In this document: one piece after another, positions 1-64,000 of the stretch
How positions within the stretch are numbered: the stretch's first letter is position 1
Layout of the letters: each line of letters opens with the position of its first letter
Source of the DNA: a virus
IMG/VR virus record: IMGVR_UViG_3300024264_000023
Span: 7,758-71,757 of that record
Length of the DNA stretch: 64,000 nt
Strand: one strand, 5' to 3'
Program-made: the position numbers and the translations under genes
Notes under the pieces: model-generated
Seen by the model: the letters and a program-made list of their open reading frames with translations, nothing else
Database searches by the model: none
Told to the model about the DNA's origin: nothing

Positions 1-649
1 GGAAAAAAGTTACTATAAAGTGCCTGATCAACAAGACCCAATATACACAATGGTTGACATTGCTTGTAATACAGATTTAGTACTGATGCAGAAACATGTG
101 AGGAAAGCAGGAATTTCTTTATATGATTACTTGCTTATGTATGATAAACATAAAAATCTTAATACAACAATGGCTACAAAGTACCCAGGACTATTAACGT
201 TAGACGTTAGTAATTTTAACAAGCCTCCAAGAGTTCGTGTTAGTCTTATGCCTCAGAAGTATTCTAATATATTAGAACCTAAGATGCAAAAGATAGAAAG
301 CCGTATAGCTGATGTTAACCGTCTCAAGCAGTTGGGATGGGAAGTACATTGTAATTACAGCCCTCTTGTATTTTATCCCGGATGGAAAGAAGAGTATGAT
401 AATCTTTTTAAACAGGTAAAAGAACTAGCAGGTATAAATAAATGTGAGGTAATTGCTTTAACCAATCATAAGAACCAAATGATTAAAGCATCACCAGAAG
501 CGCAGGAACTAATGAGGCGTTCTTATGAAGTTAAAAATCAATCAGGCGTTATGAGGTATCCTTTAGAACATAAAGGCAGGCTAATCAATGAATTCAAGGA
601 TATATACAAGAAGTATTTTCCTTTAAACACAATAAGATATATATTTTAA
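1..649 (+). CDS. Spore photoproduct lyase-like radical SAM protein (5' partial)
   Basis: The frame is open from the window edge. It has SPL-like segments (DIACNTD, RVRVSLMPQ, LEP..IESRI, HCNYSPLVFYPGW..EY). The CxxxCxxC motif would lie upstream of the window. Confidence 0.7.
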   Translation, partial: EKSYYKVPDQQDPIYTMVDIACNTDLVLMQKHVRKAGISLYDYLLMYDKHKNLNTTMATKYPGLLTLDVSNFNKPPRVRVSLMPQKYSNILEPKMQKIESRIADVNRLKQLGWEVHCNYSPLVFYPGWKEEYDNLFKQVKELAGINKCEVIALTNHKNQMIKASPEAQELMRRSYEVKNQSGVMRYPLEHKGRLINEFKDIYKKYFPLNTIRYIF

Positions 650-672
650 TTTGCTGAGTCAGATTAATTTAT

Positions 673-680
673 TATATTTA
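673..680 (+). promoter_or_regulatory. Possible Bacteroidota-type -7 promoter element (TATATTTA)
   Basis: One mismatch to TAnnTTTG, in the intergenic gap 20 nt before the ATG at 701. Confidence 0.35.
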
Positions 681-700
681 CACTTAATAAGTTTATAATT

Positions 701-1582
701 ATGGGATATAAAAAACCAACAGAAGTGACTAAAGCATTTCTAAAAAGTCAACCTTTACCTAACCATGGTAAATCTTACACAGTCATATCACACAAAGAAG
801 TGATAGACAACACTATGAATCTTCTTAATGCAAGTGGATTCACTATAATAAAAGAAGTCTATAGATCTAATATGAATGCTAATGTAGCACAAGGTATCTA
901 TCATTTAAGACCTATTAATCCTGTTGATAGCAGTATAATGGAAGAAGAAGAACTAGGTATGATGTTCTCTTGGACTAACTCTTATGATAAAAGTACAAGG
1001 TTTCAGTGTGCTATAGGAGCTTATGTTAAAGTATGTTCAAACGGAATGGTTGCTGGTGATATGATGAATTACACTAGAAAGCATACCGGAACAGCTAATA
1101 TGGACACTAAGTTACATATGACAGATCAAATCAAGAATGCTGAAGTATATTATAAAAGATTAATAAATGATAAAGAATATCTTAAGTCTGTTGAACTTAG
1201 CTGTAAACAACAGTCAGAGTTGGTAGGAAGATTATTTATTGATGAAGATATAATAGACACACAACAAGTATCTATGATAAAGAAAGAAATGGATAAACCA
1301 TCTTTTGATTATGGTCAGAGTAATAACAGTGCGTGGGCTTTTTATAATCATGTAACGCATGCATTAAAGAAAGCACATCCAAGAGACTGGTTATCAGATC
1401 AAAAAGACTTTCATGATTTTGTAACTGCTGAAGTTATAAATAAGAACTTATATGCTAATCTAGAAGTTAACACCAATGTTAATGACATAGATATAGTTAT
1501 GGAAGATATTGTTGAAGTTCCAATTGATATAGATATAACAGAAAAAGTATTAGTTCAAGAAATGTACATGGGTAGAATATGA
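701..1582 (+). CDS. DUF932/DUF945-like phage protein
   Basis: NSYDKS, VCSNGM..G, RKHTG and AWAFYNHVT motifs typical of this family. Confidence 0.65.
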   Translation: MGYKKPTEVTKAFLKSQPLPNHGKSYTVISHKEVIDNTMNLLNASGFTIIKEVYRSNMNANVAQGIYHLRPINPVDSSIMEEEELGMMFSWTNSYDKSTRFQCAIGAYVKVCSNGMVAGDMMNYTRKHTGTANMDTKLHMTDQIKNAEVYYKRLINDKEYLKSVELSCKQQSELVGRLFIDEDIIDTQQVSMIKKEMDKPSFDYGQSNNSAWAFYNHVTHALKKAHPRDWLSDQKDFHDFVTAEVINKNLYANLEVNTNVNDIDIVMEDIVEVPIDIDITEKVLVQEMYMGRI

Positions 1583-1662
1583 GCCCAGGATTAAGAATAC
1601 TTTTTTTAATTATTATAATATATATAATATGGATCCTAAAAGGTAGAAAGTTAGGTGAATAA
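1579..1662 (+). CDS. 27-aa single-TM peptide (MSPGLRILFLIIIIYIIWILKGRKLGE), absent from the ORF track
   Basis: ATGA overlap with the upstream stop; hydrophobic core followed by a basic tail. Confidence 0.5.
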   Translation: MSPGLRILFLIIIIYIIWILKGRKLGE

Positions 1663-1712
1663 TGATGGGGCCAAACCAACTGCATGTTATACATGTAGGC
1701 CCCTACACCTAA
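1651..1712 (+). other. GC-rich nested stem-loop
   Basis: TTAGGTG/CACCTAA, GGGGC/GCCCC and CTGCATGT/ACATGTAG stems with an AAACCAA bulge. Confidence 0.5.
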
Positions 1713-1722
1713 TTAAGTAAAT

Positions 1723-1941
1723 ATGGACTGGACTAAAACACAACTTACAGAACCTGAGCAAAGAGCACAGAGCATATATAATAATATGGGTCCTACAGAT
1801 GGACTTATACACATCCTACAGTTGCGTTATACTTGTGAAGAAATGCCTTTTGAAACATTAGTAAAATACTGGAAAGAAGTAGAGACTGTGTTTAGGACTA
1901 TAAGAGGAAAAAAAAATATAAATGTTAGAGATTGGTTATGA
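1723..1941 (+). CDS. Hypothetical protein
   Basis: 72-aa ORF with an A-rich upstream region, in the operon. Confidence 0.65.
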   Translation: MDWTKTQLTEPEQRAQSIYNNMGPTDGLIHILQLRYTCEEMPFETLVKYWKEVETVFRTIRGKKNINVRDWL

Positions 1942-2129
1942 AAAAATTCATAGAGTTTGCATTAATATGGTACAGTCAGCAAATGGCAATACCATTTTGG
2001 GTAATCGGACATGTACATCTAAGTATAAATACATATAAAGATATTCATGAGATTATAGCTAGCTTAGGTTTAAACCTACTCGTAGCTGTTGGATTCATAA
2101 TTGACTATCGTAAAAATAAAAATAAATAA
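1932..2129 (+). CDS. Small membrane protein (true start probably ATG at 1938)
   Basis: Two hydrophobic segments and a basic C-terminus; ATGA coupling at 1938. Confidence 0.65.
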   Translation: MVMKKFIEFALIWYSQQMAIPFWVIGHVHLSINTYKDIHEIIASLGLNLLVAVGFIIDYRKNKNK

Positions 2130-2349
2130 ACTTATGCATGAATTATTTGATATATGCGTTGAGGTGTTATACTGGATAGCAGATATAACTGGCTTAACAT
2201 ATAAGGAAGCTAATATTTGGATTTTTGTAATTATTCATCCCATAGTTACTGTGGCTTTATTTGCAATAGTGATTTGGCAAAGGAATAAAATTAATCGTAA
2301 AGTAAAGACAAATGACAAAGAAAGAAAAAAGAGAACAAGAAAGATATAA
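2101..2349 (+). CDS. Small membrane protein (true start probably ATG at 2134)
   Basis: GLTYKEANIWIFVIIHP followed by a TM helix and a basic tail. Confidence 0.65.
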   Translation: MTIVKIKINKLMHELFDICVEVLYWIADITGLTYKEANIWIFVIIHPIVTVALFAIVIWQRNKINRKVKTNDKERKKRTRKI

Positions 2350-2518
2350 TAAAGCAGGTATAAACTTTATACCTTGCAGTGAAGATAGTCAAATTTACAG
2401 CTGGCAAAGAACTAATAGGAAAGCAACATCTCGTGCTGCAAATGGTCCATGTGGAGCATATGAAGTTAGAAAGATTGAAGATGTTATGGCTGAAAGAAGG
2501 AAAAAGAAAAAGAAATGA
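2312..2518 (+). CDS. Basic hypothetical protein
   Basis: 68-aa ORF, ATGA-coupled to the next gene. Confidence 0.6.
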   Translation: MTKKEKREQERYNKAGINFIPCSEDSQIYSWQRTNRKATSRAANGPCGAYEVRKIEDVMAERRKKKKK

Positions 2519-2826
2519 TAAAAAAAGAATGGCTATTTATGGATAAAGCTGAAAAAAGAAAAGATACTCCAGTATTTACTGGTGTTCTTAAATACTTCCC
2601 GGATGCTATTATGGAAATAGCAAGAGTTTCCTTACAAGGAAACAAACAACATCACCCTGATAAACCATTACATTGGGATCGTAATAAGTCTAATGATGAT
2701 TTTGATGCATTAGCTAGACATCTTATAGATGCAGGAACAATTGATGATGACGGAATACGTCATACAGCAAAGGTTGCTTGGCGTGCACTTGCATGTTTAC
2801 AAAAAGAATTGGAAGATCAAAAATAA
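2515..2826 (+). CDS. dATP/dGTP diphosphohydrolase-like (DUF5664-type) protein
   Basis: FPDAIMEIARVSLQGNKQH...W...DALARHL...HTAKVAWRALA pattern. Confidence 0.7.
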   Translation: MIKKEWLFMDKAEKRKDTPVFTGVLKYFPDAIMEIARVSLQGNKQHHPDKPLHWDRNKSNDDFDALARHLIDAGTIDDDGIRHTAKVAWRALACLQKELEDQK

Positions 2827-2827
2827 C

Positions 2828-3007
2828 TTACTTGTTATACTGATCTTTCATTATACCATTCATTGTACCCAATACAGTTGAATCTTGGGCAACCTTAAAA
2901 CCGCCTTTACCTGTACTTTTATTAGTAACTACTGAGCCACCAGCCCTAACTTTAGGACTGTGTGGACTCATAGGGTTACTTGCACTATTTGTTTTTACTT
3001 TACTCAT
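2828..3007 (-). CDS. 59-aa basic protein with xxGG motifs (MSKVKTNSASNPMSPHSPKVRAGGSV...GKGGF...), absent from the ORF track
   Basis: TAATG overlap with the upstream fibre gene stop; ends 1 nt from the convergent gene. Confidence 0.65.
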   Translation of the reverse strand: MSKVKTNSASNPMSPHSPKVRAGGSVVTNKSTGKGGFKVAQDSTVLGTMNGIMKDQYNK

Positions 3008-6000
3008 TATAAAATTGTTACTTGACCCGTAAATATATTTACTTGCACTGATGTTCCATCACCTGCATTAAATGCATTACCTGTTGCGGTACCAGTATTA
3101 TTAAAAGGAGGACCATTAAATATTTCTATTTGATCTGCAGGATTACTAGGATCTTCTTTAAATATTCTAAGAGTAGCTGCATCACCATGGGCACTTGCAA
3201 CCCATGTAAGAGCCGGATCAATAGAAAATGGTTGACCTAATACATAACCTGAACCTGGTCTTGTTACAGAATCTATAGATACTATAGATTGATTATTTCC
3301 AGCTGTTGCATTCATAGTTACAAAAACTGAACATCCACTATCTCCACCACTTATAAAATATTCTGCTCTAGTTGTTGGGTTTCCAGCACCACTAAATAAA
3401 CTTTGAGCATAACCAGCACCGCCACTATTTAAAGTTACACCGGTAACTTCTCCATTAGGACCTATTGAACTAATTGTACCTGTGGCTTGTGTTGTAGCAC
3501 GTGTTTTGGCCCAATTATCTCCTGCAATATAAAAAATTATATTACCATCTATACTATTAGCAGCTATCTGTTGTATAACACCTGCTTGAAGTCTTTGCGC
3601 TCCTGTAGAACTCCAAAGTGTATCTACATTATTTGTTGCTTTAACATATCCTCCATCGTAGTTATAAATTGTGTTAGATTTAGACCCTGTAGCACCACGT
3701 GGTGTATAATCAATATTAGCAGAACTCATTATACTAGGTGATCCATTAACTCCTAGTCCAGTTTGTGCATTGTTAGTTGGTCTAGTCCAAGTTCTACCAT
3801 TTGGTCCAGTTAGATATCCAAGTGAAGGAGAATAACTATCTAAACTGTATCTTCTAACTGCTGTGTTTGTAGTACCATTTGCTGGATTTTGTATACCATT
3901 ATTAGAAGTAGAGGTTCTTAGTAAATTATAAACTTCTGTTCCACCAGCAGCATTTGTGATAGCAGCATATATTTTAAATGCACCATCATTACACTGATGA
4001 GCAGACCCATTATTTGGTGCTAAAGGTATTGCTGATATAGCAAAAGGAGCATAACCAATATCTTCATTTTGAATTACATAAGTTAAATTACCTGTTACAG
4101 CATTTACACCTGATAAACCAAAAGCAATATTTATTGTATTAGCATCAAAAATTATAGTATCACCTATTGATATATTATCATTAGCAGGATAAGACATAGG
4201 GTGAGCTACAATATTTGGTGTTACTGATTCAACGATACTTGAATTAACTTGATAACCAGCAGTTAAATATACTAATTGAAATGTTGAATTTGCAACACCT
4301 GGATATGTTCCACCACTCGGTGAAACATTCAATACTTCATTATTGTTATTTAGTCCTGAATTGCTTAGGTTACCAGGTTGAGATGTAAATTGAGTTAATC
4401 TTCTTCCTTGACTAGTATAATTTCCCATCCAGTTTTGTGGTGAAGGAAAAGGTATAGGGTTCCATGTACCTCCAGTAGCTCCATATACAGGTAAATTTGT
4501 ATTAGCTCTGAAAGGAAACAGTGCATTTGTAGATGTTCCTGTTGCTTGCTCACTTGACACCTGAAATTCAAATCTATTTAATATATCTAAAGCTGCAGTT
4601 ACATTAAAAATGTACTCGCTCTTACAAGTTACATCTACATCTTGAAGTGTAAATCTAAATTGCTGATTACCAGATGGAACAGAAGGTTGATCAAAAGTAA
4701 ACTGCCATGGTGCTGGTACATCTTTTTGTATTGTTGATCCTGCTGGAAGACCTGCTATCCAAGTTGTACCACCATCAAGAGAATATTCTGTTGTAAGTGT
4801 TACGTCAGTATATGCATTATCTGGGTCACAATAATCACCCACCCACTGATAAGGTGAACCTGCAGGATCAGTAAATAAAGGTGCAGTTGATGCTGCTCCA
4901 CAAGGTTGATTAGCTCCTTGATAAACAGCAAATGATGGTACATCACAAACACAACTTATATTATATGTTGTTGTTGCTTCTTTTTCACATGTACCGTCAC
5001 TAACTTTCCATGTAAATGATCCTGTTCCACAATAGTTTATAGCAGGAACAAAATCATAAACACCAGTAGCTGAATTCAAATTAACTGTACCATGTGATGC
5101 TGGAGGTGCAGTTACAATACTCCAAGTTAATGGATCACCATCAGGATCTGAGGCTGTTAAAGTTTGACCTGTTAAAGTTGTATCTTCTACTAAACTAATA
5201 GTAGTGTTTTGTACAATAGGGCATTGATTAAGAGGTTGTATTTCACAGCAAGCATCCCACCATATAATTTGATTACCTGCAGCATCTATACGTAAAATAT
5301 AATGAAATTTTACAGCTACTCCTTGTAGCCAAAATCCACCAGATTGATTAGTTGGTATATAAGGAAAACCATTAACAGCATCACCAGACCAAGTTGTTCT
5401 CACAGTCTGTGTAGTTCCTCCATTAACACCTGTAAATAGTAAATAGTCTAAAGGTATATTAGGGCTATCTGCAACAAAAACAAAATAACCTTCATCTGCA
5501 TTCAAAAGATTATTTGGTCTAATTGCTCTAAAAGCAGTCGGAATAGTAACTTGCATATAACCATTATACTTATCTACATCCCAGTTTGTTATACCTAGAC
5601 CTGGATCTATTAAATCCCAACCTAATTCTGGTACAATACTAAGTGCATCTCTCCATCTAACCACATTGGCTGAAGCAGGGTCTCTTACTAGAACTTGTGT
5701 AAGAGTATCATCTTGATTTACATCATCTAAAAATAGTTCTTTAGTTTGTTGTAGTTCACCGTCATTAATAACTTTAGTTGCAGGAGTTCCTGAATCACCA
5801 TCTTGTATTAATAAAGAACAACCTAATGTATTAGAGTTAGGTGTCCATAATGGTATTCTATAGATTTCACATTGTTCTCCTACAATTGCTGCAGGGTTAT
5901 CTTCCCAAGAGAATGTTACTCCATCAGAGATAAGAATCTGATCTGCTGTTCCAATAGGTAACTCTTGTTTTAAATTGTTTACATTTCCTTGCCATAGACT

Positions 6001-6666
6001 TCCATAAGTTAAAGCTTCTACAACATCATCATCTGACCATATTACTCTTCCGTCACCTAAACCTACAAGTACTTGAGATAGTTGACCAACATTTCCTTGT
6101 GAATCTGTAATAGGCCCACTAAGTACAATGTTTGAGTTTAAAGTTGTAGTTGTAGGAGGTACTGTAGCCATGGTTAAACTACCATGCTGTACATTTACTA
6201 ATGCAGTAAATGTAACTCCATCCATTGTGAAATTTGAATCATCTTCTAATACACCGCCAGGACCAACTATAACTATACGGTCTTCTGTTAGTGTTGGAGT
6301 TGTTATAGTACCTTCTACATATAAATCACCTGCTATATTGATAGTATCACCTATAGCATTTTGAGTTATGATAGAATCCATTAAGGTATCCCATGCACAT
6401 GACCCTTCAGGTGTAGTATAAACAGGAACAAAACCAAGTTTACCTTCACCCGGTTTTGTTCTAGTTAAATTTTCTGTAGCTTCACAAACAAGATCTCCCC
6501 ACTTTACAACAAAAGGTTCCATCTTAGGATTATAAACAGCACCAGTATTTAAACTACTGTTCTGATAAAGCTTACCAAATTCAAAATGATCTCTCATTTT
6601 GTCTAGTTTCTTTTTCTTTTTATTCCTTTTTAATAGTCCTAAGACCTCTTGTATATAAACACTCAT
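3007..6666 (-). CDS. Virion fibre/appendage protein with a cadherin-like (Big_9) domain
   Basis: 1219 aa, G/T/N-rich; EDTTLTG..ASDPDGDPLTWSIV..HGTV..SFTWKVSDG at about 4990-5230; N-terminus paralogous to the 908- and 397-aa proteins. Confidence 0.75.
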   Translation of the reverse strand: MSVYIQEVLGLLKRNKKKKKLDKMRDHFEFGKLYQNSSLNTGAVYNPKMEPFVVKWGDLVCEATENLTRTKPGEGKLGFVPVYTTPEGSCAWDTLMDSIITQNAIGDTINIAGDLYVEGTITTPTLTEDRIVIVGPGGVLEDDSNFTMDGVTFTALVNVQHGSLTMATVPPTTTTLNSNIVLSGPITDSQGNVGQLSQVLVGLGDGRVIWSDDDVVEALTYGSLWQGNVNNLKQELPIGTADQILISDGVTFSWEDNPAAIVGEQCEIYRIPLWTPNSNTLGCSLLIQDGDSGTPATKVINDGELQQTKELFLDDVNQDDTLTQVLVRDPASANVVRWRDALSIVPELGWDLIDPGLGITNWDVDKYNGYMQVTIPTAFRAIRPNNLLNADEGYFVFVADSPNIPLDYLLFTGVNGGTTQTVRTTWSGDAVNGFPYIPTNQSGGFWLQGVAVKFHYILRIDAAGNQIIWWDACCEIQPLNQCPIVQNTTISLVEDTTLTGQTLTASDPDGDPLTWSIVTAPPASHGTVNLNSATGVYDFVPAINYCGTGSFTWKVSDGTCEKEATTTYNISCVCDVPSFAVYQGANQPCGAASTAPLFTDPAGSPYQWVGDYCDPDNAYTDVTLTTEYSLDGGTTWIAGLPAGSTIQKDVPAPWQFTFDQPSVPSGNQQFRFTLQDVDVTCKSEYIFNVTAALDILNRFEFQVSSEQATGTSTNALFPFRANTNLPVYGATGGTWNPIPFPSPQNWMGNYTSQGRRLTQFTSQPGNLSNSGLNNNNEVLNVSPSGGTYPGVANSTFQLVYLTAGYQVNSSIVESVTPNIVAHPMSYPANDNISIGDTIIFDANTINIAFGLSGVNAVTGNLTYVIQNEDIGYAPFAISAIPLAPNNGSAHQCNDGAFKIYAAITNAAGGTEVYNLLRTSTSNNGIQNPANGTTNTAVRRYSLDSYSPSLGYLTGPNGRTWTRPTNNAQTGLGVNGSPSIMSSANIDYTPRGATGSKSNTIYNYDGGYVKATNNVDTLWSSTGAQRLQAGVIQQIAANSIDGNIIFYIAGDNWAKTRATTQATGTISSIGPNGEVTGVTLNSGGAGYAQSLFSGAGNPTTRAEYFISGGDSGCSVFVTMNATAGNNQSIVSIDSVTRPGSGYVLGQPFSIDPALTWVASAHGDAATLRIFKEDPSNPADQIEIFNGPPFNNTGTATGNAFNAGDGTSVQVNIFTGQVTIL

Positions 6667-6718
6667 TGTTTTTTATTTTATTGTTTATTTTTTATTTAGA
6701 CTAATATCATTAGACTTA

Positions 6719-9445
6719 TTACGGTTCTACTCTTGGATTGTAGAATCTTATTTCTATATTACCTTGAGATATTCCTTTAGTACTGCCAGTAAAATCTTCT
6801 TCTAGAAAATCTAGATAAACAGCATTTTCAGTAGGTGTTAATTCCCACTCTCTAAAAAAGATTTCTGCAGGACGTGTACCTTCTATTATTTCTGATCTAC
6901 CATTTGCCATGACCCACGGAAATTTACTAGTTTCACATCTTGTACTTGTGTCTCCTGGTGCATGTATAAGAATTTTATATACTGCTGTTCCTCCTTGCCA
7001 AGTGAACTGACATCCTGTATCATTTGATAATTCTTGAACTGAAATTGGAGCTCCTTTAGGATGATTGAAACGTGCAACATAAGATGTATAGTTTACTCCA
7101 CTACCGCCTGTACCATTTGATGCTGCAGTAAGTCTACCTTGAGCATCAACTTCAATATTAGCATTTGTATAAACCCCTGGGGTAACAGATGTGTTTTCTA
7201 AATCTATAGTTAGTTTATCTGTAGCAACAGTGCTTGTTGCAATTCCTACACCACCTGCTAGTAAAGCTGTATCTCCATCAGCAACAACTTGCCCTGTTCC
7301 AATATCACCTGTTAATGTCCACCCTGCAGTTGAATTAGTCCAAGGTACATTAACAACTAGTTGATCACTAGAATTAAATTGAACTCCATAAGTTCTTTTT
7401 TCTACTTCCGTGACAGGGTTTGATCCTTGTGATTGTACAACATCACTAAATAATTTACCAATACCAAGAACGGTTGATGACATTTTTGGTACAGCTGCAG
7501 CGCTAGGTAATGTAATTGTTTTAACATTTACTGCATTTACGTGACCAGTTGTATCTTGTATAATACTATCTACTACTGTAAAAGTACCTCCGGCTATAGG
7601 AGATGCTGTAGATGTTGTATCAGTTCTTGTTGTATCATCATGATCAATATCTAATTGTATGTCAGTTCCAACAAGTGTTACGCTTGTACTTATCTTATCT
7701 AGACCTCTAAACTGAACTTCTACTCCGTCTGTTACAGGTTCAATACCTGTACCATCACCAATTGTCCAACTAGACATACTACCTCCAGATGTTGACCAAG
7801 GTACGTTTACTACTAATTGATCATCTGAATTAAATTGAACACCGTATGTTCTATCTTTAACAGTTGATACTGCCTCAGCTGCTTCAAGCTGTACTGTATC
7901 ATCCCATAATTTACCTGTTCCAGTTACCGTAGATGTCATCACTGGTACTGCTGCAGGAATAACAGGGAATGTTTCTAATGCACCATCACCTCTAACATAT
8001 TGAGCTGGTACCCCTTGAAAATTTAAAGTTAAGAAAGGTGTGGTAGTTGAATTTGCTACAGAAGGTACTATTGCATCTGCTATTCCTGGCGTTACATCAC
8101 AATTAAAATCTGTTACTGTCCCTGTCCCTACAGAAGGGAATGTTTGTAAAGTTCCTGTACCATCTATATATTGTTGTGCAGTACCTGCACCTGTAAATGA
8201 AAGAGTACCTGACCCTGTTACAGGAGATCCTGAAACAACAAATGCAGGGGGTGCTGATAAACCAACACTAGTAACGGAACCAGAACCACCAGAAGCGTCT
8301 ATAGTTACTCCATTACCTGCTTGTGTTAATGTTATATTAGTTCCTGCATTTAAAAATAATGTACTAAGAACACTGTTTGAATCCTCTAAGTTGACTGCAT
8401 AGTTTGTACCACCAGACTGTTGACCACTAAGAGTATATGTTGTATTATTATCTATAGAACTTATTTGTACTGTATCGTTACCCTGATCTGTTAATGTAAT
8501 GTTATTACCAGCTTCAAGAATTACTTTATCTAATGAGCCGTCTGATCCAGTTAAATCTATAGAATAGTTTACACCAGCAGCACCGCTTCCTTGACCACTT
8601 AAATCATATGTAGTATTACTTGCTGCAGCAGGTGTTGGTAGAGTTACTGTTTTAAAGTTTACTTCTGTAGGGTGCCCAGTTGCATCTTGAATTATTTTGT
8701 CAACAACCTCAAATGAAGCACCAAATGCAGGTGATTCAGATGATGCTGTATCTATTCTAGTTGTATCAAGGTGAGTAATAGTTATTTTCTCCGGGTTACC
8801 TCCAGCTAATGATAGTGCAGTACGTATTTTTGGGCCTCCGTCAAAAACAACTACTTCATTACTTTCTACAGTTCCTGTTATAAAACCATCACTAATTCTC
8901 CAACCGGCAAATAAGATTGGAAAGGTTTCTAGGTTTCCAGCACCATTAACATACTGAGTTGCATTACCTAAATAATTAAATGTAAGAATACCAGAAGTTG
9001 TAATAGGACCTCCAGAGACTGCAATTGCATTTCCATTAGTATCAGCGTCTATACTAGTAACAGTTCCATCAAACTCATCAGAACTACTTATAGTTATAGC
9101 ATTAGAGCCATCATCGGTTAAAGTAATATTATTACCCTCAATAAGTTTTACTATATCAACAGTACCATCTGATCCGGTAAGTATTAAATTAACACCACCT
9201 TTGAATCCTTCACTACTATAATCATAAGTAGTATTTGAACCAACACCAATAGCTTCAGCCAACTGCTTGACTGAAATTAATTCTTGTTCAAGTTTTGGCA
9301 AGTATGCCATTACATTTAAGGAACTATCTTGTTTTGTTGATAGAATTAAAAAATCCTCTTTACCATCTTTATCAAGATCATAAGGGTTTGGTGCATATTT
9401 TTTCTTGGCAAATAATCCAATTACGTCTTGCAGTAGTGAGCCCAT
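6719..9445 (-). CDS. Tail/head fibre protein with modular shaft repeats
   Basis: Repeats: NTTY..GSDG..L..GNNITLTD x3, GTVT..QYV.G.G.LETFP x3, RTYGVQFNS.DQLVVNVPW x2; also the VDAQGRLTAASNG fibre motif. Confidence 0.8.
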   Translation of the reverse strand: MGSLLQDVIGLFAKKKYAPNPYDLDKDGKEDFLILSTKQDSSLNVMAYLPKLEQELISVKQLAEAIGVGSNTTYDYSSEGFKGGVNLILTGSDGTVDIVKLIEGNNITLTDDGSNAITISSSDEFDGTVTSIDADTNGNAIAVSGGPITTSGILTFNYLGNATQYVNGAGNLETFPILFAGWRISDGFITGTVESNEVVVFDGGPKIRTALSLAGGNPEKITITHLDTTRIDTASSESPAFGASFEVVDKIIQDATGHPTEVNFKTVTLPTPAAASNTTYDLSGQGSGAAGVNYSIDLTGSDGSLDKVILEAGNNITLTDQGNDTVQISSIDNNTTYTLSGQQSGGTNYAVNLEDSNSVLSTLFLNAGTNITLTQAGNGVTIDASGGSGSVTSVGLSAPPAFVVSGSPVTGSGTLSFTGAGTAQQYIDGTGTLQTFPSVGTGTVTDFNCDVTPGIADAIVPSVANSTTTPFLTLNFQGVPAQYVRGDGALETFPVIPAAVPVMTSTVTGTGKLWDDTVQLEAAEAVSTVKDRTYGVQFNSDDQLVVNVPWSTSGGSMSSWTIGDGTGIEPVTDGVEVQFRGLDKISTSVTLVGTDIQLDIDHDDTTRTDTTSTASPIAGGTFTVVDSIIQDTTGHVNAVNVKTITLPSAAAVPKMSSTVLGIGKLFSDVVQSQGSNPVTEVEKRTYGVQFNSSDQLVVNVPWTNSTAGWTLTGDIGTGQVVADGDTALLAGGVGIATSTVATDKLTIDLENTSVTPGVYTNANIEVDAQGRLTAASNGTGGSGVNYTSYVARFNHPKGAPISVQELSNDTGCQFTWQGGTAVYKILIHAPGDTSTRCETSKFPWVMANGRSEIIEGTRPAEIFFREWELTPTENAVYLDFLEEDFTGSTKGISQGNIEIRFYNPRVEP

Positions 9446-9455
9446 TGTTTTTTGT

Positions 9456-9800
9456 TTATAAGTACACTGCAGATAGTTTTACACCTACCTGAAGTGAACA
9501 TGTTATTGTTATGTTACCATCAACATCATTAAAAGCGTCAACTTCAAAAGGACCTAAAAACCCTGTCTCACCATTAGCTATTGCTAATATAGCATTTTCT
9601 TTTGTCAAAGTACCTAATAATGGATCAATAACTGTAGTTACAACAGGTATAACTGTTGCAGTAATTGAGTCACCACTATTGTTTTGCACATAAAAAAATT
9701 CTTTACCTGTATTTGCTAAAGTATCTCCTTTAGGATCAGGTATGACTGATGTGGGTTGTAAGCCTGATTGACTTATCTGTTGTGCTGTTAATATTGCCAT
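9456..9800 (-). CDS. Small beta-rich virion/decoration protein
   Basis: 114 aa in the structural operon; beta-sandwich-like pattern. Confidence 0.6.
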   Translation of the reverse strand: MAILTAQQISQSGLQPTSVIPDPKGDTLANTGKEFFYVQNNSGDSITATVIPVVTTVIDPLLGTLTKENAILAIANGETGFLGPFEVDAFNDVDGNITITCSLQVGVKLSAVYL

Positions 9801-9810
9801 AGTATTTAAT

Positions 9811-10038
9811 TTATTTTTTTCCTTTTCTATAGCCGTTTTTAAATGCAGCTGATTGAACTGGCTCAGAAGCTTTTGTAGATGATCTTTTTATTTCAACACC
9901 TTGTGCCGCTAAACGCATTCTAGTTGCCGTAGCAGTTGCATTTTTTTTAGCCTGAATTCTTGCTGGTATAGATGTTGGATCATAATATCCATTTTCTATT
10001 TTTCCGTTTCCCTCTGGGAATGATATTTTTTTTGCCAT
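9811..10038 (-). CDS. Small basic hypothetical protein
   Basis: 75 aa, K/A-rich, in the operon. Confidence 0.6.
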   Translation of the reverse strand: MAKKISFPEGNGKIENGYYDPTSIPARIQAKKNATATATRMRLAAQGVEIKRSSTKASEPVQSAAFKNGYRKGKK

Positions 10039-10040
10039 GA

Positions 10041-10226
10041 TTATTTTCCTTTTTTAAGACCTGTTAAAACACAACCACCTCTTTTTGCATAACCCATAAG
10101 TCCTCCACCATCAGCATATGAAGTCATTCTTGCTTTGGCTGCTGTTTCTTCACCACCTTTTTGTTTGTATCCTTTAGCTTTTAAAGCATTAAATAATGCT
10201 TGTCCACCTTTTTTTCCATTACCCAT
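10041..10226 (-). CDS. Small basic protein with four xxGG motifs
   Basis: KKGG, KQKGG, YADGGG, AKRGG. Confidence 0.65.
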   Translation of the reverse strand: MGNGKKGGQALFNALKAKGYKQKGGEETAAKARMTSYADGGGLMGYAKRGGCVLTGLKKGK

Positions 10227-10238
10227 AATTTATATTTT

Positions 10239-10706
10239 TTAATTTTTATTACTTATTGCTTTAAATTTTTCAGCTCCTCTAGAACCAAAATATGCTACAT
10301 AAACTGTTATTAATAATGACTTTAATAAGTCTACCCATACTGAGTCTACTTCAAAGTCAATATCAGAGCTGTCCAATAACATAAATATTACCATTGACAT
10401 GGTTAAAAATATCAAGGTCATTGGTCTTGTATTCTTACTAAGCCAAGAATCAGAACTCATATCACTGACCCAACGCTTACTTACTTCTTGCATCTCTACC
10501 ATATCTTGTTCAAGTAGTTTTAATGCATGCTCTTTATCTACTGGAGATAAAGCTGGTTCTTTTTCTATTAAAGATTTAACCATACCTAAAACACCTGCAT
10601 CAGGAAGTAACTCCCCGGCAAGACCAAGTATACTAGGAACTTTCTTTGTAAGGAACTGTCCTACTTTAGTATCTTTAAATTTCTTTTTAGGTTTTTTATC
10701 ACTCAT
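10239..10706 (-). CDS. Holin-like protein (3TM, GTA-holin type)
   Basis: RWVSDMSSDSWLSKNTRPMTL, TM helices, and AYFGSRGAEK. Confidence 0.7.
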   Translation of the reverse strand: MSDKKPKKKFKDTKVGQFLTKKVPSILGLAGELLPDAGVLGMVKSLIEKEPALSPVDKEHALKLLEQDMVEMQEVSKRWVSDMSSDSWLSKNTRPMTLIFLTMSMVIFMLLDSSDIDFEVDSVWVDLLKSLLITVYVAYFGSRGAEKFKAISNKN

Positions 10707-10715
10707 CTTTTTAGT

Positions 10716-11909
10716 TTAAGGGTAAATTCTTATTTCTAATGGTGTATCAAGTAAAATACTATCATCTGCTATAGCTGCGTTTACAACTAAATTAGTAGTG
10801 ATAGTAAAACCATTCCCACTTACATTAATAATATTAGCAATGTTTGGATGATTTTTAAATACTTGTGCAATGTTTATAGTCACTTTACTTGGATCAACTG
10901 ATGTTGACCAAGTTGCAGTATAGCGTCCAACGCTAGGTCTTGACCATGATAAAGTTCTTCCTGTATCATTATAAATGACATTCTCTGTAGGTGCACTGTT
11001 ACCTAGCTGAGTTACTTGAGATACATATGCCTCATAGTAATGAGATAATCCCATAGCCACAGACTTAGGATTAGCTGTTGAACCCAAAGGAACACCGGTT
11101 ATAACTTCTATACCATTACGTCCCCACATTAAAACATTATCTGATTCAGATACAGAAAAACCTGGACCTGCTCCACCTGGATTTTCATCATATACATTAA
11201 AGGTAGTCATACCACCACTAGAAGATATTGTTACTTCATTTGAGCCATTATCTGATATTGATACATTAGTTCCTGCAAAAAGCTTTACATTGCTTAATGA
11301 TCCATCTGAACCATCAAGCTTTAAGTTTACATGTTGAGGTCCTCCAGTTGATTGACCTGCACTTGAAAGGGTATAAGTCACACCACCTGAGCTTGTAGCA
11401 TTAATAGTAATTTGATCAGGTGTTTCTGCTATAGTAATATTATTTCCAGCTATTATAGATTTAAAATTAAGTGTTTCACCAACTTTGTTTTTCCATAATC
11501 CAAAGCCTGTACCTACATTAGCTGCTAAATTAGGTTCTCCTATTGTATCAATTTCTACATAATCATTATCAGCTGACTCAGCCAAAGTTAGATTAGGACT
11601 CATAGATTTTAATGTGCGGAAATATACAGTACATTCTCCTGTTACTGGATCAGTCTCTGTCTTCTGATATACTGTAGCAATATCTCCAGAAGGTTTTTCC
11701 GGTGTGTTCTTATAGTCACACTTAGTTCCTTCTACTTTAAAATCTTTTATTTTGATTAGCTTAACTGATTTATAAGGTATAGGGGATGCAACACCAGTCA
11801 TATCGGGTTGTTCATTCCATTTACCTAATACAAGAACATCATCTCTTTCAGCAACTTTAGAGAACTTGTTTTGTCTAATTAAACTTAATATGTCTGTTAA
11901 AATGTTCAT
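10716..11909 (-). CDS. Short fibre protein, paralog of the 908-aa fibre
   Basis: Shares the N-terminal domain, a shaft repeat (LDGSDG..KLFAGTNVSISDNGSN) and the C-terminal domain (YV..NDTG..W..EIRIY). Confidence 0.75.
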   Translation of the reverse strand: MNILTDILSLIRQNKFSKVAERDDVLVLGKWNEQPDMTGVASPIPYKSVKLIKIKDFKVEGTKCDYKNTPEKPSGDIATVYQKTETDPVTGECTVYFRTLKSMSPNLTLAESADNDYVEIDTIGEPNLAANVGTGFGLWKNKVGETLNFKSIIAGNNITIAETPDQITINATSSGGVTYTLSSAGQSTGGPQHVNLKLDGSDGSLSNVKLFAGTNVSISDNGSNEVTISSSGGMTTFNVYDENPGGAGPGFSVSESDNVLMWGRNGIEVITGVPLGSTANPKSVAMGLSHYYEAYVSQVTQLGNSAPTENVIYNDTGRTLSWSRPSVGRYTATWSTSVDPSKVTINIAQVFKNHPNIANIINVSGNGFTITTNLVVNAAIADDSILLDTPLEIRIYP

Positions 11910-11915
11910 ATAGTG

Positions 11916-12149
11916 TTATCCTGAGTGGGTCCAACCACCTCGTTTATAAGATTGCAATTTTTCAGTTCCATCAGCTTTTGATACTACTCTTTTAGCGTCT
12001 CCACCTTTAGTCATCTTTTGCTCCATTGAACTAAGCATAATATTATCTAATGCAGATTCTCCGCCATTAGCCATTCTACATAATAGTTTTGATTTCTGTC
12101 TTGTTACTTTTTGAGGATTAAGTCCTCCACCTTTCTTTTTATATTTCAT
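11916..12149 (-). CDS. Small basic protein with four xxGG motifs
   Basis: Start reassigned to ATG 12149 (ATGA overlap); KKKGG, MANGG, MTKGG, YKRGG. Confidence 0.65.
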   Translation of the reverse strand: MKYKKKGGGLNPQKVTRQKSKLLCRMANGGESALDNIMLSSMEQKMTKGGDAKRVVSKADGTEKLQSYKRGGWTHSG

Positions 12150-12295
12150 GATACATCTAACGTTAATGTGCAAATAAGTAAATAAGCTTTTACTGTAGTA
12201 TAGTTATATGTTTCATCAGGTCTCATTATTTCCCAGCCTAAAGCTAGTCTATCATGTGGCCAATGAAACGCTATCTCTAGTTCCCAATCTCCCAT
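12146..12295 (-). CDS. 49-aa hypothetical protein (MGDWELEIAFHWPHDRLALGWE...), absent from the ORF track
   Basis: Coupled on both sides by TAATG and ATGA overlaps. Confidence 0.6.
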   Translation of the reverse strand: MGDWELEIAFHWPHDRLALGWEIMRPDETYNYTTVKAYLLICTLTLDVS

Positions 12296-12396
12296 TATAT
12301 CTTACTTTTAGTTTTTTTACAAAGACCTTGACGGCAGTGCCCTAAGCATATTTTACCCCTTGACAACCATTGTATTAATAAACATACTTGTCTCAT
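12295..12396 (-). CDS. 33-aa Cys-rich basic peptide (MRQVCLLIQWLSRGKICLGHCRQGLCKKTKSKI), absent from the ORF track
   Basis: Abuts the upstream stop and overlaps the downstream start. Confidence 0.5.
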   Translation of the reverse strand: MRQVCLLIQWLSRGKICLGHCRQGLCKKTKSKI

Positions 12397-12561
12397 CTAT
12401 TTCTTTTTTCCTTTAATAGCTTTGACTACAGCTTTAGTTCTTTTCTTGGTTTCTTTAGCACCCGCAATAACTTTTTCATCAACTTCTGTTTTAGACCAAA
12501 CCCATTTCCAATAGTCTTGTAAGCTAAAAGTCCATAACACATGTAATATTTTTTTAATCAT
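12397..12561 (-). CDS. 54-aa basic/amphipathic protein (MIKKILHVLWTFSLQDYWKWVWSKTEVDEK...), absent from the ORF track
   Basis: First ORF after the TGTATATTA motif; A-rich start context. Confidence 0.6.
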   Translation of the reverse strand: MIKKILHVLWTFSLQDYWKWVWSKTEVDEKVIAGAKETKKRTKAVVKAIKGKKK

Positions 12562-12580
12562 CGTATTTAATTTTAAAGTA

Positions 12581-12605
12581 CTATACTAATAATATACAAA
12601 TTTTG
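12581..12605 (-). promoter_or_regulatory. Candidate phage late promoter
   Basis: AATTTGTATATTATTAGTATAG, a motif that recurs in minus-strand intergenic gaps. Confidence 0.55.
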
Positions 12606-12628
12606 ATTAACCTAATCAAATATATTGG

Positions 12629-12636
12629 TATATTTG
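12629..12636 (+). promoter_or_regulatory. Bacteroidota sigma -7 element TATATTTG driving the RNR island
   Basis: Exact TAnnTTTG in the divergent intergenic region; TTTG at 12602-12605. Confidence 0.45.
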
Positions 12637-12655
12637 TCTACAGTCAGGTAGATAA

Positions 12656-12680
12656 CTATATAAGTAATATACAAAAATTC
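12656..12680 (-). promoter_or_regulatory. Candidate phage late promoter (second tandem copy)
   Basis: AATTTTTGTATATTACTTATATAG. Confidence 0.5.
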
Positions 12681-12706
12681 TGACAAAAACCTTTAATTAA
12701 TATTTT

Positions 12707-12895
12707 ATGAGTAAAGTAAATCCTTTAGTATTTAAAAATAGATTTAACATTGAGTTTTTACCAACAGAAACACTGCTTGGTTTTAAAACTGTAAACTGTG
12801 AAGTTTTATGTGATGATGATAAATACCGTTGGGTCAACGGTTTAGAGATAGGTCTTATATTTTTAACATTATCTTTTGTGAATATTAGGTTATAA
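12707..12895 (+). CDS. Small hypothetical protein
   Basis: 62 aa, hydrophobic C-terminus. Confidence 0.6.
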   Translation: MSKVNPLVFKNRFNIEFLPTETLLGFKTVNCEVLCDDDKYRWVNGLEIGLIFLTLSFVNIRL

Positions 12896-12940
12896 TCCTT
12901 TCATATAAGACAATTTTTTTTTAAATTATATCTATCTAAC

Positions 12941-12974
12941 AGCTGCATTCTTCCAAAGAGGGGTGCAGCTTTTT
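12941..12974 (+). terminator. Terminator-like hairpin just upstream of nrdB
   Basis: AGCTGCATTCTTC-CAAA-GAGGGGTGCAGCT followed by a T-run. Confidence 0.55.
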
Positions 12975-12994
12975 AATCCTTAATAAATTATACA

Positions 12995-13975
12995 ATGAAC
13001 AAAGACATCTTTAAGCCCAGAGTAAACATATTGCCTTATGAATATCCACAACTATTAGCATACAAAGATGCAATTAGACACTCCTACTGGATTGATACAG
13101 AATTCAACTTTACAGAAGACATACAAGACTTTAAAGTCACTATATCAAATGGAGAAAAAGATGTCATTAAAAAAACAATGCTTGCTATTGCACAAATAGA
13201 AGTTAATGTTAAAACCTTTTGGGGAGATCTTTATAAGAGAATGCCAATCACAGAAGTGGGTGATGTAGGCTTTACTTTTGCTGAGTCAGAAGTAAGACAT
13301 AAAGATGCCTACGCCAGACTGCTTAGAATACTAGGATTAGAAAAAGAATTTCAATCAGTAGTTGAGGTACCTGCAATAGAGGGTAGACTTAAGTACTTAA
13401 AAAAGTACCTAGATGGTACACGTTCTAGAGACAATAAGATGTATACTAAGTCTGTATTGCTATTCTCTTTATTTATAGAGCACGTAAGTTTGTTTAGTCA
13501 GTTCTTAATTATGATGAGCTTTAACAAAGAAAAGAATGTACTTAAAGGTATATCTAATGTTGTTGAGGCTACTAGTAAGGAAGAAGAGATACACGGTAAC
13601 TTTGGTGCTGAGATTATTAATATAATCAAAAGAGAAAATCCAGAATGGTTTGACCAAGAGTTTGAAGATCTGATTGATTCAGCATGTAGAAAAGCATATA
13701 GAGCAGAGTGTGGTATACTTGATTGGATCTTTGAGAAAGGTGAGCTTAGCTTCTTACCCCAGAATACAATACAACACTTTATAAAAAACAGATTCAATAA
13801 CTCTTTAGAAAAGATAGGTATGAAATCTATTTTTGAGGTAGATGAAGAACTATTAAAATCAGTAGAATGGTTTGACATAGAAATAACAGGCACCAAAGAA
13901 GGAGACTTCTTTTACAAGAAGAGTGTTGACTATAACAAGAAAAGTAAGAGCATCACAGTTGATGATTTATTTTAA
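12995..13975 (+). CDS. nrdB: Ribonucleotide reductase beta subunit, class Id-like
   Basis: Ferritin-like ligands (QIEVNVK, ESEVRHKDAY, IEHVSLFSQF, EEEIH); C-terminal DFFYKKSVDY..KSITVDDLF. Confidence 0.95.
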   Translation: MNKDIFKPRVNILPYEYPQLLAYKDAIRHSYWIDTEFNFTEDIQDFKVTISNGEKDVIKKTMLAIAQIEVNVKTFWGDLYKRMPITEVGDVGFTFAESEVRHKDAYARLLRILGLEKEFQSVVEVPAIEGRLKYLKKYLDGTRSRDNKMYTKSVLLFSLFIEHVSLFSQFLIMMSFNKEKNVLKGISNVVEATSKEEEIHGNFGAEIINIIKRENPEWFDQEFEDLIDSACRKAYRAECGILDWIFEKGELSFLPQNTIQHFIKNRFNNSLEKIGMKSIFEVDEELLKSVEWFDIEITGTKEGDFFYKKSVDYNKKSKSITVDDLF

Positions 13976-13986
13976 AAACAAAACCA

Positions 13987-15612
13987 ATGGAATATAATAA
14001 GTACTACTGGCTGAATGAAGACAGCCGCACATTTTTATCAAGAGGGTATATATCAGAAAGCCCTGAACAAAGAATCAAAGACATTGCTATTAAAGCAGAA
14101 AAGTATTTGAATATAAAAGGCTTTGCAGAAAAGTTTGAGGATTATATGGCAAGAGGGTTTTACTCTTTGTCTACTCCTGTATGGATTAACTTTGGTAAAC
14201 AAAAAGGTTTACCTATAAGCTGCTACGGATCTAACGTTGATGATAACTTAGATAGCATATTAAATGCAGGCCGTGAAATTGGAATGATGAGTAAATATGG
14301 TGGAGGTACAAGTGCTTTTATTGGTAACATTAGAGCAAGAGGAACTGAAATATCTACAGGTGGTTTTGCTGATGGTCCAGTGCACTATGCTAAGATTTAT
14401 GATACTGTAGTGGACGTTTGCAAGCAGTCTGAGGCCAGACGTGGTGCTTGTGCAGTATACCTACCCGTTGAGCATGCGGATATCTTAGAGTTCTTAGATA
14501 TTGGTACAGAGGGTAATCCTATACAAAATTTACAGTATGGTGTTACAGTTACTGATCAGTGGATGCAAGAGATGAAAGATGGTGATAAGAGCAAGCGTAA
14601 AGTATGGGCTAAGATCATTCAGAACAGAAGTGAGTTTGGGTTTCCTTATATTATGTTTAAAGATAACTCTAACAATAATTCTCCTTATAAAGAACTTGGT
14701 ATGGAGATTACAGCATCTAATCTATGTTCAGAGATCCAGCTTCCTACTGATAGTTATAACTCTTTTGTATGTTGTCTTGGTTCTATTAACTTATTACACT
14801 GGGACCTTATAAAAGAAACGGATGCAATTGAAACATATGTATATTTCTTAAACGCAGTAATGGATGAATTCATTATTAAGTCTGAGACTATGCCGGGTAT
14901 GAAGAGAGCGTTTAACTTTGCTGAGAAGCATAGAGCAATTGGTCTTGGTGTATTGGGATACCACTCTTTGTTTCAATCTAAGCTTCTTGAGTTTGACTCA
15001 TTACAAGCTAAAGGATTAAACAGTGAGATCTTTAGAACACTTAAAGATAGAAGTGAGATTGCTTCTAGAGAGTTGCATAATGTGTATGGATACACATCTC
15101 TTAGAGAAGGGTATGCTAACACTACTCTTATGGCCATTGCTCCTACTAAGTCTAGTTCATTTATACACGGTGCTGTGTCTATGGGTATAGAACCTATTAA
15201 GTCTAACTACTTTATTAAGGACCTTGCTAAGTCTAAGACTATTTACAAGAACCCATTTTTAGAAGAGGAACTTGAGAAGTATGGTCTAAATACAGACAAG
15301 ACTTGGAAATCTATCCTAAAGAAAGATGGTAGTGTACAACACTTAGATTTTCCTACTAAAGCAGTGTTCAAGTCTTTTGTTGAGATATCTCCAAAAGAGC
15401 TTGTACTCCAGGCGGCACAAAGACAAAAGTATATTGATCAGTCACAGTCATTAAACTTGATGATAGATCCATCTGTCTCAGCTAAGGATATTAATAAGTT
15501 ATATATGTATGCTTGGGAAGAAGGTGTGAAAACTTTATACTATCAATTTAGTAAAAGCAGTGCACAAGACTTTGCAAGAAACATTTTAGAATGTAGTAGT
15601 TGTGAAGGTTAG
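13987..15612 (+). CDS. nrdA: Ribonucleotide reductase alpha subunit (no ATP cone)
   Basis: LPISC, SNLCSEI, CCLGS, AIAPTKSSS, DQSQSLN, KTLYY, C-terminal CSSCEG. Confidence 0.95.
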   Translation: MEYNKYYWLNEDSRTFLSRGYISESPEQRIKDIAIKAEKYLNIKGFAEKFEDYMARGFYSLSTPVWINFGKQKGLPISCYGSNVDDNLDSILNAGREIGMMSKYGGGTSAFIGNIRARGTEISTGGFADGPVHYAKIYDTVVDVCKQSEARRGACAVYLPVEHADILEFLDIGTEGNPIQNLQYGVTVTDQWMQEMKDGDKSKRKVWAKIIQNRSEFGFPYIMFKDNSNNNSPYKELGMEITASNLCSEIQLPTDSYNSFVCCLGSINLLHWDLIKETDAIETYVYFLNAVMDEFIIKSETMPGMKRAFNFAEKHRAIGLGVLGYHSLFQSKLLEFDSLQAKGLNSEIFRTLKDRSEIASRELHNVYGYTSLREGYANTTLMAIAPTKSSSFIHGAVSMGIEPIKSNYFIKDLAKSKTIYKNPFLEEELEKYGLNTDKTWKSILKKDGSVQHLDFPTKAVFKSFVEISPKELVLQAAQRQKYIDQSQSLNLMIDPSVSAKDINKLYMYAWEEGVKTLYYQFSKSSAQDFARNILECSSCEG

Positions 15613-15796
15613 GTTATTATTACTGTTGGTTTGCCTAGGTTGCAAGCCACAGTATAACCCTGATAAGGATCCGGATGTACTAGACTGGTATGTAGATGAA
15701 GGAGAGCTTATTATTTATACTAAGCAAGACTCAATACAAGATGCATATGATAGAGCTAAATATATTGACTCATTAAAAAAGGACTCTATTTTCTAG
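15602..15796 (+). CDS. Small lipoprotein
   Basis: Signal peptide II MKVRLLLLLVCLG-C. Confidence 0.55.
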   Translation: MKVRLLLLLVCLGCKPQYNPDKDPDVLDWYVDEGELIIYTKQDSIQDAYDRAKYIDSLKKDSIF

Positions 15797-16199
15797 GTCC
15801 TTTGTGGTTATCAATTCTATCTAGGATTTTATTAAGCTCATCTGTTTTTATCAGCCCAGCCATAGAAGCATTCTTTAGTGCACTTATAATTTGAAGTACC
15901 ATAAAGGGAACTATAATTACCTCGGATAGCCAACCTGTACCTGCAAAACCTTTTTCTATCATAAGAATAACGGTCAGGATGGCTAACCATGTAAAAGTAT
16001 TTTTTGTTATTCTTAGAGCTTTATATGTTTTAAACCCTTCTCTTTTACAGCCTGCCCAAACTCCAAATATACCATCTAACCATAATACTGAACAAACAGC
16101 TAAGTATTGTTCCATGTTTTCCATTGATAAATCAAAAAAGTACGTACATAAATACGTACAAAATGCTGTTATGCTCACTATGAATAATTTAGTTGTCAT
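15786..16199 (-). CDS. Holin-like membrane protein (phage holin family 4-like)
   Basis: Three to four TM segments; LDGIFGVWAG.KREGF; ISALKNA..G; ILDRID. Confidence 0.65.
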   Translation of the reverse strand: MTTKLFIVSITAFCTYLCTYFFDLSMENMEQYLAVCSVLWLDGIFGVWAGCKREGFKTYKALRITKNTFTWLAILTVILMIEKGFAGTGWLSEVIIVPFMVLQIISALKNASMAGLIKTDELNKILDRIDNHKGPRK

Positions 16200-16232
16200 T
16201 GATTAATCTCATTTTGCTTTAATCCAAAAGGT

Positions 16233-16255
16233 TTATACTATAATATACATAAATT
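16233..16255 (-). promoter_or_regulatory. Candidate phage late promoter for the holin
   Basis: AATTTATGTATATTATAGTATAA. Confidence 0.5.
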
Positions 16256-16292
16256 ATACGTCATACCTAGGATTTAAACCTGTTAATTTGTC

Positions 16293-19200
16293 TTATTTAA
16301 TATAGAAGCTTTCAAGTTTTTCAAAGTTTTTCCATTTTTGTAAAGTATATAATACAGGAACTACATCATAGAAGTTTTTTTCTAGCTTCCACATACCTTT
16401 CTTAGGTTTGTTTTGATATACATATTTACTGTTTTCTCTAAATTCTTTATCACTATAAACTAGTAAACCAAATCCAGTACCAAAAGTAAGGTCAAGTAAT
16501 TCACCCAACTCTCCAAGAGTTCTTGTAGCAGCTATAGGAGATTTTAACATCTGATATACCTGTTGGTAACCACCTAGTGTAGGTAAAGGGTTAAATAAAA
16601 CCATCTCTTTATAAGTTCTGTTTGCTTGATAAGCCCCAAAGTTTCTAAGCTTTTTAACAAGGATAGGGTCATCATCATCTCCACCAACTAAAGTCTCATC
16701 TAGGATATGAATAATCAGAAGTATCATTGCTTCACCCAATGTTCTATATACATTTTTAAGCATCATGTTTGCTTTACCCTCATCGTATCTTCCATCTACA
16801 AGTCCGTACTCCTCTTTAAATGATTTACCTAACTCTGCTAAACCAAACTTAGCCATACCCCTTTCACCAGTTACAGCAGTTTTTCGTATATGATTTAAAA
16901 ACTTAAGTGCAGATGTATATCTACCTTCTAACCAACCTAAGTTTTGATCATAATAATTTTCTTGAAACCTTGCTCTAAAAGCAGGCATAACCCACTTGTG
17001 AAACTGAGCCATTAATATACCTGTAAAGTTATTTTGAATAACCATTCTATCTTCTCTAGCATAGTTACCGTGTATCTGTTTATTTACTTCACGTATATTA
17101 TTTCTCATTTCAAATCTCCAGCTATCTGTATATTCTGTAGTAGATCCATCTTTATTAATAATTGTATCATAGCCTTCTCGCATAGTTACTTTACCTGTTG
17201 ACTGATCAAAGTCTAAAGCATCAACTAGATTTAGAGAATCTTCACCATTAGATATTTGTGTACCTAATAACATAGCCATACCCACAGTACTTTGAACTTT
17301 GTATTCAGCACCCTGGTTAAAAGAGTAACCAAAGTTTGTGAATCTTGACCATAAAGTATCACCATCACCTAACCCAAATTGTTCTCTTATATCTGCATCA
17401 TCATCCATCATTCTAAAAAACTGAACTATTGCTTCATATTTATTAAGTGCTTTATCTGGATCATAGTTGCCTCTTTTTATTTGTAAATTATTACCGGTTA
17501 TTACTCTACCTGTAAAATCTGCTGCTGACTCAACAGCATTAGCTGTTCTCTCTATCATACCTTGGGTACCCATAGTATAAAACATCTTAGTAGCTTCAGT
17601 ATAATCTCCTGCTGTATAAAATAAACCACCGGCAGCTTCTATGTAATTGTTAATTTGACCCAGAGTCAAGTTATTAAAGTTACCAAATATGTTAAAAGCC
17701 ACATAAGATAATGAGGATAGATTAATTAATCCACCGGCTAACTTATCTACAGCACCTTTAGTTATTTTATCGTTATCATAGTAAACCATTTTCATCCAAT
17801 GATGAGCACGTTTTTCTGCATTACTTTGCAAACCAGTTTGACTATCTCTACCTACAACTGTATTCACAAATCCTTGTGATCCTTGTTTTATTTTTGCAAT
17901 TAACTCAAGCGCTGTACCTGGTTCTTTATAAGCTCTCATCTTTAAAGCTTGTACCATTGCTTGTAATGTGTCTTCTATTTGACCCATCACCTCAAAGTTT
18001 TCTGCCATACTTGCAAACTTAACTAAACTTTTAGTCATGTCTGTACTAACTTCACCCAGTGTAGGTTGTGATCTTAACTTGGCTGCTTCAGCTTCTAATA
18101 CTGCTCTTTCTTTTTTATATTGGTCAACATTAATACCACCCTGCATTCTTTTATCTTTAAGATCTTGAATGTCTTCATATACTTTTTCAAGTTGTCCTTC
18201 TACCCTTGGGTTACCAGTGTAAAATACAGGAAGAGTATCTACTAATTTTCCCTGTTCATTTAAGAGAACAACCTTTTGCTCTGATGTTTCAGTAAATAAG
18301 TTCTTTATACTTCCTAAAAACTTAGGTATCATTCTAGCAAAGAAAGATGGTTTAGTCATTACCTCATCCACAAAGTTATTAGCAATAACAGGCACCTTAC
18401 CTAGCATTTGCATTCTTTGACTTCTTGGTAGTTTTTTAAGCAAGTCCTCATAATGCTCAACAAACTTTAAGTAATATTGCTTTCTAGCTTCTCCCAACTG
18501 ATCTGTTGGGTTCATTATAGCTTCATACTTAGGGTTAATTAAACTAGCGCCTGTATCAGATCTTTTATCTTTAACCTCAACATAATCAGGCTTTACAGCA
18601 TCAAAATTTTTATTTTCTTTTATAGCTCCAGTTGGTTCTCTGTTAGCATCTTTAAAAGTTTTTGTATACTCTACTTTATAATAGTATTTACTTTTATATA
18701 CATCATAAGCAGTTTGTGGGACACCTGGTTTTTTAATCCAAGTAACACCCTCTCCATTAGACCAGACTTGAGCATACTCATAGTTTTTTCTAACGTCAAT
18801 AAACTCTTGTGTATATTGGTGGAATGTTCCTGAAGTTAAAACACCATCCTCTAGTTTTTCAGCTTGCATAAAATCAGCAAAAGCTTTTTTATCTCTATAG
18901 AGTTCTTTATTCTTTTCTATTTGAATAGGGTCAGCATTAGCTAAAGAATAAATAGGGAAATATTTTCTTGGTTTACCATTAGCATCGTAGAGTTTATCTC
19001 TCAATGCCTTCTTTTCATTTAGGTAATTTTGACCTATTCTTGTTGTATAGAATCCTGTAAATTTTTTGTCATCATTAAACTCAAGCATAAAATCATATAA
19101 CCTTTGAAGATCTTTTTCACCTGAGAGTTCTAGTAGTGTTTTACCAGCATCTAATATATCTGCTTTTCTAGCTTGAACTCTATCTAAGAATTCTTGCTTT

Positions 19201-22040
19201 TTAAACTTAAATATTTTATCCATAGTTGCAAGAATGACATCTTTTGATGTTGCTAAATCCTTGGCATAAAGTTCTGAGTTAGATATATCAGGTACAAGAT
19301 TAAATAACTCATCCAAATCATCAAGAGTAATTGTCTGTCCTGAATGTGACTGTATGACTGTTTCAGCATCTGTCTTTTTTCCTTTCTTTGCAAAAGCTCT
19401 AATTACAGTAGCAACATAATCAAGTATAGCTGTTTTAATTATACCTCTGTTAGCACCTACTTCTGATACAATATCATTACCAAGTAGTTGAGTAAGTTCA
19501 ATATTAATACTACCTAATAATGATCTTTGTGTTGCATTTAATTCTTTGTTGGCTTCTATAGCATGAAGCCCCTCAAATGTTGAAAGGAATCTATTAAAGT
19601 TTAATATATATGTTATGTATTCTTTTTTACTTTGATTCTTAGGGTCAGTAGCATATTCTTTAAATGACTTCATCTGTCTTAGAGCATCCTGTAACAATCT
19701 TGTGTACACTCTAGACTGTGATATAGGACCTTCTTGTTTAGCAAGAGCTATGTAACTCAATGTACTTGCTATTTCTTCTTGCACATCTTCTTTTGATCTA
19801 TCTCTATATATGTTTTCCTTTAATAAATCTTCTACTTCTTGTTTACTTTTTAAAGCTTTTTCATATGTTTCTAAGGCACCAAGAACGGTTCCTTGTTCAG
19901 GATATTCTAAAGGATCAACAGTATCAGCAAAATTTTCAGCAGATTCTATATCTTGCTCAGCATTATAAATTTGTTCTGCTGCGTCTTTAAGGACTTGTTC
20001 TGATATCTCTTGTTCTGCTAAGTTTGTATCTATAGCCGGTATTAAAACATTGACCTTTTCTGCATTTTGTTTATACCCATGTGGCTCATTACCGTCAAAC
20101 CTTATTTTCTTACCATTATAAGAAATCAGCAGACTAGCAACATTACCAACACCATACTCAATATCATAGCCCATATTTTCAACCATTCTTTGTAAAAGGT
20201 TTACTTCTAAAGCATCTAGTGTTTTAAGAGTTAAGGACTTTGTATCAGTAAGTTTTGCATACATACTTGTTTCTGCCAGAGTTACCTTATCTACATTGTA
20301 TGGATTTTTCTTATCACCATACAGTATACCCATATCTTTAGTAGAAGTAAATATTCCCTTAGCCCAAGTCTTTGGATTTGTTTTTAAAACGTTTGATTCA
20401 GTTAATTGTATTTGTAAAATCTTAAGTTGTCCGGTTGATGCAACCAAGACTATGTCTGCTTTAGAAGCTATCTCTGAATATGCGTCATGAAAAACAACAT
20501 TAGTCAACATTACATCTCCTTGACTTTTAACTGTATTAACCTGATTTACTATATTACTAAAAGCCTGCTTAGCTACATCAGTTTCTATATTTGTAATCTT
20601 ATCAGATATCTTATCAAAAGATTCATGAGATGCAATAGCATCTAACATTGTACTTAAATCATTTTTAATAAGCTGTTGTTCTTTAGTTTCTTCTCTACCA
20701 AGCGCTTCTTTAGCTGATATAAAAGGTTTTTTGCTGGTAAGACTATAATATTTACCGTCTTCTTTATTCAAAATAACCAAGTCATCACTGTTAAAAGTAA
20801 CTCCTTCTGAGGCAGACAAAGTATCTGATTCCTCTTTAGCACTTTGAACATTGTGAAATAATCTATCAATCATTCTTCTCTGTAAAACCCCACCTTCTTT
20901 TTTTGCTACATTGACTATCTTTTGTTTTTCAGGTGATAGGCTATATCTTATTCTACCATTAACAGGTGTATCTAGTTTAAATGATATACCATCTGTATTA
21001 AGCAATCTAGCAATGTCACTTAAGGTTGCTTTATCAGATATATTATTTACTTCAAGAACACGCCCTGTAATTACCTCATTGAGGTTTTTAATAATTTTAG
21101 AAAACCACTCTAAAAATTGTTTTATTTTATCAGTAAAACTTTTAGTTGGGGTATTCTCATACTCATTATTAAAATGTCTAGATAGTGCTTGTGTTACAAT
21201 TTCTAATTGAACATCAGCTTCTGTAAATCTTCTTTTACCACGGTAAGCATCTTTTATTTGTTGAGTCATTTCAGGAAAATTCCTTTGTGCTTCATTTAAT
21301 AAAGAATTAAATAGATCTTCATTATCTAGTTTTACAGCATCTATGAAAGGGTGTAATACTTCTTCTATTGCTATTTCATCTGTTACTCTGCCATTTATTA
21401 GTATAGCAGTACCATCCAAATAAAATGAGTTTATTTTACTAAATGGAACTTTTGCTTTTTTCCATTGAGGTATACTAGCATAAAGATTCTCTGCATCCTT
21501 TACTGACATTAACTTAACATTAATTCCAGGAAACATTCTCATTAAATGTGAAACTACTTTTCTTGCTCTAGGTTTATCCCATGCTCTAGAGGATTCTAAC
21601 ATGTCAGTTGCAGAAAAAATAGACGGGTTAATAGATACAGAAAATGTTTTTTTTGTTTTAGCTATATCTATAGACTCAACAGGTATGTTATTTATTTCAA
21701 GATACCTATTTAACCTTCTAACATTAGAGTCTATAAGTCTTTGGCTTGGTTGTAATGTATCTGTATCAGTATTATTAATATAGTACTTACCCCCAAAGCT
21801 ATGTATTATTTTTAGCCTTCTAAGATTATTTAATAATGCAACACCAAACTCTTCTTGCTTCAAGTTAAAAAGAACTTTTTTATTAGCAATCATGTTTTGC
21901 GCTTCAACAACAGTAGGTATAGCATCACCCTTTGAAAGTCTCTGATATTGATTTATTACATTATTTGTTATAATATCAGTCTTATAAACTTTCTTTAAGT
22001 TTTTATACGTTGTTAGATTTTTATTGTGACACTTTCCCAT
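16293..22040 (-). CDS. Giant virion/ejection protein co-encoded with the virion RNAP
   Basis: 1915 aa directly after the RNAP gene, as in crAss-like cargo clusters; degenerate zincin-like (AIEEVLHPF) and possibly PD-(D/E)xK-like (ASKADIVLV..GQLKILQIQ) segments. Confidence 0.7.
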   Translation of the reverse strand: MGKCHNKNLTTYKNLKKVYKTDIITNNVINQYQRLSKGDAIPTVVEAQNMIANKKVLFNLKQEEFGVALLNNLRRLKIIHSFGGKYYINNTDTDTLQPSQRLIDSNVRRLNRYLEINNIPVESIDIAKTKKTFSVSINPSIFSATDMLESSRAWDKPRARKVVSHLMRMFPGINVKLMSVKDAENLYASIPQWKKAKVPFSKINSFYLDGTAILINGRVTDEIAIEEVLHPFIDAVKLDNEDLFNSLLNEAQRNFPEMTQQIKDAYRGKRRFTEADVQLEIVTQALSRHFNNEYENTPTKSFTDKIKQFLEWFSKIIKNLNEVITGRVLEVNNISDKATLSDIARLLNTDGISFKLDTPVNGRIRYSLSPEKQKIVNVAKKEGGVLQRRMIDRLFHNVQSAKEESDTLSASEGVTFNSDDLVILNKEDGKYYSLTSKKPFISAKEALGREETKEQQLIKNDLSTMLDAIASHESFDKISDKITNIETDVAKQAFSNIVNQVNTVKSQGDVMLTNVVFHDAYSEIASKADIVLVASTGQLKILQIQLTESNVLKTNPKTWAKGIFTSTKDMGILYGDKKNPYNVDKVTLAETSMYAKLTDTKSLTLKTLDALEVNLLQRMVENMGYDIEYGVGNVASLLISYNGKKIRFDGNEPHGYKQNAEKVNVLIPAIDTNLAEQEISEQVLKDAAEQIYNAEQDIESAENFADTVDPLEYPEQGTVLGALETYEKALKSKQEVEDLLKENIYRDRSKEDVQEEIASTLSYIALAKQEGPISQSRVYTRLLQDALRQMKSFKEYATDPKNQSKKEYITYILNFNRFLSTFEGLHAIEANKELNATQRSLLGSINIELTQLLGNDIVSEVGANRGIIKTAILDYVATVIRAFAKKGKKTDAETVIQSHSGQTITLDDLDELFNLVPDISNSELYAKDLATSKDVILATMDKIFKFKKQEFLDRVQARKADILDAGKTLLELSGEKDLQRLYDFMLEFNDDKKFTGFYTTRIGQNYLNEKKALRDKLYDANGKPRKYFPIYSLANADPIQIEKNKELYRDKKAFADFMQAEKLEDGVLTSGTFHQYTQEFIDVRKNYEYAQVWSNGEGVTWIKKPGVPQTAYDVYKSKYYYKVEYTKTFKDANREPTGAIKENKNFDAVKPDYVEVKDKRSDTGASLINPKYEAIMNPTDQLGEARKQYYLKFVEHYEDLLKKLPRSQRMQMLGKVPVIANNFVDEVMTKPSFFARMIPKFLGSIKNLFTETSEQKVVLLNEQGKLVDTLPVFYTGNPRVEGQLEKVYEDIQDLKDKRMQGGINVDQYKKERAVLEAEAAKLRSQPTLGEVSTDMTKSLVKFASMAENFEVMGQIEDTLQAMVQALKMRAYKEPGTALELIAKIKQGSQGFVNTVVGRDSQTGLQSNAEKRAHHWMKMVYYDNDKITKGAVDKLAGGLINLSSLSYVAFNIFGNFNNLTLGQINNYIEAAGGLFYTAGDYTEATKMFYTMGTQGMIERTANAVESAADFTGRVITGNNLQIKRGNYDPDKALNKYEAIVQFFRMMDDDADIREQFGLGDGDTLWSRFTNFGYSFNQGAEYKVQSTVGMAMLLGTQISNGEDSLNLVDALDFDQSTGKVTMREGYDTIINKDGSTTEYTDSWRFEMRNNIREVNKQIHGNYAREDRMVIQNNFTGILMAQFHKWVMPAFRARFQENYYDQNLGWLEGRYTSALKFLNHIRKTAVTGERGMAKFGLAELGKSFKEEYGLVDGRYDEGKANMMLKNVYRTLGEAMILLIIHILDETLVGGDDDDPILVKKLRNFGAYQANRTYKEMVLFNPLPTLGGYQQVYQMLKSPIAATRTLGELGELLDLTFGTGFGLLVYSDKEFRENSKYVYQNKPKKGMWKLEKNFYDVVPVLYTLQKWKNFEKLESFYIK

Positions 22041-22043
22041 ATT

Positions 22044-25000
22044 CTATAAATTACATCTTTTGATTTCTTCTAAGAAATTTTTAATTTTTTCCTCTTCTGT
22101 TTTCCCTTCATATGACAATGTTTCATTTTCATATAATGCTGTAAGATCTTTCAAAGATACAATATTATTATCAGCCAGGTTTTTTCTCATCTCAGTAAAC
22201 TCATCTGCTATGTATGGAGCATTAATTGTTTCATTATAGAATACTGTTATTAATGGATACTTGTCTTCTAAAGCTGCATCAAATAAATCTAATTGTTCAT
22301 TTTGTTTTGAAGTTAGCTCAGGCATATTATTTTCAGCTGATAAAATACCTTCTGTCTCTGTTTTAATATTAGCTTGTTCTCTTGATTGTGTTGCTGGTTG
22401 AGTAGATCTATAAGCATCAGCTAAAGATTCAATAAACCAATCTTGACCACCTGTTTCCCAAACTGTATTTTGTTTAGTAGGTTGGTGAGTAGAAGAACTT
22501 ATCCAATCAACACCTCCTTTTTCAGTTATTGAAGAAATTAACCTAGGGTGTTGCTCTAACTTAGCTGATATTAAATCTACCATCAACCTATAGTTATTAC
22601 TATTTTCCTTAGTGGGTTTAGTCCTAGCTTCAGACTTATCTTTTAATGCCTGATAAGCTGCCTCAACATCTTTATAGTTTTTACCGTTAAAAGTTATAGG
22701 GTAAGACTCTGCAAGGTTACCTTTAGACTTAGCTAATTCCGTAGGATTAGTAAGCGCTGCTGCTAAACCTTTAGCATTAGAAGATATTTCAACCTTACTA
22801 GTTTGTTCTGTAGGAGTTGTTAAGCTTTCTAAAAGTGTATCAGCATTTACCTGTGCAATGTTAACTGGAACAGCAGCTGAATCTATTTGAAATTCTACAC
22901 TGTCTTCTGTAGCAGATACATTTGCACTTTCAGTTCTAAGTGCACGGGCTGATATAGATTTTGATCTATCTAAATTAAGATTTTCAATATCCAATGAATC
23001 AATAACTTGATCTATACCAAGCATGTCTTCTATATTACCTATAATATCAGTTTTATTACTAATATTATTTCTAACTGTTGCATATGTATCTCTAGCACCA
23101 AACATAAACCCTATTGCATTTTGATAATTTGACCCCATAAATGGAACTTCATCATACATAAATGATGTGCTTTTTTCTTGATCTTCCCTTAGTAAAAATA
23201 ATTTGTTTGATCTTTCTACTCCAAATCCAGTATCTGTTTCAGTATAATACCTTAAGTATTTTGGTTGATTTTCAAAAACAAATGCACCATCAACCTGTGA
23301 GTTCTTAGGGGCAGATAATGTTAACACACCGTCTTTACTTAGTGCTGTTTTACCTTTAATTGAAGTTTGTGTATCTGAAGAACCATCAACGTCTGTCCTA
23401 ACCTCTTTAAAAGTAAGATTAAACATACCAACATTAGATGATAAGTATCCATTTTCAAACTCATTAAATAACTCATCTTTTGTTAAACCAAAAGCATCCT
23501 TGTAATCTTTATCATTAAGTAAAGACTCTTTGGCAGTCTCTATTTGTTGTAGATAAGAATCCATTACAAAAGGAGATATTGCTTCTAATAAGCTATCTTT
23601 AGAAAGCTGCAAACCATCTTTAACCATAATGTAATTTACAATTGTTGAGGCATCTTTTCTTGTTGCAGGGTTACCATACAATTTTGCAAATGAGGTTTGA
23701 AGATCTATCTTCTGGAGTTTATTTAAATTTCTCCATGTATTAGCAGCTAAAATATTAATTCCTGTTTTGTTAGACTCTGCATTCACAGGTAACTGTGTAA
23801 CAAATGATTTAAGAAAAAAGTTATCATTGTCTGCAGCATTTAATCTTCTAATAGAATCATAAATATTTTGAGCATCTACCATAGGGTATATAAGCTTATT
23901 GCTTAATGTTCCTGCATCTTTATCTTGTGTATTTGCATTGTTATGCATATACGCTTTTATAGTAAAGTAAGAAAGCATATCCCTTCTAATCTTCTGCTCT
24001 GTCTCTTCATTAAAAGTTATAGCATCTACAGCAAATGACTTTTCAAGTTTTTCATAAAGTTCATTAAATACAGGAGTTGCTGTTAAGAATACTTGTGGTA
24101 AAAGCTCATTTGTTATCTCATTAAAGATATCTAAATTTTGTTTTACAAAACTATTTTCCAAAATACGGGATATATCAATTACTGGATTTTCTCCAATTTT
24201 TTCTATTGCACCTATTTTCTGTAGATCTTTTTTTATTGATGCTATGTCAGCAAAGTTTTTACCTAGTCCTGCACTACCTGATATACCAGTTAATGAATTC
24301 ATATTACCAATAAATTCATTTATAGTATTTACTGTAGATAAAATTTCTAGCAGTTCTAGCTCTTGTTTAAAAGAACCACCACCTTCAACTAAACCACCAA
24401 GATCTTCTCTAGTTTTTATTCCTGTAGATAAATCTATACCTAATATTTTTCCATCTTTTATTTGACCCTGCTTAAATGCTAGCTCCTGATTAACAAGACC
24501 TTTAAACCCTGCATCAAACTTCTGTATTTTATTAGATGCTTGTTCAAATAGATCTCTGGCTATTTTTGAATTTAATATAAGTATTGCGTCAGACAACGGA
24601 ATTCCTAAAGCAACCATTGTTACAGCTCTTGGTACTGCTTGTTTGTGCATACCAAGCTTTGACATAAAGTTCTCTTTAGAGTTATCAGTAAGCATTGTTA
24701 TTATAGCAGATATAGTATCCTGCTTTCTTTTACCTTCAGTAGTAGTAGCTGTGTCAAATCCAGTATATGGTTTATTCAGAATACTAAACTGTAACTCTCC
24801 AGGTAACTTTATCTTATACTCACTTAATAAACTAATGGCTAAGTTTGGAGATACAGCTCTACCAATTGCTGCACCTTTATTATTAATAAATGATATTACT
24901 TTACCATTGATATCATCTACATCAACCTCAGAACCATTCATAGATTGAGTGTAGCCTGGTGCAAATTTTTCTAAACTTGCATATGCTTCTTTTACTGCAT

Positions 25001-28000
25001 CTAGTGTAGCCGGGGTATAAGAAATATCTTGTACTGCCTCATTACCCATAAGTGCATATCTCATATTAAGCACTGCATTATTAATTGGTGCTTCATATGG
25101 CTCACCATATTCTTCTTTATATTTTTGATACTGAGCTTTGGTTACAGGAAGCCCTAGTCTTGTTACAGCCTTTAGCGCATCATCAGTAAACATTTGATCT
25201 ATAATAAAATTATCATCATAGCTGTCCTCCAATCTTGAACCTTGAACTTTAAAAGACTTTAATGCTTCAGCATAGATTGTGTCTTGTTTAACTTTTGTAT
25301 TAATATATTCAACATAATCCTTATACTGTCTACCTTGTGTAGCACCATATTGGAAAAACTTCTTCTCTTCTTTTGAATAATAGTATTCTAATATTTGAGT
25401 ATATACTTTGTCAATATCAAAATCCGCACCTGATACTTCCACAAGTTCAGCTGCAAACATTGCTGAAGAACCATAATAAACAGGCATAAAATCTACAAGT
25501 TTTATATTCATTGTAGAATGATTATCTTGTGATGGTATACGCACAGCAAACATTTTTGCAATCATCTCTGGTATAGCACCACCTTTTTCTGCAACCTTTT
25601 CAAATACATCTTTGAAGTGAGCAGGCATCATACTTTCTGAATAACGTTGTTTTGTTGATCTACCTTTATCATCAAACTCTTGTAGACCATATCTAAGTCT
25701 ATCTATTACAACTATACCTTCTTTAGGTATTTGTTTTTGGGCTAACTCAGCCATAGAGAATTGCTTAACGTCTAAAGCTTTCATTCTAACTGCATCAGAT
25801 TCTCTTATTACTTCATGTCTAAGAGGTAAGAATTTACTATTACCTGCTTCATCTTTTATTTCTTCAACACTAAATACTCTTCTATATATATTATTTCCAA
25901 AGTCAGAAACCAAAGCCAAACCATGACCTGGTATTTTTTCCTGGAACACCCCTTTGGTAAAGTAACTTAAAAATAACTGTTCTGCTTTTGCAATAGCCAA
26001 TGGATTGTTAAAGTCAAACTTAGGTTGTCCTGATACAGGATCAATACTAAAAAACTCAATAACATTACTACTAGATTTAGATGCTTTTAAAGAATTGATT
26101 GCATAACTTAAGAATGATGCAAGGTCGGGTGTAAGATTGTTTCTTTCTTTACTTACATTAAACTCTGACATAACTCCATCAAAAGTAAATACTAAATTTC
26201 TTTTATTTTTAAATTTAAGAACAACTCTTTTCTTCAATGCATCATTATAGAATGCTTTAACTTTCTTTATATTAGTAAGAGCTGGATAACCCGGTATGTT
26301 TACCTGTTGAGAATCCTCTTGCTCATTTGTAGCTAATAGTTTTATTTGACTTACTTCAGTAACAGAATTTTTATTACTTGGATTTACAACTTGTAATCCA
26401 AAATCTTTAGCACTTATTATAGAAGATGGCTCTGATATACTTTCATCTAAAAGCTGTACATTTTTCTTAGCCATTTTCTGTGCACTTACAGGTGTTGCAA
26501 TTGCTACATTACCTGTATTTCTTTGAATAGTCTCAAGATCTTCTCTTAGTTTGTGAAGCTCTGGTCTTAACGGGTTTTCTTCCCAAATAACATTACCGTC
26601 ATTATCTTTCTTTCCTGTATCTATAGATGTAAATGAGGGTGATAAAACAAAAGCAGACATTTTAATAAACTGCTCACCGTCAAAATGAACAAACTTTTTA
26701 GAGTTTAACATCCCGTCTGTTTGTATTAACCCTCCTTCATCAAAGATATCACTTGATGTAATTCTTTCTCCTCGTTCTATTTTAGTTATAACATCAGCTT
26801 GTGACTTAGTTAATTTACCTAAACCAAACCAAAAGTTTCTAAATGCTTTAGTAGTTAAATAAACCTGTGCATCTGCTCTTTCAATACCTTGACCAGTAAA
26901 CCAAGAGTTTAAAATAGGATCATCAAATGTTAACACTGATATGTTTTCAGTCATGGTATCAACACCTAAATTGGTATCAACCATATTAGTATATACATTA
27001 TCAAATGCTGCATTCTGACCCTTAGCTCTTTTAATCTTATCAACAGAGTCTTTAAGTATTAATGCTTGATCACCAAGAAGAAGTTCATTTATAGATTTTG
27101 TATTTATATAATCATTGAAAAATATCTGTCTTAAGTTATAATCTAAATCTTTTCTTAAGTTTAGTTTTTCTGCAGCAGCTACAGCATTTGCTCTATCTAC
27201 ACCAGTTCTGTCTTGAACTATACCAGATTTTATTTCATTAGATATTTTATTATCTATTTTAAGAGTATCATATAAAGACTTAAATCTTTTATACTTAATT
27301 TCTAAATTGTTTCTTAACTGATCTTTAAATTGTTTTTCTGATAATTCATTATTTTTTAATGCTTCTTTAAAAGTAAGATGCTTTTCAAGAGTTTCTCCAA
27401 CTTTTTGTTGAGCAGAAACCTCTAAAGATTTCCTTAACTCTTCAGAAATTAAATCTGAATTATTTACAAAACTAAGTTTTCTATCATCATATCCTTTGTA
27501 TGAATCTTTTGTTCTGTTTTCACCCTGTTCTCTAACAATTCTATCATACTCATTTTTTACAAAATCAAATGATGCATCTATTATGGTGTCTGTTATATCT
27601 GCATTTTTACCAGATACTGCAATTGTAACTGGTAGTGTTGTCATATCATTAGTATTAGATGACTCTAGAATTCTTATCTGAATAGGAGAGGTGGCTATTT
27701 GTTCAACTAAACCAGTTTCTTGGTTTACTACAACAGACTTTTTAAGCTTATTTGTTTTTGGATTAAAGTCTAATGTATAGTTGTTAATTAAATTTGCCAT
27801 AAACTGACCGGCTGTAAAGCTTCCATACTCTGTTGTATTCAACACTCCACTGATATATTGATCATAATCAACATCTCTATCTAATGTTTTAACTTCTGCA
27901 ACACCAGATACTCTTTGTACTGATAGCATATTAGCATCAGACATTGCTTTAAACTTATCATTATTTAAAAGATAATTATTTGATAAGTATTCTTTTTCTG

Positions 28001-31000
28001 ATAACTCTTGTAATTTTGCCGGATAATTTAATTCCTTTATTCTTTTCAAATGATATGTAGGCTTCTGATGAGCATTCACTAAATCACCATTTACATTTTT
28101 AAATACGGATAAACCAATACTCTCATCAAATATGGCATTGTTAACTGCCATGGACTTTAGTCTACCTGCTGCACCTTTCTCATCACTATATAGTTCATGA
28201 GCTGTCTCTTTGCTTTTTATAATCTCAGATATAAAATAAAGTTGCTCAGCTGTAATTGGTTCTGCATTTGTGTTTAATGATAAAAGTAATTCTTGATCAG
28301 GATGTTTTTCATTTGTACCATTAGACTTTAGTATGCTAAATTTTATATATTGTGGTGATAAACTTATACCTGTATTATCAAATATTTGTTTAGCTGCATT
28401 TTTACTTGAGTCATCTAATTTCTGGTCATTAAACTTTTTACCACTTAATAATACTTGTCTAAGACTACTTACTGATTTTACTGCAGAGTTTCTTTCTTTT
28501 GGTTTTATCTTCCACTCTTGTAATAATGAAGTGTAAGCTTGACTCCATAAAGACAACTGTGTATTTGCATCATCTCTTTCTGCAGCAGAGAAAGTAATTA
28601 AACTTCCGTTATTGTCTGTCTTTTGAAATAACCATTCAACTTTAAAATTGCTAAATGCTTTAAGCTGATTAAACAAAATACTATTCTTAATCTTGGTAGG
28701 TAACACCATATCTGATACTGACTCACCCATAGTTATACCTAAGTCAGTAAATATCTTGTTAACTGCTGCTTTTGTATCTGGATTTGACGTAGAAAATAAA
28801 GCTAAAGACTGAACAATTTCCATGGGTTCAGTTCTACCCTCCATAGCTTTCATAATACCGTTGTAAGTATTATATACATTTATAGGTACAATCAACTTTT
28901 CTTCTCTATTATCTTTTCTTGTTATAGTTGTGTTACCAAATATATCTGACTCAGCTCTTGTTATTGTAGCTAAATACTTTCTAAAGTAAGATGATAATGA
29001 GCTAAAGCTTCCATTAAGGTATGCTTCTTTACCATACTGAGTTACATTTCTTAGACCTTGATCTTGTTCAAGGCTATCTGCTTCCTCAACCTCTTCTGCT
29101 TTTTGGAAGTCTATTGTATCCAAAACATCAAAAGCAGCTTTATAATAAGGTGACTCAGTTAGGTCTTCATAACTATTAGAGTATATAAAAGAATCTGTAA
29201 TTTTTTGTAACAGTTTAGATCTTTCACCATCATTCATATTGCTTTGATTAGATGGATTGTCAACACTATACAACCACTCAAAGTCATCTAATATTTCTGA
29301 CATTCTATCTTCTCTAGAGACTTTAGGGTCTTGTTGCTGTCTCTCTACAAATGTAGCCGCCATAGTTAAAACTATATTATTAGCTACACTACTATCCAAA
29401 AACAGTTGTCCTTTACTTGTTCCTACTTGTACTTGCTCATATGGAATAACAGCATTTGCTATTACTATCTCATTGCTATAGTTATCTGTAAATTCATTTG
29501 ATACTGATTCAGCCTGTGCGTATCTACCAGAGTCTATATTTTCATATAAACTTTGCAATTGAGTTTTAGTATACTTAGAGAATATACCTTTTATCCAATC
29601 AAGAAGTTTTGTAAACCATGACTTAACAACAGAATCTGTATTTGTATCTCTTGGGTTTAATTTAAATTTATTAAACTCATCCGCCATATATTCTTCATAG
29701 AAAAGATTTTGTAATTCTTTTAGACTTAGATTATCATATTGCTCAGATGTATTTTTAAATTTCTGTAATTCTTTAGTAAATGATTTATTTTCTTTTCTTA
29801 GCTTAGATCTTACTTCTTTTCTAGCAATTGCTCTTAACTTAACTTGTTCTTCTGGTGTTAATAACAATCTGTATACTGCGTGAAATGCCTCATGGTATTT
29901 AAATGGGTTACTTGCACCAGTATATATTGTTCCACCTATTTTAAGATTTCCTGCCAATGCATTCATGTTCAATGCAAAGCCACCTACTCTTACACCACCT
30001 TTTAAAAGATTACTTCCTAATACATTTATATCAGCAAGAGTAATAGAATCAGGTAAGTTATTTTGTGCCCATACAGTGAAGTCATTTAAAGATTGTACAT
30101 CCTCTGCTGTAAAATTTGTAACTACTTTATTTGAAATCAGCTTATCTCTAGCTTGTTTAAGTTTTTGATATACCGGGTCATTTCTTAATGCTTTTGTTAA
30201 TCCTCTAGCACCCACTTCTTTTTTAGTGGTGTCTTCTATTTCTTTTAATTTTACATTAAGTTGATCTAATGGGCTCTGTGTTATAGATGCTAAGTCTATA
30301 GAGCCATCTGTTGACGTTGCCGTTTTTTCTTCCCCAACAGGAATAGGGTTTCCTTCTGCATCAGTGAATGCCAGTGTTTCAGTAAAGACTGCGTTTGTAG
30401 TAATCTTATCTCCTAGATTGAGTATTTTATTAGTGTTATCTTCTGCAGATAAATTTACATCTTTATCAAAGCTTGCTTGATTAGCAGCACTTGTAGTTTC
30501 AAAATTTAATTTAGAGTTACGTCTGACTCTAGGACTAAGCTTTGTACCAAGGGATTCTAATGTAGTTTGTACATCAGCGTTTAATGATAATGATGTTGTA
30601 AATTGATTCAAAGAAATATTTACAGTATCATAACCAGCAACATCTAAGTCAGCATTAATCTTTTTCAATAAGTCATTCAGTTGCTTCAAAGGATCTGATG
30701 AAGCTTTAATTTCTGAAAGCTCTAGATATGTAGTTGTTATTTTACTTCTATTTTTTTCTACTACTGCACGTATTTTTCCAAAGGGTGCAACATTAATAGT
30801 AACATCAAATCCAGGAACCATTGCTATCCTGATACTCTTATTATTTTCTAGATTAAATACATCAATTTCTTGACCAACAGTTTGTTGTGTCTGACCATTA
30901 ATATAATTTCCTTTTTCATTAATTGAAGGCTTTATATTTTTTTCTTTATTTCCTTCCTTCAGTTCAATAACCTTATCCATCATTCCAGTTACAAACTGGC

Positions 31001-34000
31001 TAATAATGGTTTTGTCTTGACCAATAGTCTTAGCAGTTGCTAATGTATAAACTCCATTAGGTTGTTTAATAACATACTGATATCTTTCAGTATAACCTAA
31101 AGTGTTAGGACCTAGCATTTTACTCCACAAGCCATTTTGTAAACCTTCCTTAGCTTCTTTTTCTAATACTTTAAGTTCATCATCTATTAGATTGCTTATT
31201 ACTTCTGGTTCACCAACGGATTCTCCATTCTTATCTCTAGTAATATCATAAATAAGAATACCACCTTTTCCATCTGAAGAAAGACCTGCTTTATAAAAGT
31301 CACTTAATACTGTTAATGGGTTGTCTGTATTATAATCAGGGTAACCATCTTCTCTTACAATTGAAAAACCATTCTCCTTCAAACTTTCAAAAGTAATTTC
31401 AGTTATACCTGAAGCGTATTGTTTATTTAAGAAGTTTACTAAAACATCTTTTCTAGTTGTAGAATCAATTGCTTTTGCAAGCTCTTGTTCAATTGTTGTT
31501 TTAGATGTATCTACATTAAATATATTTTTAGCCAGATCTGTAGACATTGTAGAAGGTGTGAATTCATTTACACCCACTTTATATATATAAGAACTATTTG
31601 CAATGTTACCTATAATGCCATTATTCTTATCACTAATAGGTTGCAACCCTACGGCTTGTAATTTTTGGTTAACTTCAAGAAGAGTAAGCTCATCTTTAAT
31701 TCTTATCTGTATATTATAAGGTTCCCCTTTTGTAAGTATGTATTTATTTGGTTGAGCTACACCACCATAGCTAAATTGTGTTGCTGCTTTATTAGGATTA
31801 GGTTTTACATCAATTACTAAATTATTATAAACATTATCAGTTAGGTTGTTTATAATCCAGCTTAAACGTTTTTCAGCACTTTCCTTTGATTCACCTGCGT
31901 TTTCTCTTACATAAATATTAGCAATGTTATCTGCTGTTATCTTAGCAGTACCATCAGGAACTTTATCAACAATAAGTTTTTCATCATAGTAACGCTCACT
32001 AAAATCTAATTCAGACTCTGTTATTGCTTTTTGTTTTCTGTCAGCATAAGGTTTACCATAATCTTCTGGAGTAACTAACTGAATGTTATCTCCTAAAGGT
32101 CTATTTACTGCAACTCTAAATTCTTCTCCTGTAACTTTATCATATACAAATTGACCTCTTATAAGTGTAAGGCCATCAAACTTAAACGTAGAACCATCTG
32201 AATATTCTTCTTCTAGTATAGTAAACTGATCTAAAGCTGCTCTAGCATTGTTGTAAACACCTTGACCAGATATTGCATCTAATTGTACTGCTGATAAATC
32301 TGATCCATTGTTGTTTATTATTTTATATAATTTTTGATCTTCATCAGCTACATCTATTGATATAACTCTGAAATTAACTCCATCACCACCCTTAATGGCT
32401 TTTAAATTACTTTTCTTATTGATATTCCTGTTTGTAAAAATATCATAAGATAAATCTAGCTGTTTTAATATATCTTCTATAATAGGATTTTCAATAGCTT
32501 CTCTACTATCTAGATACTCTTGGAAACCTTTTTCTTCATCTATATCTCCTGCAGATGGTATTCTTGACCTTTCAACTAAATTGCCATATTCTTCAACTGT
32601 AGTTGAATAACCTTTTGCCCATACTCTCTTTATAGCAATAAAAGCTTTTTTAATTTTAAGAGCCTCGTTTGTTGCTGACCATTGTGAAAAATCTAATGGG
32701 TCTGAGGACTTGTCATTAGCTCTGTATTTTAGATACTGCTGTTTAAGTATTTCATTTAAGATGTTTGAATCAACTTGTTCATCTACCTCAACATCTATTC
32801 CAGCTTGTTGTAGTGTTTCTTCAATATCTAATATTTCTGCATTTGCCACAGCTTCATCAGATACTTCACTCTTTCTTTCTTGTTGAACTTTTACACCAAT
32901 GTAATTTTTAATTATTGCTACTGCTTTTGCTAATGACTCAGCATCTTTTATAACATTTGGATTTAAACGTCTGCCGTTTTGTATAAGCTTACCTTCATTT
33001 ACTCCTTGAAGTAAATCCTCTAAACTTATTTCATCTTGTAAAAATTCTCTTGCAAAGCTTTCTTCCATTAGAATATCTACTTCAGCTAATCCATTTAATA
33101 ATTTAGTTTTTTCAACACTATCTATAAATGCTTCAGTCTGTCTTTTATATATTGTCTTTCTATTTTTATATATATACTCAAGATATTCCGTGGCTCTTTC
33201 TTCTAATTGCTCTTGGACTTTTGGATTAGTTAAAAGGTCAACTGATTTACTATATGCAGAAGCATCTTCTTGTAAGGCTACATGATCAGTAATTAAAGTT
33301 AAAGCTTCTTTTATCTTACCGTAGTCTACAAAATCACTAGACTTGTCTGCTAATGCTTCAATATAGTTTTTAAATGCTGTATCTAAACCAGATGTTTTTA
33401 CTTTGTTTCTAGCAAAGTAACCTTTCTTTGTTAAGTTTTTAGGATCAGTAAATATCTTAAGATACTTTTCTAATGCTTTCTTTTTCTTTTGTTTTTTTGA
33501 TTTTAATTTATTCCCTTCTGTAGTATCCTCATATGCGTCTATCTCTGTTTCTAAAGTTTTGATCTCTTGTTCTATTGTATCTTTAGTGTATAGTAATCTT
33601 ATATCAGTTGCTCCTTGATTGGCAATAAGTGGTTCTGTTTCTAGTCTATTTTCTATTTCAGACTGTCTTATTGCTGCATTTTTAAAAGACTCATTAGTAA
33701 ACATATAAAGCAATTTTGTTTGCTCATATGCTTGAAGTTTAAAAGACTCTTTAATAAACTCCTCAGTACCTGGATCAAACTGTTTAGGATCATATTTAGT
33801 TGGAAAAATACCACCTAGATTATCAGTAACAGTTTTTCCAAAAGAATCTATTCTTTCTAATTGAGTTGATATTTTATTTCTTAATGATTTAGCACTTCTA
33901 CCGCTTCCTTTAAATGCATCAACTAACTCTTTATCATTTAGTTTATTTAAATTAACAAGATTGTCTTTTAAAAATACAATAGATCCTGTATCAAATGCTT

Positions 34001-36053
34001 TTTTTAATGCATCAAACTCAGCAAAATTTCTATTATCAAAATACTCTTTCTTATCACCCATTGCAATATTTAAGTTCATAAGACCTTGTTGTTGTTTTTG
34101 CAAAGTCAACTTCAATTGGTTCTCACTTAATATAGCTTCTAATGGTTTTTCAGCATTCATCTGCTGATCATTAATCTTATTGATGTAATTGACAACATCG
34201 TCTACTGCTTTTTCTCTTGCAGCATTATACTCAGTATAAGGATCTGCTGCTGTCTCACCTTCTTTAACTGTACTTTTATTATAAATAGATTGGCCTTTTC
34301 TGAATATAGCAGGCATTCCCTGAAATAATACTTGTTGGTAAGGACCAGCTAAACCACCCATAAAAAATCCAGATGCAAATACTTCTGCCCCTTCTTTTGA
34401 AAATACATTACCTACAGCCTGCTGACCAAAAGCACCATAGGTAGATGGTGCACCTGCTAAAGGATCTCTTAATAAAGAACTATAATATCCAATAGTAGCA
34501 GCAGATATTGCTTCCTGAGAAACTTCTTGTACACCTTCAGCCAAATTAGCTGCTGCATACTTTAACATCTGACTACCTAATACTTTAGGAACACCTTTCC
34601 AGCCTTGAGTTTTAAATGCTAAATTTAGTTCTTGAGGTATACGTTTAAATAAATACTTTTCTGCTTTTATTGCTTTACCACCTGTTCCTCTTAAAACTCT
34701 TTGTGCTTCTTGATTTAGTTTTCTTTGCCAACCCCCAAATGCATTTTTTAATACTATTCTATTTGATGCATGTATAATTAAGAAGTTTCTCATTTGAGCT
34801 TTGAAAGCTCCTTCAGCAGCTTTTATTCTTGTATTTTTAGCTTGCTCTTCTGTAATACCTTTTCCGGCTCCATTCTTATAATTGAAATAATTTAAACCAT
34901 TCATTTCAATTTGATTAAATACCATACCTGCTTCCATTTTAGACTCAGACATTGAAGCATTAACCATTCTCATATCTCTATAAAACGCACCAAATACATG
35001 TGTATTCTTTCCTATGTTAAGTAAATTCTTTGCTGTGTTACCTGTAGTCTTCCAGTTTTTAATAGCATGAGTTAACTCTGGTGCTACAAATTTTAATCCT
35101 GCTGAAGCAACACCTCTTGATACATTATAAAAACTTCTTGCATTCTCAATATTTTTTAGTGTTTTTACTAAATCTCTTGATGCCTTTGCTGCTCTAGATA
35201 CGTCAAAAAGATTACCTAGTTTTCTTAAGTTGTTTAGAGTGCCAGCCCCAAATGCAGCCCAGCTACTACCTCCACTTGGTAGGGTACCAGCAGCTGCAGC
35301 CGCAGCCATTATAACTTCTTCAAAGGCTACTGATGCTACAATCCCTGCAGTATAACCAAAATTAAGACCTAAGTTTCCTGCTTTACCAATAAAAGAACCA
35401 TCAGTACTACCTCCTATTCTCATTGCATCTTCCATTTCATATGCGGAAGTTAAATCTGGAGAACTCAAATAATCATCACCATCAAAGAAATCCGCAATTG
35501 ATCTGTAACTTGATACAAATCCTGTACCAGCAAGATGTTGAAACTGCTCCCATCCTCTTTGCCATCCATCATAAGCTGTCATGTTTTGATTATAGACATC
35601 ATCCATATCTGCATATGGTGTAAAGCCTATATCACCAAAAGCTTCTGACTGATACTGTCTATCAAAATTTAAAGATCTAACATTTTCAAATATAGGTTTC
35701 CCTAAAGCACCCTCTTCCTTTACCATAGGAGACCCGATTGATTTTATCAGGCTATCCATTTGAGACTCATAAGTATCAGTATTCTGATTTGGTAGAGTTG
35801 AGAATGTAGGAGAAGGTAGGTCACTATTAATATTACCCATATTAATAGGTCCAAATTTATCTATATCAGTTTGATAAGCAGATATCATATTTTTATACTC
35901 ATCACTGACAGCTGTTGGATCATCATCCATTATATCAGTAATAGATACATAAGGCTTAGATGAATCAATAGGATTCAAAGCTGTAGTATCTGCTAGTATT
36001 TGATCTGTTAAGTTATTCCCTGAACTAGGTAAATTTTTGTTTACTTCTTCCAT
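22044..36053 (-). CDS. Virion-associated DNA-dependent RNA polymerase polyprotein (crAss-like/phi14:2 gp66 type)
   Basis: 4669 aa; RIPSQ...SGADFDIDK catalytic loop at about 25408-25431; KRAKG and DAQ motifs; HEAFH zincin motif at about 29880; NADAR-like domain near the C-terminus. Confidence 0.9.
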   Translation of the reverse strand: MEEVNKNLPSSGNNLTDQILADTTALNPIDSSKPYVSITDIMDDDPTAVSDEYKNMISAYQTDIDKFGPINMGNINSDLPSPTFSTLPNQNTDTYESQMDSLIKSIGSPMVKEEGALGKPIFENVRSLNFDRQYQSEAFGDIGFTPYADMDDVYNQNMTAYDGWQRGWEQFQHLAGTGFVSSYRSIADFFDGDDYLSSPDLTSAYEMEDAMRIGGSTDGSFIGKAGNLGLNFGYTAGIVASVAFEEVIMAAAAAAGTLPSGGSSWAAFGAGTLNNLRKLGNLFDVSRAAKASRDLVKTLKNIENARSFYNVSRGVASAGLKFVAPELTHAIKNWKTTGNTAKNLLNIGKNTHVFGAFYRDMRMVNASMSESKMEAGMVFNQIEMNGLNYFNYKNGAGKGITEEQAKNTRIKAAEGAFKAQMRNFLIIHASNRIVLKNAFGGWQRKLNQEAQRVLRGTGGKAIKAEKYLFKRIPQELNLAFKTQGWKGVPKVLGSQMLKYAAANLAEGVQEVSQEAISAATIGYYSSLLRDPLAGAPSTYGAFGQQAVGNVFSKEGAEVFASGFFMGGLAGPYQQVLFQGMPAIFRKGQSIYNKSTVKEGETAADPYTEYNAAREKAVDDVVNYINKINDQQMNAEKPLEAILSENQLKLTLQKQQQGLMNLNIAMGDKKEYFDNRNFAEFDALKKAFDTGSIVFLKDNLVNLNKLNDKELVDAFKGSGRSAKSLRNKISTQLERIDSFGKTVTDNLGGIFPTKYDPKQFDPGTEEFIKESFKLQAYEQTKLLYMFTNESFKNAAIRQSEIENRLETEPLIANQGATDIRLLYTKDTIEQEIKTLETEIDAYEDTTEGNKLKSKKQKKKKALEKYLKIFTDPKNLTKKGYFARNKVKTSGLDTAFKNYIEALADKSSDFVDYGKIKEALTLITDHVALQEDASAYSKSVDLLTNPKVQEQLEERATEYLEYIYKNRKTIYKRQTEAFIDSVEKTKLLNGLAEVDILMEESFAREFLQDEISLEDLLQGVNEGKLIQNGRRLNPNVIKDAESLAKAVAIIKNYIGVKVQQERKSEVSDEAVANAEILDIEETLQQAGIDVEVDEQVDSNILNEILKQQYLKYRANDKSSDPLDFSQWSATNEALKIKKAFIAIKRVWAKGYSTTVEEYGNLVERSRIPSAGDIDEEKGFQEYLDSREAIENPIIEDILKQLDLSYDIFTNRNINKKSNLKAIKGGDGVNFRVISIDVADEDQKLYKIINNNGSDLSAVQLDAISGQGVYNNARAALDQFTILEEEYSDGSTFKFDGLTLIRGQFVYDKVTGEEFRVAVNRPLGDNIQLVTPEDYGKPYADRKQKAITESELDFSERYYDEKLIVDKVPDGTAKITADNIANIYVRENAGESKESAEKRLSWIINNLTDNVYNNLVIDVKPNPNKAATQFSYGGVAQPNKYILTKGEPYNIQIRIKDELTLLEVNQKLQAVGLQPISDKNNGIIGNIANSSYIYKVGVNEFTPSTMSTDLAKNIFNVDTSKTTIEQELAKAIDSTTRKDVLVNFLNKQYASGITEITFESLKENGFSIVREDGYPDYNTDNPLTVLSDFYKAGLSSDGKGGILIYDITRDKNGESVGEPEVISNLIDDELKVLEKEAKEGLQNGLWSKMLGPNTLGYTERYQYVIKQPNGVYTLATAKTIGQDKTIISQFVTGMMDKVIELKEGNKEKNIKPSINEKGNYINGQTQQTVGQEIDVFNLENNKSIRIAMVPGFDVTINVAPFGKIRAVVEKNRSKITTTYLELSEIKASSDPLKQLNDLLKKINADLDVAGYDTVNISLNQFTTSLSLNADVQTTLESLGTKLSPRVRRNSKLNFETTSAANQASFDKDVNLSAEDNTNKILNLGDKITTNAVFTETLAFTDAEGNPIPVGEEKTATSTDGSIDLASITQSPLDQLNVKLKEIEDTTKKEVGARGLTKALRNDPVYQKLKQARDKLISNKVVTNFTAEDVQSLNDFTVWAQNNLPDSITLADINVLGSNLLKGGVRVGGFALNMNALAGNLKIGGTIYTGASNPFKYHEAFHAVYRLLLTPEEQVKLRAIARKEVRSKLRKENKSFTKELQKFKNTSEQYDNLSLKELQNLFYEEYMADEFNKFKLNPRDTNTDSVVKSWFTKLLDWIKGIFSKYTKTQLQSLYENIDSGRYAQAESVSNEFTDNYSNEIVIANAVIPYEQVQVGTSKGQLFLDSSVANNIVLTMAATFVERQQQDPKVSREDRMSEILDDFEWLYSVDNPSNQSNMNDGERSKLLQKITDSFIYSNSYEDLTESPYYKAAFDVLDTIDFQKAEEVEEADSLEQDQGLRNVTQYGKEAYLNGSFSSLSSYFRKYLATITRAESDIFGNTTITRKDNREEKLIVPINVYNTYNGIMKAMEGRTEPMEIVQSLALFSTSNPDTKAAVNKIFTDLGITMGESVSDMVLPTKIKNSILFNQLKAFSNFKVEWLFQKTDNNGSLITFSAAERDDANTQLSLWSQAYTSLLQEWKIKPKERNSAVKSVSSLRQVLLSGKKFNDQKLDDSSKNAAKQIFDNTGISLSPQYIKFSILKSNGTNEKHPDQELLLSLNTNAEPITAEQLYFISEIIKSKETAHELYSDEKGAAGRLKSMAVNNAIFDESIGLSVFKNVNGDLVNAHQKPTYHLKRIKELNYPAKLQELSEKEYLSNNYLLNNDKFKAMSDANMLSVQRVSGVAEVKTLDRDVDYDQYISGVLNTTEYGSFTAGQFMANLINNYTLDFNPKTNKLKKSVVVNQETGLVEQIATSPIQIRILESSNTNDMTTLPVTIAVSGKNADITDTIIDASFDFVKNEYDRIVREQGENRTKDSYKGYDDRKLSFVNNSDLISEELRKSLEVSAQQKVGETLEKHLTFKEALKNNELSEKQFKDQLRNNLEIKYKRFKSLYDTLKIDNKISNEIKSGIVQDRTGVDRANAVAAAEKLNLRKDLDYNLRQIFFNDYINTKSINELLLGDQALILKDSVDKIKRAKGQNAAFDNVYTNMVDTNLGVDTMTENISVLTFDDPILNSWFTGQGIERADAQVYLTTKAFRNFWFGLGKLTKSQADVITKIERGERITSSDIFDEGGLIQTDGMLNSKKFVHFDGEQFIKMSAFVLSPSFTSIDTGKKDNDGNVIWEENPLRPELHKLREDLETIQRNTGNVAIATPVSAQKMAKKNVQLLDESISEPSSIISAKDFGLQVVNPSNKNSVTEVSQIKLLATNEQEDSQQVNIPGYPALTNIKKVKAFYNDALKKRVVLKFKNKRNLVFTFDGVMSEFNVSKERNNLTPDLASFLSYAINSLKASKSSSNVIEFFSIDPVSGQPKFDFNNPLAIAKAEQLFLSYFTKGVFQEKIPGHGLALVSDFGNNIYRRVFSVEEIKDEAGNSKFLPLRHEVIRESDAVRMKALDVKQFSMAELAQKQIPKEGIVVIDRLRYGLQEFDDKGRSTKQRYSESMMPAHFKDVFEKVAEKGGAIPEMIAKMFAVRIPSQDNHSTMNIKLVDFMPVYYGSSAMFAAELVEVSGADFDIDKVYTQILEYYYSKEEKKFFQYGATQGRQYKDYVEYINTKVKQDTIYAEALKSFKVQGSRLEDSYDDNFIIDQMFTDDALKAVTRLGLPVTKAQYQKYKEEYGEPYEAPINNAVLNMRYALMGNEAVQDISYTPATLDAVKEAYASLEKFAPGYTQSMNGSEVDVDDINGKVISFINNKGAAIGRAVSPNLAISLLSEYKIKLPGELQFSILNKPYTGFDTATTTEGKRKQDTISAIITMLTDNSKENFMSKLGMHKQAVPRAVTMVALGIPLSDAILILNSKIARDLFEQASNKIQKFDAGFKGLVNQELAFKQGQIKDGKILGIDLSTGIKTREDLGGLVEGGGSFKQELELLEILSTVNTINEFIGNMNSLTGISGSAGLGKNFADIASIKKDLQKIGAIEKIGENPVIDISRILENSFVKQNLDIFNEITNELLPQVFLTATPVFNELYEKLEKSFAVDAITFNEETEQKIRRDMLSYFTIKAYMHNNANTQDKDAGTLSNKLIYPMVDAQNIYDSIRRLNAADNDNFFLKSFVTQLPVNAESNKTGINILAANTWRNLNKLQKIDLQTSFAKLYGNPATRKDASTIVNYIMVKDGLQLSKDSLLEAISPFVMDSYLQQIETAKESLLNDKDYKDAFGLTKDELFNEFENGYLSSNVGMFNLTFKEVRTDVDGSSDTQTSIKGKTALSKDGVLTLSAPKNSQVDGAFVFENQPKYLRYYTETDTGFGVERSNKLFLLREDQEKSTSFMYDEVPFMGSNYQNAIGFMFGARDTYATVRNNISNKTDIIGNIEDMLGIDQVIDSLDIENLNLDRSKSISARALRTESANVSATEDSVEFQIDSAAVPVNIAQVNADTLLESLTTPTEQTSKVEISSNAKGLAAALTNPTELAKSKGNLAESYPITFNGKNYKDVEAAYQALKDKSEARTKPTKENSNNYRLMVDLISAKLEQHPRLISSITEKGGVDWISSSTHQPTKQNTVWETGGQDWFIESLADAYRSTQPATQSREQANIKTETEGILSAENNMPELTSKQNEQLDLFDAALEDKYPLITVFYNETINAPYIADEFTEMRKNLADNNIVSLKDLTALYENETLSYEGKTEEEKIKNFLEEIKRCNL

Positions 36054-36063
36054 GTTGATTTAC

Positions 36064-39000
36064 TTATTCGTTTGTTTTGCTATTAATTTTAGCAAAGTCT
36101 AATGCTTGTTGATATTGGCGTTCATATTCTGCTTCTGACAAACCTGGGTTGTTAGTCTTAAATCCTTCTATCCATTTTACTTTAGAAAGATCTTTAGCTC
36201 TCATATCATACATTTTAAGATTATTGTTACTATTGGTTAACTCAAGCACTTGTTTAATATTATTATATTTTTCATTAAGACCTACAGTATAATTCTCTCC
36301 TGGATCATAAATAATATTTTGAACAATTTGTTTAGTTTTATATTGCTTTGCTGAATTATTAGATGTAGGGTCATAGGTATTAACATTCATTGTTACTTGA
36401 ATCTTACCGGGAACAATCTCTTTAAATATAACATTACCCGGAGAAAATATTTGACCTGGTATTGAATACTTAAATGTTCCGTTTTCACTTAAATCTAATC
36501 TTTTTTTAATGTTTGAACCCTCAGCACTTTTTGCATAGCTGCCCGGACTAATATCTTTATCTCTTGGAAATAAAAACACAAACCCTTCTTTATTCATTTT
36601 TTTTGCTATTATATACTGATCAGCATTAAGAGGAGAAGCACCACCATCAGGGTCTAAAGCTTCTATAAATTTTTGGTCTATTTCAGATATTTTATATCCT
36701 GCCATAGGAGTTGAAATTTTTTTACCTTCATCATCAAATCTATCTGGACCAATATTTTGAAAGTATTCTATTTTATATTTTGAATCTACATCTCCTCCTT
36801 TTAGTACTAATTCATTAAATAAAATTCTTCCTGCTATAGCTTCATTACTAGTTACATCTGGAGCTAAAATATTAATATCAGTTATATCTTCTATTGTATT
36901 TGGCAATTCCATAATTACCCCACCTATTTGAGTTGGATCTGCATAAGTTTGTCTAAACTGATTGATCATTGTATTTGTTACTCTTTCTGCATCAGAATTT
37001 GGTAAAGGGGTGCCATTGGTATAAACGCTTTCTGTTTGTGTAAAACCCATGTTAGTTCCAGGAAGACCTAATACTTGTCTTTGTATTTGCAAATATGTTT
37101 TATAGTCTTGAGACCCAAAATTTTTCTGCATCTGTGTGACAAGCTTATCATATATATACGCAGACTTACCTTTAATAGCATCTTCATCTGGTTTATTCAC
37201 TATCACTGGAACAGGCATTGTTCCTGTCGAAGCCTTCACAGGAAGTAATGTCACTTGTTTGTCATACCAATCTGGATTACTATCCCCATCACTTGTTTGA
37301 CCAAAGCCTTCTCCATCAAAGTTTTCTATTTCCCCTTTAAGAGCCATATCTCTGAATTTTTTCATGTACTCATTTCTAGGCATGACTCTCTTAATACCAT
37401 TATCAATTACATATGGTGTTGGATAGTTTAATTCAGTAATCATTTTTTTAAAATCCTTATCCGTTTCTTGAATGGCTGCTGATGCTGCTGTAGCATTATT
37501 ATAAAATGCTTCACCATTTTTTACAACCATTTGATTAAAAAGCTTTTCATCCTCAAAGTATCCTTGTTGAGATGGATTTGTAGGATCAGAGTTATAAAGT
37601 TTATTTTGAATTAGTCTGTAATCAGTTTGATTATCATCATCTGTATTTCTAACTCCATCATCTCCTATTAACCAGTTGGGATGTTGTTGATATACATTCT
37701 CTTCATTGTCTGGTGAAAAATAATCAGTCATTTCTGTGAATATTCTGTCTATAGCAGCATAGTTTTGTAACTTGTCTGAATCTTCTTCTTGCTGAGTCTT
37801 TGGGTTATAAACTTTTTGTTTAGTAGCTAAAAATTCTTTAAGTCTTTTAGAATTCATTTGCTCCATAACAGGCTCATCTACTGTTCCTGTATTAATAGTA
37901 TAAGTTTCAGCGCCAGGATATCTTGCAGCAAACATATCTACAATAAGATCATTCTTGCGTGACATCATCTGCTTTTGCTTAGTAGCTATTGCATTTTCAT
38001 TTTCATTTATATAATTATCTTTTATTATTTCACCATCATCATCAAGTTGAAATATAGAGGAAGTTGTATTACCATATGTAGTTGTTGATCTAGATCTATT
38101 TCTTTCTGTTTTACTACTGTTATCACCCTTATTGGCTTTTTCAATTGCACCTTTTAATTGTTCTAAAGCTACATCTTCTTCATACTGTTGTTGACTTAAT
38201 TTAAATGACTCTTCATAGTCTTGTTTAGATTGTTCACTGTCAAAGTAAGCTCTTGTTTTAATTTCATTTAATGTATATCGGTGTTTTAGCTCATCTTGCT
38301 TTAATTGATTTACTTCTAATTCAGTACTAGAGTCTAAATATGAATACTGGCGTGCAGCTTCCATAGTATCTTGCATCATATATTGTTGGCCTAACATTGC
38401 GTATGCCTTACTCAGTGATGCGGTATTATCAACATCATTCATTGCTAAAAACTCTGATCCTTGTAACTTTCTGTCTAAGTCTGCTTGTAATTGTTCTACT
38501 GCTGATTTATTATTTTCAAGTATAGTTTTTTCTGCAGGTAATAAACCTGAACCTCCTCTTACAGATTCCCAAGTAACCGTGGCATTTCGTCTTTTGTCTA
38601 TATCTTTTTTTAGATCCTCTTGTTGGTTAAAGTTAATCTCTTCTAATACTTTAAGTTGTTCACTAGCCCAAAGTTGTAAGCCTTCTTGTTTTGATTGAAC
38701 ACCTCCTGCTTCTAATGCATTATTAGCAAATCTCATGCTTTCTACATATGTTCTTGTATCATACCATTGTCTTACTCTAGGATCATCTAGTAGATCTGTC
38801 ATAATCATATTCCTTGCTAGACCTTCTATAAGTTTACCATTCTTATCAGTGATTAAAAAATTACCAGCACCTTTTCCATCTTTATCTCCAAAACTTGGAT
38901 ACTCAACCGTCATTGTGAGACCCTTCTCTTTTAAATAATCTTTAGCTGTTCTTACTAAATCAGCATCTTCAACAAACTTAGGTAAAGCCATACCTAAAGT

Positions 39001-39474
39001 TGCAGCTCTATCTGCCTCTTGAAACTCTTGCATTCTAAATTGCATTGCTTCCATAGCAATAGGGTTAAACTTTTGACGTACTTCAAAGTCTGCACTATTA
39101 GCCAGTTGGCTAGCATATCTTAATTGATCTTTATAAGTAGAAGTATATACTATATCTTTTACAACACGCTCATCTTCAAAAAAAGGAGCAAACACCCCTT
39201 TAGCTGCATTTACGTTTTGTTGTATGGAAAAATCTAATCCAGATATCTTTTGTAATTTTGGAGTTAGATCTTCTATAAACTGTTTTTGAAACTGTCTATT
39301 TTCTTCTTGACTTAAATCAGAATACATTCTGCTATATGTATCATTAGCAGCCTCCCAACCAGATAAATATTTACTTTCTCTTGCATCCAATGTTGCAGAG
39401 AGAAACTTATAATCAGGTGTAAATGATTTAATCTCTGGGTAAAAATTCTTTTCTCCTTTTAAAAATGTAGCCAT
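36064..39474 (-). CDS. Large virion core/ejection protein
   Basis: 1136 aa, helical N-terminus, directly upstream of the RNAP gene. Confidence 0.65.
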   Translation of the reverse strand: MATFLKGEKNFYPEIKSFTPDYKFLSATLDARESKYLSGWEAANDTYSRMYSDLSQEENRQFQKQFIEDLTPKLQKISGLDFSIQQNVNAAKGVFAPFFEDERVVKDIVYTSTYKDQLRYASQLANSADFEVRQKFNPIAMEAMQFRMQEFQEADRAATLGMALPKFVEDADLVRTAKDYLKEKGLTMTVEYPSFGDKDGKGAGNFLITDKNGKLIEGLARNMIMTDLLDDPRVRQWYDTRTYVESMRFANNALEAGGVQSKQEGLQLWASEQLKVLEEINFNQQEDLKKDIDKRRNATVTWESVRGGSGLLPAEKTILENNKSAVEQLQADLDRKLQGSEFLAMNDVDNTASLSKAYAMLGQQYMMQDTMEAARQYSYLDSSTELEVNQLKQDELKHRYTLNEIKTRAYFDSEQSKQDYEESFKLSQQQYEEDVALEQLKGAIEKANKGDNSSKTERNRSRSTTTYGNTTSSIFQLDDDGEIIKDNYINENENAIATKQKQMMSRKNDLIVDMFAARYPGAETYTINTGTVDEPVMEQMNSKRLKEFLATKQKVYNPKTQQEEDSDKLQNYAAIDRIFTEMTDYFSPDNEENVYQQHPNWLIGDDGVRNTDDDNQTDYRLIQNKLYNSDPTNPSQQGYFEDEKLFNQMVVKNGEAFYNNATAASAAIQETDKDFKKMITELNYPTPYVIDNGIKRVMPRNEYMKKFRDMALKGEIENFDGEGFGQTSDGDSNPDWYDKQVTLLPVKASTGTMPVPVIVNKPDEDAIKGKSAYIYDKLVTQMQKNFGSQDYKTYLQIQRQVLGLPGTNMGFTQTESVYTNGTPLPNSDAERVTNTMINQFRQTYADPTQIGGVIMELPNTIEDITDINILAPDVTSNEAIAGRILFNELVLKGGDVDSKYKIEYFQNIGPDRFDDEGKKISTPMAGYKISEIDQKFIEALDPDGGASPLNADQYIIAKKMNKEGFVFLFPRDKDISPGSYAKSAEGSNIKKRLDLSENGTFKYSIPGQIFSPGNVIFKEIVPGKIQVTMNVNTYDPTSNNSAKQYKTKQIVQNIIYDPGENYTVGLNEKYNNIKQVLELTNSNNNLKMYDMRAKDLSKVKWIEGFKTNNPGLSEAEYERQYQQALDFAKINSKTNE

Positions 39475-39533
39475 AATTCAAATTTACTATAATTTATAAG
39501 GTTTACCTACCAAAATAAATAAACCTTTAATGT

Positions 39534-42383
39534 TTATATCCCCATCTTACCTGTATAGAAAGGGTTTGCAAAACGTTTCATGCTACCACCTTTCTTACCA
39601 ACTGTTGTATTTGGTACTGTAACTGAAGGAATATTAAAATCATTATTATCTTCTTCAGATGAAGGATTTCTTCTTTCTGTTTTTTTACCTGTTAAAGGTG
39701 TGCCATCTAAGAAATATTGATTCATTTTCATCCTCTCATCTACTGTAGCATTGGGATAAAGTTCAGATGTTTTTTTATCAATCTCTATCAGCCTATCTTG
39801 TCTTATCTGCCAATCCTCACGGTCATCCTTATTTACTGCAAAAGGTTTATCTGCTTTTTTAACTTGCATACCACCAATGCTTGGATCTATTTCCATGTAG
39901 TCTTTAAGCATATTTAAATTATATGTATTTGCTCTGTTTGTAATAGCATCATTATATAATTTATTAGATTCCTTTTTATCCCAGTTTTCAAAATCAACAA
40001 ATCTTTGCAATGCTCTTACACTGCCATCATACTCTGCATCTTGTTGTTTAGCATTAAAAACTCCTGTTCTTAAATTAAGATCAGCTTGCGTTCTTGCAGC
40101 ATTATTCATAATGCCTACATTATTAGTATTAGTACCAGCAATTGCTTTTACTGCTTCTTCTGCACCTTTACCAAATGCATTTGTACCAGCCACACTACCT
40201 TTACCATATCCTCTAAGGTTTTTCATATATTGACCAGTATTTGCATTTATTGCATTTACTTTCGCAGTCCAATCATCAAGAACATAGTTTATTCTTTCTT
40301 GTGGTAGTTTAGTCACATTAGGCATAAACAACGGATTCTCTAATGAGTTTTGTGTTGCTATATTATTTAGGTCTTGCCACCACCAATCAGGCATTGGTTG
40401 TTTTTCTGTTATTATGTCTCCACTACTTGCTGGTGTTCTTTCATCTTCAACACTAGCATTTAATATATTTGGTTTCTGTACACGTACATATGTTCTACCT
40501 TTATTAAAAGTATCAAAACCTAATTTGCCATCTACACATGTTCCTGGTCTATCTCCACTACATGGGAATAATATTCTAGGTTTACTTTTTGCATCTTTTC
40601 CAAATATCTCATAATGGTTTTTATTTTCTATTTCTTGCATTAAAGTCTGTGCCTGAGTCCAATGTGCTTTATATTTTCTAGCTTGATCATTTACAGGTTT
40701 ACCATTCTTCCATAAACCTGACTTCATTTGATAATTAAATTCAGGCATCATAGTTTTTAGATCATCACCATAACGTAAATTAAAATCAGCTTCGGCTTCA
40801 GGAGTTGTAAAGTCACCACCAAAAGAATTAGACTCTTCTCCCATCCAACCTTGAGACATAGGTCTATCCTGATTGGAATACATTCCTTTTCTTATTCTAA
40901 CATTATTATCATTTGATCCTTCATATACAGAATTTAAAGATGCATCTTCATCACTAATAACACTTACACTACCTGTTCCTTTTGTTTCTAGTTGTTTCTG
41001 TTCATTCTGAACAAAATTTTCAAACTTGTTAGCAGGTAAAACTTCTATAGCTTCATAGTTTGTAACACCTTGTGTTTCATCTCTAGTGGCAACAATTTTA
41101 TAACCATTATTTATAGCATCTTCAAACTCTTGCCATTGAGGATGTGTTTTTGGTAAAGGGTTTTCATCAATAGCTTTTGCTGTTGAAGTAGTAACACCAG
41201 TACCTGAATCATCTATAGCACCATCTTCAACATCAGTTTTAGCTTCTGTATCTGGTTGAACTGTTGGCTGAACTGTTTCTTGCTCTTCAAATTCTATATC
41301 TTCAGTTCTATATAATTCTGGAATATTACCTGTTCCCTTAACGGTCATTGCTAATTGCATAGCAGCTGATTTACTTAGAGGAGGGGTACCATCATCAAAT
41401 ACCCAAACCTTACCATCAAAAGTAGGATCTTTAACACCTTTAGGCCATTCTTGACCTTTACGCTTAGCATATTCAGAAGCTTTTTCCCCACCTTTTTGAA
41501 ACTCTGCAGCTGGAGCTTGACCCATTTCTTCTGGTGTTGGTTGGATCTGACTATTAGGATCTGACATCTGTGGATCAACAACTTCTTGTTGCTGTGGTTG
41601 TCCATCTATGTTTTCCATCATAGCTTGCATCTGCAACATTTTTTGCTGTTGCTCTGGTGGTAGTGATGCTAATAATTCTAACTCTTGTTTTTGTCTTGTT
41701 GATTCTTCTACTGTAGCGGCAAACTCAATTGGGTCAATACCTTTTTCTACTAAGTATGGATATGATGCTAAAGGCACTCCATCTTCAAAATTCTTTTTGA
41801 CTTCTTGACCAAAGGCTAGCTTTGACAAGTTACTCATATTTTTCTTAAGCATTAATTCAGCACTTGTAGTTGATATAATATCAGCATACTGATCATTAAT
41901 AACTCCGTAAAAAGGATTGAGTTGATATCTTTTAGATACTTGTGCTGGTGTTATTTTTTTTCTGCTTTCTATACCAAACTCAGCAAGCTCATTTCTGTCC
42001 ATTTTTAATCCTGCAGTATCAGAATAAATAAAAGACTGCTCAGGCAAATACATTGGTACACCTCCGCTTGAGTGTCTTGGTCCAGTAATACTGTATAAAC
42101 CAAATTGACCATCACCACTTAAATCTGTTAGTACAGTCTCCCCACCTTCAGCTTCAATGTTTGCTTCATCCCTAGGTACACTAGATAAACTATATCTAAC
42201 TGAATCATCTAAATCATTGTTAAAGTTTGTTTGTCCATAGTATTCTTGTGGTGTTGTAATTAAACCATAGTCTGCTTGATCGCCAGTTACCATTCCACCA
42301 TCTCTCTTTAAAGCTTTTTTCTTTACTTTGCCATCAACTATATGGAAGCCTTTAGGTAATTTGTTTATTCTAACTTTTGCCAT
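39534..42383 (-). CDS. Virion cargo/ejection protein with xxGG motifs
   Basis: NIEAEGGETV...GPRHSSGGVP..SFIYSD domain; KRDGG, FQKGG, KKGG. Confidence 0.65.
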   Translation of the reverse strand: MAKVRINKLPKGFHIVDGKVKKKALKRDGGMVTGDQADYGLITTPQEYYGQTNFNNDLDDSVRYSLSSVPRDEANIEAEGGETVLTDLSGDGQFGLYSITGPRHSSGGVPMYLPEQSFIYSDTAGLKMDRNELAEFGIESRKKITPAQVSKRYQLNPFYGVINDQYADIISTTSAELMLKKNMSNLSKLAFGQEVKKNFEDGVPLASYPYLVEKGIDPIEFAATVEESTRQKQELELLASLPPEQQQKMLQMQAMMENIDGQPQQQEVVDPQMSDPNSQIQPTPEEMGQAPAAEFQKGGEKASEYAKRKGQEWPKGVKDPTFDGKVWVFDDGTPPLSKSAAMQLAMTVKGTGNIPELYRTEDIEFEEQETVQPTVQPDTEAKTDVEDGAIDDSGTGVTTSTAKAIDENPLPKTHPQWQEFEDAINNGYKIVATRDETQGVTNYEAIEVLPANKFENFVQNEQKQLETKGTGSVSVISDEDASLNSVYEGSNDNNVRIRKGMYSNQDRPMSQGWMGEESNSFGGDFTTPEAEADFNLRYGDDLKTMMPEFNYQMKSGLWKNGKPVNDQARKYKAHWTQAQTLMQEIENKNHYEIFGKDAKSKPRILFPCSGDRPGTCVDGKLGFDTFNKGRTYVRVQKPNILNASVEDERTPASSGDIITEKQPMPDWWWQDLNNIATQNSLENPLFMPNVTKLPQERINYVLDDWTAKVNAINANTGQYMKNLRGYGKGSVAGTNAFGKGAEEAVKAIAGTNTNNVGIMNNAARTQADLNLRTGVFNAKQQDAEYDGSVRALQRFVDFENWDKKESNKLYNDAITNRANTYNLNMLKDYMEIDPSIGGMQVKKADKPFAVNKDDREDWQIRQDRLIEIDKKTSELYPNATVDERMKMNQYFLDGTPLTGKKTERRNPSSEEDNNDFNIPSVTVPNTTVGKKGGSMKRFANPFYTGKMGI

Positions 42384-42385
42384 AA

Positions 42386-45223
42386 TTATAATATTTCTAT
42401 GTCAGCACCTGCTGCTATTAGTGCAGCTAGTGTATCATTATCAACTTCTATTTCCCCACCACCTTGCATTTCATCTTTATGAAGGTAACCTAATTTTTTC
42501 ATTCTTTCATGATCAGCTGGTTCATTAGCTTTATATCCTTTACCTGATTCTGGATCAAACATCATGTGTACTTTAAACTCACCGCCCTTTTTTGCAGTTC
42601 CGGTTGCTCCACCAAACTGTGTAGGAGACCCTTGAAAGTTCATATAATAACCAGTTGTTCTTTCGGCTTCTCCTTGTAAACGTCCATCATTTAAACCATA
42701 ATAACCTTCACTCATAGGATCAGACATCTTAGTATCATAAGCAAAATCAGCACCACCCATCAACTCAAGCTTATCATATTGTCTTTTAAAATCACGCTCT
42801 GCTATCCTTCTATTAATAAAACCAGCTCCTTTAACAGCAAAACTTGACATTGCTGTAGCAGCATTGTATAATGGACTGTCTGCAATAGCATCTAATGTCC
42901 CACTTAAAGGATTTGACACACTAGCTTTTGGTAAAGTTATATCATTAAATTTATCATCTGCAGTTCTAACAGGTGGTTGAGCAGGTTGTTGAGCAGGTTG
43001 TGTTGAAGCATTACTTGATTTTCTTGAAGGTGTAGTATTCATTAAATCCTCCATATAGTTTGTTTGACCAGAATTTTTCATCATATCCTGTAGACTATCT
43101 GTATAAGGATTAAAGTCTGATCCACCCATATCATACTCAGCTCCATCTTCACCATACATCCAGTCAGGAAGATTGTATTGTGCTTTTGGTAAAGACTGCT
43201 CACCACCTCTAGCTTTTTTTGCTGCAGCTCTATATAGGTCTTGCATAGTAGCAATTTCTTCAGGTGTTTTACCAACTGTTGTTTGACCTAGCTCTCTATT
43301 GTATTCCTCAAACGTTTGACCATTAATCATTTTGTTTACAGTAGTACCTAAAATACCTGCTTTTTCTGTATTAGAATTTGCAACATTTTTATCTGTTTCT
43401 GTTTGCCATTCATTAAATTGAGTTTGTGCCCAATCTTTAATTTTCATTTGATTCTCTGGTTCAAATACACCTTCTGTATTTACATCGTACTTATAATAAG
43501 ATGGTAGCTTATTAGACCATTCTTCTTGTCTATCATTATATCCTGAAAATGCACTTTTTGCATCTGCAAACATACTTACACCTGTTTGTATTGTATCTAA
43601 AAATATATTTGTTTTAGGTGGTGGCATTAAAGGAGCTAAACCTAAAGTAGGATCAACACCACTGTAATACTCAACAGCTCTATTAATATTCTTATCTAAA
43701 TATTTATTATCAATATCTTTTTCATCAGGTAGATAAACACCATTTACATATTGATTTTCTCCACCAACTGCAAAATTTCTAGGTTCTCCGCCTGTTGGGA
43801 AATATTCAGAATTGATACCTGAATTGTTTAGCATATCTATAATACCTTTTCTTTTATCTGCTTGATTCAAATAATCTACATCTATCATATTAGATTTTAC
43901 ATCTGTAGGTATATCTTTTCTTTTTAAGAATTCATCAAGAAGACTACTTCTACCTTGTTCATTTCCTAAAAGATCTTCTGTCAAATTCCCTCTTCTGCTT
44001 TCTATTAATCTTTCAATGACATCTGTTGGTATGTCATCTCTATCTATCATATGTTTTATGTCAAGATCTTCAAATTCAGCAATCTCATCAAAGTAATCTT
44101 GTCTTTTCATGTTATCAAGAAACTCACGTGCTTCTGATTTTGCTGCTGCTGATTCAGCTGATTCTGCTGCTCTTGCTGCTTTATCTTGTTTAAATAAATC
44201 AAGAAAGTCCTCTATCTCTTTTCTCTCAACAGCATCCATATCTATATCTACATCATCCAAACTTTGCTTCATTGCATCAAGCATGTTGAAGTCATCAGGT
44301 AGTTCTTTTCCTGCAGACTTAAATTGATTTACTACATCTTCAGTTTTATTAATAAGACCAGGTAGAATTTTTTTACCACCTTTTTTAGCACCTTTCTGTA
44401 ATAAATTTTTTACAACACCTGCACCAAAATATGTAGTAGGATCTAATAGCATATCTGTTGCCATTGCTCCCCAAAAATTATCTACACCTAATGATTTAGA
44501 TACACCCTCTTGAGACGGGTCATCATCTAATATAGTAGTGTTACGTATATCTGGTATAATATTACCCCAATCAAATGTACCATCTCCTTTGTCAAAAACT
44601 CCTTGTACACCTTCTCTTATAAAGTTAGCAGGTATACCTAATATCTGTAATGCATCATCAGCCATATATAAAGGATTGATTTGATACAACGCATTATCTG
44701 TTAATTTTTTTAAAAATGATCTATTATCTGCTTTTACAGTAACTTCATCTAGTTCTTGCATTTCAATGTCACCATCTTTATTTTGCCAGTAATCATCAAT
44801 TGTTTCTGTACCATACTGTGCTGTTGGCATCATCATCTGCTCTTCAGGAGATTCTTGCTGATTTTGAGTTTGTAAACTTTCATTCCTTGCAAGTAATTGA
44901 GGATTGTTGGTTACTTGCTCAGGCTGTGAAGGTTGATTAGATTCTTCAATGGATTCAAATAAAGCTATTATTTGTTCTTCTTTCATTCCTGCAACCATCA
45001 ATGCTTGCGCAATCATCTGAGAATCAACTTGATTTTCTAGCAGACCTGAAATAACATCTTTAGGATCTTGACCTTCTTGAACTGATTGACTTATGACTTT
45101 AGTTATTTCCATAACCTTTGGATCAACCTGTGGTTGCTGCGTTTGCTGCTGCATCCCAGGTTGCTCAGGTATCATCTGTCCTCCTTGTTGTTTTAAACTT
45201 TTTTTGTTTACTTTCAAACCCAT
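42386..45223 (-). CDS. Virion cargo protein, modular, with xxGG motifs
   Basis: KQQGG, AQYG, FAVGG, KARGG, AKKGG, MQGGG; Gln-rich N-terminus. Confidence 0.65.
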   Translation of the reverse strand: MGLKVNKKSLKQQGGQMIPEQPGMQQQTQQPQVDPKVMEITKVISQSVQEGQDPKDVISGLLENQVDSQMIAQALMVAGMKEEQIIALFESIEESNQPSQPEQVTNNPQLLARNESLQTQNQQESPEEQMMMPTAQYGTETIDDYWQNKDGDIEMQELDEVTVKADNRSFLKKLTDNALYQINPLYMADDALQILGIPANFIREGVQGVFDKGDGTFDWGNIIPDIRNTTILDDDPSQEGVSKSLGVDNFWGAMATDMLLDPTTYFGAGVVKNLLQKGAKKGGKKILPGLINKTEDVVNQFKSAGKELPDDFNMLDAMKQSLDDVDIDMDAVERKEIEDFLDLFKQDKAARAAESAESAAAKSEAREFLDNMKRQDYFDEIAEFEDLDIKHMIDRDDIPTDVIERLIESRRGNLTEDLLGNEQGRSSLLDEFLKRKDIPTDVKSNMIDVDYLNQADKRKGIIDMLNNSGINSEYFPTGGEPRNFAVGGENQYVNGVYLPDEKDIDNKYLDKNINRAVEYYSGVDPTLGLAPLMPPPKTNIFLDTIQTGVSMFADAKSAFSGYNDRQEEWSNKLPSYYKYDVNTEGVFEPENQMKIKDWAQTQFNEWQTETDKNVANSNTEKAGILGTTVNKMINGQTFEEYNRELGQTTVGKTPEEIATMQDLYRAAAKKARGGEQSLPKAQYNLPDWMYGEDGAEYDMGGSDFNPYTDSLQDMMKNSGQTNYMEDLMNTTPSRKSSNASTQPAQQPAQPPVRTADDKFNDITLPKASVSNPLSGTLDAIADSPLYNAATAMSSFAVKGAGFINRRIAERDFKRQYDKLELMGGADFAYDTKMSDPMSEGYYGLNDGRLQGEAERTTGYYMNFQGSPTQFGGATGTAKKGGEFKVHMMFDPESGKGYKANEPADHERMKKLGYLHKDEMQGGGEIEVDNDTLAALIAAGADIEIL

Positions 45224-45226
45224 AAT

Positions 45227-45252
45227 ATTATATTATTAATATACAAATAATT
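45227..45252 (-). promoter_or_regulatory. Candidate phage late promoter
   Basis: AATTATTTGTATATTAATAATATA just before ATG 45223. Confidence 0.5.
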
Positions 45253-45277
45253 ACTTAGAATCACTAATTTTAAAGGT

Positions 45278-48200
45278 TTAAGAACGCTTAGAAATCTCAG
45301 TCATTATATAATTTGCAGGAGTCATACCTAATGCTTTAGCCTCTGCATAATTGATTCTATTTAATTTATCATAATTTTTTTTATCTTCATTTGATCCAAC
45401 AAAACCACCATTTACATATGTCTTATATCTACTATATGGATTACTCTCACCACCTGTTTTTAGTTTTGGTTTAATAAATGCATTATAGTTTCCCATAAAT
45501 CTTTCTTTATGATCAGCATTTGTTTTGTTATAAAATTTCATGTAATAGTCATACATTGCATTTGGATCTTGTAAGCTAGGTAAACTCTCAGGAGATCTAG
45601 CATATTGCATTCTAGCAGTAGCCATTCCCGCTAATTCATCTCCTGCTTTTAATACGTTGTTCATATTTGATGGATCTAAGCCCATTGAACTTAACCAATC
45701 AAACATCTTTTTTTGTTGAGCTGTATATCTATTATTTTCTCCTCTAGGATCAAACAAATCATTATAAGCTGCATCATCTATGGACATTGGACCTCTTGTA
45801 TAATTTCTACCATATGCACCAGAATTTCCTCCATATGAATTTTCCATAGCAGCAGTCATTAACAACAATGCTTCTAAATTTGAATCATTATCTGAATTAG
45901 CAACTACCGTGCTTAATGCAGTATTTAATTTTTCTCTTCTTTGTTTAGACTCATCATCAATATCAAAATATGGATCATATCCGGTTGGTCCCCCTTTTTG
46001 TTTTATAGGCAACTGACCACTTTCTTGTAACTCCTTAACAGTATACGCTCCACCTATTACTGGTGCTGCCATATATGTTTTATTTAAAATATCTTTTATT
46101 GCTTTTCTAACATTACTGTTTTCTAAATTTGCAGTTCTTGGGGCATTGGGCATTAGATACTGACCTGGTTTTAAAAATTGTTCTGCATCTAAACTTGAGA
46201 ATAAATGCTGGATATCATAATTTGCACCTGTACCTCTAAAATCTTTTCCTGCTTCCTTTGACCAATTTGCTATAGCATCTGTTAGTTTTGCAACTTGTTC
46301 ATCTGTTACATTATCCCCTGATTTTAATCCTGCATTTTTTTCTAACCAGTTAAGTGCTTTTCTAAACCTTACTTGTTGCTCCCATGGTCTACTTAAATAT
46401 TCTACATCTAATGCTGGATTATTATCAACAAGTCTTAATTTTGGGTGTCTATATAGATCACTTCCTTGTTGACCTACATTACTAAACATATGTTCTATTT
46501 CATGCTCTAGTACTCCTAATACATTTTCTTTAGTAAGGTGTGGCTTTCTTGGGTCAATAGTAATTTTACCTCTAGTATATAATCCACCAGCAGTACCATC
46601 TAGTTTATCAAAAGAAAGAGTAGAATTTTCAAACTCTTTTATATAATCATCAATATAACCTGTTATTTCATCTTTGCTACGTCCAGTAGCTTCCATATTG
46701 TTTTTTATAAACTTATCAGAAAGTAATCTTTTTCTAGTTGCCTTAGCTATGTCTGAAATTTCTTGTTGTGTAGGTATAAGATGATCATACTCAACTACAT
46801 CAAATTCACCATCTACAACTTTCATAAATTGTTTTTCTTCTATACTTGGTAAATTTTTAAATTCAAAGTCATCAACGCTTTTAAAAAAATTTTTTACTGT
46901 TGGTATAAATTCATCAGCTTTCTTTAGTATGCCTTTGATTATAGCTTTTCCACGTTGAGCTTGTGGTAAATCACCACCATGTTTCAATTTACTTTTTAGT
47001 ATTTGTTCAGACATATCCCATCCTTGTTCTGCTGCTATTCTATCTAAGTTACCAGCTATGTCTCTAAATGATTGACTATCATACCAATTTTTAAATCCAC
47101 TATCTTTAATAAACCAATTTTCAACTTGTCCATGTCCTGGAAAATCTAATATAGTTGCATGACCTGCATAGGGTTGCCAAAGACCTTCTGTACCTTTACC
47201 TGCTAAGTCAGTAGATTTGTAAAACAGTTGACTCTTACCATTTGGTAATGGGACATTAACAATAGATCTACCACCTTGATTACCTAAATACTGTACGTTC
47301 TCACCTACTAAATCTTCTATCTTATATCCCATATCATCAGCATACTTTCCTTGTGCTTTAAGCATATCTAAAGCATTTTGGACAGTACCATCATCCATCT
47401 TTATAGAACCATAATGTGTAGGAGATTCTAACTTTCTAATAGGAAGCATTTCATAAAGACCTTTCTTACTAGTGTTACTAACAGCTTTAACTACATTATC
47501 TGAATTTTTTGCTACATTATCTATTTTTCCAAAAACACTTGGTGCCCATTCTTTTGCTTTTTTTAATAATGCTGTTACTATACTTTTACCTTTTTGAGCA
47601 GTTGGTAATTCTTTTCCATATCTTGCATTTAATACATCAAAGCTTTTTTCCGGAGTTTTACTGTCTGATATAGTATTAAACATTTCTAGTATCTGATCAT
47701 CCGTATAAATTTCCTGTAGTTGTTTATACTGTCCACTTTTTTTCATTATCTCAATCATCTCAGGAGTTACCTTTGAATCAAATATACTAGGTAAGTTTTT
47801 GTCTATGTTTCTTTCACTACTTCTACCAAAGTCTTCATCCTCTTCATAAAAATATCTTGTAGCATTTATTCTTGATCTTGTTTCTGTATCTCTATTTAAG
47901 TATCTGGCACGGTTAATTCTTTCTTGAATAACTTCCTTATCATTAGGTGTTAATCCTTCAGACTTTAATAATTCATTAAGTTCTTTTTCATCTTCCTTTA
48001 AACGTTTTATTCCTTGTTTACCATATTTTTTAATTAGTCTACGGTCAGATAAAGGTATATTACTTGCCTTAAAATAACCCTTGTTATCAGGATTACCATC
48101 ATCAGTAAAATGTGATAATTCATGAACAAGAACACTATCGTAACCATTACCTATTACATACTCTTCCATTGCTGAAGGGTTCATTGTTACTTGTCCATTA

Positions 48201-49672
48201 ATATACTGTCCCAGAAATCCATCAACTTCTTTATCAACTATATTTACATCATCAAAATTGCTTCTTGCAAGCTTAACTTTATTTTTAAATTCCTCTGAAC
48301 TAGAACTAGCATTTAACATTTGATTATGCATTGGTGAATTTGCCCAGTTAGTCATGAATTCAATTTGCTTTGTTGGAGTAGAAGTGCTTCCAGCATCTTG
48401 GAATGATGGGAGGTATTTTCCTAATTCCATTACATCTTGAGTTGTTGGTAAATATTCTTTTAATTTTTTGTATAAATTTGAGGGAATATCAGTAACACTT
48501 TTAATATCACCATATTTAATGTTTAAGGCATCTATTGGGTTAAGAAAATTTTCCATTACTTTTTTAGATAGACTAGTCTCATCTTTAGGATTAAATACTC
48601 CCACAACGCTTGGTTTACCCTTTTCTCCATCACTCGCTAATCCTCTAACTTTAGAGTAAAAAGTATTTTTTTCTGGAGTAGAAGAAAAATCATAAGAGTC
48701 ATATATAGTTATGTCTCCTGTATTGGGATCTTGCTCATAACTAACTCTACCAAACGTTGTAGCTGCTGCTAGCTCTGGTGATAGGAGACTGCCTGCAAGC
48801 ATATCTATAGAAGACATATTAAGACTGTTAAGATCTTTTTCAATTTCAGGACCATAATCTATATATTGTGTACCTCCTTTTGTTTGCCCTGTTCTTTTAA
48901 TTGCATTTAAAACACTTCTTTTAAGTTGCTCATTTGCATGATAAGTTGAATCTTCAAAACTATATTTATCATAACCTGTTAATTTATTAAAAATAAGCTG
49001 ACTTGCATTTTGTGGCAAAGGTGTCACTGCTCTTACAAGATTAGGTGGACTAACCAAACTTGCTAATGGCATCAATGTTTGGGCTGGACTATTATAGCTT
49101 ATATTAGATGCAACACCACCACGTTGTTTTTCTTTTAATACATCTGTTCCATCTTTATAATTTTCTGCAAACCATTGGGCTATCTCATCAGTAGGAAACT
49201 TAATTCCTTGGGATCTACCTTTTTTTCTATCAAACATTAAATTGCCATCATCTCCTTCAACAACTAAAGGGTAAACCATACTGTCTCCAGACTCCATAAA
49301 ATGTGTTGAAGGATCTGTTTGTCCTTCTAAATAAAACTCTGGATTTTTTTCATAAAGTCTTTGTACCCAACGTTTATCCATATTAGCATTAAATGTAGAA
49401 TCAATATATTTTTTATTTAACTCTACACCTTTTTGAGCCATAGGAAACTCATCAACATAATCTGCATTTTTAAAATAGTGTTCACTACCAGGCATCATCA
49501 TTGTTCCCGGACCAACATTAGGTTGAGCCCACACTGGATATTCTACATCTTGCATAGTAATGTGATTACCTTCAATGCGTGTATTTTTTCCTGGATGATT
49601 CCATTGTCCTTTTGGATCAACAATTATTTCATTTGGTCCACCTGGTAATCCTATGCTTTTATTTTTTCTCAT
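45278..49672 (-). CDS. Multi-domain cargo polyprotein (two HExxH zincin-like modules, lysozyme-like module)
   Basis: VHELSH and EHEIEH motifs; C-terminal TAAMENSYG..GPMSID..ARMQY..P..YYMKFYN; modules separated by Q/K-x-GG motifs. Confidence 0.7.
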   Translation of the reverse strand: MRKNKSIGLPGGPNEIIVDPKGQWNHPGKNTRIEGNHITMQDVEYPVWAQPNVGPGTMMMPGSEHYFKNADYVDEFPMAQKGVELNKKYIDSTFNANMDKRWVQRLYEKNPEFYLEGQTDPSTHFMESGDSMVYPLVVEGDDGNLMFDRKKGRSQGIKFPTDEIAQWFAENYKDGTDVLKEKQRGGVASNISYNSPAQTLMPLASLVSPPNLVRAVTPLPQNASQLIFNKLTGYDKYSFEDSTYHANEQLKRSVLNAIKRTGQTKGGTQYIDYGPEIEKDLNSLNMSSIDMLAGSLLSPELAAATTFGRVSYEQDPNTGDITIYDSYDFSSTPEKNTFYSKVRGLASDGEKGKPSVVGVFNPKDETSLSKKVMENFLNPIDALNIKYGDIKSVTDIPSNLYKKLKEYLPTTQDVMELGKYLPSFQDAGSTSTPTKQIEFMTNWANSPMHNQMLNASSSSEEFKNKVKLARSNFDDVNIVDKEVDGFLGQYINGQVTMNPSAMEEYVIGNGYDSVLVHELSHFTDDGNPDNKGYFKASNIPLSDRRLIKKYGKQGIKRLKEDEKELNELLKSEGLTPNDKEVIQERINRARYLNRDTETRSRINATRYFYEEDEDFGRSSERNIDKNLPSIFDSKVTPEMIEIMKKSGQYKQLQEIYTDDQILEMFNTISDSKTPEKSFDVLNARYGKELPTAQKGKSIVTALLKKAKEWAPSVFGKIDNVAKNSDNVVKAVSNTSKKGLYEMLPIRKLESPTHYGSIKMDDGTVQNALDMLKAQGKYADDMGYKIEDLVGENVQYLGNQGGRSIVNVPLPNGKSQLFYKSTDLAGKGTEGLWQPYAGHATILDFPGHGQVENWFIKDSGFKNWYDSQSFRDIAGNLDRIAAEQGWDMSEQILKSKLKHGGDLPQAQRGKAIIKGILKKADEFIPTVKNFFKSVDDFEFKNLPSIEEKQFMKVVDGEFDVVEYDHLIPTQQEISDIAKATRKRLLSDKFIKNNMEATGRSKDEITGYIDDYIKEFENSTLSFDKLDGTAGGLYTRGKITIDPRKPHLTKENVLGVLEHEIEHMFSNVGQQGSDLYRHPKLRLVDNNPALDVEYLSRPWEQQVRFRKALNWLEKNAGLKSGDNVTDEQVAKLTDAIANWSKEAGKDFRGTGANYDIQHLFSSLDAEQFLKPGQYLMPNAPRTANLENSNVRKAIKDILNKTYMAAPVIGGAYTVKELQESGQLPIKQKGGPTGYDPYFDIDDESKQRREKLNTALSTVVANSDNDSNLEALLLMTAAMENSYGGNSGAYGRNYTRGPMSIDDAAYNDLFDPRGENNRYTAQQKKMFDWLSSMGLDPSNMNNVLKAGDELAGMATARMQYARSPESLPSLQDPNAMYDYYMKFYNKTNADHKERFMGNYNAFIKPKLKTGGESNPYSRYKTYVNGGFVGSNEDKKNYDKLNRINYAEAKALGMTPANYIMTEISKRS

Positions 49673-52600
49673 TATCTTTTTGATAGTAATAATTTAGTAT
49701 TGTCTAATCTCAATAGCATTTTTCTATTCCCTGATTCTTGTCTTCTTAATAAAACATGATTAGAATAATGCCTAAACTTTTTATGTTGAGTAGGACTCTT
49801 AAAGTAATTTAAATTAGTTTGATTTAAAGGTCTAATATATCCATTACATTGTGTATCAAATACAGATTGTTCTGAGTTAGTAAATTCACCTCTATCATTT
49901 GTAATATCATAAAACTGATTTATTCTAAACTTGTGTTCTACTTTACTAGAAAGAACAGTTATATCATTAGGACTAACTATTGGATATGCATTTTCTGCCC
50001 ATGGATCATTAAAGGGTTGCATTTCTATATTCAATAATCCTGATACCTGCTCTGTATTATAAATAATTGCTTTATCAAAATTAAATAAAAGATCTTCCCA
50101 TTTGTCCCCTCCACACATATTGTATTCTGGTTCTCCTTTATAAACAAATGTTTCCAACTGATATTCTATACTTCTAATAGTATTTACTGACTGACCTGTA
50201 TTTGATATCAACTCTATTTCCCACGGGAAACTTTCACCATAGTAATTAGCAAATAAATCACACCTTACGTTATGTCTCCAGAATGAACCAACTTGGTAAT
50301 TAGCTTGTACAAAGTCTGCATAATAATAATTACATAAAGGTGGTGTTGGGTCAACCCAAGTTGGATCACCTATTAAACCTAGTTCAGGAAAAGTATCAGG
50401 GCAACTGCCTAGTGAAGTTGTTGTAGTACCTGTTGGCCCCGGAGGACAGTCAGGACATACAACCTGTCTACAGATAGGTGGATTTACATCAGTACATGTT
50501 CCTGTAGGATCTGTATAAAATCCGTTAGTAGCATTTGGATATACCAGTGTATAGCCTGCCGGACAATCACAACTAAATGGAATAGTACAAACTTGACCTG
50601 CTATTTGTTGTGCTGTAGCCTGTAATGATGCAGGATTACTTGCATTCATTATAAATTGATTAGGTCCGGGTGTTTGTGTGGTAGCATTATAGTATGCATT
50701 AGCTGGACCCGCACCAGCACCAACTGTTATTTGATCAATAATAGTGGCATTACCTGGACCATTTGCATTAGGCCCTACAAAGACAGACATTAATTCTTGA
50801 TTGACTGGACCCCCTGCTCCAGGTATTACATTTGGACTTTGTAAAGCATTAAAACTTTGTGGAGTTAATGTAGCGTTACCTGAAGTAATTGTATTACCAT
50901 CTGTCACTACAATTAAAACTTGTCTAAAGAAAGGGTCAGCACTTCTTGCTGGATAGTTAGCAGCATAAGCTGATCCGGCTTTATTATTAAGCTGTGCTAA
51001 TCCATTATTTCTTGCAAGTTGTGCATTGGTCTGCTGCTGTATACCATTTGTACCTGACCAGTTATTTTGGAACCAAGTTCTTGCTTGAGCTCCAGTAACA
51101 GCTCCTAACATAGACTGCCCTGTCCCTGTTGGATTACCTTGAGCACTATTAGTAGCCCAAGCTAAAAAACCTATTTGCATAGTGTTTGCAGTTAATGCTG
51201 CTTGTATAGAAGGATCATTTATAAAAGCTACTAACCAAGTCAATTCTGCATCTGCTAAACTGTTTGTCCCAGGATTTGGATTACCTGTACTACCAGATGC
51301 ATCTATAGCAATCACAATATCTAATAAACAATTTTGTGGACCACCGGTAACAGTTGCAGGTATATCATCTACTGTTACTGTTTGTGGTTCAGTTATATTT
51401 ATAATATCCTCACACAACCCAGTTGTTGAATTAAAGGTATAACCTGGAGGACATTGTGGTACATCAGTTGTTATAGTTTTTGTTGTAAAGAAATGATTTA
51501 TACTTGGCAATGCAAATTCTGGATGCCAATCATGAAATGAAATCCAAGCTTTTGCTTTTGGATCATAGCTTATAGTCCATGAACAATCATCAAAATATAT
51601 TGGATCCCCTATCTCAACAGCAACTACATTACCACCTAAAGTAATATCAATAGGTGTAGTTAATCTATCTGTAAATGTTGCTCTTACTACGTACTGAGAT
51701 TTCATTGAATAGTCTTTTTTCATAAAATAGACTATATCATCATTTGGATCATACATGACTTGACAACCAACACCAACTACTGGATTGTCTATCCACTTTG
51801 TTGTTTCTGCCTCTGGAAATTGTTTTAAAAATTTAGATGGTAAATATTTATTAAACCACCATTTCATCCCCATGTTTGATATGGCTACCAAGCCACTACC
51901 CGGAGTATATTGAAATATTTTACCTTGAGCTTGTGATATAAAAAATAAACCTGCTGCTGTATTTATAACACCACGTTGATTTTCTAATGATCCATACTCA
52001 TTTGATAAATCACTATTTACTATATTTTGTAAAGCTTGTTTAAACAATCCACCATCTCCTATTGTTATTTTAGTACCGGCATCTGTTTTTAAACTATCTA
52101 CACCCTGAAATAATTGTGGTGATTGATAAGGGAAAAACATTAATGCTCCGGTCTTACTGAAAGGTTTTATAACAGATACTTTATTTTTAAAGTCCTTATA
52201 ATTAGCAAATAGATACTGTCTCCAGTAATCTCTTCTATCTTCTTCTTCAGCACGTAAGGAATATATTAATCTCTTAGGATAATTGACATAACAATTTTCT
52301 GCAACGTATGGGTCGTAGTCTTTTGTTTGCAGCTCTGCAAACGTACTGTTTTGGCTAATAAATTTAGATGGGCTTAAAGACTCATCATACTTATAAAAGT
52401 TATCAAATTTTTCTATTTCAGCATGAAACAAATCATCTAAATCATTGTAATCATACTTGTCATAAAATCTTCTTTCTTTTGGTTCTTCCCAATCTCTATA
52501 TGGTAAGTTAATTTCTGTTTCAACATAAAAGTCATTTACCCCGTTTATGTGACTATACATATATGCACGGTTCATAGCAAATGCACTATTTAAACCATCA

Positions 52601-55600
52601 GAAGTAAAAAGTGATAGTAAGTTCCATCCACAAGTATCACCTCTATCTAAGTAATATAATTCATTTGGTAAAGTCTCATCAATATCATTACCACCAAACA
52701 ATTCATTAAATCCAAAAGAACTTATTGTAGTGGCCATACCAGCCATATCAAACTTTCTACTGTTAAGCCAAAACCTTGGAAAGGGTACATTGTACCTTAA
52801 GTAATAATCATATGGGTATCCATCATACTGACCAATTAAAAAGTCAGTAAAGATTGGCATAATAGATTTTTCGGTGTAGTGAGAAATAAATACATCACCA
52901 CTAAATAAAGCTTTACTTGTATATTTAAAATTAGCTGGATCTGATTGATCTACTTTTTCTACACAACCTCTTTGCTGTATTTGTTTTATACCATCAAGCT
53001 GCCCATATTGATTATCCATATTAAACTTTAATGCACCATACAATGCAGATATAGGTTTTTTAAACGGACCTTCTGGGTTTTTCAAATTGCTCTGCCAATT
53101 TGGTGTTGATGCAGAACCATTACTATTAAAGAATCCACCTAAAGCAAATCTAGATTTATCTTCTACACCATAGTTTGAAGATATATTATCTTTAGTTGAA
53201 ATTGCTACAGTAGTAGGTCTAAATAAATTATTTATTTTATATTTATTTTGATCAAATGTTTGGAATGAAGAGCCTATATAATTAGCTGCTTCATTTAATG
53301 TTCTAAATGTTATGTTTAAAGGATGGGCATTAAAATCATTATAGAAACCATATGAATTATATTTTAAAACATGTTCCTGAAAAGAATTTAGGTTATATAA
53401 TAAATCTATTATTTCTTGACCTCCAACTGCAATATTTTTTTGGAGTAATGCAAAACCAAAAGCTTTTTTAAATAAATTTCCCAGGTTTGATTCTGAAGTA
53501 TCTAATGTTACTCCTTCTTGAGAACCACCACCCATAAGACCACCATTAGCAGTAGAACCAGTATCTGACATGTTATCTATAGCCAACTGATTTAGTCTTT
53601 CTTTTGTACTGTCTCCAAACCCGGTTAAATCTGCTACATCTTGAATACCACCAGTAAACAAATCCATAAGACCACCTAACCAGCCTCCAAGGCCACCACC
53701 TTGACTATTCACATAGCTATTAATAGCATCATTAGCTAATGTATGTGCACCACCACCTTTTACACTATTATCACCATCACCACCCTTATGACTGCTAATA
53801 TTACCTGTTGTGCTAGCAGTTGCAACACCTCCTGGAGATGCAGCCGTTGCAAAGTCATTCCAAGTTCCACCACCTCCACCTCTTTCCTCAATCTTCCATT
53901 CAGGGTATGCATTGTTTATACCCTGAACTGGCAATGCTTTAGTGTCTGGTGTACCATTAATATTTCTTAAAGCATAACCTACACCTATTAATGCACTAAT
54001 TATAGCACTAATATTTCTTAGTAATTTAAACTGAGGGTGCTTTTCTGATGGTTTAAAGTAACCTGATGATTCTCCGGTTATCTTACCATAGAATACTGTT
54101 TCATATGCATTTAAATATGGCTTAGTAAACATTAAGTCTGGAGAATGAAATGTAAAAACATCTTCTCTAAAACCTGATAGAGGTGGAAAATCACTAATTG
54201 CAGAACCAGAAAATGGACCACCATTATCACAACCTTTTGTTTTTCTAACTGTTGTATGAAACACATCAGGTCTTAAATCATTAAAAGGGTAATTAGGATA
54301 TAAACCTTGAGCATCACCAATTAAATTTTCAGTATCTGGCAAATCATACTCACGCATGTTTTTGAACATTCCTTTAGCAAGTATAGTTCTATTCCCTAAT
54401 CTAGATCCTCTGAGTAATTCATAACCTACTATATTTGTAATAGGACTACCATCATTATATACAGGTCTTTTTATATTTGAAAATTCTACACCTAATATGT
54501 ATATACCTGTATCTGTGCCATCTGTTAAACCTAGTACAGGGTTAATCATTTCATTAGGCATTTTATGGTGCCTAATAAATTCACCGCATAAGTCTGCACC
54601 TGGATCAAATTCATTTGACCAAGTATGTGAGCTTGAATTCCATATTTCAGGTTGCTTATCAGGATACTTTTCTGTAGATTGCCAATAAGCCATTTCTCCC
54701 CTAGCTATTATTGTTGATCCATCTTCTTGTTGTTCACTAACTAAAGCACCTACGGTACTTGTGTTATAAACTTTAAATAAAGGATCTCCTGCAGGATCTA
54801 ATGTATTAGGACCAGATATTATATCTCTTTCATTTTTAATATCTCCATTTGGTAATGTATAATCCTTAGATGCTCTACCTGGTATATGATATGACGAAGA
54901 TCTTTCACCTGTGTTATATATCCATCTAATAAAAAATGCATACTGCTCATCTCGCATGTATCCTAATTTATTACCTGAGTTTATATAGTAATCATTAGTT
55001 ACCTCATTAATAACCCAATTGGTTTTTATATTATTTGCAATGGGTTGGTAATTAAAATCAAATTGTTCAGTTGGACCTTGTCTTATAAGATAATCATTAA
55101 CAACGTACATTGCCTCTGATTTTTCATATGCTGGAGACTGTCTGAATATTTCTTGTATAGGTATAGATATAAGTGAATCATCTATATAGTCTATATTTAT
55201 ATGTTTTGACTCAGTGCTATAGTTACCTACAAGTTTTGTAAATATTTGCCCTTGTTGTCTTATGAGCAATACTAAATCAAAATAAAAGTAATCTTTATCT
55301 AGACCATCAATTTCTAAATCAAGTGATCCATTACTACCTCTATGTGACCATATAGTCTGAATGTTTGATATTCCTATGTAGTCTGATATAACTTGATCAT
55401 TCTCAGTATAAGCTATATAAGCTTGATAAGCTCCGTTTATAATAGTACCTCCATCAGTTGCTTTAGTAAGTTTAAGACAAGGTGTATCTACTAGAGGGTG
55501 TAATCTTATTTTTTCACAATCTAAAAAAGAAGTATCCTCGTAAATAATACACGGATCACCAGGAGCTGATACTATATCTTGTATGTAAGGAACATCATCT

Positions 55601-56073
55601 ATATTCATTGAGCGTGATGGATTGTTACCATCATCCCAATACACTTGCCAAGAGCAGTCAAAATTTTCTTTTGCTGCACCGCTAACTAAAAACTTTTTAT
55701 TAAAATTTAAACATGGATCATTAACTATTGTCTCATACTTACATTCACTATCATCAAATCTTCCTATTTCTGAACTAATATTATCTGTAGAATATACAAT
55801 CCACTCATCACCATATCTATGTATAGCACCTATAATAGTATAAGGTATAACACCACATTGTAAATTAGCTGGCTCATTACCAATAATACCTAGATCACCA
55901 TCTGAACTATTATTTGCTGCATTAATAGCATGGTACCAAGTATCATTTTTTTCAAAAGATGGTGTTACATCTTTATTCATTCCTTTGGTAAACATATTAG
56001 TATTTACACTAGAACTACTTTGAGATGATGCTTGTGTTGCTTTAGCTTTTGATGTAGACTTCTTCTTTGCCAT
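49672..56073 (-). CDS. Tail stabilisation (P22 gp10-like, crAss muzzle-type) protein with an inserted vWA domain
   Basis: N-terminal FTKGMNKD..A.N; WTISYDP..WISFHDWHP; vWA motifs IDASGS and VVTDG. Confidence 0.75.
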   Translation of the reverse strand: MAKKKSTSKAKATQASSQSSSSVNTNMFTKGMNKDVTPSFEKNDTWYHAINAANNSSDGDLGIIGNEPANLQCGVIPYTIIGAIHRYGDEWIVYSTDNISSEIGRFDDSECKYETIVNDPCLNFNKKFLVSGAAKENFDCSWQVYWDDGNNPSRSMNIDDVPYIQDIVSAPGDPCIIYEDTSFLDCEKIRLHPLVDTPCLKLTKATDGGTIINGAYQAYIAYTENDQVISDYIGISNIQTIWSHRGSNGSLDLEIDGLDKDYFYFDLVLLIRQQGQIFTKLVGNYSTESKHINIDYIDDSLISIPIQEIFRQSPAYEKSEAMYVVNDYLIRQGPTEQFDFNYQPIANNIKTNWVINEVTNDYYINSGNKLGYMRDEQYAFFIRWIYNTGERSSSYHIPGRASKDYTLPNGDIKNERDIISGPNTLDPAGDPLFKVYNTSTVGALVSEQQEDGSTIIARGEMAYWQSTEKYPDKQPEIWNSSSHTWSNEFDPGADLCGEFIRHHKMPNEMINPVLGLTDGTDTGIYILGVEFSNIKRPVYNDGSPITNIVGYELLRGSRLGNRTILAKGMFKNMREYDLPDTENLIGDAQGLYPNYPFNDLRPDVFHTTVRKTKGCDNGGPFSGSAISDFPPLSGFREDVFTFHSPDLMFTKPYLNAYETVFYGKITGESSGYFKPSEKHPQFKLLRNISAIISALIGVGYALRNINGTPDTKALPVQGINNAYPEWKIEERGGGGGTWNDFATAASPGGVATASTTGNISSHKGGDGDNSVKGGGAHTLANDAINSYVNSQGGGLGGWLGGLMDLFTGGIQDVADLTGFGDSTKERLNQLAIDNMSDTGSTANGGLMGGGSQEGVTLDTSESNLGNLFKKAFGFALLQKNIAVGGQEIIDLLYNLNSFQEHVLKYNSYGFYNDFNAHPLNITFRTLNEAANYIGSSFQTFDQNKYKINNLFRPTTVAISTKDNISSNYGVEDKSRFALGGFFNSNGSASTPNWQSNLKNPEGPFKKPISALYGALKFNMDNQYGQLDGIKQIQQRGCVEKVDQSDPANFKYTSKALFSGDVFISHYTEKSIMPIFTDFLIGQYDGYPYDYYLRYNVPFPRFWLNSRKFDMAGMATTISSFGFNELFGGNDIDETLPNELYYLDRGDTCGWNLLSLFTSDGLNSAFAMNRAYMYSHINGVNDFYVETEINLPYRDWEEPKERRFYDKYDYNDLDDLFHAEIEKFDNFYKYDESLSPSKFISQNSTFAELQTKDYDPYVAENCYVNYPKRLIYSLRAEEEDRRDYWRQYLFANYKDFKNKVSVIKPFSKTGALMFFPYQSPQLFQGVDSLKTDAGTKITIGDGGLFKQALQNIVNSDLSNEYGSLENQRGVINTAAGLFFISQAQGKIFQYTPGSGLVAISNMGMKWWFNKYLPSKFLKQFPEAETTKWIDNPVVGVGCQVMYDPNDDIVYFMKKDYSMKSQYVVRATFTDRLTTPIDITLGGNVVAVEIGDPIYFDDCSWTISYDPKAKAWISFHDWHPEFALPSINHFFTTKTITTDVPQCPPGYTFNSTTGLCEDIINITEPQTVTVDDIPATVTGGPQNCLLDIVIAIDASGSTGNPNPGTNSLADAELTWLVAFINDPSIQAALTANTMQIGFLAWATNSAQGNPTGTGQSMLGAVTGAQARTWFQNNWSGTNGIQQQTNAQLARNNGLAQLNNKAGSAYAANYPARSADPFFRQVLIVVTDGNTITSGNATLTPQSFNALQSPNVIPGAGGPVNQELMSVFVGPNANGPGNATIIDQITVGAGAGPANAYYNATTQTPGPNQFIMNASNPASLQATAQQIAGQVCTIPFSCDCPAGYTLVYPNATNGFYTDPTGTCTDVNPPICRQVVCPDCPPGPTGTTTTSLGSCPDTFPELGLIGDPTWVDPTPPLCNYYYADFVQANYQVGSFWRHNVRCDLFANYYGESFPWEIELISNTGQSVNTIRSIEYQLETFVYKGEPEYNMCGGDKWEDLLFNFDKAIIYNTEQVSGLLNIEMQPFNDPWAENAYPIVSPNDITVLSSKVEHKFRINQFYDITNDRGEFTNSEQSVFDTQCNGYIRPLNQTNLNYFKSPTQHKKFRHYSNHVLLRRQESGNRKMLLRLDNTKLLLSKR

Positions 56074-56093
56074 AACTAGTTAAATATATTTTA

Positions 56094-57047
56094 TTAATTA
56101 TATCCAGTTGTAGTAGCAGATGTACCATTACTGTTTATTACTGCTGGTCCAGATACTTGAGGATTTGCAGGAGCATAACTTAAAAACATATTATAATAAT
56201 TATGATATTGAGCTCTTCTATTCATTGTCCATACTTTTCTCATCTCAGCAAAATCTGGAGTGTTAACAAAACCAAGTGCATTATTTCTTGCTGCTCTAAG
56301 CTTACCCTCAACAAAACCTATTTGTTGTGAAACGTTTTCTCCTTGCCATAGCATATTTTCTAAAATCCTTTGTTTTACTGCATACTCATAATACTCATTA
56401 CAGTAAGGGTGATCTAAAACAAGTAAATCCCCATTAGCGTCTTCCATTGCTCCTTGATAACTTATATAAACCTTACCTGTCTTAAATGTAGTTATCATAT
56501 AACCGTCTTTTATTTCAGCAACATCTAAAGCTTGTGCTCCTAATGCAGGGCAAAAACATGTTGGATCATTTACATTTTGTATTCTAAGCTGAGTCCAACT
56601 ACTAAATTGTCTGTATTGAGATGGGCCAACTCGTTGAACAAGTTGATACTCATTTTTATCATTGCATGTTTTAACAACACATACATCTTTGCAATTTTCA
56701 CCATCTTCACAAGGTGCTGCATCAGTTGGTGCTGGAACGTAGGGTACATCATTAAATGTTTCAACGTGTGTACCTGAAGGCATGCTATTATTAATTACAT
56801 AAGAGCCACATCTAAATGCATAATTTACAAATGCAAAATCAGATGGTAGTTGAGCTTTACCATGTTCAATATCTAAAACAACTTCTTTCGTTCTATGTAT
56901 TCTTAAACCTAAATCATAGTTTACTCTAGTTGCAACTTTAATTAATTGTTGTGGTTCAATCATTCCCTCTAATGCATAATTAGAAAAGTCAATGGAGACA
57001 TCTTCCATTAATTGACTAAACGTTCTGTATTTATTTGATACACCCAT
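56094..57047 (-). CDS. Tail ring/tubular protein
   Basis: KAQLPSDF; GYMITTFKTGKVYISY..D.NG.LLV.D; position upstream of the stabilisation protein. Confidence 0.6.
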   Translation of the reverse strand: MGVSNKYRTFSQLMEDVSIDFSNYALEGMIEPQQLIKVATRVNYDLGLRIHRTKEVVLDIEHGKAQLPSDFAFVNYAFRCGSYVINNSMPSGTHVETFNDVPYVPAPTDAAPCEDGENCKDVCVVKTCNDKNEYQLVQRVGPSQYRQFSSWTQLRIQNVNDPTCFCPALGAQALDVAEIKDGYMITTFKTGKVYISYQGAMEDANGDLLVLDHPYCNEYYEYAVKQRILENMLWQGENVSQQIGFVEGKLRAARNNALGFVNTPDFAEMRKVWTMNRRAQYHNYYNMFLSYAPANPQVSGPAVINSNGTSATTTGYN

Positions 57048-57721
57048 TATTGTCTATGTATATTACGTTTATTATCTGAATCTTCTGAAGGTATTTGCAT
57101 TGACCCAATCATTGTCTGAATAACTTGACCTTCTATTTCTGCAAAAAGTGCTTCTGGAATATATATTGGTTGTTCATATCTAGGTGTACAGTCATCTTCT
57201 AAATCACAATTCCATCTTGTGATGTCTGAATTAAATACCCCTTCTAATTTTAATGCATCCCACTCAATGCTAGGAGAATATATATATCCATCTAACCACC
57301 AAAAATATAATGTTTTATTATATTTGAATGTGGTTGTTTTAGTCATTGAAGTATATGTACCCGGTTGAGTTGCTTGTAACTCTTGTGAACCATCTATTGA
57401 ACTTACGGTACGTATTAGTGGCCCCCAGTAACCTTCTATCATTGAAGGTAATCTATGTTTTGTTCTTTTTATTGTACAACCACTTGTTACTCCAGAACAA
57501 CCAGCCTCTACTTTATCTACTTCTATTAATTCTACATATGGTAAAGCTTTCCATACTGAATTAAACTTCATTAATTTGTTTGCATAATCTTGTCTTCTCA
57601 TTAATATTTGAGCAAACTTTTCTATCAAACTATAAATATATCTGTCTGTAATAAATGCGTCTTGTACTTCTGCTTTGACTTGACCCCTTACTCTTGATAC
57701 TACTTCTGCTATTGTTGACAT
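57047..57721 (-). CDS. Tail ring/adaptor protein
   Basis: crAss-like ring protein pattern (ITDRYIY, RTKHRLP, DGYIY); TAATG coupling. Confidence 0.55.
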   Translation of the reverse strand: MSTIAEVVSRVRGQVKAEVQDAFITDRYIYSLIEKFAQILMRRQDYANKLMKFNSVWKALPYVELIEVDKVEAGCSGVTSGCTIKRTKHRLPSMIEGYWGPLIRTVSSIDGSQELQATQPGTYTSMTKTTTFKYNKTLYFWWLDGYIYSPSIEWDALKLEGVFNSDITRWNCDLEDDCTPRYEQPIYIPEALFAEIEGQVIQTMIGSMQIPSEDSDNKRNIHRQ

Positions 57722-57726
57722 AGTTT

Positions 57727-58293
57727 TTATATTTCAAATTCATTATAATCTTTAAGAGCTTCATTAGTTTTATCAGGTGTCTTATCATAAAGATGAGCTA
57801 CCCTATACTTATTTTTCATTATAACATACTTTGTCCAATTCTTTGGGTATTCTTTGGCAACTGTTCTTTTAAAATTTCTACATGCTTTAAATCTCCAAAG
57901 TTCTCTGTTTTTAAATCTGTACTTTGTTGACCAGTTTGTATAAAATATTTTTCCTAAATTACCATCTGTTTCCCAGTTCTTGTTTTGTAAAACTTTACCA
58001 TACTGATTAGATAATGCATAATTTGTATTAACTGATTTAGCGTTAGGGCATGTTCCAATAAACATAAATCCTAATGAATCAGGTAATTCAACACCATCTC
58101 TATTATCTATCACAGCATGCCATAAGTTTTCATTATATGTTTTAATTATTTTTTTTAGCTTCTTATTATCTATTTTAGAATACAAAGGTTTTTTTTCTTT
58201 GAATTCTCTATATGTTTCTTCATTTAATAACCCCAATCTTTTTTGTCTGTATCTTGGAGCATTCAAATCAGGTTTTTTAAAATTATTAATCAT
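57727..58293 (-). CDS. HU/IHF-like DNA-binding protein
   Basis: Basic; KKIIKTYNE..AVI..GVELPDSLGFMFI; RFKACRNFKR. crAss-like structural modules carry IHF-like genes. Confidence 0.6.
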   Translation of the reverse strand: MINNFKKPDLNAPRYRQKRLGLLNEETYREFKEKKPLYSKIDNKKLKKIIKTYNENLWHAVIDNRDGVELPDSLGFMFIGTCPNAKSVNTNYALSNQYGKVLQNKNWETDGNLGKIFYTNWSTKYRFKNRELWRFKACRNFKRTVAKEYPKNWTKYVIMKNKYRVAHLYDKTPDKTNEALKDYNEFEI

Positions 58294-58298
58294 ACAGT

Positions 58299-58323
58299 CT
58301 ACATTTATAATTTACAAAAAAAA
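58299..58323 (-). promoter_or_regulatory. Variant late promoter (TTTTGTAAATTATAAATGTAG)
   Basis: One mismatch to the TGTATATTA core; overlaps the terminator U-tract. Confidence 0.4.
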
Positions 58324-58351
58324 CCCCACTTAATGAAATTTAAAGTGAGGT
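58316..58351 (-). terminator. Intrinsic terminator after the metallophosphoesterase gene
   Basis: ACCTCACTT/AAGTGGGGT stem plus T8. Confidence 0.6.
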
Positions 58352-58353
58352 CT

Positions 58354-59577
58354 TTATATTGCTTGATAAGTTAATACGCATATATTTCCCATTGTTGGGT
58401 GTTGAATTTCTAATTTACCAGATCTTCTATTACCCACATACTTGTTACTATAGTGGTAGTAGTCTGTCTTTCCTAAACTTGGAAGTGTCTTCTCTATAAA
58501 ACCAGCTGTTTCATTAGATGTCATATATTCTACTTTCCTATCTGTATGTATGTGACCTTTAAATAATGTTCTGTTTGTTGTAGCACCCCATTCTTTTGGA
58601 TACTCTGATGCGTATATTAATGGGTTATTTTTACTACGTTTATCACCATGCTCAAATGCATTAAAGTTGTTATGCCATACATGAACTTTCCTTTCTTCAT
58701 ATTTGGTATCCCATACTATCTCATCACTAACAATAGATTTAGATAAAGCATGGACTAAATGAAAAGAAGATAATCTATCATGATTACCTGGAACATATAC
58801 AACAACTAATTCTTTACAATATGCTTTAATGTAATTTATAGCCCAGTGCATTGCATCAAATGCTTGCATATAAGCTTCTGTAGCAGGCATACAGTTATTT
58901 AATCCTGTTCCGCTAGTGGTAGTCCCATCAAATGTATCCATGTTGATTAAATCACCTCCTACAACAAAATACATTTTTTCTATATAATTAACAGGTGCTG
59001 CCTTATCTATAAGATATCTTACAGTATCTTCAAAGTCTTTATCTATGGTATCATTACCTTCTTTACCAAAATGAATATCTTGTAATGATATGACACCACA
59101 CACAGGGTCTTTTGAAACAATATTTTTTAGATTTACTTTAGGTAATTTATATGTCTTAGGTTTCCAGCTTTCTAATAGCTCTTTAAAAAGCTTTTCTTCT
59201 GGGTTTTTAATCTGAGATACTAATGCTGACACTCTCCAGTGATCACCCATTTGTTTGTTCCAATACTGAGATAGTTTCCATCTATCAGTATCTATTTTTA
59301 GTAACTCAATTATTTCTTCTGCGCTTTTAGGCTCATGATCAAAAGTTCCTGAGATTTTACCTTCTCCCTTTTCTAAATCAATTGCTTCAACAACTTGAGC
59401 ATTTTCTGCTGCTTTGCTAAAAAATATTGATTTTTTCTTTTTATTTTTTCTTTCAGTAAGTAACTCTTTCTTTATTTTTTTATATTGCTTTTCACTTATA
59501 CCTAGTCTTTCACTACTGATTGAAGGATGCTTTTTCCACTTTAATGATTCTAATACTCTCTGTTTTAAATTGTCCAT
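58354..59577 (-). CDS. Calcineurin-like metallophosphoesterase
   Basis: DIHFG, GGDLIN, PGNHD, EHGD, GHIH motifs; basic N-terminal extension. Confidence 0.85.
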   Translation of the reverse strand: MDNLKQRVLESLKWKKHPSISSERLGISEKQYKKIKKELLTERKNKKKKSIFFSKAAENAQVVEAIDLEKGEGKISGTFDHEPKSAEEIIELLKIDTDRWKLSQYWNKQMGDHWRVSALVSQIKNPEEKLFKELLESWKPKTYKLPKVNLKNIVSKDPVCGVISLQDIHFGKEGNDTIDKDFEDTVRYLIDKAAPVNYIEKMYFVVGGDLINMDTFDGTTTSGTGLNNCMPATEAYMQAFDAMHWAINYIKAYCKELVVVYVPGNHDRLSSFHLVHALSKSIVSDEIVWDTKYEERKVHVWHNNFNAFEHGDKRSKNNPLIYASEYPKEWGATTNRTLFKGHIHTDRKVEYMTSNETAGFIEKTLPSLGKTDYYHYSNKYVGNRRSGKLEIQHPTMGNICVLTYQAI

Positions 59578-59608
59578 AAAAAATTTTTTTGATTATTGTA
59601 AAGATAAG

Positions 59609-59642
59609 AAAAAAAAAGAGACCGGAGTTAAACCCGGCCTCT
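59609..59642 (-). terminator. Intrinsic terminator
   Basis: GAGGCCGG-GTTTAACT-CCGGTCTC followed by T9. Confidence 0.75.
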
Positions 59643-59690
59643 TCCAACGTTTGTAGTAGAAAACCAACAAACCACCACCTGTTGTTATTT
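59609..59690 (-). ncRNA. Candidate 3'-UTR-derived small RNA
   Basis: CAAC/GTTG and GTGGTGG/CTACTAC stems with a UUUGUUGGUUUU loop, followed by a terminator. Confidence 0.3.
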
Positions 59691-59692
59691 TA

Positions 59693-60250
59693 TTATGCTC
59701 CTGTTGAAATTAAAATTTCAATAGGTATACAGCCAGCACCTATACCTGCATCTACAACTTTAATTTTGTAAAGAGTGTTTGGAACTAGATTTGTTATTTT
59801 AAAATTATTTGTAGTTGGCACTATAGGTGTGGTGTTTACTAATGTCCATCCTTGTGGGTTAATTTGCGTATCTATATAAATATTTATACCAGTACTATTG
59901 CTCCATACTCCATTCCACAGAACCTCTGCAGAGTTTTTAGTAACTACACCTGCATATACATTATATGGGTCATGTTGAACATCATCTGATGTACAAGTAC
60001 CTAACCCATTTGCTAAAATCATAGAAAACTTCTGTATAATAGAATCAAGTCTTTCACCAGAAGTTATAACTATTTTACTACCAGAATCACCTATTTGAAA
60101 AGACGTACCACAATAACTTACACATGAAGCACATTGTATATCTTCACATCTTTCACTTCCAACACTACAATCTGTGTATGAGCAAGGGTTAGTTAATGCA
60201 ACATCACTGCATCCACAATTACTACTATTATTTGAACAATTACATGCCAT
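59693..60250 (-). CDS. Cys-rich virion protein with an FN3-like domain
   Basis: C-terminal W..Y..W..ITNLVPNTLYKIKV; N-terminal Cys cluster. Confidence 0.65.
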   Translation of the reverse strand: MACNCSNNSSNCGCSDVALTNPCSYTDCSVGSERCEDIQCASCVSYCGTSFQIGDSGSKIVITSGERLDSIIQKFSMILANGLGTCTSDDVQHDPYNVYAGVVTKNSAEVLWNGVWSNSTGINIYIDTQINPQGWTLVNTTPIVPTTNNFKITNLVPNTLYKIKVVDAGIGAGCIPIEILISTGA

Positions 60251-60266
60251 CTTTTATTATTTTATT

Positions 60267-62492
60267 TTAGCAGCTTGCTATAAGCTGTGCGTTTATAGTT
60301 GAAGGATCTTCATTTTCATTCCAAGATCCACTAGTATTAACTGCTAACTCTCTCCACGGATAAACTATTGTTCCTCCATTATTATATGTTGCATTTACAC
60401 CAGAACCTAATACAATTATTTTAACACCTTGATTATTTGCCTGAGAGGTTAATTGACCTATATAAGCATAATCAGTTGGATCAAATGCATCATCATCACC
60501 GCTTGGTAATACATCAGTTATTACAACAATGTATTTAGCCACATTAGGTCTAAATGCATTTAAAAAGTTTCCAGTTAGTACTTGACCTATTGCCATATCT
60601 GTTGGTTCAGGACCATTAACTCCATCACCTATTTGTACACATGTACCATCTACACCACCATTAAGTTTTTGAACTTGAGTATTTGCTGTTGTTCCATTAT
60701 TGTCTTGGAACATTTCCCATGCTGTTACATATTGAGTTACTCCAATTCCTGTATTAGCAATTTTTTGTGAAGAAGGTAATGATGTATAATCTACACATGC
60801 TGCATATTTTGGTGGGTCTGAGGCTTGTTCTTCATCAACAGTTACTATACCTATTCTATAGTTATTAGATCCTGAAGAAGTATCTATGGTATTAATTATA
60901 CCAGCCATACCTGCTTTAATATCGTTTATTTCACTACCCATGCTTCCTGTGTAGTCAATAATAAATGCTACATCCATACCAGCATCACACGGTGCACTTG
61001 CTGATGCAGTATTAAAATCTACTTTGTCACACTCTTTTGTTTGACCATTTATTATAATTTGAAGCTCTGCAGTATACGTTGTTGCTGCAGTTAGTCCTCC
61101 TATTGGTTGTGTAACTTGTGGACCTGGATTATTAATAACATATGTACCAACAACATTGCTTGTTGAAGCTTCTTTAATTATTAAGGTATACTGTGCTGTT
61201 AAGCCTAGTAAATTTGTAAAGTTTGCATTACCGCCTGATACTGTCATATCTGTAAATACTATACTTGGACAAGGGATTACACCATCTATAACTGAAGAAT
61301 CAACTGATTCACAAGTTGATGTTCCGTCAGTAACTTTAAAGTCTACAGAGACACTTATATTTCCATACTGATTTAATGTTGGTATTGGAAAATTGTAACC
61401 TCCCCCGTTAGATTGTAGCTGCGTCACATCTACTGTTGCTGTTGCACTTGAACCAAGTGAATCTGTTAAAGTAATAACAGAAGATCCAGCAGGTGTTGTA
61501 AATGAAGATGGTATAGATGATGATGTGAAATCAAAGTTTATAGCATCTATAGCTCCTGCAGCATTTAAAATATTACTTGTTGTATATCCAAAAACTACAC
61601 TATCACAACCTGTTGGACAACAATTTGTTTGTATAGATGAAACTGCATTATATAGATCATCAATAACAATCCATGCATTTTGAATACTTTGTGCAAGTGT
61701 ACTAGGATTATTATTATATCCAGTTATAGAACCGTATGTTGCTTCTGATGATAATGAACTTGTAGTCCCTATCAATGAAGTTTGACTTATTGCAGAGTTT
61801 ATCTGTGTTGGTGTTCCAACAGCACTTTCTAAAGCACAAAATCTTTGTTCTAAAGCAAGAAGAAGTACTGATACATCTGTTAAATTACCTACATTAATAA
61901 TACAAGTTGGTATAACTTGTTTTTCAGCCACAACTCCAGAACATGGTAAAACACATGCTTCTAATGTATTTAACCTATCATTATAACTTGAAAGAGTTGT
62001 ATTTATAATTTGAATACTTTCTAAGTTAGTACATACCTGATTGGCAATTAAACTTGCAAATAAATCTAAACGTAATTGTGTAACAGGATTTCCATTTTTA
62101 TCATTGTACTGCATACATGCAGGCAATGTCATTATAGGCAAACTATCTGTTGTTTGTATTGATCTAGCTAAATTTGAGCTTGTTCCTATAGTTGAACCGG
62201 AACTATTAGCACAAATTTGGTTAACCATTTCCTGTAGTACAGGTACCAAAGTTGTTGGTGTTTGACCTTGAATATTTAAACAAGTAAGGTTTAATCCACT
62301 AAGATTAGGATTAGCATCAACCCCGTTAGTAATTATATCACAAACTTTAGTTGCTAGTTTTGCTGTAACATCAGTTATTGTATCACCTGTACATAAATCA
62401 ATACATGCAATATCTGGACCTTGCCACACTACACAATTAGATGATATATTGTCACACCCGTTTGTTGAGGCACTTGAGCTTGTTGGGATCAT
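60267..62492 (-). CDS. Virion appendage protein with FN3-like and C-terminal vWA domains
   Basis: CV.WQGPDI.C N-terminus, coiled stalk, GLTAATTY, DVAFIIDYTGSMG, IVVITD. Confidence 0.75.
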   Translation of the reverse strand: MIPTSSSASTNGCDNISSNCVVWQGPDIACIDLCTGDTITDVTAKLATKVCDIITNGVDANPNLSGLNLTCLNIQGQTPTTLVPVLQEMVNQICANSSGSTIGTSSNLARSIQTTDSLPIMTLPACMQYNDKNGNPVTQLRLDLFASLIANQVCTNLESIQIINTTLSSYNDRLNTLEACVLPCSGVVAEKQVIPTCIINVGNLTDVSVLLLALEQRFCALESAVGTPTQINSAISQTSLIGTTSSLSSEATYGSITGYNNNPSTLAQSIQNAWIVIDDLYNAVSSIQTNCCPTGCDSVVFGYTTSNILNAAGAIDAINFDFTSSSIPSSFTTPAGSSVITLTDSLGSSATATVDVTQLQSNGGGYNFPIPTLNQYGNISVSVDFKVTDGTSTCESVDSSVIDGVIPCPSIVFTDMTVSGGNANFTNLLGLTAQYTLIIKEASTSNVVGTYVINNPGPQVTQPIGGLTAATTYTAELQIIINGQTKECDKVDFNTASASAPCDAGMDVAFIIDYTGSMGSEINDIKAGMAGIINTIDTSSGSNNYRIGIVTVDEEQASDPPKYAACVDYTSLPSSQKIANTGIGVTQYVTAWEMFQDNNGTTANTQVQKLNGGVDGTCVQIGDGVNGPEPTDMAIGQVLTGNFLNAFRPNVAKYIVVITDVLPSGDDDAFDPTDYAYIGQLTSQANNQGVKIIVLGSGVNATYNNGGTIVYPWRELAVNTSGSWNENEDPSTINAQLIASC

Positions 62493-62532
62493 AGATACTT
62501 AATTTTATTATAATGTAATGTTTGCTTGTAAA

Positions 62533-62560
62533 CTATACAATAATAATATACAAAAAATTT
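62533..62560 (-). promoter_or_regulatory. Candidate phage late promoter
   Basis: AAATTTTTTGTATATTATTATTGTATAG, preceded by the AAAATTTTAAAACCA/TGGTTTTAAAATTTT inverted repeat (62553-62596). Confidence 0.55.
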
Positions 62561-62621
62561 TAAAACCAAACAACTAATGCCTGGTTTTAAAATTTTGTTT
62601 AAGTAAATATGTAAAGTAAGT

Positions 62622-62876
62622 CTAAGCTTTTTCTTCTTCTATATCACTAATAGTACCATCTTCTAAACTAATGTTTACAGATCCATACTTTTCTTCTAAA
62701 GCTACACTCATATCTTTCCATTCTGCTTGAAGTTCAATATGTCTAGACACAAGTTGATTTTTTACAAGTTCAGCATTACCTATATTCATCAATAAAGTAT
62801 TGATTTCATTTTGCTTTACTTTTACTTCTTCTAATTCCTTTGCAGAAATTTTCTTTGCTTTTTTTGATTTTGCCAT
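62622..62876 (-). CDS. Small coiled-coil protein
   Basis: 84 aa; LEEKYGSVNISLEDG C-terminus. Confidence 0.7.
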   Translation of the reverse strand: MAKSKKAKKISAKELEEVKVKQNEINTLLMNIGNAELVKNQLVSRHIELQAEWKDMSVALEEKYGSVNISLEDGTISDIEEEKA

Positions 62877-62907
62877 TATAATTGGTTTTTAAAATTTGTA
62901 TACTCTT

Positions 62908-62915
62908 CAAAGATA
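62908..62915 (-). promoter_or_regulatory. Bacteroidota sigma -7 element TATCTTTG
   Basis: Exact TAnnTTTG in the intergenic gap upstream of 62876. Confidence 0.45.
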
Positions 62916-62930
62916 ATAATATTTTCTAAA

Positions 62931-63368
62931 CTACCAAGGAAGATCAACAACTAAATTTGTATCAGGTAATAAATCTTTCTTAATTATATTCTGCATTCCT
63001 GTTATATAATCATCCCGTAAATACTTTATTAAAAATGTTTTTACATCATTTTTAGATAATGATTTATAATCTTGTGTTACTACAACTCCTTCATCAGTAT
63101 CTTTTACAATGTATGATCCGTGTACAGTAACACTTTTCTTTTCATATGTTAATTTTAATGACTTGGGTATTACTAATGAACCTGTATAAGTAAATACTAT
63201 CTCCTTTATTAAAGAATTACCATCTGTAACTAAAGACTCAATATCAAAATAAAATCTTTGAGATAAGTGCTCTTTAACTACAGGTGCCTGTACTTTTTTA
63301 ACAACCTTCTTGACAACTTTCTTTTTTGTTACTTTTTTCTTAGTTGACGTTTTTTTCTTCTTTGTCAT
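62931..63368 (-). CDS. Hypothetical protein, possibly a fibre chaperone
   Basis: Lys-rich N-terminus; ends LPW; follows the collagen fibre gene. Confidence 0.6.
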   Translation of the reverse strand: MTKKKKTSTKKKVTKKKVVKKVVKKVQAPVVKEHLSQRFYFDIESLVTDGNSLIKEIVFTYTGSLVIPKSLKLTYEKKSVTVHGSYIVKDTDEGVVVTQDYKSLSKNDVKTFLIKYLRDDYITGMQNIIKKDLLPDTNLVVDLPW

Positions 63369-63395
63369 AATAGTTAGTTTAAATATTAAAATTGA

Positions 63396-64000
63396 TTACG
63401 GGCAAACACTTAATGTTACACAAGCTGTGCTTCCATCTTCAAAAGTAATTAGTAAATATTTAAATTTACCTTCAGTAAAATACTCTTGAGATTTTATACT
63501 GTTTGGTTTTCCATTTACAAAAATACTTCCACCACCATCACTTCCTGCAGGTCCAGCAGGTCCCTGTATTCCTTGTGGTCCTTGACTTCCCGTTGATCCA
63601 GTATTACCAGTAGGTCCTCTAGAACCTGTTGGCCCTTGACTACCAGTTGGCCCTTTATCACCTTGTGGGCCTTGCGGGCCTTGACTACCTGTAGCACCAG
63701 TTGATCCGGTTGCACCTCTAGGTCCAGTTGCTCCAGTTGCTCCTGGTGCTCCATCACTACCATCAGTACCATTACTTCCTGCCGGTCCTTGTGAACCTGT
63801 ATTTCCTTTAGCTCCAGCTGGTCCCTGGGCACCGGTAGTACCTGTAGCACCTCTTGCTCCCGTATCTCCTGTATCCCCTTTAGGTCCTGTCAAACCTGTT
63901 GGATTACCTACCCAGTCTCCTTTAATATTAATTACTTCATTACCGTCTATTTTAACAGATCCTACATCCGCAACTCCTTTAAGTTTTAATTGACCAGTAG
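63396..64000 (-). CDS. Collagen-like fibre protein (5' partial)
   Basis: Uninterrupted G-X-Y run at about 63540-63895; frame open to the window edge. Confidence 0.85.

Follow-up and report, generated by a model that had tools for sequence, protein, structure and literature searches.

In an uncultured marine crass-like phage, two large predicted cargo proteins are punctuated by a short glycine-containing motif, which forms a conserved boundary element between their modules and appears to lie in non-globular linkers. In the 64,000-nucleotide stretch of phage DNA analyzed here (the window), the initial annotation had described such a motif as recurring in three adjacent genes. All three open reading frames (ORFs) are real, and every listed string was found: MAQKG, KQRGG, FQDAG, ARYG..AQKG, LKHGG..AQRG, KQKGG, and LKTGG in the protein of 1464 aa (P0001); KQQGG, AQYG, FAVGG, KARGG, AKKGG, and MQGGG in that of 945 aa (P0002); and KRDGG, FQKGG, and KKGG in that of 949 aa (P0003).

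Few viruses are as abundant as the crass-like phages of Bacteroidota, whose large cargo proteins are mostly unannotated. The source phage is crass-like, with genes for tail ring proteins 1 and 2 and for a muzzle-like protein; these lie directly upstream of the three motif genes (49672..57721) and fix the cargo position:

56094..57047, minus strand: CrAss_Ring_1 and 57047..57721, minus strand: CrAss_Ring_2
49672..56073, minus strand: muzzle-like gene, 2133 aa
45278..49672, minus strand: P0001, 1464 aa, mosaic polyvalent cargo protein at the position of crAss001 C1
42386..45223, minus strand: P0002, 945 aa, mosaic, with a largely low-confidence model, at the position of crAss001 C2
39534..42383, minus strand: P0003, 949 aa, conserved, non-mosaic virion-block protein with a variable acidic middle

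The gene order agrees with gp43–gp47 of crAss001, in which C1 (gp45) and C2 (gp46) likewise follow the ring and muzzle proteins and precede the RNA-polymerase block. From this synteny with crassvirus cargo genes, P0001, P0002, and P0003 are predicted to be virion cargo (ejected) proteins. Their positional counterparts in Cellulophaga phage phi4:1, gp040 and gp041, are annotated as virion proteins, with MS/MS given in the record. No sequence similarity was detectable between P0001–P0003 and the crAss001 cargo: hhalign of the P0003 family against gp45 gave a probability of 0.14, an ESM Atlas lead for P0003 in the gp45/crAss_CARG1 comparison stood at 0.91, and Pfam crAss_CARG1 was found in one of 25 scanned homologs (P0074, a homolog of P0001).

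The strict form of the motif, [AKFM][QK].GG, matches 2, 4, and 1 times in P0001, P0002, and P0003, where shuffling each sequence 500 times predicts about 0.2 per protein, and only once in the other 31 ORFs of at least 100 aa (34 ORFs examined); [KRQ][KRQHTD]GG matches 4, 3, and 3 times and is absent elsewhere in the same 34 ORFs. The enrichment foreseen in the initial annotation is borne out by a refined pattern, [AKYFMLR][QK].GG or [LIVMF][PS].[AM]Q.[GA], with 13 matches in the 3,358 aa of the three proteins against 1.04 expected from 300 shuffles, a count that is partly post hoc because the pattern was tuned on homologs. When three-letter gapped patterns were counted without bias across these proteins, LP..Q ranked first (8 versus 0.62 expected) and GGE was also returned (8 versus 1.43), an excess that is only borderline after correction for the roughly 48,000 possible patterns. 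The two motif types are one element of about nine residues, often doubled, the fuller form being roughly [LK]-P-K-[KMF]-[QK]-x-G-G-[ES]-[LVI]-P-K-A-Q-x-G (position 4 can also be given as x).

Outside the cargo genes, the suggested rarity of the motif holds for the other 39 ORFs (2 refined matches in 19,524 aa against 3.16 expected; 44 ORFs examined), but it fails for two small ORFs, which have the highest density of all, with 5 matches in 138 aa:

10041..10226, minus strand: small ORF of 61 aa (P0327), dense in the motif (GKKGGQ, KQKGGE, AKRGGC)
11916..12149, minus strand: small ORF of 77 aa (within P0328) with KKKGGG, ANGGE, TKGGD, and KRGGW

P0327 is 79% identical within an open frame of the relative G003. 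In the complete relative G006, the ORFs with several matches are the three cargo homologs (3, 6, and 3) and a small ORF of 83 aa (2), with four further ORFs at one match each. Beyond the cargo genes, the motif is confined to a small number of short ORFs; comparable K/G-rich short ORFs are located upstream of the fiber genes in G006.

P0001 consists of a constant N-terminal handle (residues ~1–82), a variable middle, and a constant C-terminal tail (~1409–1464). Among its 82 homologs the handle is present in 46, the tail in 60, and both in 43, and only two homologs cover at least 90% of the query. The motif sites alternate with predicted domains as follows, residue numbers being those of P0001:

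49427..49447, minus strand: FPMAQKG (76–82), end of the N-terminal handle
49115..49129, minus strand: KQRGG (182–186)
48389..48403, minus strand: FQDAG (424–428), directly before zincin-like domain 1
47666..48397, minus strand: putative zincin-like domain 1, HELSH (~426–669)
47588..47608, minus strand: LPTAQKG (689–695), followed by a Lys-rich amphipathic helix
46949..46987, minus strand: doubled motif LKHGGDLPQAQRG (896–908)
46463..46792, minus strand: putative zincin-like domain 2, HEIEH (~961–1070)
45989..46003, minus strand: KQKGG (1224–1228), between zincin-like domain 2 and the lytic domain
45458..45982, minus strand: lysozyme-like/lytic-transglycosylase domain (~1231–1405)
45449..45463, minus strand: LKTGG (1404–1408), before the constant C-terminal tail

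A Pfam scan of P0001, P0002, and P0003 returned no match at E values up to 0.01, and the domains were located by structural alignment of the model. Domain 1 aligns (VIA-align Z 6.3–7.0; model residues 8–251) with the M13-type peptidases Zmp1, PepO, and neprilysin, and a Peptidase_M91 match in P0001 homologs is weak, below its cut-off. Domain 2 aligns with selecase (Z 5.9; model residues 543–652); its phmmer match to proabylysin (E 0.67) is not significant, and the module occurs in 65 representative clusters, mostly within proteins of 600–2500 aa. Both HELSH and HEIEH are conserved in the consensus of the P0001 alignment (A1), and their PDB sequence matches are not significant. The zincin assignments, which rest on modest Z scores of 5.9–7.0 and non-significant sequence matches, are hence putative. 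The lytic domain aligns with a muramidase, MltF, and phiKZ gp144 (Z 9.1–8.2; model residues 813–987), homologs carry Pfam SLT, and PHROG 3108 matches. Because the homologs hold ART-PolyVal, SLT, LysM, YkuD, SET, and GH24 (lysozyme) modules, together with PG_binding_1, we consider P0001 and P0002 polyvalent cargo proteins with constant ends and exchangeable middles.

Many homologous segments of P0001 begin or end at or near the motif. The ends of high-scoring segment pairs (HSPs) accumulate at residues 82–88 (25 ends) and exactly at residue 186 (12), and directly after QRGG a different module is found in P0006, P0014, P0019, P0020, and P0023; in several homologs a cassette is replaced exactly between QRGG and LPKAQ. 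Further along the chain, 20 HSPs start at residues 418–422, ahead of FQDAG, six end at residue 688, and around KQKGG seven start at 1224 and five end at 1220. In A1, G695 of LPTAQKG, G899 and G900 of LKHGGDLPQAQRG, and G1408 of LKTGG are at least 90% conserved, and model confidence (pLDDT) is below 50 at FQDAG, LKHGGDLPQAQRG, KQKGG, and LKTGG. A Lys-rich amphipathic helix often follows the motif, as at residues 696–715 and 909–925 of P0001 and in many homologs.

P0002 is organized in a comparable way, with a conserved N-terminal leader that ends in KQQGG and a conserved C-terminal tail that begins at GGE (residue numbers of P0002):

45179..45193, minus strand: KQQGG (11–15), leader conserved across the family
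44810..44830, minus strand: MPTAQYG (132–138)
44375..44389, minus strand: AKKGG (279–283)
43172..43213, minus strand: doubled motif ARGGEQSLPKAQYN (671–684)
42581..42595, minus strand: second AKKGG (877–881)
42455..42469, minus strand: MQGGG, then E (919–924), exact start of the conserved 22-residue C-terminal tail

In the P0002 alignment (A2), Q12, G14, and G15 of the leader are at least 90% conserved, as are G674 of ARGGEQSLPKAQYN and G880 of the second AKKGG, and G138, G673, G922, G923, and E924 are invariant. Breakpoints are concentrated at residues 120–149 (75) and 660–689 (41). A small folded unit (886–919) lies between the second AKKGG and MQGGG, and across the family the sequence upstream of the tail varies while the tail itself is constant.

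Taken over whole proteins, 57% of the 221 internal HSP ends in P0001 fall within 12 aa of the eight motif sites, a zone making up 12.5% of the protein, and none of 5000 random site sets reached this value. Within 5 aa, the fraction is 41% in P0001 (about 11% for random sites; one of 3000 sets reaches it) and 42% of 304 breakpoints in P0002 (again about 11%; none of 3000). In A1 and A2, at a mean column identity of 23%, few columns are invariant, and those of the motif glycines belong to them. None of 102 motif matches lies inside the Pfam stretches of 18 homologs (8.9% of their residues). In a broader set, matches within 40 aa of protein ends number 21 of 139, against 9.3 expected. The fold-match ranges of VIA-align stop adjacent to motif sites, and the six P0001 sites in the model (five linker segments) all lie in segments of pLDDT below 50, a weak test of linker placement because values this low extend over 43% of the model for P0001 and 70% of that for P0002. 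The earlier suggestions that the motif marks module boundaries and termini, and that relatives exchange modules at or adjoining it, are upheld for P0001 and P0002, and the model of P0001 agrees with them as far as this weak test allows. Cargo position, boundary motif, module swaps, and constant handles around a variable middle together show a plug-and-play build, as proposed.

P0003 fits this pattern poorly and behaves unlike P0001 and P0002. Its motif sites are:

42294..42308, minus strand: KRDGG (P0003 residues 26–30)
41487..41501, minus strand: FQKGG (295–299)
39585..39596, minus strand: KKGG (930–933), C-terminal and not conserved

G29 and G30 are invariant but lie inside a strongly conserved N-terminal domain, breakpoints fall away from the motifs, and the strict count is unremarkable (p 0.17). 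Of the three proteins in the initial annotation, P0003 is the weakest example.

Large multidomain phage proteins with embedded zincin-like HExxH domains have been described among the polyvalent proteins of phages and conjugative elements, for which transfer along with the DNA and processing by zincin-like peptidases are predicted (Iyer et al. 2017, PMC5512222). P0001, with its two putative HExxH zincin-like domains and its lytic domain, carries at least two unrelated effector or enzyme domains, as such proteins do, and its homologs include the family-naming ART-PolyVal alongside SLT, LysM, SET, and lysozyme modules. In the accessible text of that study, the words "linker" and "glycine" are absent, and no boundary motif, N- or C-terminal handles, or crassvirus cargo position is described. 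A likeness for the motif itself is the VENN peptide of CdiA, which, in the accessible account, delineates modules, is precisely cleaved for delivery, supports heterologous modules fused there, and enables cassette recombination (PMC9424206). As at such polymorphic-toxin junctions, a short conserved peptide borders variable modules and heterologous modules are joined at it. The systems differ in the sequence itself, in two-partner secretion as opposed to a phage virion, and in having one joint as opposed to many per protein; VENN is also cleaved at the motif, whereas the crass motif, known from sequence alone, is likened to it by position and swaps.

Our best guess, held tentatively, is that the motif is a VENN-like module boundary that may also be a cleavage site for a virion-borne zincin. 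P0001 and P0002 are polyvalent strings with a constant N-terminal handle, exchangeable modules, and a constant C-terminal tail; in P0001 the modules are two putative zincin-like peptidases and a predicted lytic transglycosylase, in place of which relatives carry ADP-ribosyltransferase, LysM, L,D-transpeptidase, SET, or lysozyme modules. The motif would act as VENN does in CdiA toxins, as a common joint into which new cassettes are recombined, and a protease carried in the virion would cut the string at the motif, in the head or after ejection, separating envelope-acting from cytoplasm-acting modules. Candidates for this protease are the zincin-like domains of P0001 and the HExxH domain conserved in a giant polyprotein:

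22044..36053, minus strand: giant ORF, 4669 aa, with DFDID at residue 3544 and HEAFH at residue 2054, both kept in G006; probably a fused virion RNA polymerase polyprotein

In accordance with processing, crass polyproteins have been called "likely cleaved" and described as carrying a zincin-like protease in the accessible part of a preprint (10.1101/2020.03.07.982082). The adenovirus protease, a eukaryotic-virus cysteine protease, cleaves core proteins within the virion at (M/I/L)XGG-X, with Gln tolerated at P4 (PMC4246237, accessible text), a site that resembles [QK]-x-G-G-x.

T4 gp21, with its capsid-targeting sequences, and phiKZ-like gp175 are similar in that a short motif recurs in head-packed proteins and that N-terminal leaders end in it, as in P0002 and the small ORFs. 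The head-protease motifs, L/I-x-E and S/A/G-x-E, are unlike the crass cargo motif, and the consensus of double-glycine leaders (C39 peptidase) looks unlike its basic K/Q-rich context. No maturation protease is known from crass-like podoviruses. The head-protease gene anticipated elsewhere in the genome was sought in five relatives, of which four are at least 95% complete: none has an HK97-type protease (Peptidase_S78), the T4-type S77 being outside this search and the window's own record incomplete. Likewise, no C48 or C5 peptidase was found in the five relatives, the C5 positive control being silent everywhere; a C5/C48-like cysteine protease fold could be hidden in uncharacterized modules. 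A Pfam scan of the 71 ORFs of G006 gave only DUF2201_N and the fiber chaperone S74. The only protease candidates are the zincin-like HExxH domains of the cargo proteins and the giant ORF and a DUF2201 metallopeptidase of the replication module. The motif needs no zincin in the same chain: its density is 3.9 per 1000 aa in 62 homologs with HExxH and 3.2 in 20 without, and the P0001 homolog of G006 is of the latter kind. Also counting against cleavage, none of the families searched that are known to cut after Gly-Gly was found in the five relatives, and the 4669-aa polyprotein, the neighbor most expected to be processed, has no match to the strict pattern and one to the refined pattern.

Nearly as likely as the cleavage joint is a short linear motif that stays uncut and serves as a hinge or docking tag: it would let each module flex and would bind a common virion partner, with the portal, the tail-barrel rings, the capsid interior, or DNA as candidates. 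Modules would then be loaded and held in register like beads on a string, and ejection would leave the chain whole, which corresponds to the packaging part of the initial annotation's proposal. The same lack of a Gly-Gly-specific protease among S78, C48, and C5 speaks for such a tag, as do the low-confidence linkers in which the motif lies, the Lys-rich helices that often follow it, its place at the borders of the P0002 leader and tail, and its density in the small K/G-rich ORFs. At 10–40 residues from the ends of free-standing proteins, where it is enriched, the motif is explained by a tag or docking role no less well than by cleavage. The C1 protein of crAss001 is described as one chain spanning tail and capsid, uncut, with short helices docking on ring and muzzle proteins, and the accessible text does not mention cleavage (PMC10172136). 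However, crAss001, where docking is documented, lacks the consensus motif, gp44–gp50 showing scattered background matches only; a plain hinge needs no conserved Q/K, E, and LP-K-AQ positions; the binding partner is a candidate only; and an intact chain gives no account of how modules with periplasmic and cytoplasmic targets would act from it.

Extending the cleavage joint to a dual-purpose code of marine crass-like phages, in which the motif would be both a universal joint for recombining any effector cassette between the constant handles and the precise site where a virion-packed zincin cuts the ejected string into single enzymes, with the small ORFs as further substrates or regulators, is possible, if more doubtful. 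Improbable, in our estimate, is a recombination joint alone, kept for cassette exchange between phages with no biochemical role for the protein. Breakpoints do cluster at the motif, cassettes are replaced exactly between two motifs, ORFs start and stop within the element, and VENN reportedly allows toxin cassettes to recombine (PMC9424206, accessible text). Against it, the motif core is just 12–15 nt, its glycines are invariant at an identity where DNA homology is gone, and selection on function alone predicts breakpoints at domain linkers. Moreover, the motif GG shows the same synonymous codon variation as other parts of the genes (first G: GGT 20, GGA 2, GGC 2, GGG 1; second G: GGT 12, GGA 10, GGG 3); selection maintains the motif at the protein level and not at the DNA level. 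A chance effect of K-, Q-, and G-rich low-complexity linkers has a negligible probability and is largely refuted, despite the looseness of the motif as first described, the P0003 count, the borderline unbiased pattern, and the low-confidence sequence of P0002, by the excess in the three proteins over shuffles and over the other ORFs, the invariant columns, the breakpoint tests of P0001 and P0002, and 141 matches against 21 expected in 56 distant representatives of the zincin module.

The boundary motif lets these large cargo proteins be split into modules and their constant handles be recognized, and it points to the enzymes that each phage would inject, among them cell-wall lytic, ADP-ribosylating, and methyltransferase modules. 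With it, the published idea that an embedded zincin processes polyvalent or crass polyproteins can be tested concretely, at named residues. Whether as tag or as cleavage site, the motif would explain the free exchange of cargo between related phages; if the dual-purpose code were true, phages would have an equivalent of the VENN system, and there would be a rule by which virion cargo could be read and re-loaded.

The glycine motif recurs in three adjacent ORFs in the cargo position, P0001 to P0003, and in two small ORFs elsewhere in the window. The features concerned are as follows:

45278-49672, minus strand: P0001, ORF of 1464 aa
42386-45223, minus strand: P0002, ORF of 945 aa
39534-42383, minus strand: P0003, ORF of 949 aa
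57047-57721, minus strand: CrAss_Ring_2 (Pfam), upstream of P0001-P0003 in the direction of transcription
56094-57047, minus strand: CrAss_Ring_1 (Pfam), likewise upstream
22044-36053, minus strand: giant ORF of 4669 aa, containing DFDID (residue 3544) and HEAFH (residue 2054)
10041-10226, minus strand: P0327, small K/G-rich ORF of 61 aa among fibre genes
11916-12149, minus strand: small K/G-rich ORF of 77 aa among fibre genes

Every motif string listed in the initial annotation is present in P0001-P0003. The strict pattern it proposed, [AKFM][QK].GG, has 2, 4, and 1 matches in P0001, P0002, and P0003, respectively, against ~0.2 expected in each, and a single match among the 31 further ORFs that reach 100 aa. 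A refined pattern ([AKYFMLR][QK].GG or [LIVMF][PS].[AM]Q.[GA]) yields 13 matches across the three proteins, where 1.04 are expected. Because this pattern was tuned on homologues, the contrast with the rest of the genome is the fairer control, and here the earlier impression, gained by eye, that the motif is rare outside the cargo proteins is borne out, with 2 matches in the remaining 39 ORFs (19,524 aa; 3.16 expected). The two small ORFs, 138 aa together, hold 5 further matches and have the highest motif density genome-wide; the 61-aa product is 79% identical in the relative G003, and similar small K/G-rich ORFs lie at the same place in the complete relative G006. In an unbiased pattern count, LP..Q ranks first (8 against 0.62), a result that is only borderline after correction. 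The two motif types belong to a single element of ~9 residues, often doubled, as in LKHGGDLPQAQRG and ARGGEQSLPKAQYN, and in relatives KNGGWLDKYQMGGSLPKAQYG.

The neighborhood of the small ORFs also encodes three fibre-like proteins, all on the minus strand (10716-11909, 397 aa; 6719-9445, 908 aa; 3007-6666, 1219 aa), the largest with Big_9 and cadherin-like domains. By eye, all three open with a similar N-terminal peptide, M..L.D.L.L....K, which is probably a tail anchor.

P0001 is strongly mosaic. Of its 82 homologues, itself not counted, no more than 2 reach at least 90% coverage. Its N-terminal handle is common to 46/82 and its C-terminal tail to 60/82, with both ends present in 43/82, and these 43 have anywhere from 0 to 97% of the middle in common. 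The ends of the P0001 HSPs (n=221) fall within 12 aa of a motif in 57% of cases, against a random mean of 13% that none of 5000 random sets raised to the observed value, and within 5 aa in 41% (random mean 11%; 1/3000 sets). For P0002 (n=304), 42% lie within 5 aa, against 11% (0/3000 sets). Ends from related homologues are not independent in these counts; with distinct endpoints only, 43% of those in P0001 are near a motif, against 12.5%. The module swaps at the motif that had been predicted are directly visible in several P0001 homologues, which are >90% identical through QRGG (residue 186) and then continue into an unrelated module. Across the P0002 family, KQQGG closes the leader at the N terminus, and a constant 22-residue C-terminal tail starts exactly at GGE, preceded by freely varying sequence. 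This tail (residues 924-945; window 42386-42454, minus strand; E-I-E-V-D-N-D-T-L-A-A-L-I-A-A-G-A-D-I-E-I-L) is nearly invariant, against ~23% identity in the rest of the protein, and is a candidate anchoring peptide. A frame change divides one P0002 homologue (L003, 14114-16898) into two ORFs, of 443 and 434 aa, and may stem from a frameshift, recoding, or an error in sequencing; since the change lies inside the gene, the split is uninformative on the motif, and we rejected a natural split at the motif.

P0003 departs from this pattern, so that the initial claim of a motif punctuating all three proteins stands for P0001 and P0002, where breakpoints cluster at it, and not for P0003. Most of its 575 homologues are full length, and only 4% of 80 breakpoints are close to a motif, where random sites give 18%; the breakpoints reflect a variable acidic middle rather than motifs. 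The GG at residues 29-30 lies within an N-terminal region in which invariant residues abound, the C-terminal KKGG is not conserved, and likeness to the junction element is confined to the central FQKGG region.

In alignments with 23% mean column identity, the motif glycines are conserved far more than their surroundings. P0001 residues G695, G899, G900, and G1408 are conserved in at least 90% of sequences, as are Q12, G14, G15, G674, and G880 of P0002, while P0002 residues G138, G673, G922, G923, and E924 are invariant.

The motif also avoids recognizable domains. None of 102 matches in 18 homologues falls in a Pfam stretch (8.9% of residues), and many lie 3-20 residues off a domain edge. The suggestion that the sites occupy disordered linkers is weakly supported for P0001, where an AlphaFold model of residues 419-1464 (mean pLDDT 56) places 6/6 motif sites, in five linker segments, at pLDDT <50, a level shared by 43% of all residues in the model; the AF2 model of P0002, at a mean pLDDT of 42, is too poor to place them. 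Within the P0001 model, fold matches mark out residues 8-251 (model numbering) as a zincin-like domain (Z 6.3-7.0), 543-652 as a selecase-like unit (Z 5.9), and 813-987 as a lysozyme-like or lytic-transglycosylase domain (Z 9.1-8.2), and the ends of these ranges adjoin motif sites. A Foldseek search of the PDB with this model returned no match at E up to 0.001, and a phmmer comparison of both P0001 zincin regions with PDB sequences produced no significant one. Copies of the second zincin-like module (HEIEH) are mostly embedded in longer proteins; the few short matches (102-281 aa) may be fragments and hence are no guide to natural ends.

Among 56 representative proteins that share only the HEIEH module, at no more than 50% identity, there are 141 motif matches, against 21 expected. 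In these distant representatives, 21/139 matches lie within 40 residues of a protein end (9.3 expected), and some ORFs start or stop inside the junction element. The G006 cargo homologues have 3, 6, and 3 matches, an 83-aa small ORF has 2, and four other ORFs have one each. Positional counterparts in cultured phages have the motif too, for example gp041 and gp040 of Cellulophaga phage phi4:1, that of Leptolyngbya phage Lbo-JY46 (5 matches against 0.5 expected), and the csAssE-Sib tail lysozyme (2 against 0.19). Neither the crAss001 cargo proteins nor Flavobacterium phage FPSV-S29 (1 against 0.6) is enriched, and we therefore rejected the motif as a general trait of crass-like phages. Searching the viral contig collection with a strict degenerate 29-nt pattern of the doubled motif added little: it brought up no more than 13 loci, carried by contigs 35-122 kb long, and the locus L017 lies on the same contig as L001.

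The phage record is a single contig of 71,757 bases with ~32% G+C, and is probably incomplete, since relatives 110-122 kb long have completeness ratings of 95-100%. Between the ring genes and P0001-P0003 lies a gene of 2133 aa with matches to virion structural PHROGs and, by tblastn, to large structural/muzzle proteins of Cellulophaga phages phi4:1 and phi17:2, Flavobacterium phages, Leptolyngbya phage Lbo-JY46, and csAssE-Sib. Three ORFs follow downstream, 1136, 4669, and 1915 aa long. The giant one, whose DFDID and HEAFH are both kept in G006, looks as if the crass virion RNA polymerase had been fused to its zincin-bearing neighbor. This order agrees with that described for crAss001, in which ring proteins are followed by the muzzle gp44, cargo proteins C1 (gp45) and C2 (gp46), and then by the RNA-polymerase block (PMC10172136). 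The label of virion cargo proteins is thus reasonable by synteny, but has no support from sequence similarity: a Pfam search of P0001-P0003 found no match (and nothing useful in the giant neighbors), and hhalign of the P0003 family against crAss001 gp45 gave a probability of 0.14. An ESM Atlas match of P0003 to crAss_CARG1 (score 0.91) is a lead only. tblastn of P0001 and P0003 found no match in 50,697 phage records; the phage has no cultured close relative. The Crass_capsid major capsid protein is present in G006.

G006 has a PAS histidine kinase and a response-regulator receiver gene (L028, 15589-17300) between its ribonucleotide reductase genes and giant ORFs; the window lacks them there. 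In the G006 replication module, an AAA ATPase adjoins a putative metallopeptidase, DUF2201_N, that also has a VWA-like domain (L027, 10572-13001), as annotated for crAss001 gp77; the metallopeptidase is missing here because the record begins just past that region. A 103-aa ORF of the window (2515-2826, plus strand) matches the dATP/dGTP diphosphohydrolase N-terminal domain (PF18909, E 3e-11), which could hint at nucleotide-pool or base-modification functions.

As to function, we tentatively favor the motif as a boundary and putative cleavage site for a virion-borne zincin. The build agrees with that of the polyvalent proteins described by Iyer et al. 2017, and homologues have ART-PolyVal and other effector domains. 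For polyvalent proteins, that paper predicts processing by zincin-like peptidases; it mentions neither linkers nor glycine (PMC5512222). The phi14:2 RNA polymerase preprint calls fused crass polyproteins "likely cleaved" and describes a neighboring protein with a zincin-like protease domain (10.1101/2020.03.07.982082). As an analogue for a short boundary motif, VENN in CdiA serves best: it delineates modules, permits recombination as well as heterologous fusions, and doubles as a precise cleavage site (PMC9424206); a looser analogue is the adenovirus protease, which cuts at XGG-X within virions (PMC4246237). That the motif is instead an uncut hinge or docking tag is almost as plausible, though likewise short of probable. 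Against cleavage stand the giant polyprotein, essentially without the motif, the motif's occurrence at the extreme ends of free-standing proteins, and the description of crAss001 C1 as uncut (PMC10172136). The motif is also independent of a zincin in the same chain, and such a zincin was rejected as a requirement. The head protease that the initial annotation expected elsewhere in the genome did not emerge: of the head protease and Gly-Gly-specific protease families, S78, C48, and C5 were searched for in five relatives, four of them at least 95% complete, and none was found; the C5 control was silent as well. A recombination joint and nothing else is unlikely: swaps do occur at the motif, but GG codon choice tracks general usage, so the constraint acts on the protein, and conservation at the DNA level is unsupported by codon use. 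Chance or composition is a very improbable source of the enrichment.

Polyvalent proteins and crassvirus cargo proteins are already known; for a marine crass-like lineage, a junction element that is conserved and goes with constant handles was not described in the literature searched, which is part of the whole. The motif as an observation is solid and opens a published hypothesis to testing, with the mechanism standing as a set of ranked candidates only.
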